Source: Phaeosaccion multiseriatum (Eukaryota > Protista > Ochrophyta, other classes). From it: a stretch of DNA of 64,000 nucleotides. Both the position numbers and the translations under genes were made by a program. This document shows positions 1 through 64,000 of this stretch, piece by piece (position 1 is the first letter of the stretch; each line of letters opens with the position of its first letter). Under the pieces are notes generated by a model. The model did not search any database and was not told the origin of the DNA. It saw only the letters and a program-made list of their open reading frames with translations. Location: positions 248,001-312,000 of the forward strand of contig OZ218957.1 of assembly GCA_965112735.1 (NCBI GenBank), read 5' to 3'.

Positions 1-2008
1 CCCTCCTCCCCCCCCCCTCTGACATCAGCGTGGCCATTGCCCCCGCCGTTGGCATGGTCGTCTCTCTCGTCTCTCTCGTCTCTGTCGTCTCTGTCGTCGT
101 CGTCGTCACTGACAATCATGTCCTCTTCCGGGGGAGGGCGCGGCAGTGCGCTCCGGCGACTAGGGTCACGCACTCGGCCCTGACCCTGACCCTGACCCTG
201 AGTGGGCTTCATACGACGGATCCAGTCGGGTTGCAAGGAGGCATCGGTCCCTTTGCTGCCACTGTCCGAGCCAGTGGCAGCCTTGGCCTTGCGCATGGCG
301 GGTGGAAGGAAGCTGTCGGCCAGAGAGACATTGGACGACCCCGGTGGTGCTCTTCTCTTGGCCGGGCTGCTCCTCCCCTTCCCTTTGCCCTTTGCTTTGC
401 CCTTCGCCCCCCCTGGCCTTGTGCTGCTGTGGCTGCTGCTGCCACTGCTACTACCGCTCAAGCTCGCGAGACTCCTCTCCGCCAGCAGAACCCCTCCGCC
501 CTGCCCCGCCGAAGCTCGGGGCCTCTTCCTCCCTGGGCCCGCTTGCCGCTGCCGCTGCCCCTCGCCGGTCTGCACCGCCGGGCCTTGGTCGCTCCGCTTG
601 AGCCAGTGTTGCGGAAGCCCCCCCAGAAGCCCCTCTTTCTTGGTAAAGTTCTGCTTGCTCTTGTTGGGCCTTGCGCGCCCAACTTCTTGTCCCGACCGCT
701 GAGAGGAGCTGCTCGCTGACTGAGAGGGAGAGCCTTGAGAGACAGGGACAGCCGACGCCGCCCCCCAGTCGCCCCCAGTCTCAGTGTCCTGGGCCTCCCC
801 CTCCCCCAAGGAAGAAGACTGAGCCCCTGAGGAGATCCTTGGCGGAGTCCTTCCCCTTCCCGGTGCTGCTCTGTTTGCGCTCTTCTTGCCGCCCCCGGCA
901 GCAGCAGAAGCAGCAGTTGGTGATACAGCAGCAGCAGCAGCAGCAGCAGCCTTCCTCTTCGACCCACCCGACACGGCTGATCTCCCGCCCCCCCCTGCAG
1001 CTCCAAAGGCGGGCACATGGGCCTTGGCGGACGCTGATGAGGCCGGCGGCTGCGGTGACTCAGGAGGAGGAGAGCGAGGAGGGGAAGGGGGTCGCCAAGG
1101 AGGGGCAAGGGGAGGAGAAGGAGGCCGCCTCTCCTCGGCACGGCCCTCTCTACGAGACAAGAGGCCCTCCCTGGGAGAGAGGAGGGTGGGGCGGGTGAGG
1201 CGGGAAGTCAAAAGAGAGGATATTTGGGGGGGGGTGGTCAGGGCAAGGGAGAAGGAGGACAGGAGGAGGAAGATACGGGGCAGGCAACACTCATCCCTTC
1301 CGCTGCCTTGCAGTGCCATCCAGCTACCCCTGTGTCTCCGCGCGCTCACCTGCCGCTGACCTGGCGAGGGTCGAAAGCTGCCCCCCCCTGGGCTCCGGCC
1401 GCCGTATCACCAACTACGGCCCCTCCCGCAGAGGCAGGCGCGTGCTTGGTGCTGGGAGGGGCCTCTGCTGGGCTGTTGTTGGCTGCTGCGAGGCTCTGCC
1501 TGCCCCTGGCTCTTCCCCTCCCCCTCCCCCTCGTGTTTGTCAGCGTCCAAGTCGGGGTCTTGGGTGCAGCGACCTCCACACTTGCCTAAAGAGAAAGACC
1601 AAGAAAGAGAGGGCACAAGGAGGGTTAGTAGGCAGGTGATGCTCACTCGCGTGTGCCCGAGGAAAGGCACCTAAAAAAGTATACACTTGCCTTATTCTTC
1701 CTGTCACGGCGTTGCTGTTGCTGCTGCTCATCCTGCCGCTCCTCCTGCTGCTGCTCCTCCGCGGCGGCGTAGAAGGGGTCATATTGGTCTACGCTCGCCG
1801 CAAAGTAAACGTCATCATCCCATCCCTCGTCGTACGTGTGCTGCTGCTGCTGCGGCTGCGGTGGCTGCGGCGCGTGGTGGTCATTGTCGTACGAGGTGCC
1901 GTACCCATTCTCCTCGTGGTGCTGGTAGTGCGGAGAGTGGTGGCGGCGCCGCTGCTCTCGATGCTCTCGCGGCCTGTGCCTCCCCTGGACCCTCCTGCTA
2001 GGGTCCAT
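1..2008 (-). CDS. 5' part of an unknown low-complexity protein gene (exons 2008-1691, 1585-1350, 1170-<1); continues beyond the left edge
   Basis: ATG at 2008 (MDPSRRVQG...). The GC-AG intron 1690-1586 (phase 0) and GT-AG intron 1349-1171 (phase 2) join open frames. The third exon stays open to position 1 (...PEEDMIVSDDDDDRDD...). No recognisable domain in this part. Confidence 0.6.
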
Positions 2009-2555
2009 CGCAGTAGCAGCAGCAGCCCTCACTGGGCAGCTCCGCCACTCCAGGAAGCACTAGGGGGAAACACTACAGCTGGAAGCCCCCGCCCGGCCAA
2101 CTCCGTCAAGCTCAGCTCCGTCGACTTTTCCCCTCTGCACACGTCTGAGTATATCTCTGTCCGACGGTTTTCCCTCCCTCCAATCCCCACTCGAGATGCT
2201 TTCTTCATTTGGGCGCGCTGATCCAGAAAGGCAAAGCGTTCCCGCCGAGACGGGGTGGGGCACAAGATACCTTCGTGATGCTCAAAAGACGCAAAACCTT
2301 CTTTCCCCCTATCATCATTCAAAATCTAGTCATACCCCGTCCTTCTGATGTGCTTGAGAAGTCCAGAGAGGGAGAGAGAGAGAGAGAGAGGGGGAGAGAG
2401 TGAGGATTCTCCAATTTCCAGTTTCCAATTTCCAAACATAGTATCCTTTAACAATCCAGCCGTGCCATCGTCCTGGCCACGCCGCGATCCGCCGCGGCCG
2501 CGATCTTTGGCGAAGCATCGCAGCTCAGCCCCGCCCCCAAGGGTATCCGAGTATT

Positions 2556-3540
2556 ATGGGCCGCCTGCGCGGCCTTCGAGTGCTGGGTCTCGTGTTTGCT
2601 TGCTTGAGTGCACTTCGCTGCACATCGGACGCTCTCGTCCTCCCCCAACCCCTGTCTTCAACGACGCAACGGAGCAGCAGCAGCAGCCGCAGCAGCCGTC
2701 CCGGACGGAGCCAGTCAACATCAGCGTGGGTTCTTCCCAGAGGTTCTGGCGCCGGCTGGGGCAGCAGCAGCAGCAGTAGTAGTAGGGCGGGAAACCCGCT
2801 TCTGACCATTTCCTCGCCATTCTCAAGAGAGTCGGCGGATGTAGCACCAGCGCCAGCAGCAGCAGCAGCAGCGCAGCGAAGGCGATGGAGTCACGTAAGA
2901 CTGGCAGGCTCACCCTTTGGTAGGGGTCAGCAGGGACGCTCTCCGCTTGGAGGGGGCCGAAGTCCCAATATCTTTCCTTTGGTCTTTTTGGGACTCTTGC
3001 TCTTCGCGCCGAGAGCTCTGGGGACAGTCATCAACACGCTCTTCCTGGGGGCGATTGTGGTACCATTGGCCCTTTTCCTGGGCTTTTCCGTCTGGACGAA
3101 GGTCAACGTCGTTGAATGTAAGTACAGATGTGGTTGAGGTATTTGTGCTTCCCAAAAGTTTTAATCAAGTCGCCATGACCTGACCCACCAACCCCTCCTG
3201 GCAACTCCCGTCTGCTGTGAACCGAATGCTCTTCGTGGCTCTCTCTCATCACTCCACCCTTTGTCCTTGCCATCCCCTCCCTCTTGTCCTCTTGGTCCCT
3301 CTCGCTGCTGCCCATGCACTCCACTCCCAACCTCGGGCGGCAGCTCCTTGCCCCCAGTGCAACTCGCCTCTGCAGGGGCTGAAGGGACAGCAGAGCCAGT
3401 GCCCCAGCTGTGGCTGCAGGGTGGAGGCGATGGGCGGCAAGGGGGGCTTCAAGTCGCTGGATCCCGTCGTCATTAGGAACGAACAGACAGGGGAGAGGGG
3501 GAATTTCATTCCGGATGATGATGGCATCATTGACGTGTGA
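2556..3540 (+). CDS. Putative plastid-targeted membrane protein with C-terminal CPxC...CPxC zinc ribbon (exons 2556-3117, 3344-3540)
   Basis: Signal peptide (LRVLGLVFACLSALRCTSDA-L), then a Ser/Arg-rich transit-like region, two hydrophobic helices, GTAAGT donor at 3118 and CAG acceptor at 3343. The splice gives ...NVVESPCPQCNSPLQGLKGQQSQCPSCG...IIDV*. The TM + CPxC/CPxC + terminal IDV layout resembles a conserved cyanobacterial/plastid family (recalled, not searched). Confidence 0.7.
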
Positions 3541-4022
3541 GGAGGGCAGGAAGGAGGAATAGAGGAGCGGGTGGTCCCGAGGGAGGTGTATAGAGGAATG
3601 GGCGCTCCAGGGGAGGTCGCCCTGAGTGTGGCCGGCCTCTGGCTGCTGGAGAGCCACACAGGTGTAGTTGCTGCTTGGAGCGGCGGGTCGAAGGGATGCT
3701 CCGCTGCAATGATCTTGCATCAAAGCGGGGGGGGCTTGTGCGTGAGATGGGATGGGCATGTGGGCTCCATTCGATCTGTATTTACATCGGCACGAGCGCC
3801 GCAGGGGTGAGAGGGGGCCCTGTCATGGGGAATAAAGGAACTTCGATCATAATCTTTTTTTTCTTTCTCGTTCTTGTCCCTACTTGAGCATCCCTCTCCT
3901 CCTCAGTCCTGGCAGTGGCAGGGGTGTCCATTGGTGTGCATCCACTTCATCCGTCTCCTCGGTTCCCCAATATATGTATATATGTCAGCCCCATGCATGC
4001 CTAGCGGTTTTGCTCTAGGCCG

Positions 4023-4218
4023 CTAGGCCGCTCACTTTTCAGTCCTAGGCGGCCTCTAGCCCGCCTCTAGGCAGCCTCCCAGTGACCGTGGGCGCGTGCG
4101 TGGTGCCGCCCAGCCAGTGGGTAGCAGCACACCTGTAGTTAGGCCTGCACTCCTCGTAGGGCCAGCGGGGCGGAAAGAGACAACACGAACCAAGTCTACT
4201 CCTCACTTCCAATCCCAT
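4023..4218 (+). repeat. Interspersed ~200-bp CTAG-rich repeat, copy 1 (inverted copy at 59243-59451)
   Basis: Aligns by eye with the reverse complement of 59243-59451, sharing blocks such as ccgcccagccagtgggtagcagcacacctgtag and ggcggaaagagacaac. Confidence 0.85.
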
Positions 4219-4887
4219 GCAATACATCTGCTTAAAACTGACTACTCTTTGCGGTTGGGCACTCCCACCGTCTGGATAGTTGCCAGGCCGCGGCCGGACT
4301 TGCGCTTGGTTTCCGCTCTGGCGCTTTCAAACATGTGTAACGGCACAACCAACGGATGATGACACGTCTCTATAGAACTGGCTCCACAGACACACTTCCA
4401 GAGCAGCCCCGCTGGTGCAAAGACGACGCGGAGGATCCTGAAGCAACAAGAGGGCAAAGCAGCGCCTAAGCTGTGTGTGAAAGAAGAGTGGAGCCACGGC
4501 GAAGGGCTTGACCCCCCCAACTCCTTCTATTATTATTCTTCCGTGGAGGATCCTGAAATCAACAAACGACCACTTCAGCAGGCAGCAGCAGCAGCGCCTA
4601 CGCTGGTGTGAAGACAATAGGGGGAGGATCCTGCAGCATTAAGGGCGGCAAGGGTAAAAGGAGCCGCGCCTAAGCAGCGTGAGAAAGAACATCGGGGAGA
4701 AAGCCTCCCGAGACCCCCCACACACCATTTCTGTTCTCCTGGGGAGGATCGTGAATCAGCGAAGAGGGAGCTACTGTGGCGTGGCTGCGGCAGTAGCAGC
4801 GTATAACAAGCGGCCCAGCGGCCCCGTCCGCAGAAGCCAGGCAGCAGCACCGTCCCAAAAAGTAAAATCTGTTCCGTGAAGGACCGA

Positions 4888-5904
4888 ATGTCTCCTCAGC
4901 CTCCTCTGCTGCTGGGCCTGGTGCTGCTGCTTCTCTTCTTCGCCAACGCCAACGCGTGGAAGTGGTGCGTCGCGGAGCGAATTCAGGACCTGCAGCGCAC
5001 CGAGGAGTTCGCAGGTCGCCTTGACGCCATTTCTGCGGCCGTGGAGGGAGTGGACGGGCTCAGGGGGTTGCTCGACTATGGATACCAGGAGGTGAGCAAA
5101 GGATAACCTTCGGCAGCAGCAGGAGAGACGCGTGTGACACCATGTATCGCCTGACCTGAGCTGAGCCAAGCTGACCATCGCTCCAGCTTACCCACGTATC
5201 CTCCTCCTCCTCCTCCTCCTCCTCCTCCTCCTCCTCCTCCTCCTCCTCCTCCTCCTCCTCCTCCTCCTCCTCCTCCTCCTCCTCCTCCTCCTCCTCCTCC
5301 TCCTCCTCCTCCTCCTCCTCCTCCTCCTCCTCCTCCTCAGATGACCTTCCTGCTCCCCACGGACGCCGCCTTCGCCGAGCTCGGGCTCTGCGCCCCCTCC
5401 GAGACGTCTTCTGTGTGCAGCGACATCACCGCCTCCAACGCGTCATACCTTCGCCTCATCTTGCACTACCACATAGTTAAGGGGGTGCACCTGAAACAAT
5501 CCATGCTCGGTAGGGAGATGAGCACTGCCAAGGGGGGGAGGGGAGGCGATTTGTTCAGCGTGGATGAGAATGGGGTTATCCAAGACGCCATCGGAACCTC
5601 TGCGCACTTCCTCCGCTTCGACGTCCCTGTGTGTGGCGGTCGAGGGCTTGTTCACGTGGTGGACAAGGTGCTGCTGGGGCCGAGTGTGTTCGAGCCGTTG
5701 CCAGGCATTGGCCCACTGGTGCTTGGTCCTCTGCCCGCCCCGACATGGCGGCTGTTTGGAGGCGGTAGTAATAGTAATAGCCTGAGGAGGCGGCTCTTGC
5801 CGGATGCGCACAAAGAGACACACACAGAGACGGACACAGACGCTCCCCCCCCCACACCCTCCATGGAGGAGGAGGAGGAGGAGGAGGAGGAGGAGGAGCA
5901 GTAG
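4888..5904 (+). CDS. Secreted fasciclin (FAS1) domain protein (exons 4888-5091, 5341-5904)
   Basis: Signal peptide MSPQPPLLLGLVLLLLFFANANA. Phase-0 GT-AG intron 5092-5340. FAS1 motifs H1 TFLLPTDAAF, central LHYHIV, H2 GLVHVVDKVLL. Acidic poly-E tail. Confidence 0.88.
5199..5338 (+). repeat. (CCT)n microsatellite forming the pyrimidine tract of the FAS1 intron
   Basis: Pure CCT run ending directly at the AG acceptor (5339-5340). Confidence 0.95.
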
Positions 5905-7220
5905 GGGAAGGAGGAGGGTTCCTTCTGCTGGATGAACTCCGAAGGAGCAGCGGCAGCCATAGACAGGGCATTCTTTACAAGGGCTCCGCTGCAATTTTGC
6001 ACGGGGGTTGGCACACTCGCAAGAAATGAGACGCGCGCAGCGGCAAAGGCAAAGGCAAGGCAAGGCAAGGCAAGGAAAGGGAAGGGAAGGGAAGGCGGCC
6101 CAATCTTGGCAGCACAACGGTGCGTCGGCTTAGCAGCGCCGTAAGTGACGGGAGCGTGTGAATGCGTGAGTGGGGGGGGGATGGGGTGAGTAAGGGCATG
6201 TGTGAGTGCGTGTGTGAGTGAGAATGAGTGGGTGCGTGCGAGTACGTGACTCTCAGGGCGAGTGACTCCGTGGGGACGAGTTTGTGCGTTCTGTGAGTGC
6301 GAGAGAGTTTTGCGTGAGTGGCGGTTGAAAGCGTGTGTGCGTGCGTGTGTGAGGGGATGAATGAGTGAGTGGGTGGGTGAGTGGGCACATGTGTCTGATG
6401 GCGTGTATTTGAGAGCGTAACTGCGTGAGTGAGTGCGTATGAGTGAGTGAGTGAGTGAGTGAGTGAGTGAGTGAGTGAGTGAGTGAGTAAGTGTATGTTG
6501 AGTGAGTGATTATTGGGTGTCCGGGTCGGGCCGACTGTAGATGGGAGTACAGCACAAGGACTGTAGATGGCAGTAGAGGGGAGTAGATGGGAGTAGAAAG
6601 GAGTACAAGGGAGGGCTGCTGCATCTTGGGCGCGGAGGAGGAACAGCAAGCTCTACCCATACGACTATGCATGAAGCGTGAGGGCGTGCGTTAGCGTTTA
6701 CCGCAGTGCTCTGCCGATGCTCCTGCTCCTGCCCGGATAAGGCAATTTTGATCTTCGCTGCCAAGGGAGGTACCGACGGGGGACGGACCATATGATGACA
6801 ACATGATGGGAGGAAGAGGAGACGCAATTTTGAGAGTCTAGCAGGGTACGCACGGTTACGATCAATGACTTCGAAACACAGAGCAAGTGTACCAAGGACA
6901 TGAAGGTACACCAAAGGAGTGAGGCGAAGGGCTGAGCCCATGTAGGATCAAACTACGATGAGAAGGTGAGCTTCAAAGAGACAGATAGGCAGACATAGAG
7001 AGAGAGAGGCAGGCAGGCAGACAGACAGGCAGGTAGACAGGCAGACGGAGAGAGAGGGTTTAAAATTACAATGCACAGTGAATGTACGTACGTAAATAAA
7101 GTATTCTTCCCTAGGGTGAGGGCGCTTCTCTTTGGCCCCTATATATACATGTATATGATCAAGACGAGGGTCCGAGGGCGGTCACCAGGCTGTAAGGCTG
7201 TAACTGTACGCCACAGCCCC

Positions 7221-7331
7221 TGCTTGCCTCATCCTCTGCTTGCCTCATCCTCTGTTTGCCTCATCCTCTGCTTGCCTCATCCTCTGCTTGCCTCATCCTC
7301 TGCTTGCCTCCTCCTCTGCTTGCCTCATCAT
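7221..7331 (+). repeat. 16-bp minisatellite (TGCTTGCCTCATCCTC) x~7
   Basis: Read directly; lies downstream of the THADA stop. A 9-bp (GGTAGCAAG)n run follows at 7441-7490. Confidence 0.9.
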
Positions 7332-7524
7332 GACACCCCAAGGGCAGCGCGAACGAAGCCCAAGCACCCCTCCCCCCGTGACAAAGTCCGTACACACACT
7401 GCCCCCAAGAGTCGACGCGAGGCTCACTGAGTCACTGCATGGTAGCAAGGGTAGCAAGGGTAGCAAGGGTAGCAAGGGCAGCAAAGGGTAACCGCCATAC
7501 CTCTCCCCTTCTGTCTATCCTCCT

Positions 7525-10500
7525 CTACTGAGTCCCCACGAAGAGCCAAGAGGGGAGGGGTGGGGGCTCCAGCCACGCCCTTGGCTCGAGCACTGTGCCT
7601 GCCCCCCCCTCCTCCTCCCCCTCCCCCTCCCTCTGCACCTGCCCCTGCCCTAAGCAGCGCGCCAAGCTGCCGCGGAGGTGCCCCAAAAGCGCCGCCAGCA
7701 TGGGGTGGGGGGGCTGCTGCTGTATCACCAACTGCTGCTCTGCGCCTTCCTCTCTCGCTCCCTTTAATGCCGCCCCTCCCTCCCCTCCCTCCTCGCCCAG
7801 CAGCCCCTGCAAACCTCGCAGAGTCTCAATATCATCCCCATCACCACCTCCCCGGCTCAGTGCCCCGCCTGCCACTACTGCGGCGGCGGTCACCAGGAGG
7901 CTGTAGAGCGAGGGGAACACCAAAGGGTCACAGCATTCATCTAAACGATCCTTCACCCCGCCCTCGCCACCATTTCCCTGTCCATATGCCTGCCCATATG
8001 CCTGCCCCAGGCCCTTCCCGAGCCGTTGCAGGACCTGAGACGCCGCGAGTAGCGTCCGCCTCGCCAGGCTAAGCACCTCCTCCTCCTGCTCTTGGGGCTG
8101 GCCTTGCCCCTGATGCCCAACCTGGAGCAGCAGCGGCAGCAGAGCCCGCGCCATGAGTAGGCTGGCGACGGCCCTCTCTGCGTGAAGATTCAACGTGTCC
8201 ACCTCGAACACCTCCCCTCCCTCCTCTCCCCCTCCCTCAGTAGCCCTACTGCCCCCCCCACCGGGAGCACCCCACGAGCACGCCCCCCTGGGCATGTGCA
8301 GCAGACTGGCAAGGTCTCCCCAGTTGCTGTGCAGCAGCCCGAGCAGCCGTACGCACAGCGCCCCTGCGGGCAAGCGTCCCTCCTCCGCCTCCTTCACAAG
8401 GTGCAGGAACACGCGTTCCAAGGCCTGATGAGTCGTCGGCACCAGCATCACCTCAGAGCATGATGATGATGATGAAGGTAGGGCCTTGAAGGCCTCCTCC
8501 TCACACGGAGACGAGGAAGAGCCTCCTTCTCTCTCTGACGAGCTTCTCTCTCTCTCAGAGGAAGGGCTGTGGGGCGGTGTGGGAGCGGCCGAGGAGAAGG
8601 GGCGACGCGCGAGGAAAGAGACTCCACAGAGCACTTTGCTACGGACCTGCTCACTATCGTCTTGCAGTAGCGTGCACGCACACACCCACAGCCGCACACC
8701 TGCGTGCCTGTGACCCTTCAGGCCAGGAACAGTTGGTGATACACCAGCGGTGGCCTTGGCATGGGCATTGGCACTGCATGGGTCAGGGCCCAAGAGGCGG
8801 CCCGACGCCACGATGGAGGCCGCAGCCGCGAGTCTGAGGCCTTCCTCCGGACTGTCCAGTGCCCGCTCCACCTGCACCAACCAAGCCTCCTCCAGCGCAT
8901 CACCAGCTGCTGTATCACCAACTGCTGCATCTGCTGCCGCAACGCGAGGAGAGCCCTGCTGGCTTTGGCGCAGCCTGAAGCCCACGGCCTCGAGCGCGAG
9001 TGCCGCCTCCATACCGTCTCCCATGTGACTCGCCAGGCGAAGCAGCTCTGAAGCTACTCCGTCTCCGTCTCCATCTCCATCTCTATCTCCATCTCCCGCC
9101 CCTTCTCCCCCACTGTAGCTGCCCGTGCCCATATGACTGTCCGCTCTGTACACAACGCAAAGGAGCCGCAGTGGCTGTCGTAGCGCCACCCCGCCGCCAT
9201 TGCCGCTGGCGTGAGGCTGCGCGGCACTGCCCCGTGCATTCTCAAGGAGCAGCCCTTCCATGGCCCCTCCCACGAGCCGCAGCACGCCCTGCCCATATGC
9301 CTGCCCCTGCTCGCTCCACTCCTCCAGAGTGTCTGCGAGAGCCGCCAGCACCGCGGCGGGGATGGGATCACAGTCAGTCATACTGGCATGGCCAGTCGTA
9401 TGGGCAGAGGCGGAGTGGAGAGGCTCAGGGGGCGGGCGCAGGAGCGACAGCAACCCCTCGAGTTGGGCCTCAAGGTACCCACTTTCGTCCCCCTCCTCGC
9501 CGGCCTGCAGGCAGTCCTCCATCAGCTGGCGAGCGGCCCACCCCACGGCCTTGCGAGTCAGCAGCGTCTGCCCAGGCACCGAATCACCAACTGCTGCACC
9601 CCCGGCCCTGCCCCTGGCAATGGCGATGGCGTGGTCTGCATTGTCTAAGATGAGATGTCTGCCCCGCGTGTACAGCTCCGAGGCAGCGTCCCTCCCGCCG
9701 CCCTCCTCCCCGCCCTCCTGCAGTTTGAGTTTCACAGTGTCTGCACTCATCTCTCTCACGAGCTCCAGCAAGGCGAGGCGCACAGGCGGGCAGCGCGAGA
9801 GCAAAGGGTTACCGAGCCACAGCCGGTCAAGAAGCAGTGTCAGGACAGAGTCCTTCGTCGGTGTCACAGAGGCAGAGGCAGTAGATGGTGTCAGGACAGA
9901 GCTCCAGTCGAGGCCGTGCCCCTGCCCGCAGCGTGCCAGCTGCAGCGCGCAAAGCAGAGTGCCGTGCAGCGAGTTCGAATCTGGTAATGTCGAGGAGGAT
10001 GTCGACATTGTGTGACTGTCGGGCAGGGACTGCAGGAGGTGTGCCATGGTGGCAGGGAAGTTGTGCATAGGCACCAACGCGGCCAGGGTGCGAGCCGCCA
10101 CGCTGCGTACATAGTAGTGCCGGGAGCCCCGGCAGCGGAGCACGAGAGGGAGGAACGACAGCCCGCCCCCCACCTCAGGCACAGGCCCCTCACTCTGCCC
10201 CTGCCCCTGCCCCTGCCCATAGGATTGCCCTTGCCCATAGGACTGTCCCTGCGCCTCCGCCTCGCCCGCAACGGAGGCTCTGAGGCGGCTGAGGAGGAGC
10301 AGCACGGGGTGGAGCATGGGGTGCAGCTTGGGGGGGGCTGCCCCTCCCACCTCAACGCCTCCGTTGCCCCCACCGTTACCCCCGGCCTTCACGTCGTTAA
10401 CGTTATCATCCCCGCACACGTCCTTCACGGCCCTCTCGAGGCTTCTCAGCAAGAAGGGGTGCAGCTCCGGATACCACGCAAAGAACACATCCGCCGTCGG

Positions 10501-11170
10501 AGCACAGTCATCTCTGACACCAGGTCGCACTACCCCCCCGCTCCTTGCGGTCTTGGACCCCCCCTGGCTGCCGGCCCCGTCGCGATTCGTCTCGTTGGCG
10601 ACGATTCGCTTGATGAGGGCTGAGTACACCAACACGCTGCTGTTGCGCACGGCCCAGGAGGGGTCCTCGAAGCCCGCCATGCACGTCACCACGGCGCGGC
10701 TTACGTACGGCCCGATGCAACACGCCAGCGCGGAGTCCGAAAACACGAGCCGCAGAGTGTTGAGCGCGTGCACTCGGGAGCGGTTCTTGCTGGTGCTCTT
10801 GGTACTGGTGTTGGTGCTCTTGGTACTGGTGTTGGTGCTGTTGGTGTTGCTAGGAACACCTGAGCACCCTCCACCTCCATCTGAGGAGGAGCAGCCAGTC
10901 GAAGAAACTGAAGCTGCAAGTGGGGCCTCGGTCACAGGTGGCGACGCCCAGAGGAGCAGACTATCCATGGCGGTGGTGAGTAAGTCCCCCCCTTCCCTCT
11001 TCTGCTCCTTGGGCCTCGTCTTGAGGAGGGCTAAGAAGGCCGCTGCCAGACCGGAGCTGCGCCGGAGGACGAACTGAACATTCATTGTACGCACGCGCGC
11101 CACCCCCCCCCACACACACAAAGAGGAGGTAGCGACAGAAGCAGATACACACACGTAAGCAAGCACGCAC

Positions 11171-11210
<40 letters not shown>

Positions 11211-14200
11211 ACACAATGAGAGGGCGACGACGACGACGACGATATTTCCCGTGAGCAGAAGAGCGTTGGACAAATGGGATGGGGCTGCGCACAAGTCTCT
11301 CCTACGCAAGAGGCTGAGAGGCAACGCCCGCTCTTCACGCTCCTCTCCTCCCCTCTCCTCTCCTCTCCTCTCTTCTCTTCTCCTCTCCTCTCCTCCACCC
11401 TCCTCTCCTCTCCTCCCCACTATTCTCTTCTCTCCCCCCTCTCCTCTCCTCTCCTCTCCTTCCTTGTGCCGTCTTGACACCAATGCAGTGAACAACGGGT
11501 CCACTAAACTGAAGCTCATGCTCTGCCTTCCTCTCACCCCTCACGCCTCTTACCTCCTGCGAGCATGCCGACCCCCCCACCCTCTCCAGCAAGGCCTGAA
11601 GCCATTCCATAGGCAAGCGAGCCGCGTCGCTGACCGTCTGTCCGCGCTTGCCCCCCCCCCCCTGATGAAGCTGCAGCAGTTGTGCAGCCACCTTGCAGAG
11701 ACTTGCTTGGGTCAGGGCCACGCCCCCCATGTGGTGCAGCTGCAGCAGCGCGTTGAGCAGTTGTGATCCGATGCTGCGCACGTCTTCGCAGCTCAGAAGG
11801 GCCACAGCACCGCCGTCGCCAATCTCATTGCTCTCACTACCACCATCCACCCTCTCCTCCCCTTCCTCCTTCTCCTCCTGCTCGTCCCCCTGCATGAGGG
11901 TGTGCCTGAAGGGTACGCTGCATACAAGTTGTCCGAGGCCTGACGTCGCCTCCCTCACAAGCAGCCACGCACACACCACCAAGCGCTGGCAGGCAGACGG
12001 GGCAAGGCGGAGGGGCAACAAGGGTATGTGCGGGTGTGGGGTGCCAGGAGGGAAGGAAGGGGGGGTGGGGGTTGGGCATGAATGTGGGGCAGGAGGGAAG
12101 GACGGGGGCATGGCTGCGGTGGGATTGTGAGGGTGGGGGTGCAGCAGTTGGTGATTCGATGTGGGTGTGAGTGGACATTGTGCCTCCACTCTCCCGAGGG
12201 GAGAGAGGGAGGGAGATTCGGGTGTAGGAAGCAATGAGAGCCCTCATCATCACCATCATCACCATCATCACCATCATCACCATCATGGGCTGCTGGATGT
12301 GGCTACGCTACGCTAAGCCCATACACATCCCTTACATCCGCCTTCTTCCCTCCTTCCCTCCCTCCCTCCGCCCTTCCCTCCCTTCTTCTCTCCCACCCTC
12401 TCTCCTTCCCTCCCTCCCTCCCACTCACCCACCCACCCACCCACCTGCTTTCTTGCGTCGTCCCCCCCCATCCTCTGCTGTACCGGCCGCCCTTGTCCAT
12501 CTACTTTCACCTCCCCGCGGTGCTGATTCGCGTTCTTGGGTACACGGCTCCGTCCACTGCCATCCCCACCCCCACTCCCTCCCTCCCCGTCAACTGCCAT
12601 CCCTCCCTCCCTCGCCTCCTCCTCCTGGACCCGAAACTCACCTCCCCCGCCTCCCTCCCCGTCCTCCTCCCCCTCCTCTTCCTCCTCCTCCAGCCCACCC
12701 ACCACACTGAGGGCAGCCCTTAGTGCGGCCTGCATCAAGGATCTGACGTCACGCACCAGCCCCAACGCCCGCTGTGCCCTCTCGCCCCCCTGGGACACGC
12801 CCCCCTGGGACAAGTCCAGCCCCCCGGGGGACAGCACCTCTCGCAGGGCCAGCAGCAGCCCGTGGGGGAGAGGAGCAGAAGTGGCACTGGCGACAGCTTC
12901 ACCAGCTGGTGATACAGCAGTTGGTGATATAGCAGCGTCGTCCTCCTCGTGGCCGGTGCTCATCGGCGTGGGAAGAAGCTTGCGCGCCTCTTGCTGCTGC
13001 CTCTGCTGCCCCTGACCCATGCAATGCTCCTCCCCCCCCGGAGCACTACCCCCGCCCCCTGGGCCTGCCTTCCCCTTCTCCTTCTGCCAGCACGAGAGCA
13101 GCTGCGGCGTGACGGCGTCAAGTCGGGCCTGTGCGGCGGCGCAGAGTCCCTCTGTGAAGCTCATGAGCTCGTCCCATCCGCCGCCTACGGTATCAACAAC
13201 TGCTGGGCTTTGTCGGGCCTCCTCCACCCCCCCACTTGTTGCCGCCGCCCCCTCCCTCGGGACGACTCCCACAATCTCCCGCCCTGCCGCATAACTCGAC
13301 CCATCAGCAGCAGTTGGTGATACGGTGACTGTGACGCTCCAGCGTAGATGCAGACAGTATACCTCCCCCACGAGCCTCAGCAGGGCCGCCCCTGCCTCTC
13401 CCTCGTGCTGCCTCGGCCTTCCGCATAGCCACAGCCCCCTCTGCACCAGCAAGGCCACCTAAGACAGATGGCAGTGGATGGCAGATGGCAGTGGGTGGCA
13501 GATGGGAGTGAAAGGCAGTGGAGGGACGCCAGATGGTGGAAATCGGACGGAGGGGAGGGGTGGGGAGGGAAATGAGGATGAGGGAAGGGAAGGGGGGAGA
13601 CGGATATGGGGGGCTACCTCGCCTCGCTTTACACCTCCCACCGTCACCACTACTCTTACCACTACCACGACAAGCGCCGCCGCAAGCCCCCCTCACCTTG
13701 TCTGGGCTGCTGTACCCGGGTAGGGGGCGTGGGAAGTCCCTTCTCAGCAGCTGCAGCGCCAAGAGTCGACTCCGCTCCCACGTGCTGCTGAGAAGGGCGA
13801 CCAACGCGTCCACGCTCCACGGGGTGAACACAGACCGCTCCAGCGCTGCCCACAGGGGCACAGAGCCGCTTGAGGGAGAGGGAGTGGTGATGGCGCTTGC
13901 AGTGGTAGTGGTGGTAGAAAGAGGAGGAGGAGGAAGGGGATGGCCGTGAACGGGGCCCGCCACCTGCAGCACCTTAGCGACGCTGACGGTGAGCAGCTCT
14001 ACCACCAACCGCTCCCTTTCAAAGGGCGCCCCGGGGTACAGGCTCTGCACGAACAGTGCCCACACCCACGCCATGAGGTCCTGACACCTCGTGATGACCG
14101 CTTTGCTCTCAGCGGCTCGACTCTTCTCCGCTGCCGCTGCTGCTGCTGCTACTACTCCGTGCCTCTTCGGGTCCGTGCCCTGCTGCCCCTGCCCTCTGGC

Positions 14201-16824
14201 CTTGGCTTCAGCCTTGGCAAGGAGACTCACGTGGAAGTGCAGAGAGGCACACAGCCTGGTGAAGAGGGTCTGCATGGCTCGCTTCAGGCTCTCCTTGTAC
14301 CACCCCGTCGGCGTCTTGAGCGAGTAGCGGAAGGAAGAGCGGAACACCGCCTCCTCTCCCTTGCTGGGCAGACTGGTGGTGCGTGCGTGATTGCAGAATA
14401 GCCCCAGTGCAGACATACGCACCTCCTCCGCCCCGTGAAGCAGCCCCTGCCGCAGAGAGCTCAGAGGCACGATACAGCACTCCTTCTCCCCATCCACTGC
14501 CATCCCTCCTCCTCCTCCTCCTTCCCTCGTGCCCACAACGAGCACTGGGGCTGGGCGGCCCTTCTTGGTGGGAGGTGGAGAGGATCTGAGCAAGCGCCCT
14601 ACCTCCAGCAGAGCCCACAACTGCCGTGCCTCCAAGGAGACCAGCTCGCCCTCCTGGTGTTGGTGTTGGTGTTGGTGCACCGCCTGCCAGCTGTGACCCT
14701 GCTCCTGCTCCTCCTGCCCCTGCTGCAAGGCCCTAATGTCCTTGGCGAGTGCCCGTGCCGCCTCCCACCCGGTCTGAAGCAGCGAAGGCAGCACGTTCTC
14801 TGCCACTTTGCTGCGCAGTCTGTGGCTCTCGGACGTTAGGGCCAGCGCCAGGGGCCGCGTCCAGAGAAGAGCCGACTTCCGACACGCCGCGAGTTCGATC
14901 CTTGCCTCCGCCTCCGCCGCCGCTGTTGCTGCTGCTGCTGCTGGCTTGTTGCGTGCCCTCTTGGACTTGGAGCTACGGCCTTCCCCTCCACGTTCCCCTT
15001 CCCCTCCTTTGGACTTGTCCCCTCCTTTGGAGCTGCTGCTGCTGCTGCTGCTGCTGCTGGGCGGTTCTGAGGGCTCCGACGGCGGAGGGCCCCCACCCGC
15101 TGCGAGAGCCTCTCGCTCATCTTGCAGGAACTGAACCCCCGACGGACAGAGACGCGTACAAGACAGACACATACGACAAATGGACACATGGGCGCAGACG
15201 AAGTGAGCGCGGTGCGTAAGCGCTTCCCTCCTCTCCTCTCCCCTCCGCAGGAGTTAGTCCCTCCTCTCCTTTCCCCTCCCCGTAAGTCTGCGGTGCTCTC
15301 CCCATCAGTGGCTGCCTGCCCCCCTCCTTTCTGCCTGTGTCCTGGTCAGTGCCTATGGACTCGTACCGTCACTACCCACGTCACCTGCTCACATCTTTCT
15401 CACCTACGTACACTGCTCACTCACGTCACTGCCTATGTCAATGACTAAGCTTACGTCTGTACACGTGTCTTTCCTTACCTCTTTGTGCGCAGTGCTGACG
15501 AGCGTGAGGATGACCTCAGTGGCCATCTTGGACACAAAGTTGGGCCCCCCAAAGTCCTGCAGCAGCCGAGTCACCAGCAGCGGCCGCACGGACAGCAGCC
15601 GCCGACTACCCATGGAGGGGATGAGCAGCCTTAGCAGCAGGTACTTGCTGCGGAACGAGACAGGAAGCCCCAGCACGCGGCTCTCCAGCCCCACGCTCTC
15701 TTGCCCCGCCCCATGCCGACTCGGAAGGCCTCCTTCCCCCCCTTCTCCTCTTCTTCCAGCTGCTGTACCACCAACAGCTGCATCACCAACAGCTGCTGCT
15801 GTCTCCCTCAGGGCCAGGATTTTGAGGAAGATGGCGCTGACGGACATCTTGCAGATTGGGTCCCAGGACCCCAACACGAGGCCTATGCAGCGCTCCAGCA
15901 GCGAAGACATGTCCGAGTGTGCCTGCGCAAGTACCGTCGCTCCTCCTCCTCCTCCTCCTGCTGCTGCTACTGGTGTTGCTGTTTCCTTTACTGCATGGAG
16001 CTCCAGGACGAGCTCCGCATGTGCCTTGACACGCCCAAGGAGCTTGTCCACGCACTGCGAACAAAGGAATATGGGGACACAGGAATATGGGCGTACAGGA
16101 ATGAATATACACAGGACATAGGCATAGGTAGCACACGGTCAGAAACAGAGTGAGCAAGGAGAGGGTCAGTTGGAGCTGGCCATTGTCTCTGGCGAGGAGT
16201 ACTGAGTACAGGGCGAATCGCTCGACTCGGCTCGGCAGAGCGCATGTAGGGAGGTGATCAATGAACTTTGAAGAGGACAGGTAGAGGCAGCAGCCGCGAC
16301 TCTCCCTCCAAGAAGAGCATGTCTGCGGCTGCAGGGCACTCTACCTCCTTCCCTCCTTCTCTCCTTCCCTCCCCCCCTCCCCTCCCCTCCTGACCTGGAA
16401 CGCTGCGAGTCTGGCAAGGGGGGTCGTGTTGTGGCACAGCTCGAGAGCACTCTCCGCCAGCGGCCCGTACAGCAGGCACGTGGAGACGCGAGGGGGGCCC
16501 GGGCTAGCGGTTGGTGCTTCAGCGCTTGGGGGTACGGCAGCTGTGAGCACGCGCACGTCCAAGGCACTGAGCAGGCTAAAGCACAACGCAGCCGCGGAGG
16601 ACGGGGGCAGGGTCCCGCTGCTGCACAACCCCAGGGGGGCGCTTCCGGCCCATATGCCTCTAGAATGAGCATTACCCCCGCCCTCTTCCTTTCCCTCCTC
16701 CTCCTCCTCCTCCTCGTCGGCCGCCACCCCGGGAAAGAAGGTTCTGAAGAACGGTCCTGCTCCGATACTGGCGAGGGGGAGTGGGCTCTCCTCCTCCTCC
16801 TCCTGCTTGCCTCGATCCATACCA

Positions 16825-16858
<34 letters not shown>

Positions 16859-18408
16859 TCTGCCGGAACGCGTCTTTGGCAAGCATGACGGCTACCATGG
16901 CTGCTTGCTTCCTCACCTCCCCCTCCAGCTCCAAATGGCGAGCCTCGAGCAGCCCCACGCACAACGCATACACCTGCCGCCGCTGCCCAGCACCCCCAGG
17001 GGTCCCGGTCCCTTCCGGAGAGGGCAAGAGGGACTCCGGGCTGGCAGAGAGCAGCACGATGAGCGCCGCGAGGAGGCCGCTCTGCTCCTCGCCGCCAGCC
17101 CCACTCTGTCCGCTCTGGCCGCCGCCGGAGTTGCCCCCCTCGATTCCGCTGCTGTCGCCTCTACTGCGCTTCTCGGGGGGCGCACCATCCCTTCTGGCCC
17201 CTCTCCTGCTCCTGCTGTTGCTGGTGCTGGTGCTGGTGCTGGTGCTGGTGCTGTTCCCGCTGGTGGTATGGGCGTCAGTGAGTAAGAGGCCCCGCATGAT
17301 GAGCCCCAAGCATAGAGAGGACAGCCCGACTGCCGCCCCTGTTTGGGGTTCCTGAGATTGGGGTCCCTGTGGTGGTGGGGGACCATACCTGCGCAGGAGC
17401 TGTGGGCCCACGCTGTGAAGCTCCAGCAGTCTCCTAAGCGCAACCGCACAGCGCACCACCACTTCGGCCTCGACTTCGGCCTCGACATTAACCTCTGCTT
17501 TTGGCTCACCTCTCTGGGAGGTCAGCGAAACGTCCCCGGAGGTCTCCAAGATCCGCCGCACGACATCGAGTGCCCCTTCTTGCAGCAGTTCGGACCCGCT
17601 CCTACCCTCACCCTTGGCCTCCCCCCCCCCAGCCTCCTTCCTACCCCCAGCAGCAGCAGCAGTGACGCCTTCGAAGGCCTGAGCGACGGCCTGCAGGAGG
17701 CGGAGAAGCACTTTGCGCAGAGGAGCTTGCTGCACGAAGATGCAGAGCTTGAGCAAGGCAAGGTACGTTGCCAGCAGCTCCTCTCTGCTGCTGCTGTTAC
17801 TGGGAACGACGGGGCGGGGGGGTCGAGACGCGTAAGGTACACAAAGGAAGAGCCAAAGCACCGTCGTGGGCACACACACTGTCCTGACCGAGATGTCCTT
17901 GGGAAGGATGCAAAAGGTCGAGGAATGAAACAGTCGCGGCGGCATGTACGCCAATTCGTGGAGACCAGGCTCAAGTTTAGGTTCACTCAGGAAAGCGAAA
18001 CAGTCTGGCCCGACACCCTTAAACCAAAGAATTCTTGTCTAACCTGCTGCTCTTCATGGCCGGCAGAAGCTTGGAGAGGCCCCTGAGCGCCTCCAGCTGT
18101 GCCCTCAGCCGCACCCCCTGCTGGGCCTGCTTCTGCCCCTCCTCCTGCTGCTGCTGCTTCTGCTGCTGTTGCTCTACCTCCAGGGGATGCACACTCAGGG
18201 TCTTTGCCTTCCAAAGCACCTCCCAAAGCCTCGCCAAGTGAGCACTGGGGGGCGCATCAGCGCTGCCTGCCGCGCCGCCGCTGGTGCTGCGACTGCTGCT
18301 GCCGTTCGGTGGTTCCCGGCTGGAGGATGGTGCAGATATAGCAGTGAGGCCTTCTCTGAGCAGCACCTCCAGCGGCGTGGCCACCACCACACAGAGATCA
18401 ACCTCCAT
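7525..18408 (-). CDS. THADA: THADA / Trm732 family ARM-repeat tRNA 2'-O-methyltransferase regulator (DUF2428); exons 18408-18044, 17799-16395, 16054-15479, 15130-13697, 13458-12445, 11985-11554, 11073-7525; ~2924 aa
   Basis: Conserved blocks SLYPGAPFERE, LLSSTWERSR, VVCAWLLVRE, LLQLHHMG, LRRSSGL, RVHALNTLRLVFSDSAL, GFEDPSWAVRNSS, YPELHPFLL, LHPVLLLLSRL, LLQDDSEQVR. All six introns are GT-AG with consistent phases. Confidence 0.92.
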
Positions 18409-19397
18409 TATGAGGGAAGGGGAAGGGGGGGGTGATTTGATATCGATTTGACCACACCATCCACCTTAATGTGTTGGTCCTCCAGAGTACTCACAGCTCA
18501 CGTGTTTTTTTTTGTTTTTTTTTCTTCTCTCTTCTCTCTTTCTAAGTCGCAGGACGATCACGGTTTTGAATGAGCTAAAGAGGGCACCGCTTTATATTTT
18601 TTGGAACCCAGGAAGGAGGAAGGAGGTCCATGTGCCATACGCCCATCCTATATCAAGCTCATTGCAGTGGAGTGTTAAAAGTCAAGCTTGTTGGCGGGGC
18701 TCGACGGGGGGGGGTAATCGACTCACTCCAGCAGCGATCTTGATGGAAATCGTATTTTTTCTAGACTGTTTTGCCTCCCAGTCTGAATTAATGATTTTGT
18801 TCTGTATATGACAGGAGGCACCCTCCGACCCAGGCGGCCCTCTGCCAACAGAGGCCACTCAGGGCGACCCCCCATGGAGCGCCCGTTCCTCTCTACTCCC
18901 ATCCCCCTCGGGACCGGCCGTTCCTCCACAACCTCCCCTGCTCTCCTCCTTCCTCCTGTTGCGTCGCACGTCTCCACGTGAGGGAAATCGACATCGATAC
19001 CGTCTCATCATCTCGATCTGGTGATCGTCTTCCCAGTTTCCAACTTCGAGAATATTCACTCCCGTTTCTGTCCCTCCCTCCCTCCCTCCCTCCCTCCCTC
19101 TCGTCTAGCTACTCTCGTCTCTCGTGACCCTCGGTCCTCCTCATAGCCTAGTCATCGTAGTCCTCGAACCCCCTTTCCACTTCGGACCTTCTACACTGAG
19201 AGGATGCCGCCAAAAGTTAGGGGCTTTTGTAATGTGATTTCAGACTTTAGGTGGATATGGAAACATGGAAACGCTGATAGCGCGGTTGTATCTCCGGTGA
19301 GCCCGGCCGGTCCCACAAAGACGAAAGGGTCATGTTTTAGGCGCCCCACGCTCCAGCGCGACATCCGCACAACCCGTCCGCACAAGAGGCGGGGGCT

Positions 19398-22300
19398 ATG
19401 GCGACGTTCTTCTCATTGGCCTCGTCGGCAGCTCTGCTCCTGCTGCTTCTGGTGGCGCCATCGAAAAGTGAGTGTGGATATGCACGGGGCCCGTGGGTTG
19501 CGCCCAAGGAAGGAACAAGTATGGAAGGAGCCGGATCTTTAGAACAAATCTTTGACCCTGTCGCCCCACCACTACCGGCAGCTGCAGAGCTTACCCCTCC
19601 TTCCTCTCCTCAGGCAGTGGCTGATGCTGAAATCATAGCTGAGGGAAGCGGCCGAGAGAAGAACAACAACGTGGCCAATCTCGCGTGTGTTCCTGCCTGC
19701 TTTTCTTGACTTTCACCCCCCCCCCCCCCCCAGTCGTGGACGCTGGGGCTGAGATCGTGGCCGATATTCCCGAGCCAAACCTTCGCGAGGGATGCTCCCC
19801 GCGATGTGTGAACACTGCTGATGAAGGGCAATACAGATGCGATATCGATGCTTCTGGGAACCTGCTCTGCAACACCTTCGAGCTCTCAGGTAAGCCCTCC
19901 TCTCTCTCTGTGCCCAGGAATGCACCCCCTTACTCCCCTCCTTAGCTAGCTAGTACTACGTTCAACTGATTCATGTGGGCAACCCTGGCTGCCTCACCTT
20001 GCTTGTTGCCTGCTTTGTGCTCATAGGACCGCACACGTGCCACTTTCACTACTATACCGCCGATGAAGTCGCCCAATGCATGGCAGAGAAACGTGAGTGA
20101 CTTGCTCCTCCCCTCATCCCCTCCTGTGGATGGGCATCGTCAGACACGAAATCAGACTCTCCACCCTGCCTCCCTTGGGCCGGGCGGGGGCATTGCGTGG
20201 CTGTGTGACTGCCTGCTGGCCTTGCTTAGCTACATCCTCTGCCTCTCTGTGACCGTCTATCCCTTCCTCCCCCTCGCTCTGTCTGTCGCTCCGCCCTCGC
20301 TCTCCCTCCCTCTCCCTCTCCCCCTACCTCTTGGCACTTGGCACTTCCCCCCGCCCCCCCTGCTGCGTGCCTCCTCCTCTCTCTCCGTGTGATCTGGTGG
20401 CTGTGTCAATCTGAGCAGGAAGCTCTGTGGGCAGCGACGCCCCCTACACCCTCATCATTATGGGCTCCTCGATTCTCATGGGCAGCATTTTCACAGTCGC
20501 GCCGTGGGTGAGTGCGTGGGGCGGGGGTCGAGGCCCCAGAGGCTGGGTGGCCTTTTCTTCATGCCCAGGCAGAGAGGAGGAGAGCTCAAGGGGAGAACCA
20601 TAGCTACACGGGTGCTCTCGCTCCCTCCCGTCTTCCCTCCCTGTCCTCGCTCCCTCCCTGCCAAGAACGGAAGTTGATGGGGAGTCCGAAGCGAACGGCA
20701 CACGCACGCACCGTCTGGTGCGCTTTACCCCTGGTGACCTACTGTCTGACCGGTCCCTCCCTCCCTCGTCCCTCCCTCTCTCCCTGTTGTCCCTCGTAGC
20801 TCGTCAATGAGATCGACTCTGACTTCGACTACCAGCCCTGGATGTTCGACCCACTCCCCCCACAGCCGAGCGCCAACCCAATGGACAACTGTGCCCAGAT
20901 GGTCCTTGACGCGCAGCTCGGCCTCGTGGCAAAGAAGGCCGACGTGAACGAATCTCCCGAATGCGTGCAGGTGGGTTGCGTGAGGAGGTTTTCCCCTCCC
21001 TACTGCCCGGGCCCCCACTTCCACGTGCGCTGGCGGTGAATCGCCGTGAAGGCTTCACCGTCTCTCTCTCCCTCCCTTTGACTTATCCCCGTTGACCTCC
21101 CTTCTATCTTTCACTTTCTCACCCCCCGCGGCAACCTCCACACCCCACAGGTGTACGAGCACAGCATGGCAGGGGACTCCGCGGACACGGGGGAGGCTTC
21201 CTTCCTCGGCGACGCCAGCATCGTGTGGGCCTCTGCGCCATCCCCTGACAAGATGCAGCAGCAACTTGACCTGCTCACAGAGGCAGGACGGGACCAGGAC
21301 CACGGGCATATGGTTCTGTACCTCGGGCTGTGGTACACCTTCTGCCTGCAGGGGAGGGAGTGGGCCTGCAACATCCTGCCCGAGGGGGCGGCGCTGAGGG
21401 TTTTGAGGGGGGAGTCGCTTGCCGCTCAAGTGTCCTTCTTTGAGGGCAAGTACGCTACTTTGGTGCAGCGCATCCTCAGCGACTTCCCCAACTACGAACT
21501 GACCATCACGGGGCTACGGCGGTACTCGGACATCACCAGGGCCTACGATGACACCGTCAGACAAGTAAGTCACTGAGTCAATGGACACACTCCATGAGAC
21601 AAGTGACTGACTGGCATGAGGAGGATTGCTTCGAGTGGTGAAAGTGGTGTGGAACCGGGCGGGAGGGAGCAGGATGAGTGGAGGTGGGGCACGAGGAAGG
21701 GACGGGATGACTGAGAGGGAGGGAAGAATGGACTCGCCCTTCGCGCATGAGCTGGTGTGATTCGTGTGCGTGTGTGTGCGTGTGTGTGCGTGTGCGTGCG
21801 TGCGTGCGCGCGTGTGTATGCTTGGGTGGGTAGGAGGCGAGGGAGAAGGACAGTATGTAGAGACACGTCAGCTCCAACCTACTTCTGAGGAAGCGGCGGT
21901 TTTTTTCTGTCGAGATGCCTCGAACCCTCTTATTCCCTGAGGGCTGTTATATTCATTCCTCTAATTCATCTGTCTTGCCCCCTCCCCCTCCCCCCGCCCG
22001 CCTCACTGTCCACCCTTCCGCCCCCCCGCCCTTCGCCCCGTGCACCTCCCTTCGTTCCCTCCCTCCTTGCCTGCCCCCTCAGCTTGCCGCGAGCAGAGCC
22101 GTCAATTTCCTCAACTTGGATGGAACCACGCAGCTCAGGCCCCACCAGCCCGATGACATTAGCAATCATCCCCCCCACGTGGTGAACCATTCCTTATTCC
22201 AACGCTACATGGCTCCCATCTGTGAGGGCACCAGCGTGGGGGAGGCGCAGGAGTGCGAGGAGGAGGTGAGTCAGTCAGCTAGTCGGTCAGTCAGACAGGC

Positions 22301-23583
22301 GGTCGGTCAGTCAGGTAGACAGTCAGTCGGTCAGTCAGTCAGGCCGTCCCGTTTGTCTTGTGGTCACCCGCCGCGCCCTTCCCATTCACGTGATGTATGT
22401 ACCGCTCTTCCTCCCTACGCTCATTCCTACCCTCCCCCTCGCCCACTCTCCCCGTTGCTCTGGCCAGATGGTGGGTTCCCCCGGCTGCCAAACCGAGACG
22501 TACGACAACCCTGACGGCCGTTGGTTCGAGCAGTACAGCCGCGGTTGCGACATTAAGACCTTTACGTCGCCTCTCGGCACCGTGCTCCCCCCCGCCGTCC
22601 TCTTCTCGGCGTGCCCCCTCAACACGCCCAATCTGTTCCTCAACCCCAACTTGGACGAGAGCTTGGTGCCCTGGACGAGCTTCGCTCTGCTCTCTGCGGG
22701 TGTGCTGGACGCCTCCATTACCCACGTTACGGAGGCCGGCGATGGAGGCGCTCGCTTCACCATTAACACCGCCGGAACTGCCGACTGGCACATGCAGCTC
22801 TTTCAAGTGCTGCCTCCTGAGGACCTCACGTTGGGCGAGACCATGACGGTGAGCTTCGAAGTGACGGCCGAAGAGGGGGAGGCGGGAAGCACTCGGGCGG
22901 TCTTCCCGTACATTCAGCAGCTTGAGGCCCCGTGGAGGCCGTTTGTGTCGGGGCGGTGTGAAGTGCGCCCCTCGGGCCCGACCACATGCAGCGTCACTGC
23001 AACTCTGACGGACGTTACAGTGCCTGTCAAGTTCGGCATCCAGGGGGGAGCGTCTGACGTCGATTTCACGGTGCACGGAGCTTCGCTGTGTCGCACTGAT
23101 GACACCGTCGGATCCCCTGTGAACGTCCTGTTCGTGAATCCGGACTTCACAGATGGCCCTCTGAGCAATTGGGTTCCGTTTGTGTACATAGGCTCTGCCC
23201 CCGGTGTGGAGGGCGCGTGGACTTTCAGCGACGACGGCGCTGAACTCAACATTCTCGCCGTGGCCGAGGGCCCGACAGAGAGCTGGCACGCGCAGATGCA
23301 CCAGGACTTTTACCTCAGCAGCGTCGGAGTGGGTACATACATGGTTGCTTTTGAGGTGTCGGCGCCGGACGGGGACTTCCCCATCGACGTGTACGCACAG
23401 CAGTCGCAGGGTCCCTACAGGGTCTTCGGTAGCAACAAGTGCATGGCTAAGCAGGAGCGAGCGTGGTGCGTTGCAGAGGCGGAGGTGGATGACGTGTCGG
23501 GCTTGATCAAGTTCGGTGCACAGGGTGGTGACAACGTCGGTAAGGTGGTGCTACACAGAGCGGCGCTTTCCAAGATAGCCTGA
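19398..23583 (+). CDS. Secreted SGNH/PC-esterase-like protein with two CBM4/9-like modules, paralogue A (exons 19398-19467, 19734-19889, 20027-20092, 20419-20507, 20800-20970, 21151-21564, 22083-22265, 22468-23583)
   Basis: Signal peptide and 7 phase-consistent GT-AG introns. CHFHYYTADEVAQCM...LIIMGSS and C-terminal DDISNHP...YMAPIC resemble the CASD1/TBL GDS and DxxH blocks. NLFLNPNLD..W..GTADWHMQLFQ..LTLGETMTVSF resembles the CBM_4_9 pattern. Confidence 0.8.
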
Positions 23584-23907
23584 GACGGAAATTTTGTACT
23601 GGATGGTCATCCCCTAAGGTGGTAACATTTTCGTGGTACACGGGCATAGCCAAGAGGAGATGCTGAGGGACGTCGCTGTTAGCGCTCCTCAGGAGTGACT
23701 CGCCCGATGTCTCGGCCTCGGCCACAGCTTTGTCAAAGTGCCAACCACAATTTTGATTTACTTCGAAGTAGTTAGTAAAGCGAGGCTACATAATATGTAC
23801 ATACATTTATTTTACCTGCGATAAGAGGGCCTCTGTACATTGCGGGAGCGTGATTGATCCGCTCCAAATACGATACAAGTCTCCGTGGACTGCCATCCTA
23901 CCCATCC

Positions 23908-24960
23908 TTCCTATCCTACATGAGGGTGGGGAAGGGTGCGGGGGTCCCCTCGCGATAGTGGCGAGGCACCGCCCCGCCCCCAAGCGATACGGAGCGGAAC
24001 CGCCGCGCCCTCCCTGCAGGGGGGGGAGGGGGGAGGGGAAGGGCTGTTACGCCAGCACAAGTAGGCCCGGCAAGGAGAGTACAGAGGGTAGTAGACTACC
24101 CCGCCGCTTGCGCGCCCCTCCTCGCTCCATCTAACTGCTCCCACCTACCGGACCCCTCCACCACCTCTGCCCACTCTCCCCTCTCACCACTCCCGGCCCA
24201 CACACATCCACTGCCATCCCTCCACCACGCACCGCACCTGGCTGCTGGACAACGTGCTGGTCGAGGGAGACGAGCAGGGGGAGACCGGCCAAAACAAGCA
24301 CCACAGTTCCGATCCGCCTGTACAGGGAGCTAACGAAGAGGAGAGCCACTATCTGGCCAAAGGGCGGCGCTTCTGTTGCCTCCGGAGGTCACGGAGGTCG
24401 ACGAGCGACGTCGACAGTTCCTGCCTGCGCCCGCTGCCTCACACCAGCCAAGCGCGGCAACAAGCTCTGCCTCGGCCGACCCGGTGCCTCCGTTCTTCTT
24501 CTAGCGGTTCCCGCACTCTCGTAGCGCTACGGCAGAGTTTTCCTACCGGGATCACTTCTGGTGTTCCCGCCAGCCAGCCCACCCCGGTCGTGCTACTACC
24601 TAGGCCTAGCCTAGTTCGCTACCCTCGTTGTTACCGCCCTCTCTGCCCGGCTGTTGCTCCTGCTGCTGCCGCTGCTGCCTGTACAGCCATGACCACGGCC
24701 GAGCTCATGTCTTCTATGCCCTTGCTTGTTGCTTGCCCTCGCTCCATGCTCAACTCGCGCACAAAGTCGGTGAAGGCGTTCGCCCTCCGACCCAGCCATC
24801 CTCTCGCTACTTCATCAATCGTTTTGCTTGCTTTGTTGCAGCCAGAAGGCGGCGGGATTTGGCTTTGTAGGGTGCTGCGTCTCCTGGCTGCTGGTGCTTC
24901 TTCTTGTTCCCCTGGCTGCTGGTGCTCCTTTCTTACTGCGGGCGGTGGCGATGGTCTTTG
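23908..24960 (-). pseudogene. Deleted duplicate of the RNFT1-like RING gene
   Basis: Homologous to 33681-35600. At ~23970-23985 sequence matching ~33735 joins directly to sequence matching ~34670, losing ~0.93 kb with the TM and RING coding region. There are further indels and an in-frame stop in the exon 1 equivalent. Confidence 0.85.
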
Positions 24961-25129
24961 ACATGTCTTGATAACCGCAGCAGCCAGGAGGCTTGGGGGT
25001 TGAGAAGCGCCGCCAGCCTGGCTGTTTGTTTGTCGCACCAATGATTGTGTGGCTGATCTCTGAGATGATGATCGTTCCGTGTGGGGGTGGTCGATGCTGA
25101 CGAGCTTTTCGTGAAAGCAGCACCCACCC

Positions 25130-25217
25130 ACATAGCTACACACACATCCAACACACATACACACATCCAACACACACATCCAACACGCATACACACATCC
25201 AACACACACGCAGGCAC

Positions 25218-25251
<34 letters not shown>

Positions 25252-25390
25252 GCACGCACACGCGCACACACACATACACACACACGCACACACACACACA
25301 CACGCACTCACTTATATATATATACATATCTGACTGACACACACACACATACACACGCACACACACACACACACATACACACACATACAC

Positions 25391-25442
<52 letters not shown>

Positions 25443-25495
25443 GCACGCGCACACACACACATACACACACATCTGACTGACACACAAAACACACA
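25130..25495 (+). repeat. Imperfect (CA)n microsatellite near the duplication junction
   Basis: Read directly. Confidence 0.9.
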
Positions 25496-25724
25496 GAGAA
25501 CTTATTTTTGGTCCTTCTCAAAGCCTAGTCAGAAGAGTTTTTGAGAGGAGTGGCGCCAAAACTTGGGGTATTCGTTGCCATTGGGGTTCAATTTGACAGC
25601 AATTTTTAATTCAATTTTCTTTGTGTTGGAAAGCCGGGCCCGCCCGGCGCCCCGCAAAGCTTTAGAGCAAAAGTCCCCCACGCTCCAGCACGGAACAACC
25701 CATCCGCACAAGAGGTGGGGCGCT

Positions 25725-28700
25725 ATGACGGCGTTCTCCTTTTCGGCAGCTCTGCTCCTGCTGCTTCTGGTGGCGCCATCGAAAGGTGGGTGTGTATTGT
25801 TGACTTGCGCCCAAGAACCCAAGGAAGGAAAACCTCTCCCCCTCATTCCCCTGCAAAACTAGTCTATACTTGACTCAAGGCGCGATGGTGAGCTGGGCCA
25901 CAGTTTCCAGTGATGGCTGGTGCTGAACTAATTGAAGCGAAAACGCACGGCCCGGCCGGGCCTCGCGGCCAACCTCGCGTATGTTCCGTGCTTTTGTTTC
26001 ATCCCCCCCCCCCCCCAGTCGTGGACGCTGGGGCTGAGATCGTGGCCGATATTCCCGAGCCAAACCTTCGCGAGGGATGCTCCCCGCGATGTGTGAACAC
26101 TGCTGATGAAGGGCAATACAGATGCGATATCGATGCATCTGGGAACCTGCTCTGCAACACCTTCGAGCTCTCAGGTAACCCCTTCCTCTCTCTCTTTACC
26201 CCCAATAATCCCCCCTTCTCCCCTCCTTAGTACTACGTTTAACTGATTCATGTGGGCAACCCTGCCTGGCTGCTCGCCTTGCCTGCTTTGTGCTCATAGG
26301 ACCGCACACGTGCCACTTTCACTACTATACCGCCGATGAAGTCGTCCAATGCATGGCAGAGAAACGTGAGTGACTTCCTCCCCTCATCCCCTCCTGCGGG
26401 TGGGCATCGTCAGACACGAAATCAGACTCTCCACCCTGCCTCCCTTGAGGAGCATTGCGTGGCTGTGTGACTGCCTGCTGCCACTTAGCTACATCCTCTG
26501 CCTCTCTGTGACCGTCTATCATCTCTTCCTCCCCCTCGCTCTGTCTGTCGCTCCCTCCCTCTCCCTCTCCCTCCCTCTCCCTCTCCCCCTACCTCTTCCA
26601 CCCCCCCTGCGTGCCTCTCTCTCTCCCTGTCATCTGAGCAGGAAGCTCTGTGGGCAGCGACGCCCCCTACACCCTCATCGTTATGGGCTCCTCGGTTCTC
26701 ATGGGCAGCATTTTCACAGTCGCGCCGTGGGTGAGTGCGTGGGGCGGTTGGCCTTTTCTTCATGCCCAGCCAGAGAGGAGAAGAGCTCAAAGGGAGAACC
26801 GTACACGGGTGCTCTCCCTCCCTTCTTCCCTCCCTGTCCTCGCTCCCTCCCTGCCAAGGGAAGTCGACGGGAGGCGAACAGCACACGCACCCACCATCTG
26901 GTGCGCTTTATCCCTGACCTGCTGACTGACCGGTCCCTACCTCCCTCCCTACCTCCCTCCCTCCCTCTCTCCCTGTTGTCCCTCTTAGCTCGTCAATGAG
27001 ATCGACACTGACTTCGACTACCAGCCCTGGATGTTCGACCCACTCCCCCCACAGCCGAGCGCCAACCCAATGGACAACTGTGCCCAGATGGTCCTTGACG
27101 AGCAGCTCAGCCTCGTGGCAAAGAAGGCCGACGTGAACGAATCTCCCGAATGCGTGCAGGTGGGTTGCGTGAAGGAGTTTAGTGCATTCATGCTTCCCTC
27201 CCTCCTTACCTCCCGGGCCTCGACTCCCACGTGCGCTGGCGGTGAATCGCCGTGAAGGCTTCACCGTCTCTCCCTCCCTCCCTATATCCCCGTTGAACTC
27301 CCTTCTCTTTCACTTTCTCACCCCCCGCGCCAACCCCTACACTCCACAGGTGTACGAGCACAGCATGGCAGGGGACACCGCGGAATCGGGGGAGGCTTCC
27401 TTCCTCGGCGACGCCAGCATCGTGTGGGCCTCTGCGCCATCCCCTGACAAGATGCAGCAGCAACTTGACCTGCTCACAGAGGCAGGACGGGACCAGGACC
27501 ACGGGCATATGGTTCTGTACCTCGGGCTGTGGTACATCATCTGCCTGCAGGGGGGGGAGTGGGCCTGCAACCTCATGCCCGAGGGGGAGGACCTGAGGGA
27601 TTTGAGGGACGAGTCGCTTGCCGATCAAGTGTCCTTCTATGAGGGCAAGTACACTGCTTTGGTGCAGCGCATCCTCAGCGACTTCCCCAACTACGAACTG
27701 ACCATGACGGGGCTACGGCGGTACTCGGCCATCACCAGGGCCTACGATGACACCGTCAGCCAAGTAAGTCACTGAGTCAATGGACACACTCCATGAGACA
27801 AGTGACTGACTGACTGACTTACTGACTGACCCTCCCCTCTCCCCCCCGCCTCACTGTCCACCCCTCCGCTCCCCCGCCCTTCGCCCCGTGCACCTCCCTT
27901 CGTTCCCTCCCTCCTTGCCTGCCCCCTCAGCTTGCCGCGAGCAGCGGCGCCAATTTCCTCAACTTGCATGGAACCGCGCTGGGCAGGCCGAATCAGCCCG
28001 ATGACATCAGCAATCATCCCCCCCACGTGGTGAACCATTCCTTATTCCAACGCTACATGGCTCCCATCTGTGAGGGCACCAGCGTGGGGGAGGCGCAGGA
28101 GTGCGAGGAGGAGGTGAGTCAGTCAGCTGGTCGGTCAGTCAGACAGGCGGTCGGTCAGTCAGGTAGACAGTCAGTCGGTCAGTCAGTCAGGCCGTCCCGT
28201 TTGTCTTGTGGTCACCCGCCGCGCCCTTCCCATTCACGTGATGTATGTACCGCTCTTCCTCACCTCCCGCCCCCCCTCCTTCCTACGCACATTCCTGCGC
28301 ACTCTCTCCGTTGCTCTGGCCAGATGGTGGGTTCCCCCGGCTGCCAAACCGAGACGTACGACAACCCTGACGACAATTGGTTCGAGCAGTACAGCCGCGG
28401 TTGCGATATCAAGACCTTTACGTCGCCCCTCGGCAGCACGCTCCCCCCCGTCGTCGACGTGTCGGCGTGCCCCCTCAACACGCCCAATCTGTTCCTCAAC
28501 CCCAACTTGGACGGGAGCTTAGAGCCCTGGACGAGCTTCGCTCTGCTCTCTGGTGTGCTGGACGGCTCCATTACCCACGTTACGGAGGCCGGCGATGGAG
28601 GCGCTCGCTTCACCATTAACACCGCCGGGACTGCCGACTGGCACATGCAGTTCTTTCAAGTGATGCCTCCTGAGGACCTCACGTTGGGCGAGACCATGAC

Positions 28701-31700
28701 GGTGAGCTTCGAAGTGACGGCCGAAGAGGGGGAGGAGGGAAGTACCCGGGCGGTCTTCCCGTACATTCAGCAGGCTGGGGCCCCGTGGATGGCATTCGCG
28801 TCGGTGCCTTGTGAAGTAAGCCCCTCGGGCCCGACCACATGCAGCGTCACTGCAACTCTGACGGACGTTACAGTGCCTGTCAAGTTCGGTATCCAGGGGG
28901 GAGCGTCTGACGTCGACTTTACGGTGCACGGAGCTTCGCTGTGTCGCATGGATGACACCGTCGGATCCCCTGCACCTACGCCTGCGCCTACACCTGTGGA
29001 GACTGACCCTCCTGACACCGTCGGATCCCCTGCACCTACGCCTGCGCCTACACCTGTGGAGACTGACCCTCCTGACACCGTCGGATCCCCTGCACCTACG
29101 CCTGCGCCTACACCTGTGGAGACTGACCCTCCTGACACCGTCGGATCCCCTGCACCTACGCCTGCGCCTACACCTGTGGAGACGGACCCTCCTGACACCG
29201 TCGGATCCCCTGCACCTACGCCTGCGCCTACACCTGTGGAGACGGACCCTCCTGACACCGTCGGATCCCCTGCACCTACGCCTGCAGCCTTCGACCCCTC
29301 CTGCCCCCTCAACACGCCCAATCTGTTCCTCAACCCCAACTTGGACGTGAGCTTGGTGCCCTGGACGAGCTTCGCTCTGCTCTCTGCGGGTGTGCTGGAC
29401 GGCTCCATTACCCACGTTACGGAGGCCGGCGATGGAGGCGCTCGCTTCACCATTAACACCGCCGGGACTGCCGACTGGCACATGCAGCTCTTTCAAGTGC
29501 TGCCTCCTGAGGACCTCACGTTGGGCGATACCATGACGGTGAGCTTCGAAGTGACGGCCGAAGAGGGGGAGGAGGGAAGCACCCGGGCGGTCTTCCCGTA
29601 CATTCAGCAGCTCGAGGCCCCGTTCAGGCCGTTTGTGTCGGGGCCTTGTGAAGTAAGCCCCTCGGGCCCGACCACATGCAGCGCCACTGCAATTCTGACG
29701 GACGTTACAGTGCCTGTCAAGTTCGGCATCCAGGGAGGAGCGTCTGACGTCGATTTCACGGTGCACGGAGCTTCGCTGTGTCGCATGGATGACACCGTCG
29801 GATCCCCTGCACCTACGCCTGCGCCTACACCTGTGGAGACGGACCCTCCTGACACCATCGGATCCCTTGCACCTACGCCTGCGCCTACACCTGTAGAGAC
29901 TGACCCTCCTGACACCGCAGGATCCCCTGCACCTACGCCTGCGCCTACACCTGTGGAGACGGACCCTCCTGACACCGTCGGATCCCCTGCACCTACGCCT
30001 GCGCCTACACCTGTGGAGACGGACCCTCCTGACACCGTCGGATCCCCTGCACCTACGCCTGCGCCTACACCTGTGGAGACGGACCCTCCTGACACCGTCG
30101 GATCCCCTGCACCTACGCCTGCGCCTACACCTGTGGAGACGGACCCTCCTGACACCGTCGGATCCCCTGCACCTACGCCTGCGCCTACACCTGTGGAGAC
30201 TGACCCTCCTGACACCGTCGGATCCCCTGCACCTACGCCTGCGCCTACACCTGTGGAGACGGACCCTCCTGACACCGTCGGATCCCCTGCACCTACGCCT
30301 GCAGCCTTCGACCCCTCCTGCCCCCTCAACACGCCCAATCTGTTCCTCAACCCCAACTTGGACGAGAGCTTGGTGCCCTGGACGAGCTTCGCTCTGCTCT
30401 CTGCGGGTGTGCTGGACGGCTCCATTACCCACGTTACGGAGGACGGCGATGGAGGCGCTCGCTTCACCATCACCACCGCCGGGACTGCCGACTGGCACAT
30501 GCAGCTCTTTCAAGTGCTGCCTCCTGAGGACCTCACGTTGGGCGAGACCATGACGGTGAGCTTCGAAGTGACGGCCGAAGAGGGGGAGGAGGGAAGCACT
30601 CGGGCGGTCTTCCCGTACATTCAGCAGCTCGAGGCCCCGTTCAGGCCGTTTGTGTCGGGGCCTTGTGAAGTAAGCCCCTCGGGCCCGACCATATGCAGCG
30701 CCACTGCAATTCTGACGGACGTTACAGTGCCTGTCAAGTTCGGCATCCAGGGAGGAGCGTCTGACGTCGATTTCACGGTGCACGGAGCTTCGCTGTGTCG
30801 CATGGATGACACCGTCGGATCCCCTGCACCTACGCCTGCGCCTACACCTGTGGAGACGGACCCTCCTGACACCATCGGATCCCTTGCACCTACGCCTGCG
30901 CCTACACCTGTAGAGACTGACCCTCCTGACACCGCAGGATCCCCTGCACCTACGCCTGCGCCTACACCTGTGGAGACGGACCCTCCTGACACCGTCGGAT
31001 CCCCTGCACCTACGCCTGCGCCTACACCTGTGGAGACTGACCCTCCTGACACCGTCGGATCCCCTGCACCTACGCCTGCGCCTACACCTGTGGAGACGGA
31101 CCCTCCTGATACCGTCGGATCCCCTGCACCTACGCCTGCGCCTACACCTGTGGAGACTGACCCTCCTGACACCGTCGGATCCCCTGCACCTACGCCTGCG
31201 CCTACACCTGTGGAGACTGACCCTCCTGACACCGCCGGATCCCCTGCACCTACGCCTGCAGCCTTCGACCCCTCCTGCCCCCTCAACACGCCCAATCTGT
31301 TCCTCAACCCCAACTTGGACGAGAGCTTGGTGCCCTGGACGAGCTTCGCTCTGCTCTCTGCGGGTGTGCTGGACGGCTCCATTACCCACGTTACGGAGGA
31401 CGGCGATGGAGGCGCTCGCTTCACCATTAACACCGCCGGGACTGCCGACTGGCACATGCAGCTCTTTCAAGTGCTGCCTCCTGAGGACCTCACGTTGGGC
31501 GATACCATGACGGTGAGCTTCGAAGTGACGGCCGAAGAGGGGGAGGAGGGAAGCACTCGGGCGGTCTTCCCGTACATTCAGCAGCTCGAGGCCCCGTTCA
31601 GGCCGTTTGTGTCGGGGCCTTGTGAAGTAAGCCCCTCGGGCCCGACCATATGCAGCGCCACTGCAATTCTGACGGACGTTACAGTGCCTGTCAAGTTCGG

Positions 31701-33372
31701 CATCCAGGGAGGAGCGTCTGACGTCGATTTCACGGTGCACGGAGCTTCGCTGTGTCGCATGGATGACACCGTCGGATCCCCTGCACCTACGCCTGCGCCT
31801 ACACCTGTGGAGACGGACCCTCCTGACACCGTCGGATCCCCTGCACCTACGCCTGCGCCTACACCTGTGGAGACTGACCCTCCTGACACCGTCGGATCCC
31901 CTGCACCTACGCCTGCGCCAACACCTGTGGAGACTGACCCTCCTGACACCGTCGGATCCCCTGCACCTACGCCTGCGCCTACACCTGTAGAGACTGACCC
32001 TCCTGACACCGTCGGATCCCCTGCACCTACGCCTGCGCCAACACCTGTGGAGACTGACCCTCCTGACACCGTCGGATCCCCTGCACCTACGCCTGCGCCA
32101 ACACCTGTGGAGACTGACCCTCCTGACACCGTCGGATCCCCTGCACCTACGCCTGCGCCTACACCTGTAGAGACTGACCCTCCTGACACCGTCGGATCCC
32201 CTGCGCCTACGCCTGCGCCTACACCTGTGGAGACGGACCCTCCTGACACCGTCGGATCCCCTGCACCTACGCCTGCGCCTACACCTGTGGAGACGGACCC
32301 TCCTGACACCGTCGGATCCCCTGCACCTACGCCTGCGCCTACACCTGTGGAGACGGACCCTCCTGACACCGTCGGATCCCCTGCACCTACGCCTGCAGCC
32401 TTCAACCCCTCCTGCCCCCTCAACACGCCCAATCTGTTCCTCAACCCCAACTTGGACGAGAGCTTGGTGCCCTGGACGAGCTTCGCTCTACCCTCGGGTG
32501 TGCTGGACGGCTCCATTTCCCACGTTACGGAGGAAGGCGATGGAGGCGCTCGCTTCACCATTAACACCGCCGGGACTGCCGACTGGCACATGCAGCTCTA
32601 TCAAGTGCTGCCTCCTGAGGACCTCACGTTGGGCGAGACCATGACGGTGAGCTTCGAAGTGACGGCCGAAGAGGGGGAGGAGGGAGCGGTCTACCCGTAC
32701 ATTCAGCAGGCCGCCTTCCCGTGGATGGCATTCGCGATGGGGCCTTGTTGGGTAAGCCCCTCGGGCCCGACCACATGCACCGCCATTGCAACTCTGACGG
32801 ACGTTACAGTGCCTGTCAAGTTCGGCATCCAGGGGGGAGCGTCTGACGTCGACTTTACGGTGCACGGAGCTTCGCTGTGTCGCATGGATGACACCGTCGG
32901 ATCCCCTGTGAACGTCCTGTTCGTGAATCCGGACTTCACAGATGGCCCTCTGAACAATTGGGTTCCGTTTGTGTACATAGGCTCTGCCCCCGGTGTGGAG
33001 GGCGCGTGGACTTTCAGCGACGACGGCGTTGAACTCAACATTCTCGCCGTGGCGGAGGGCCCGACAGAGAGCTGGCACGCGCAGATGCACCAGGACTTTT
33101 ACCTCAGCGGCGTCGGAGTGGGTACATACAGGGTTGCTTTTGAGGTGTCGGCGCCGGACGGGGACTTCCCCATCGACGTGTACGCACAGCAGTCGCAGGG
33201 TCCCTACAGGGTCTTCGGTAGCAACAAGTGCATGGCTAAGCAGGAGCGAGCGTGGTGCGTTGCAGAGGCGGAGGTGGATGACGTGTCGGGCTTGATCAAG
33301 TTCGGTGCACAGGGTGGTGACAACGTCGGTAAGGTGGTGCTACACAGAGCGGCGCTTTCCAAGATAGCCTGA
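25725..33372 (+). CDS. Secreted SGNH/PC-esterase-like protein with six CBM4/9-like modules and Pro/Thr mucin-like linkers, paralogue B (8 exons, last exon 28324-33372)
   Basis: Same exon/intron structure as 19398-23583. The last exon encodes five type-A modules separated by (DTVGSPAPTPAPTPVETDPP)n linkers, plus one type-B module ending AALSKIA*. Confidence 0.82.
28954..32398 (+). repeat. Coding 60-bp minisatellite in four blocks (5, 8, 7 and 10 full units), interleaved with ~490-bp CBM module repeats
   Basis: Unit gacaccgtcggatcccctgcacctacgcctgcgcctacacctgtggagac(t/g)gaccctcct, counted line by line. Confidence 0.97.
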
Positions 33373-33680
33373 GACGGAAATTTTGTACTGGATGGTCATC
33401 CCCTAAGGTGGTAACATTTTCGTGGTACACGGGCATAGCCAAGAGGAGATGCTGAGGGACGTCGCTGTTAGCGCTCCTGAGGAGTGACTCGATTCGCCCC
33501 ATGTCTCGGCCTCGGCCACAGCTTTGTCAAAGTGCCAACCACAATTTTGATTTAGTAATATTAGTAAAGCGTGTACAATAAACGGAGAAGATGGCCTGTG
33601 TACATTGCGGAGGCGTGATTTATCCGCTCCAAATACCTTACAAGTCTCCGTGGACTGCCATCCTACCCATCCTGCCTATC

Positions 33681-35457
33681 CTACATGAGGGTGGGGAAGG
33701 GTGCGGTGGTCCCCTCGCGATAGTGGCGAGGCACCGCCTCCCCCCAGGCATCCTCTCCGACGGTCTGGCGGCAGATGGGGCAGCACGTGCCCTGCCGATA
33801 GAGCCATTCGCCGATGCAGTCTCGGCAGAACAGGTGGCCACAGTCCAGCCGCGCCGTCGCTCGGGCCCGAGCACTGAGGGCCTCGTGACAAATGCTGCAG
33901 TCGGGGTCAGCAGCGCCCGCCACCTCCTGAGGGGTGGCCAATCGACCGCGGTGTCCTGACACCAGCCCCCCGCTACAGCAGCCCCACCCTGCGAGAGCAA
34001 CCCCCTTGCCGAGGCGACACACCTGTCCCCCCTTCAGCGCCATGTAGACAAGCAGCAGCGAGTAGTCTAGCCACAATGCCTCGCCCTTCAAGGGGTCGGG
34101 CTTGGAGTCGTGGGTGAGCAGGTAGGCCCCCCACAGCGGCACAGGCAGCAGCGAGCGGTAGAGGGTAGACGCCATCTCCAGCAGGGCAAGGGTGCGGAGT
34201 TTCACCACTGGTGACCCCGGGGGGGCTCCCCTTCCTCCAGCCCTCCTCTCCCCTCCCTCTCCTCGCAGCCACGTTGCCCTCGTCTCTCCTCGCAGCCAGG
34301 CCAGCGAGGGCAGAGAGGATGGCAAGAGTCCTGACACCAGCAGCGCCTTGGCGGCCACCACTAAACACCTCGCCAGCAGGTCGGTGAAGTAAACGGACCG
34401 CGCCACGTCGAGGAAGGCAGCAGAGGGCAAGGGGAAGCTCCTCGAAACCGGCAGTAGCGCCAGCCTGCGCCACAAGCCCGTCAAAGGCCGTACTTGCAAG
34501 CCTTGCAAACTGTTGCTGTTGTTGCTGCTGCTGCCCATGAGCCATGCCAAGACGGTGCCGGTGTCGCTGTCGCTGCCGCCGCTGCTGTCATTGGGGCCAG
34601 AGGAGAGGAGCATGTATGTGCAGACGCAGGCGTACAGGGCACAGAGCCCGAGGTGGAGCAACCCCTGTCCCAAGCGATACCGAGCGGAGCCGCCGCGCCC
34701 TCCCTGCAGGGAGGGGAGGGGGGAGGGGAAGGGCTGTTACGCCAGCACAAATAGGCCCAGCAAGGAGAGTACAGAGGGTAGTAGACTACCCCGCCGCTTG
34801 CGTGCCCCTCCTCGCTCCATCTAACTGCTCCCACCTACCGGACCCCTCCACCATCTCTGCCCACTCTCCCCTCTCACTCCCGGCCCACACACATCCACTG
34901 CCATCCCTCCACCACCGCACCTGCTGGACCACGTGCTGGTCGAGGGAGACAAGTAGGGGGAGACCGGCCAAAACGAGCACCACAGTTCCGATCCGCCTGT
35001 ACAGAAAGCGAACGAAGAGGAGAGCCACCATCTGTCCAATGGGACCCATGTTGTCACGCTCTTGCGCGACCCTAACCCCCCCCCCCCCTTGCTGCAGCGC
35101 CTGCTCTTCTTGGCGGTGCCGCTGCTGCCTCCGGAGGTCACGGAGCTCGACGAGCGACGTCGCGAGTTCCTGCTCCCGCTGCCTCACAAGCGCGGCAAGC
35201 TCTGCCTCGAGCCGGTGCCTCCGTTCTTCTTCCAGCGGTTCCCGTACCGCTACGGCGGAGTTTTCCTGCTGGGCATCACTTCTGTTCCCGCCACCCCCGT
35301 CGTTGACACCCGTGCTCCCTTGGTCATTGCCGCCCTCCCTGCCCGGCTGTTGCTCCTGCTGCTGCCGCTGCTGCCTGTACATCACCACGAGCTCATCTCT
35401 TTTGTACCCTTGCCCTCCATGCTTGCGCACAAAATCGGTGAAGGCGTTCCGGCCCAT
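33681..35457 (-). CDS. RNFT1/RNFT2-like multi-pass membrane RING E3 ubiquitin ligase (exons 35457-34921, 34703-33681)
   Basis: C3HC4 RING CSICHE...LDCGHLFCRDCIGEWL...CCPICR. Family-like segments LEMASTLYRSLLPVPLW and C-terminal YREGTT. Several TM helices. Phase-0 GT-AG intron. The start codon is inferred. Confidence 0.85.
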
Positions 35458-35689
35458 CCTCTCTATACTACATCAATCGTTTTCCTTTTTGCCGAAGGCG
35501 GGCTTTGGCTTTGGGTGCTGCGTCTCCTCTGCTTTTTCCTACCCTGCCTGGGTCTTCTTCCTACCTGTGTTCTTCCTGCGGTGGCGGTGGTCTTTGACAG
35601 GGGTCTTTATGAGCGGGAGGGGAAGAAACACGTTGAGGAGGTTGAGGTTCCGGGAGGAAAAAAAAAATCAATTGACTTCAGAAAACTGA

Positions 35690-35754
<65 letters not shown>

Positions 35755-35962
35755 GCCATATAATCCAGCGACTGATCGAAGATCTCATCGATCTCGTCTT
35801 CGAACAAAACACGAAGCAGAAACTTTATTCAATCTTGTTATAGAGTTCGCTCCGAAGCCCCCCCAGGCTTCTATCACCTCCCTCCCCCGGCCCCTCCCAC
35901 CCGCGTCTCAGGCAGGGCAGGCTCAAGCCTCACCCCCTCGCTCCCCGTCCTTGTGGCTGGGG

Positions 35963-36012
35963 CCTCAGCCTCAGCCTCAGCCTCAGCCTCAGCCTCAGCC
36001 TCAGCCTCAGCC

Positions 36013-36018
<6 letters not shown>
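35963..36018 (-). repeat. (GGCTGA)9 hexamer repeat whose first TGA is the EML stop codon
   Basis: TCA on the + strand at 35965 and every 6 nt up to 36013. Confidence 0.9.
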
Positions 36019-57515
<21,497 letters not shown>

Positions 57516-57884
57516 GGTGTGGCCTTGCCGATTTCCGACTATCTATCAATCTCAACCCTTTTCTCGGCTGCCTCCTTCTCGCATCCAGAGCGCTGGTCGC
57601 GCGCGATTGACGCCCGGTCTCTTCTTCTGCACCTCTTACTTCTCCTGTAGAGGATGCAGCGTGTGTCTGTCCTGAGCAAAAAATCCAAAATCAACGGTCC
57701 GATCGAAGCCGAAACTGAAACTACTTCGATGGTACTTCACGGCAAACCCCCCCCCCCCCCTTTCAATCATCCCTCCTCAATTCCCCTTTCCGGACAACTC
57801 GCTTCCGATCCACAGCTAGAAGGGTTGGAAGATATCAGGTTGCAGCAAGGAAGAGAGGAGAGCAGTGTCTCCAGTGAGCAGAAG

Positions 57885-59096
57885 ATGATCTCTCGGAAGC
57901 GTCCTCGGGAGGGCGCGGGAGGGGCACCACCCAGGGCGGGAGAGGAGGGCCCTGCAGAGCTAGGAGTAGAGAGGACGGCGCAAAGAAAAGCCAAAGACGC
58001 AAAGGAAGGCGCTGCCACTGCGAAGAGAAGTTCGAAGGAGGCGCTGGCGAGCCGGCCGAATAAGAACTGCCCCGTGGAGATGAGCAGCAAGAGGCCTGTG
58101 AAGAGGGCGAGGGAGGTGGTGGAGGTGAAGAACAGGAAGGTGCGGGACCCGCGCTTCCAAGAGGGAAGCGGCACGCTCAACTACGACATGTTCCGGAAGG
58201 TACGGTGGTGGAGGAGGAGGAGGAGGAGGAGGAGGAGGAGGGGGGGGGGGGTGCATCGCTCAATGATCCTTTCCTTTCTCGCATGCCCTGCTTTGTGTCG
58301 GCCGCTGCCCGTGTCCGTGCGTGCAGGCGTATACTTTTCTGGAGTCGTATGAAGACGCGGAGCTCGAGGCCCTCAAGAAGTCTCTCAAAAAGGTTAGCAG
58401 CGCAAGTGCCATCACCAGAAGCAAGGGTTGGGAGGAGAGAAATATACATCCGTTACCCCCCCCCTCCCCCCTCCCCTTCTTCCTGCCCCTTCCGTCCTTG
58501 CCCGCATTTGTTCTTGGGACGCATCCATTGAATGAACGCATGAAGCAGTCACACGTGGCGAAGAGTCCCTTGAGGGAGAGGCGTTGGCTGGCCTCTGCCC
58601 CCCGCTTACAATCGTTCGGATTACGTTCTCTCCCCTCCCCCTCCTCCCTCTCTCTCTACCTCTGTTCGGGCCTGCCCAGGGCAAGGGCAAAGGGAAGGGC
58701 GGAGAGCAGGCGGCCCAGATGACGGCTGTGATCAATCAGATTAAGCAGCAGAAGCGCGAGCGGAGCCAAGCAGACGCAACTCGCCTGCAGCGGCACCGCG
58801 TCAAGAAGGAGGAGCGTGAGAAGGTGGCGGAGGGCAAGACGCCCTTCTTCCAGAAGAAATCGGAGCAGAAGCAAGCGGCGCTGCAGCTGCGCTTCCAGGA
58901 GCTCAAGGAATCGGGAAGGCTCAAAAAGACGCTCGAGAAGAAGAGGAAGAAGAACGCCGCCAAGGATCACAGATGGTTGCCGGGGCAGCGCAGAACCAAC
59001 GCTGGATCACCAACTGCTGGGGAGGGGGGAGGGGGGCGGAGGCGCGGAGGCGAGCACGGAGACGGGGACGGAGACGGCCCTCCCTTGGGGACGTGA
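57885..59096 (+). CDS. RRP36: rRNA biogenesis protein RRP36 (DUF947); exons 57885-58199, 58327-58392, 58680-59096
   Basis: Motifs KNCPVEMSSKRPV, RDPRF, FRKAYTFL, EREKVAEGKTPFFQKKSE, LEKKRKKNAAKD. Two phase-0 GT-AG introns. An upstream in-frame ATG (57654 or 57729) is possible. Divergent from EML. Confidence 0.92.
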
Positions 59097-59242
59097 GTCA
59101 TGCCGAGAAAGGGGGGGGGCTGCTCAGATTGGAGCCTGGGACCTGCGGGTGCCCTTACCCTCGCTCACCAGCTTTGCCGGCTTGGGCTTGCCAGGACAAA
59201 CATGAGGTTAAGGTTGAAGCATGAGCACAGAGGGAGCAATGA

Positions 59243-59451
59243 ATGGGATTGAAGGCGAAGAGTAGACTTGATTCGCGTTGTCTCTTTCCGCCTCGCCTGC
59301 CCTGCGAGGAGTGCATGCCCAGACCTACAGGTGTGCTGCTACCCACTGGCTGGGCGGTCCCACGCACGCGCCCACGGTCACAGGGAGGCTGCCTAGAGGC
59401 TGCCTAGAGGCGGGCTAGAGGTCGCTTAGGACTGAAGAGTGAGCGGCCTAG
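59243..59451 (-). repeat. Interspersed CTAG-rich repeat, copy 2 (inverted relative to 4023-4218)
   Basis: Alignment by eye; carries an internal duplication of ctaggcagcct. Confidence 0.85.
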
Positions 59452-60294
59452 AGCGGTCGGAGGCCGCCGGCCTAGCTAGGCCTAGGAAGACACACAATGG
59501 ACTATGCTCTTGGTTTAGAGATTCAGACTTATGGAGACGAGGTTGGTCTATGTCGATGTTGAGTATAAGGCCACTCTCGATCTCACCATTGAGGTTTTGC
59601 ACATGAGCTCTCGAGAATGTACAGCGCCTCCTCCTTCTCCTCCTCCCTTCTTCTTTTTCTTTGTTACATACAGTTACATACTTTCCCCAGTGGCATGGGC
59701 AGACTCTGGTGCGCTGTTCGATTAATTTCTTCACCGACGGTATGGAGATCTGAACTTGATCAACTGAAGCCTTGGTCTCACTGTCAGTCTGAACCCTTGG
59801 TCACACTGGCAGTCCGACGCTGAAGCCTTGGTCACACTGGTCCACGTCCGACGCTGAAGCGAATGAGGAACAAGGAGGAGAAGGACAACCAAGAGGAGTA
59901 CAGGCAACAGCAGAAAACGCCTCGGAAATCGGAGGTCGAAAAACTGAACCCTTGGTCACTCTGACGACATAAATGGCCGGGGTCTTTTCTGCTATTCCTT
60001 CCCTCTTCGTCTCCCTCTTCGCCCTCATCTTCATCTTCATCATCTTCTTCCTCATCTTCTTCCTCTTCCTCTTCTTCCTCATCTCCGCCTTCACCTCTCT
60101 CGCGTTTGATTGTCAACTCTTGATACCCATGCAGTGACCCAACAGGTTGCTGAAAGTCAAGACGGGCCCCCTCTTGCGCACGGAGCGTCGGGGAAGGAGG
60201 GGAAGGATAACAATTTCCCCCCCCAAGTCTTCACAGCAACTGTTCCATTCTCAGTAGCTCATAGGATGTAACCAAGCAAAGTAGTGTTGTTAGT

Positions 60295-60419
60295 GACATC
60301 GACATTGGATATCGAGGATGCCTATTTTGGTCAGATTCGGGACAGTGGATCGGGCGGGCGGCGATCCACTGTCCCGAATCTGACCAAAATAGACGTCCTC
60401 GATATCCAATGTCGATGTC
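60295..60419. repeat. Near-perfect inverted repeat: 58-bp arms, 9-nt loop
   Basis: 60295-60352 is the reverse complement of 60362-60419 with 2 differences. Confidence 0.95.
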
Positions 60420-60430
60420 CTGCCCATACA

Positions 60431-60639
60431 CTAACAGTGGGCGTGTGTGCACCTCACCCCCCTGACCTGATGAAATGAAATTCTTTCAATGCAAACCTTT
60501 GAAGGTCGGCAGCAACAACAAGACACTCTCTCGACATCGGAGTGTCTTATTGCCTCGCCGGTACTTCTTCGACGCTTTGTATTGAAAGACTTTCATCAGA
60601 TCGGGGGGGTGAGATGAACACACACACTACCATTGTTGG
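60431..60639. repeat. Long imperfect inverted repeat with ~95-bp arms
   Basis: Paired blocks ctaacagtgg/ccattgttgg, ctcacccccctgacctgatgaaa/tttcatcagatcgggggggtgag, tctttcaatgcaaa/tttgtattgaaaga, aagacactc/gagtgtctt. Confidence 0.85.
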
Positions 60640-60648
60640 CTACAGTAT

Positions 60649-60875
60649 TCGGCCCTGGACAAGGTTACAGTGTGCGCCGACCAATAATCAGTAATCAGGC
60701 CAGCTAGCGCCGGTCATAATCAGTAATCAGGCCGGCTGGTACCGGTCATAATCAGTAATCAGAACCGGCTGGCGCCGGCCATAATCAGTAACCAGGCCCG
60801 GCTGGCGCCACAATCAGTAATCAGGCCGGCTGCGCCGGCCGTAATCAGTAATCAGATAACCTTGTCCAGGGCCGA
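60649..60875. mobile_element. MITE-like element: 19-bp terminal inverted repeats around a ~32-bp tandem array
   Basis: TCGGCCCTGGACAAGGTTA (60649-60667) and its exact reverse complement (60857-60875) enclose six ATAATCAGTAATCAG-like units. No clear TSD. Confidence 0.5.
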
Positions 60876-61850
60876 CAGTATTGCAGGAAGTACAACCCTA
60901 TTTGCATCTGTCCACATCAACAAGTGCATTTCTACATCAAAAACCCCGTGCTGTGCGACCTGCAGGACAGACAGGGAAAGAGAGGGCGAAGGAAACAGAT
61001 GGAGAGAGAGACGGAGAGACAGAGGGAGAAGGAAAGAAAGAGATCGGGAGAGACAGAGAGGGAGATGGAAAGAGGGAGAGGGAAGGAAGAGAGAGAGGCA
61101 GAGAGGGAAAGATGGGGGAGAAAGAAAGAGGGAATGAGAGGGAAGAGATTGAGAGAGACAGAGAGGGAGATGGAAAGGGGGAGAGAGAAAGAGGGAGAGG
61201 GAAGGAAGAGAGAGAGGCAGAGAGGGAAAGATAGGGAGAAAGAGAGAGGGAAAGAGAGGGAAAGAGGGAGAAAGAGAGGGAGGGAGAGGAAAAGAGAGGG
61301 AGAAGTAAGGAGGGAAAAAGAGGGAGGGAGAGGGAGAAAGAGAGAGAGGGAAAGAGAGGGAGAGGGAAGAGAGGGGGAAGGAAAGAAAGAGAGATGGACA
61401 GATAGAGGGGGGGGAGGAGTAGTGAGTTGGACAGACCGGGGGATAGAGACAGGAGAACAGAGGAATGCCCTCCCCCCCCTCGTTCCTATCCACGTCCTCC
61501 CCCCCCCGACCGTTGACTGACTCACCTCCACCAAAGATTCGTCTCTGCTGATTGAGAATATGGGAGATGATTAACTGGACGTGTATTCCGAGTCGTACAT
61601 ATCTAACTCTCTCTCTCTCGCTCGCTCTCTCTCTCTCCCTCTCCCTCTCCATCTCCCTCTCTTTCTTTGCTCTTATTTTCTCATTTCTCACGGGTATTAT
61701 CGGCACTCAAGTCTAAGTCCGGCACTCAAGTCAATGTGTTGGTGCCACGGATGCACAGATGGCGAACAACGACGGAACTCTCTTTTCCCTGTCTCTCTCT
61801 TGCTTGCTGCATCAGCGGACCTGAGGCCGAAGAGCGGAAGGGTAAAGAGC

Positions 61851-62407
61851 ATGTTGAAGAAGCTGTCTCGCTCACTCTCGCCTGCCGCCGCAGACAAAGA
61901 TGAAAACGCAGCAGCAGCGGCGGAGAAAGTTACCGAGGAGGGGGAAGCGGCACTGAGTGAGGAGGCGGCGACGGACTCCACTGCCCTCTCTCTCACTCCC
62001 ACTGTTCCGACTGAACCGCCGAATACTGCAAGCACCCAACAGCCCTCTTCCAGTTCCATGACCTCGAGCCTTCACAGCCTGCTCCACACAGCCAAGGGGG
62101 TTGCAGCCCCCCTCGTCTCCACGGTGGCGGCAGTATCGTACGAGGGCGCCCGGTACACGGGAAGTAGGGCCAAGGACTATGTCACGAACATGGCTGCGGC
62201 CTCCTCCGCCCGCCGAGGCTCCTCCGTGCACAACAAAGCCCCGGCTCCTGGTTGGTCGGGGCTTGACACCAGGTACGCCAGTCTCACGGCCTACGAGCGG
62301 AAGCTGGTGGCCAATGGCAGCAAGCCCATCACCGAAGAGGGTAAGGCCATGACGGACCAGGACAGCCCTACGGAGAGGGAGAGGGAGAGTCAGACAGCCA
62401 CCGGAGA

Positions 62408-62438
<31 letters not shown>

Positions 62439-62930
62439 ACAGGGTTGAGGGGCGGGGCGGCGGCAGGGGGTGTGTTGGAGGTCAACTGCCCTGCCGCGTC
62501 CCACTCTCCCACGGGTAAAGGTGTGGGATTGGTGCAGCCTCTGCAGCTGCCCTACAGCGCCGCGGAGCTTCAAGAGGAGAACTTGGAGGAGGATACGCCG
62601 TCCCCAAGGGATGACGAAGAAGAAGAAGCAGCAGCAGCAGGAGGAGGAGGAGGAGCAGGAGCAGGAGCAGCAGGAACAGATGTAGCGGCGGCAGAAAGGG
62701 CAGAGGGAGCGACAGCAGTAGCCGTGGTGGAAGGAGGAGGACGAGCAAGTCCTACGCGTGCGGATGAGCCTGAGGTGGACAAGGAGACCATGGAGCTGCT
62801 CAAGGCCCTCGCCGCGGAGGGGGACGAGGAGGCAAGCTATCACCTCAGCAGGCGCTTCTGCGCACCGCCCTTCACCGACAGCAAGTCCTGCTTCGCGTGT
62901 GGCGCGCACTTCGACCTCACCAGGTGGGTA

Positions 62931-62990
<60 letters not shown>

Positions 62991-64000
62991 TTGTGTGTTT
63001 GTGTGTGTATGTGTGTATGTGCGTGTGTGTGTGTGTGTGTGTGCGTGTGTGTGTGTGCGTGTGTGCGTGTGCGTGCTTGTGCGTGCTTGTGCGTGTATGT
63101 GCACTCAAGTTATGACTCCCCCACGTGCCCTGTGCTGCCCTGTGCAGGTACCGGCACCACTGCCGCCACTGCGGAGAGGCGTTTTGCAACCCCCACTCGT
63201 GGTATAAGCACCCCATTCCCAAGTTCGGTCCTAACACTAGGCTGCCGCAGCGCGTGTGCCTGCCCTGCAAGACGCTGCTGGAGCTGGAGGACTGGAGGGA
63301 TAGGAGGTAGGGAAGGAGATGATTGGAGGCATATGGATGGACATGAGTAGAGTATAAGGTGGGACAGGAGAGAGGGAGGGAGGGAGGGAGGCGGGGAGGG
63401 GCGTATACTGCCCTTGTTCTGTTTGCCTCTCTCTACCCTGTGGGCCTCGCATCGCCTTCCACTCTCATTCTCTCTCTTTCTCATTGTATGTCTCTCTCTC
63501 TTGCTCCCTCCCTGCCTTTTTTTCTCTCTTTATTTCTCTCTCTCCCTCATTGCCTATTCTCTCTCTTTTATCTCTCCCTCGTTGTCGCTCTCCTGGCCCA
63601 CTCACTGCCTCTCCCGTCCCCGCGAAACGGCATCGTAACGGTTTTCTGTAACCGTAACCTCAGTGCGTGGCGCTTCGAGCGTCTTGAGGCCTACCGCCGG
63701 GGGGAGCTCATCACCTACCACGAGGACCGCACAGACACCAACTACGACAAGGTACGCTGCCATCTGCTACCATCCTTATCATTTCCTTACTTCGTGTCCT
63801 TGCGATCTGCCGGCCTACTGACTGGAGGGTTAGCGGAAGGAACTCCATCCACTGCCATCCCCCCTCTCCCTGTGTGCGGTCACCGAGTCGGCACAACCTA
63901 TAACCCCGCGAGGGGCTGTGTAGTGTCTTGGTGAAGAGGCTCCCTCAATTGGTGCAGCCTGTCCGTATGCCTCCCACATGCTATGCGTCCCTTACGCCTC
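61851..64000 (+). CDS. FYVE zinc-finger protein, 5' part (exons 61851-62923, 63148-63306, 63664-63751; continues beyond the window)
   Basis: Spliced FYVE: CFACGAHFDLTR-YRHHCRHCGEAFC...H...QRVCLPC. Introns are GT-AG and phase-consistent. Long disordered N-terminus; the start codon is inferred. Confidence 0.85.

Follow-up and report, generated by a model that had tools for sequence, protein, structure and literature searches.

A tandem gene pair of the alga Phaeosaccion multiseriatum encodes CBM4/9-type modules joined to a putative SGNH/PC-esterase-like head

Carbohydrate-binding modules of the CBM4/9 kind have mostly been studied in bacterial glycoside hydrolases. Modules of the CBM4 type bind a carbohydrate chain in a cleft whose lining consists of aromatic residues, and the reference members of CBM4 include CBM4-2 of Thermotoga maritima Lam16A (PDB: 1gui), CBM4-2 of Rhodothermus marinus Xyn10A and Cellulomonas fimi CenC (1gu3/1ulo). 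The PC-esterase family (Pfam entry: PF13839) includes the plant TBL/XOAT1 proteins, Cas1p/CASD1, NXPE/FAM55 and PCED1/FAM113. This family is characterized by an N-terminal signal peptide and by a W or H where SGNH enzymes have Asn, and one of its members has a shifted NxxxH motif (PMC2824669). Its domain further features a GDS motif whose catalytic Ser follows strand 1, a DxxH with the Asp and His of the triad between strand 5 and helix 5, and a Cys pair that braces the two termini, whereas GxND is absent. Canonical GDSL/SGNH hydrolases have blocks I (GDSL), II (G), III (GxND) and V (DxxH), and the superfamily fold consists of five strand-helix units (α/β/α) with Ser-His-Asp geometry. Those PC-esterases that have been characterised act as O-acetyltransferases in the Golgi (PMC9487903). 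In bacteria, β-sandwich CBMs are also well known as appendages of SGNH enzymes, namely the CE2 esterases, RiCE17, which has a C-terminal CBM35, and AlgX, which has a C-terminal type-B CBM (PMC9487903).

The window, i.e. the entire 64,000-nt stretch of DNA analysed here, contains two nuclear genes of a GC-rich alga that are recently duplicated and encode secreted modular proteins (Table 1). These tandem paralogues have predicted products of 754 (gene 1) and 2,062 residues (gene 2), and a search for a third copy within the window found none. Both follow a common eight-exon model with seven GT..AG introns of identical phases; all eight exons are open in each copy, the splice sites are conserved and frameshifting indels are absent. 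Exons 2–7 (1,079 nt) align between the paralogues without a single indel column, and the mismatch of the exons is 4.7% overall as against 11.5% in the introns, where gaps take up 31% of the columns. The GC content at codon positions 1, 2 and 3 (0.61/0.46/0.77) also shows a coding pattern. Comparison of the paralogues thus supports the eight-exon structure at the level of sequence. Four sequencing runs contain the locus and cover exons and introns alike, which makes them look like genomic DNA, so that the splicing model is carried by the paralogue comparison alone. Read "joints" at the locus were rejected as evidence of splicing, being due to cross-mapping between the two paralogues. A coding role for intron 7 was also rejected, as its 202 nt in gene 1 shift the frame and an 8-nt indel separates the copies; in gene 2 the same intron (210 nt) is in frame and free of stops, with the result that ORF finders run exon 7 into exon 8. 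The exon model agrees with the preliminary description, which had an esterase part with seven introns followed by an intronless CBM part: all modules lie in the last exon, which in gene 2 is a single open frame of 5,049 nt.

Table 1. Positions of the genes, exons, modules, motifs and repeat arrays within the 64,000-nt window
Gene	Feature	Position	Strand	Remarks
1	Entire gene	19398-23583	+	First base is the A of the ATG
2	Entire gene	25725-33372	+	Last base is the final base of the stop codon
1	Exon 1	19398-19467	+	ATG and hydrophobic, predicted secretory leader MATFFSLASSAALLLLLLVAPSK; ends in phase 1; donor GTGAGT
1	Exon 2	19734-19889	+	Cys-rich lead-in, 4 Cys; protein identical between paralogues
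1	Exon 3	20027-20092	+	GPHTCHFHYYTADEVAQCMAEK; candidate "helix-0", 2 Cys; no family match
1	Exon 4	20419-20507	+	YTLIIMGSSILMG; candidate strand 1 and block I, GSS replacing GDS; no Pfam/NCBIfam/PDB match
1	Exon 5	20800-20970	+	57 aa, 2 Cys; recognisable motif absent
1	Exon 6	21151-21564	+	138 aa; HMVLYLGLW, candidate strand 3 and W at the SGNH Asn position
1	Exon 7	22083-22265	+	VNFLNL...DDISNHP...YMAPIC; candidate strand 5, DxxxH block V, C-terminal Cys
1	Exon 8	22468-23583	+	Single exon, stop included
1	Exon 8 lead-in	22468-22611	+	48 aa
1	Type-A CBM4/9-like module	22612-23106	+	
1	Type-B CBM4/9-like module	23113-23580	+	
2	Exons 1-4	25725-25785, 26019-26174, 26300-26365, 26642-26730	+	Structure and phases as gene 1
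2	Exons 5-7	26989-27159, 27350-27763, 27931-28113	+	Structure and phases as gene 1
2	Exon 8	28324-33372	+	1,682 aa and stop
2	Modules A1, A2, A3	28468-28959, 29302-29796, 30319-30813	+	
2	Modules A4, A5, B	31276-31770, 32413-32895, 32902-33369	+	
2	Four arrays of a 60-bp (20-aa) repeat, DTVGSPAPTPAPTPVETDPP	within 28953-32401	+	Linkers between A modules
2	Repeat arrays 1, 2	28953-29290, 29790-30307	+	5.6 and 8.6 copies
2	Repeat arrays 3, 4	30807-31264, 31764-32401	+	7.6 and 10.6 copies
1, 2	CHFHYYTADEV(A/V)QCM	20038, 26311	+	
1, 2	LI(I/V)MGSS	~20460, ~26683	+	
1, 2	HMVLYLGLW	21307, 27506	+	
1, 2	DDISNHP	22152, 28000	+	
1, 2	YMAPIC	22206, 28054	+	

Sequence profiles and structural models show that the last exon encodes β-sandwich modules of the CBM4/9 kind, which are predicted to bind carbohydrate. 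Gene 1 has one A and one B module, and gene 2 has five A and one B; the A modules are 85–94% identical to that of gene 1, whereas A and B are only about 36% identical. The gene 2 piece 32401–33369 gives a borderline match to the Pfam family CBM_4_9 (PF02018) with 27.9 bits, above the curated cut-off of 25.9 (E 3.3e-6). Taken singly, four of the eight modules match this family below the curated cut-off (best E 6.7e-5), and a relative (P0003) matches it as well (E 4.3e-5). A profile of the modules recovers the CBM4 structure 1gui in the PDB, and AlphaFold with Foldseek/VIA, together with the ESM Atlas, places the predicted fold as a jelly-roll closest to solved CBM4 structures; the AlphaFold model is that of the module-alignment run, as a single-sequence run of the whole exon 8 gave a pLDDT of 42.8 and was discarded. 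The CBM4/9-like modules initially noticed downstream of the head are therefore recovered concordantly by Pfam, the PDB profile, AlphaFold with Foldseek/VIA and the ESM Atlas. They carry an invariant W (WHMQ), a variable aromatic loop, two invariant Cys and a KFGIQGG strand, the last two features being common only to the algal modules and two environmental proteins. With the exon 8 ORF as query, two word searches, one including intron-derived sequence and one confined to the modules, returned none in the 240–765 aa range. In contrast to the CBM4 modules of bacterial glycoside hydrolases, those of the alga are eukaryotic, are joined to a non-glycosidase head, form a separate subfamily and, in gene 2, include five tandem A copies set on Pro/Thr repeat linkers.

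At the N-terminus of both paralogues exon 1 encodes a hydrophobic leader, as judged by hydropathy (mean Kyte-Doolittle value of 2.2 for residues 4–21 of gene 1), which is a predicted secretory leader, in line with the signal peptide previously reported. Likewise, the Cys-rich lead-in is present as exon 2, with four Cys and the same protein sequence in each copy, and all the motifs that had been quoted, including the atypical GSS and DxxxH, are found on the forward strand of both genes. The motifs of the head are collinear (hhhhGSS, hhhhGLW and DxxxHP with flanking Cys), and their order fits the published features of PC-esterases. At the candidate GDS position the two copies have LIIMGSS and LIVMGSS, with Ser at the putative nucleophile site and a second Ser replacing the Asp. 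VLYLGLW fits the W pattern as a candidate block III, with its W at the putative position of the SGNH Asn. Exon 7 lacks D-x-x-H and has DDISNH, i.e. DxxxH, instead; of the canonical GDSL/SGNH blocks, GxND and DxxH are absent and only a block I-like GSSILMG is present. Cys residues that might brace the two ends of the domain lie in exon 3 (TCHF...QCM) and exon 7 (APIC). Like the PC-esterases, the algal proteins have a predicted signal peptide and hence a predicted secreted or luminal location. Candidate counterparts of other family features are the Cys near both domain ends, a block I-like motif that contains Ser and follows a hydrophobic strand, the W at the putative SGNH Asn position and, towards the C-terminus, a block with His. 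They differ from them in having GSS for GDS and DxxxH for DxxH, and in showing no detectable similarity to the family model. Further, whereas PC-esterases are fused to AT3, EGF, filamin or ATP-grasp domains, the algal head is fused to CBM4/9 modules and, unlike the Golgi members, the algal protein looks fully secreted.

Searches with single head exons of both copies against Pfam (E<=1 and E<=10) and NCBIfam returned nothing except a sub-threshold match of exon 2 to Pfam DSL (E 0.14–0.18). None of the exons matched the PC-esterase entry PF13839 at E<=10 or Pfam Lipase_GDSL, these being single-exon queries, which are a weaker test than a whole domain. Exons 4, 6 and 7 had no match among PDB sequences. 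For exon 6, the largest exon of the head, true relatives are absent from an exhaustive phmmer search of 1.84e9 representative proteins, in which both matches were repetitive-protein artefacts (one a bacterial repeat protein of 3,880 aa, the other a tandem-repeat protein of 344 aa); the same exon had no usable match in the ESM Atlas feature search, and pattern and tblastn searches found no relatives of it in the genomes of bacteria and archaea or in contigs from viruses and metagenomes, or of exon 7 in viral contigs. With PF13839, Pfam, NCBIfam and the PDB all blank, the SGNH/PC-esterase head put forward in the preliminary description is not demonstrated and is left with the order of its motifs; the claim that the head is an enzyme draws on short motifs only.

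The account that best explains the locus as a whole, and to which we give about an even chance, is that of a secreted protein in which an SGNH-superfamily, PC-esterase-like head on a CBM tail acts on O-acetyl groups. The working part would be the head of about 360 residues encoded by exons 2–7, which on its motifs is most likely a Ser-His(-Asp) acyl-enzyme catalyst of this kind. We propose that the second Ser of IIMGSS might act as the nucleophile, that the W of LGLW might help form the oxyanion site and that the His of DDISNHP might serve as the general base. The CBMs would tether the enzyme to a soluble or amorphous β-glucan- or xylan-like chain, and the head would remove or move O-acetyl groups on the glycan. 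As the protein appears to be secreted and lacks an AT3 donor partner, an esterase or transacetylase is likelier than an acetyl-CoA-dependent transferase. This arrangement would be analogous in its logic to CE2, RiCE17 and AlgX, in which a jelly-roll CBM keeps the acetyl-esterase or transferase domain on its polysaccharide, and the CBMs are C-terminal as in RiCE17 and AlgX. Those proteins, however, are bacterial, with canonical GDSL/SGNH or AlgX-family domains and one CBM, whereas the present ones are eukaryotic, with an unrecognisable head and up to six CBMs. The earlier suggestion that the architecture had not been described is accordingly only partly right, since SGNH enzymes carrying β-sandwich CBMs are well known from bacteria.

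Alternatively, there is a considerable, if lesser, probability that the head is a lineage-specific domain with another or a new fold, involved in other glycan catalysis or in non-catalytic adhesion or recognition, and that its motifs arose by chance. This would be consistent with the blank family, PDB, ESM Atlas and exhaustive sequence searches with the head exons and with the change of both canonical GDS and DxxH. In shuffled sequences D..H-like strings arise in 69% of cases and are thus expected by chance, but the block I-like motif arises in 2% and the block III-like motif in 8%, each taken singly and with its hydrophobic strand context, making their ordered occurrence uncommon by chance. 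A by-eye reading of exons 4–7 also suggests a hydrophobic/amphipathic alternation resembling five strand-helix units, which speaks against this alternative, as does the fact that the commonest use of CBM4/9 is the tethering of a catalytic domain, with fusions of glycoside hydrolases and esterases among those listed. The divergence of the paralogues points the other way: 37 nucleotide differences fall in amino-acid-changing codons as against three in silent codons (binomial p 0.011), a count that leaves out the indel-affected start of exon 1, and an excess of this kind is met more typically in recognition proteins than in housekeeping enzymes. Within exon 6, most of the inter-paralogue differences are contained in codons 63–103.

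If the head is a Ser-His acetyl-esterase or transferase, it would represent a glycan acetyl-editing enzyme of a strongly divergent branch or of a new family, and would offer a handle on algal modification of extracellular polysaccharides. More tentatively, and with some doubt, the head might found a hitherto unrecognised, lineage-restricted family of SGNH-like carbohydrate esterases/transacetylases (GSS/GLW/DxxxHP), a candidate new CAZy CE family. In this alga the head would then be paired with interchangeable binding modules and be diversifying between young paralogues, which would suit an enzyme editing foreign surface glycans (bacterial, prey or competitor) or those of the alga itself. Should the head prove otherwise, it would be a CBM-targeted domain of other chemistry. 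Under either reading the two genes offer a compact target for expression studies and assays, and CBM4/9 modules are clearly encoded by a nuclear gene of the alga, as many as six of them being joined to a head outside current family models.

With respect to origin, as distinct from function, a recent horizontal transfer of the CBM exon from bacteria followed by fusion to a resident gene appears improbable. The absence of introns from the CBM exon, next to a head with six internal introns and a junction intron, could be read in its favour, as could the bacterial source of all recorded structural and ESM Atlas neighbours of the modules; the ESM Atlas, however, cautions that recorded taxa do not signal transfer. 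The GC content by codon position is nearly equal in the head (0.60/0.43/0.77) and the tail (0.61/0.48/0.76), the nearest sequence relatives found for the modules are just 34–37% identical and of uncertain origin, and pattern and tblastn searches with exon 8 found no close relative in 185,579 bacterial and archaeal species genomes or in viral and metagenome contigs. Thus the sequence gave no indication that a horizontal transfer had taken place recently, and the horizontal acquisition raised earlier is unsupported.

A reading of one copy or of both as untranscribed pseudogenes, or as assembly artefacts of a repeat-rich region, is very improbable: although the runs that contain the locus include none of RNA, the read comparison covered gene 1 and the near-perfect 60-bp arrays of gene 2 (95–99% matches) are hard to assemble, neither copy has lost an open exon, a splice site or its frame, exon 8 of gene 2 is open throughout, and contigs of the four runs (one sample, one study) match gene 1 at near identity. 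The linkers encoded by these arrays are 114–214 aa long, with 34% Pro and 18–19% Thr, and represent a typical extended extracellular spacer, which is probably O-glycosylated.

Two tandem paralogous genes occupy positions 19398-33372 on the + strand of a GC-rich (~60%) eukaryotic nuclear genome, and the adjoining genes, namely a THADA/Trm732-like gene, a RING finger and EML-like β-propellers, are normal eukaryotic nuclear surroundings. A gene model was derived from the DNA alignment of both copies combined with a boundary check, and one 8-exon model fits both genes, with predicted products of 754 residues (gene 1) and 2,062 residues (gene 2). All 14 introns show GT..AG boundaries with phases identical between the copies. 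Gap columns between the copies number 0 in exons 2-7 as against 31% of intron columns, mismatches amount to 4.7% in exons versus 11.5% in introns, and GC at codon positions 1/2/3 is 0.61/0.46/0.77. The predicted splicing has good comparative support. The locus is present in four public runs (one sample, one study), which gave no transcript support for it; they look like genomic DNA, because introns and exons are covered alike.

Coordinates of the two genes, their surroundings and the contigs encoding environmental relatives of their modules (window positions, except for L001 and L002)
Feature	Coordinates	Strand	Basis or content
THADA/Trm732-like gene	7525-15187	-	Pfam on ORF pieces
Gene 1, exons 1-8	19398-19467, 19734-19889, 20027-20092, 20419-20507, 20800-20970, 21151-21564, 22083-22265, 22468-23583	+	paralogue alignment
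Gene 1, intron 7 (AGTC)n array	22265-22342		
Gene 1, type-A module	22612-23106		gene 1 modules: 1 A + 1 B
Duplicated 3' flank, gene 1	23584-24685		
Imperfect (AC)n microsatellite	25138-25471		334 bp
Gene 2, exons 1-8	25725-25785, 26019-26174, 26300-26365, 26642-26730, 26989-27159, 27350-27763, 27931-28113, 28324-33372	+	paralogue alignment
Gene 2, intron 7 (AGTC)n array	28112-28190		
Gene 2, type-A modules	within 28468-32895		gene 2 modules: 5 A + 1 B
Duplicated 3' flank, gene 2	33373-33746 + 34669-35381		
RING-finger ORF	33681-34673	-	
EML-like double β-propeller gene	36013-49588	-	Pfam on ORF pieces
L001	1-989		JGI metagenome contig; encodes P0004
L002	1-983		JGI metagenome contig; encodes P0003

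Intron 7 of gene 2 is in frame and stop-free over its 210 nt, and ORF finders therefore run through exon 7 into exon 8, giving a 1,802-aa ORF. A coding role for this segment is rejected, since its gene 1 counterpart (202 nt) would shift the frame and bring in a stop ahead of the carbohydrate-binding modules (CBMs), and an 8-nt indel separates the copies; it is thus a true intron. Given the same length and open frame, its retention in gene 2 would leave the protein untruncated. Both copies of the intron contain an (AGTC)n tetranucleotide array.

The tail encoded by exon 8 consists of a 48-aa lead-in followed by CBM4/9-type modules, which fall into two types (A and B) with ~36% identity between them. 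With Pfam CBM_4_9, one piece exceeds the curated cut-off (27.9 vs 25.9 bits, E 3.3e-6) and four of the eight single modules are matched. A profile of all eight recovers a single match, CBM4-2 of T. maritima laminarinase 16A (1gui_A, E 7.8e-4), with the WHMQ strand aligned. Modelled with AlphaFold from an 8-row alignment (pLDDT 75.1, pTM 0.74), the B module likewise has 1gui_A as its best Foldseek match (E 3.8e-8, TM 0.67), followed by CBM61, CBM4 and CBM22 entries. In the ESM Atlas, shape matches are bacterial hydrolases bearing CBM_4_9 (TM 0.68-0.75), and the feature search returns this family in 25 of 30 matches. Structural neighbours of the modules bind chains of β-1,3-glucan, β-1,4-glucan, xylan or xyloglucan. 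A profile word search identified two environmental proteins, P0003 (E 2.8e-14) and P0004 (E 2.7e-10), with 34-37% identity. They share with the modules an N-P-x-F...W start, an invariant W, QxxQ, two Cys and a KFGIQGG strand. The modules thus form a small subfamily within CBM4/9. P0003 and P0004 are the sole sequence relatives of the modules found. In P0004 the module is preceded by a leader that looks like a signal or lipoprotein sequence, a stretch rich in Cys and a linker rich in Pro, Glu and Thr; in P0003 the end of another β-sandwich-like domain precedes it, and 445 nt after the stop are ORF-free.

The preliminary description quoted motifs that were all located in both copies where it had placed them, and its view of the products as secreted proteins with CBM4/9-like modules holds. 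Its assignment of the head (exons 2-7) to SGNH/PC-esterases is unproven: searched exon by exon, the head found no statistical support for this identity, because these searches came back blank. Pfam and NCBIfam to E<=10 identified no family for any head exon, the PDB sequence search gave no match, the ESM Atlas offered no lead, and scans of metagenome, viral and bacterial/archaeal contigs were blank. An exhaustive run of exon 6 (138 aa, the largest) against 1.84 billion representative proteins yielded no true relative. Its two matches there were artefacts of repetitive proteins.

The motif pattern itself can be compared with the paper defining PC-esterases, which have signal peptides, an extra helix-0, a GDS motif, W or H replacing the SGNH Asn, no GxND, a DxxH (in one variant NxxxH, displaced by one residue), and a Cys pair bracing the domain (PMC2824669). 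The head has a hydrophobic strand followed by GSS in exon 4 (IIMGSSILMG), another followed by GLW in exon 6 (MVLYLGLW), DDISNHP near its end, in exon 7, and Cys residues at either end, in exons 3 and 7; these fit well in kind, but imperfectly in the two catalytic motifs. Within-exon shuffles reproduce the ordered motif set in 4.6e-4 of trials, a rough upper limit on significance as the patterns were drawn after the sequence was seen; singly, block I recurs in 2%, block III in 8% and D..H in 69%. The head is thus an orphan domain with esterase-like motifs, and the chances that it is SGNH/PC-esterase-like are about even.

Between the copies, the head exons (19734-22265 vs 26019-28113) differ at 37 nucleotides in amino-acid-changing codons versus 3 in silent ones (binomial p 0.011), a count that leaves out the indel-affected start of exon 1. 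The changes gather in two stretches, codons 63-103 of exon 6 and codons 5-21 of exon 7. Divergence at silent sites is 1.2%, far below that of introns 2-7 (7-12%).

The idea that the intronless CBM exon was gained by horizontal transfer, at which the preliminary description hinted, is unsupported: head and tail do not differ in codon-position GC, no close relative occurs in the bacterial/archaeal, viral or metagenome collections scanned, and the nearest relatives, 34-37% identical, lie on 1-kb contigs of uncertain origin. An ancient bacterial origin of the module family is possible. Bacterial SGNH-superfamily esterase or transferase domains tethered by β-sandwich CBMs are well known: CE2, RiCE17 with CBM35, and AlgX with a C-terminal CBM (PMC9487903). 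The characterised PC-esterases are Golgi O-acetyltransferases, e.g. XOAT1 (PMC9487903). A full-text literature search returned no paper uniting PC-esterase, carbohydrate-binding modules and algae. Should the head be SGNH-like, these proteins would represent a new variant, in a eukaryote, of a known design; otherwise they would carry a domain of unknown kind anchored by CBMs.

The modules of gene 2 multiplied inside one exon, plausibly by unequal exchange in arrays of a 60-bp repeat that encodes DTVGSPAPTPAPTPVETDPP (34% Pro, 18-19% Thr). Four such arrays, 5.6 to 10.6 copies long, space the A modules. Variation among the six A modules gathers in one aromatic-containing loop, QQ(L/A)(E/G/A)(A/F)P(W/F)(R/M)(P/A)F..., with columns 111-126 accounting for 11 of the 35 variable alignment columns. 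The 3' flank is also duplicated: downstream of gene 2 it contains an intact-looking RING-finger ORF, and the copy 3' of gene 1 is missing ~920 bp of the RING-finger-bearing stretch. The (AC)n microsatellite between the genes lies ~250 bp ahead of the gene 2 ATG, and similarity between the copies starts just ~85 bp upstream of both ATGs.

Follow-up and report, generated by a model that had tools for sequence, protein, structure and literature searches.

Whether two tandem genes that differ almost exclusively at amino-acid-changing sites have been driven apart by selection is the question raised by a pair of esterase-like genes in the window analyzed here, a stretch of 64,000 nucleotides from Phaeosaccion multiseriatum. 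The genes, copies A and B, are both intact and stand next to each other as tandem paralogues on a single contig of a 67-Mb, 22-contig assembly. Each product is predicted to be secreted: a signal peptide is followed by a Cys-rich lobe, then by an SGNH/PC-esterase-like domain and finally by CBM_4_9-like modules. The exon models were rebuilt from GT-AG sites and are predictions from the DNA alone; all features described below lie on the forward strand.

Exon 1 of copy A (19398-19467; 70 nt, phase 1) encodes the signal peptide, beginning with an ATG at 19398 and ending at a GTGAGT donor, as placed by alignment to the upstream region of copy B, whose own signal-peptide exon (25725-25785) is 61 nt long. 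The two are distinguished by a 9-nt indel, and the codon split over exons 1 and 2 is ATC (I) in copy A but GTC (V) in copy B. Exons 2-7 form six length-matched pairs (156, 66, 89, 171, 414 and 183 nt), which were compared codon by codon for each exon, with the phases fixed by the 61-nt exon 1 of copy B. Exon 2 (19734-19889 in A, 26019-26174 in B, with AG/GT boundaries in both) encodes the Cys-rich N-terminal part and carries one synonymous difference. In exon 3 (20027-20092; 26300-26365) there is one non-synonymous difference (A>V), and in exon 5 (20800-20970; 26989-27159) there are three, with no synonymous difference. Exon 4 (20419-20507; 26642-26730) holds the block-I-like motif MGSS with the putative nucleophile Ser in both copies, and two I>V changes lie on either side of the GSS motif, which is kept in close paralogues. 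Exon 6 (21151-21564; 27350-27763) comprises 138 codons, with a GLW block at codons 59-61, and is followed in copy A by an intron (21565-22082) that, when aligned to the 167-nt intron of copy B, carries a 351-nt insertion with (GT)n; the first 46 nt of intron 6 are identical, and the last 100 or so nt contain 4 mismatches under the reliability filter. Exon 7 (22083-22265; 27931-28113) contains the putative Asp/His block DISNH at codons 25-29, and its 8 non-synonymous and 2 synonymous codon differences are confined to codons 5-26. The last exon of copy A (22468-23583) encodes a linker, one type-1 and one type-2 CBM_4_9-like module, and the stop codon, whereas that of copy B (28324-33372) is an open frame of 1682 codons with five type-1 CBM-like modules, one type-2 module and the stop codon. 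The type-1 modules of copy B are parted by 60-nt tandem repeats (repeat families D5-D8 and D13-D16) that encode 20-residue Pro/Thr-rich linkers. Pfam recognizes CBM_4_9 (PF02018) in three stretches of this exon at 65.7 bits against a cut-off of 25.9, and copy A, at 22.4 bits, lies just under that cut-off.

In the case of the catalytic domain, the label 'esterase' used in the preliminary description is borne out at the level of fold, on a paralogue model, but not by membership in a sequence family. Searches of a set of exon peptides and paralogue ORFs, and of residues 1-600 of P0003 (the only true homologue found outside the lineage, among 1.84 billion representative proteins), gave no Pfam match for the domain at E <= 1, and none of these sequences reached the PC-esterase (PF13839) gathering score. 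The structure modeled (AF2 pLDDT 63.7, pTM 0.68) is that of paralogue L009, not of A or B; L009 shares 37% identity with copy A over exon 6, and its model presents the SGNH/GDSL three-layer alpha/beta/alpha fold with five parallel strands. Its best match is XOAT1 (6cci_A; VIA Z 13.4, rmsd 3.6 A over 203 residues), 1.6 above the next entry, and the 50 VIA matches listed for it are all SGNH/GDSL-type folds, with Z of 8.9-13.4. Foldseek gave probabilities of 0.9-0.99 with E values of only 0.01-0.1, and PC-Esterase clusters stood at 0.91 in the Atlas listing. Judged by the paralogue model, the domain is SGNH-like, with the plant xylan O-acetyltransferase XOAT1 as its nearest structure. P0003 joins the domain to a membrane Acyl_transf_3 domain, an arrangement that parallels the membrane acyltransferase and SGNH-like part of CASD1/Cas1p and OatA.

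The motifs of the domain resemble those of the PC-esterase/TBL proteins (PF13839; Arabidopsis XOAT1/TBL29, PDB 6CCI; CASD1, Cas1p) in part. Features in common are a Cys-rich N-terminal part ahead of the catalytic lobe, a Gly-x-Ser after the first strand, and a His near the domain C-terminus. However, the block I site reads GSS, rather than the canonical GDS(L), in A, B and seven other close-paralogue loci (GGS in P0003, GAE in L009); A and B have a Ser there, a putative nucleophile in a non-canonical motif. Block V DxxH is absent in A and B, which have D-I-S-N-H, or DxxxH, instead; the His of 'xHP' is retained in most paralogues and in P0003, and the position of the acidic residue shifts. Where SGNH enzymes have the block III GxND with its oxyanion Asn, the equivalent position here reads GLW(Y) and GxND is absent; blocks II and III are also reported absent in TBLs (XOAT1 preprint, 10.1101/2020.01.16.909127). 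In addition, PC-esterase/TBL proteins are Golgi-anchored, whereas A and B are predicted to be secreted and are fused to CBM_4_9-like modules. SGNH-fold carbohydrate esterases (CE2, PDB 2WAO/4XVH; CE3) are alike in catalytic fold (Z 10.5-11.1 with the L009 model) and in combining it with a beta-sandwich carbohydrate-binding module in one secreted polypeptide, secretion of A and B being a prediction. No sequence-level relation was found between CE2/CE3 and the A/B domain, and the CE2 beta-sandwich is N-terminal and of another family, in contrast to the one to six C-terminal CBM_4_9-like modules with mucin-like linkers of A and B.

The central count of the preliminary description was reproduced: exons 2-7 differ at 33 non-synonymous and 3 synonymous codons, and all 19 differing codons of exon 6, with 21 nucleotide differences, are non-synonymous. 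Exons 2-7 contain 40 nucleotide differences in 1079 nt, which by the Nei-Gojobori method are 5 over 237 synonymous sites and 35 over 834 non-synonymous sites (dN 0.043, dS 0.021, ratio 2.0). With site counts, codon frequencies and kappa in the model, dN/dS does not rise significantly above 1. For exons 2-7, maximum likelihood (GY94) gives omega of 1.56-1.62, with a likelihood-ratio test against omega = 1 of p 0.34-0.38, or p 0.15-0.27 with kappa fixed at 2-4; a one-sided Fisher test gives p 0.09, and the 95% support for omega is roughly 0.7-4. Only exon 6, with 19-21 non-synonymous and 0-1 synonymous changes, is significant, its omega being unbounded at a nominal p of 0.011-0.026 (0.007 on the assumption that transitions make up as large a share of mutations as in the introns), but this exon was picked post hoc and Bonferroni correction over 6 exons raises p to about 0.07-0.14. 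Collapsing changes into events gives P 0.03-0.13. On the other hand, omega = 0.5 is rejected for exons 2-7 (LRT 6.3-9.7), and the sister paralogue pair L008/L010 has an omega of 0.48 (dS 0.050, dN 0.024, introns 6.8%), the N:S ratio being higher in A/B (p 0.005-0.02). Protein divergence is accelerated, with pairwise omega of about 1.5-2.0, which is compatible with some diversifying selection rather than a demonstration of dN/dS above 1.

Neutral yardsticks give a similar picture. The introns of A and B differ at 38 of 759 positions (5.0%, one reliability filter being used for all introns), and the non-synonymous divergence of 4.3% (35/834) shows no excess over them (p 0.47); the same holds for exons 6 and 7 (29/462) against introns 5-7 (19/412; p 0.30), and the differences in exons 2-7 are spread over the codon positions as 16/14/10. 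Synonymous sites, at 5/237, tend to lie below the introns (p 0.066). Silent divergence along the locus varies between about 1% and about 10%, and is heterogeneous over 16 segments (chi-square p 0.003). For instance, synonymous sites differ at 2/197 in exons 2-6 and 1/105 in the second CBM, about 0.01 in each, whereas the linker of exon 8 and the first CBM together reach 15/158, about 0.10 (p 0.0002 and 0.003, respectively), and introns 4-5, the exon 8 linker and the first CBM keep 6-12%. This mosaic indicates patchy gene conversion as the probable cause. The 1% synonymous divergence of exons 2-6 also lies well below the 6.6% of the interleaved introns (p 0.0014). Such exon-restricted homogenization, which the sister pair did not show, is something for which a conversion mosaic gives no reason, and it counts against that account.

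The replacements are clustered in the two places originally described, after the GLW block and before DISNH. The first divergence peak (21337-21459 in A, 27536-27658 in B) covers exon 6 codons 63-103, starts straight after the GLW block, shows 8 mismatches for every 60 columns in a sliding-window scan, and takes 13 of the 19 differing codons of the exon; in the paralogue model it falls on the short helices that come after the block-III-like strand and on the first part of the long helix. The second (22095-22145; 27943-27993) spans codons 5-21 of exon 7, preceding the putative catalytic Asp/His by 4-20 residues; it has 11 mismatches in a 63-column window, and the intron on its flanks is near-identical (scan P = 1e-4 locally, 0.008 for the unit as a whole). 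Three of its 12 changes are synonymous, a neutral share as would be expected of old divergence, and its changes are polarized to both lineages. Overall, 10 replacements are A-derived, 9 are B-derived and 14 are ambiguous, and they occupy 7 of 153 family-invariant columns as compared with 26 of 204 variable columns (p 0.009). Both peaks coincide with segments that are variable across the whole family. The change described as a gain of acidic residues, GAALRVLRG to GEDLRDLRD, is present, but only in part a gain: codon 87 is a gain in B, whereas at least one acidic difference, at codon 81, is a loss in A to judge by the outgroup paralogues and the EGEDL consensus of the family. At codon 80 the outgroups disagree, and the remainder are ambiguous.

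The differences between A and B are best explained, with a probability of roughly 0.55, by a mosaic history combined with near-neutral, clustered replacements. Interlocus gene conversion or unequal exchange would hold most exon sequence near 1% silent divergence, with other segments, namely introns 4-5, the exon 8 linker and the first CBM, escaping and retaining 6-12%. Replacements would build up at about the neutral rate in both lineages, mainly at family-variable positions, and be gathered in the two peaks. The near-absence of synonymous differences would then be due to a small, recently homogenized synonymous target (5 changes in 237 sites) and to clustered multi-codon changes. Diversifying selection after duplication, by which replacements in the substrate cleft changed specificity, in part by moving the two copies about 8 net charges apart, is a tentative alternative, and the preliminary description, which favored it, is upheld as to the point dN/dS above 1, the acceleration over the sister pair, the constraint on family-invariant sites and the two peaks by putative active-site blocks, but not as to rejection of omega = 1. 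Both of the outcomes that it named in advance as speaking against its inference, a dN/dS without significant excess over 1 and signs of patchy gene conversion, were observed. Intact ORFs and identical putative catalytic motifs also argue for selection, as does a cleft-wall loop that lies 17-22 residues before the catalytic His in XOAT1 (10.1101/2020.01.16.909127), from which the peaks may be close to the substrate cleft. Against it stand a dN no higher than intron divergence, the uniform codon positions, the synonymous share of the exon 7 peak, the event-collapsed P values, and the known liability of such tests to inflation by gene conversion and by multinucleotide changes (10.1101/165969; PMC3966223). 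In addition, low constraint in the family-variable segments, together with suppression of conversion by mismatches, could also make the peaks. Positive selection is thus possible, but not established.

The remaining explanations are less probable still. Plain relaxed constraint, that is, neutral drift at tolerant surface sites in one or both copies with the synonymous shortage as sampling noise and with neither conversion nor adaptation, is consistent with an omega indistinguishable from 1, even codon positions, a dN about equal to intron divergence, and the gathering of replacements at family-variable columns. It is nonetheless improbable, as uniform drift does not give the silent heterogeneity or the low synonymous divergence of exons 2-6 next to their introns, the differences are strongly clustered, and no damage is seen in the long ORF of either copy, at any splice site or in the motif residues. 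Slightly more doubtful is a purely mutational origin, whereby a few multinucleotide or templated events across neighboring codons, which are almost always non-synonymous, made most of the replacements and mimicked positive selection, as such mutations are known to do (10.1101/165969). The occurrence of differing codons in 10 adjacent pairs (P = 0.0007), the three within-codon double changes, the odd first-base 'swaps' between neighboring codons, and the richness of exons in transversions (27/40, versus 14/41 in introns) point to such events. However, adjacency falls to P = 0.11 inside the hot region, each cluster is polarized to both lineages, which calls for several independent events, and no third paralogue has a matching donor patch. 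An artefact of assembly or annotation, in the form of collapsed alleles, sequencing errors or wrong exon phases, is highly improbable: no supporting sign was found, the copies lie in tandem on one contig and differ in architecture (1 versus 5 type-1 CBM modules), all differences are frame-keeping substitutions, the canonical exon borders are common to ten or more paralogues, and exons 3-7 are a single open frame in one paralogue.

A close parallel to the pattern of divergence is the human red/green opsin pair under the Teshima and Innan model (reviewed in PMC3924837), where divergence maintained by selection in the face of conversion has as its signature an exon divergence peak between near-identical introns (section 3.2). 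Tandem copies, mosaic silent divergence, and low flanking-intron divergence against sharp peaks inside exons 6 and 7 are shared features, and this signature is a point in favor of selection on A and B. In the 5' half of A and B the relation is reversed, the introns being more diverged than the exons, and the A/B peaks, in contrast to those of the opsins, are defined from sequence rather than tied to a phenotype by functional data.

As it stands, the amino-acid excess between A and B is real but not statistically secure, and it illustrates how a striking N:S ratio between young tandem paralogues can come about when the synonymous target is small, conversion is mosaic and changes are clustered; such a count calls for orthologue or population data before adaptation is claimed. 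A more ambitious interpretation, which is tentative at present, is that the peaks are specificity segments lining the cleft of a lineage-restricted PC-esterase-like glycan O-acetyl enzyme, kept different by selection, with the shift of charge noted above, while conversion homogenizes the rest. If true, the locus would represent a non-animal case of the opsin-type 'peak of divergence', and would point directly to residues that set polysaccharide specificity in an uncharacterized enzyme family. If selection did act, the roughly 25 changed residues would be specificity determinants, and a short list for swaps, in an enzyme family that has hardly any relatives beyond this lineage.

Exon-by-exon comparison of the tandem esterase-like paralogues of the window, copy A (19398-23583) and copy B (25725-33372), with three split codons left out, returned the codon counts of the preliminary description exactly. 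In exon 6, 21 base differences fall in 19 codons, every one of which is amino-acid-changing, and exons 2-7 together hold 33 non-synonymous versus 3 synonymous codon differences. The changes also cluster where they had been said to, in codons 63-103 of exon 6, past the GLW block (peak 1), and in codons 5-21 of exon 7, ahead of D-I-S-N-H (peak 2). The acidic gain ascribed to copy B stands for codon 87, but codon 81, at least, represents a loss in copy A, since the family consensus reads EGEDL. The counts are thus real, and protein-level evolution of the two copies is unusually fast for the family; the case for positive selection, on the other hand, depends on the absence of a few synonymous changes, in a mosaic locus with clustered substitutions.

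The source assembly comprises 67 Mb in 22 contigs with a G+C content of ~60%. Self-comparison of the window aligns 19670-21613 with 25964-27812 and 21980-23119 with 27830-28972, as expected of a tandem duplication, and the tail of copy A with 32413-33746, the internal repeats of copy B lying in between. Exon borders are all canonical AG/GT, and the six exon pairs 2-7 are equal in length between the copies, those of copy B lying at 26019-28113 (plus strand). Exon 1 encodes a hydrophobic signal peptide in both (19398-19467 and 25725-25785, plus strand). Exon 8 of copy A (22468-23583, plus strand) carries one type-1 and one type-2 CBM_4_9-like module, and that of copy B (28324-33372, plus strand; 1682 codons) five type-1 modules and then a type-2 module. 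The type-1 modules of copy B are near-identical and spaced by 60-nt tandem repeats, equivalent to a 20-residue Pro/Thr-rich linker unit, in contrast to copy A, whose single type-1 module is without a linker. Amplification of the copy B modules is recent, because modules 2-4 differ from one another by a dS of 0.008-0.016. Support for the reading frame comes from an exon pattern common to at least ten paralogous loci, from one paralogue (L009) in which exons 3-7 form a single open frame, and from the homology of a foreign protein, P0003. Outside the exons, intron 6 of copy A bears a 351-nt insertion (21611-21961) that includes a (GT)n tract and is absent from copy B, a 923-nt stretch 3' of copy B (33746-34669) is without counterpart after copy A, and a long imperfect (CA)n microsatellite separates the copies (25117-25495), with related tracts at 46515-46808 and 62932-63114.

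The positive selection that had been proposed is not established by a pairwise likelihood test of dN/dS in exons 2-7. Nei-Gojobori counting gives 5 synonymous differences over 237 sites and 35 non-synonymous differences over 834 sites (dS 0.021, dN 0.043, ratio 2.0), with the differences distributed over codon positions 1, 2 and 3 as 16/14/10, as unselected mutation would give. Omega from a purpose-written pairwise Goldman-Yang likelihood is 1.56 (F3x4) or 1.62 (F61), yet the likelihood ratio test against omega = 1 yields p 0.34-0.38, or p 0.27 and 0.15 with kappa fixed at 2 and 4, respectively. The 95% support interval has its limits near 0.7 and 4-6; an omega of 0.5 can be rejected (LRT 6.3-9.7), as can, strongly, one of 0.2. 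Fisher's test, one-sided and applied to the Nei-Gojobori counts, gives p 0.09. For exon 6 alone p is 0.011-0.026, but this exon was chosen post inspection, and correction for six exons raises the value to ~0.07-0.14. When 40 random single-base changes were placed on the coding sequence by simulation, the probability of 5 or fewer synonymous changes was 0.08, 0.04 and 0.02 at transition shares of 0.33, 0.45 and 0.60.

Introns and kin provide yardsticks. An intron divergence of 9-10% from raw global alignments was set aside, being partly misalignment in CT-rich tracts; once exons and introns have passed through the same reliability filter, introns of the two copies differ at 38 of 759 positions (5.0%). 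Non-synonymous divergence, at 4.2% raw, is not above that of introns (p 0.47), and synonymous divergence is marginally under it (p 0.066). The same exon structure recurs at ten or more additional paralogous loci of the family, spread over six contigs, among them C2:930604, C2:2291643, C9:239101-250556, C6:208880-209496, C6:1483288, C1:4711426-4715395 and C4:1032179; contig 9 holds a cluster of three members, and L008 (contig 9) and L010 (contig 6) constitute another young pair. This sister pair, of overall DNA identity comparable to that of copies A and B, shows conventional behaviour: its codons differ synonymously in 11 cases and non-synonymously in 17 (dS 0.050, dN 0.024, omega 0.48), with introns at 6.8%. 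Because the ratio of non-synonymous to synonymous changes contrasts between the pairs (p 0.023 by Nei-Gojobori counts, 0.005 by codon counts), protein evolution of copies A and B is accelerated relative to kin, although omega > 1 is not thereby shown.

Silent divergence along the locus is mosaic, the heterogeneity over 16 segments having a p of 0.003. Between the copies, dS is 0.01 in exons 2-6, 0.12 in the first 46 codons of exon 8, 0.06-0.13 between the type-1 CBM of copy A and the five copy B modules, and again 0.01 in the type-2 CBM, and intron divergence spans 1.9% (intron 7) to 9.8% (intron 5). Synonymous sites of the exon 8 linker and first CBM are more diverged than those of exons 2-6 (p 0.0002) and than those of the second CBM (p 0.003). 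Patchy interlocus conversion, or unequal exchange of tandem copies, would be expected to leave such a mosaic, in the face of which a dS of 0.02 is unstable as a denominator. In the 5' half (introns 2-5 plus the exons between, 19890-21150 in copy A versus 26175-27349 in copy B), synonymous sites of exons 2-6 differ at 2 of 197 as against 31 of 470 sites in the interleaved introns (~1% versus ~6.6%, p 0.0014), a gap not seen in the sister pair L008/L010. This gap could reflect exon-biased homogenisation, with conversion plausibly favoured where purifying selection holds identity high.

In sliding windows, mismatches rise to 8 in 60 columns at 21334-21423 (peak 1) and to 10-11 in 60-63 columns at 22084-22151 (peak 2). 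Around the peaks lie long identical runs, one of 150 columns within exon 6 and others of 120 and 125 columns that take in the remainder of exon 7 together with intron 7; the scan statistic is 1e-4 locally and 0.008 over the whole unit. Peaks lying between low-divergence introns have been described as marking divergence that selection maintains in the presence of conversion, for which the red and green opsins are an example system (PMC3924837, section 3.2). Here that reading calls for caution. The exon 7 peak, having a neutral synonymous share (3/12), resembles an old divergence left untouched by homogenisation and not an adaptive burst. Moreover, the two peaks fall in those parts of the family alignment that vary most, and mismatches by themselves impede conversion.

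Differing codons are adjacent ten times, more than uniform placement would give (P = 0.0007), although within the hot region alone the excess is non-significant (P = 0.11), and transversions make up 27 of 40 exon changes versus 14 of 41 in introns. Codon adjacency and a transversion-rich spectrum typically accompany multinucleotide events, a known mimic of positive selection (10.1101/165969). Merging of neighbouring changes leaves 27 events, of which 3 are synonymous (P 0.03-0.13). At three places the copies look as if two neighbouring codons had exchanged their first bases, at 21454-21459 (GCT ACT versus ACT GCT), at 21373-21378 (ATC CTG versus CTC ATG) and, in exon 1, at 19401-19406 (GCG ACG versus ACG GCG), which may be coincidence or a particular type of multinucleotide event. 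A donor patch from a third paralogue was considered and rejected: compared base by base, no paralogue has an A- or B-specific run beyond shared ancestral states. Polarised with five paralogue outgroups, 10 replacements are derived in copy A, 9 in copy B and 14 are ambiguous, and replacements occupy 7 of 153 family-invariant columns versus 26 of 204 variable columns (p 0.009). Since replacements arose in both lineages and are depleted at invariant columns, both copies are changing and constraint persists.

As to what the proteins are, individual exons or continuous ORFs served as queries for family and structure. The name 'esterase' is reasonable at the level of fold, on a model of the paralogue L009, but does not extend to membership in a Pfam family, no Pfam model matching exon peptides 2, 5, 6 and 7, the N-terminal part of P0003 or any of three paralogue ORFs. 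Nine exon 6 peptides were combined into a profile, and a full HMMER search with it across 1.84 billion representative proteins yielded 4 matches, the sole true homologue being P0003 (GCA_964200425.2; locus L017, CAXMZZ020000020.1:27706-42595); P0001 and P0002, matched in 18 and 12 short stretches, were taken for repeat artefacts, and P0004 is a repeat protein by its sequence. No relative came up when metagenomes were scanned with one exon 6 peptide. In P0003 the same N-terminal domain is followed by a Pfam Acyl_transf_3 membrane domain (residues 623-961), a fusion that suggests a family role in glycan O-acetyl transfer. Atlas look-alikes, a lead only, were haptophyte hypothetical proteins (0.94-0.95) and PC-Esterase and NXPE clusters (0.91-0.92).

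L009 (G000:C8:2200828-2204169) is a more distant, intronless paralogue with an ORF at 451-2481 on the minus strand; word-based protein and PDB sequence searches with this ORF were blank, weakly so as the query is rich in low-complexity sequence. An AlphaFold2 model of L009:1267-2238, built on a shallow alignment of referenced pieces that left out exon 4/5 fragments, has alternating strands and helices (pLDDT 63.7, pTM 0.68). Compared with 48,161 chains, the model matches the Arabidopsis enzyme XOAT1 best (6cci_A; Z 13.4, rmsd 3.6 A over 203 residues), all 50 matches listed are SGNH/GDSL-type folds (Z 8.9-13.4), and Foldseek agrees weakly. On this model the nearest kind is predicted to be the PC-esterase/TBL glycan O-acetyl enzymes. 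Judged by its residues, L009 itself is probably catalytically dead, because it has GAE where others have GSS and Asn in place of the 'xHP' His; L015 is also without the His. Copies A and B, presumably catalytically competent, have GSS after the first strand but differ from SGNH enzymes in that GLW replaces GxND and DxxxH replaces DxxH.

Along the chain, peak 1 follows a block-III-like strand, and 4-20 residues separate peak 2 from the putative Asp/His behind it. A loop 17-22 residues before the catalytic His of XOAT1 forms a wall of the cleft (10.1101/2020.01.16.909127), and by chain position peak 2 may correspond to it. That selection for a new specificity contributed materially to the divergence seems rather unlikely. 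The best reading would be a divergence of copies A and B that is shaped by conversion and dependent on constraint, with replacement that may be near-neutral or mildly diversifying, in two variable stretches close to the presumed active site.
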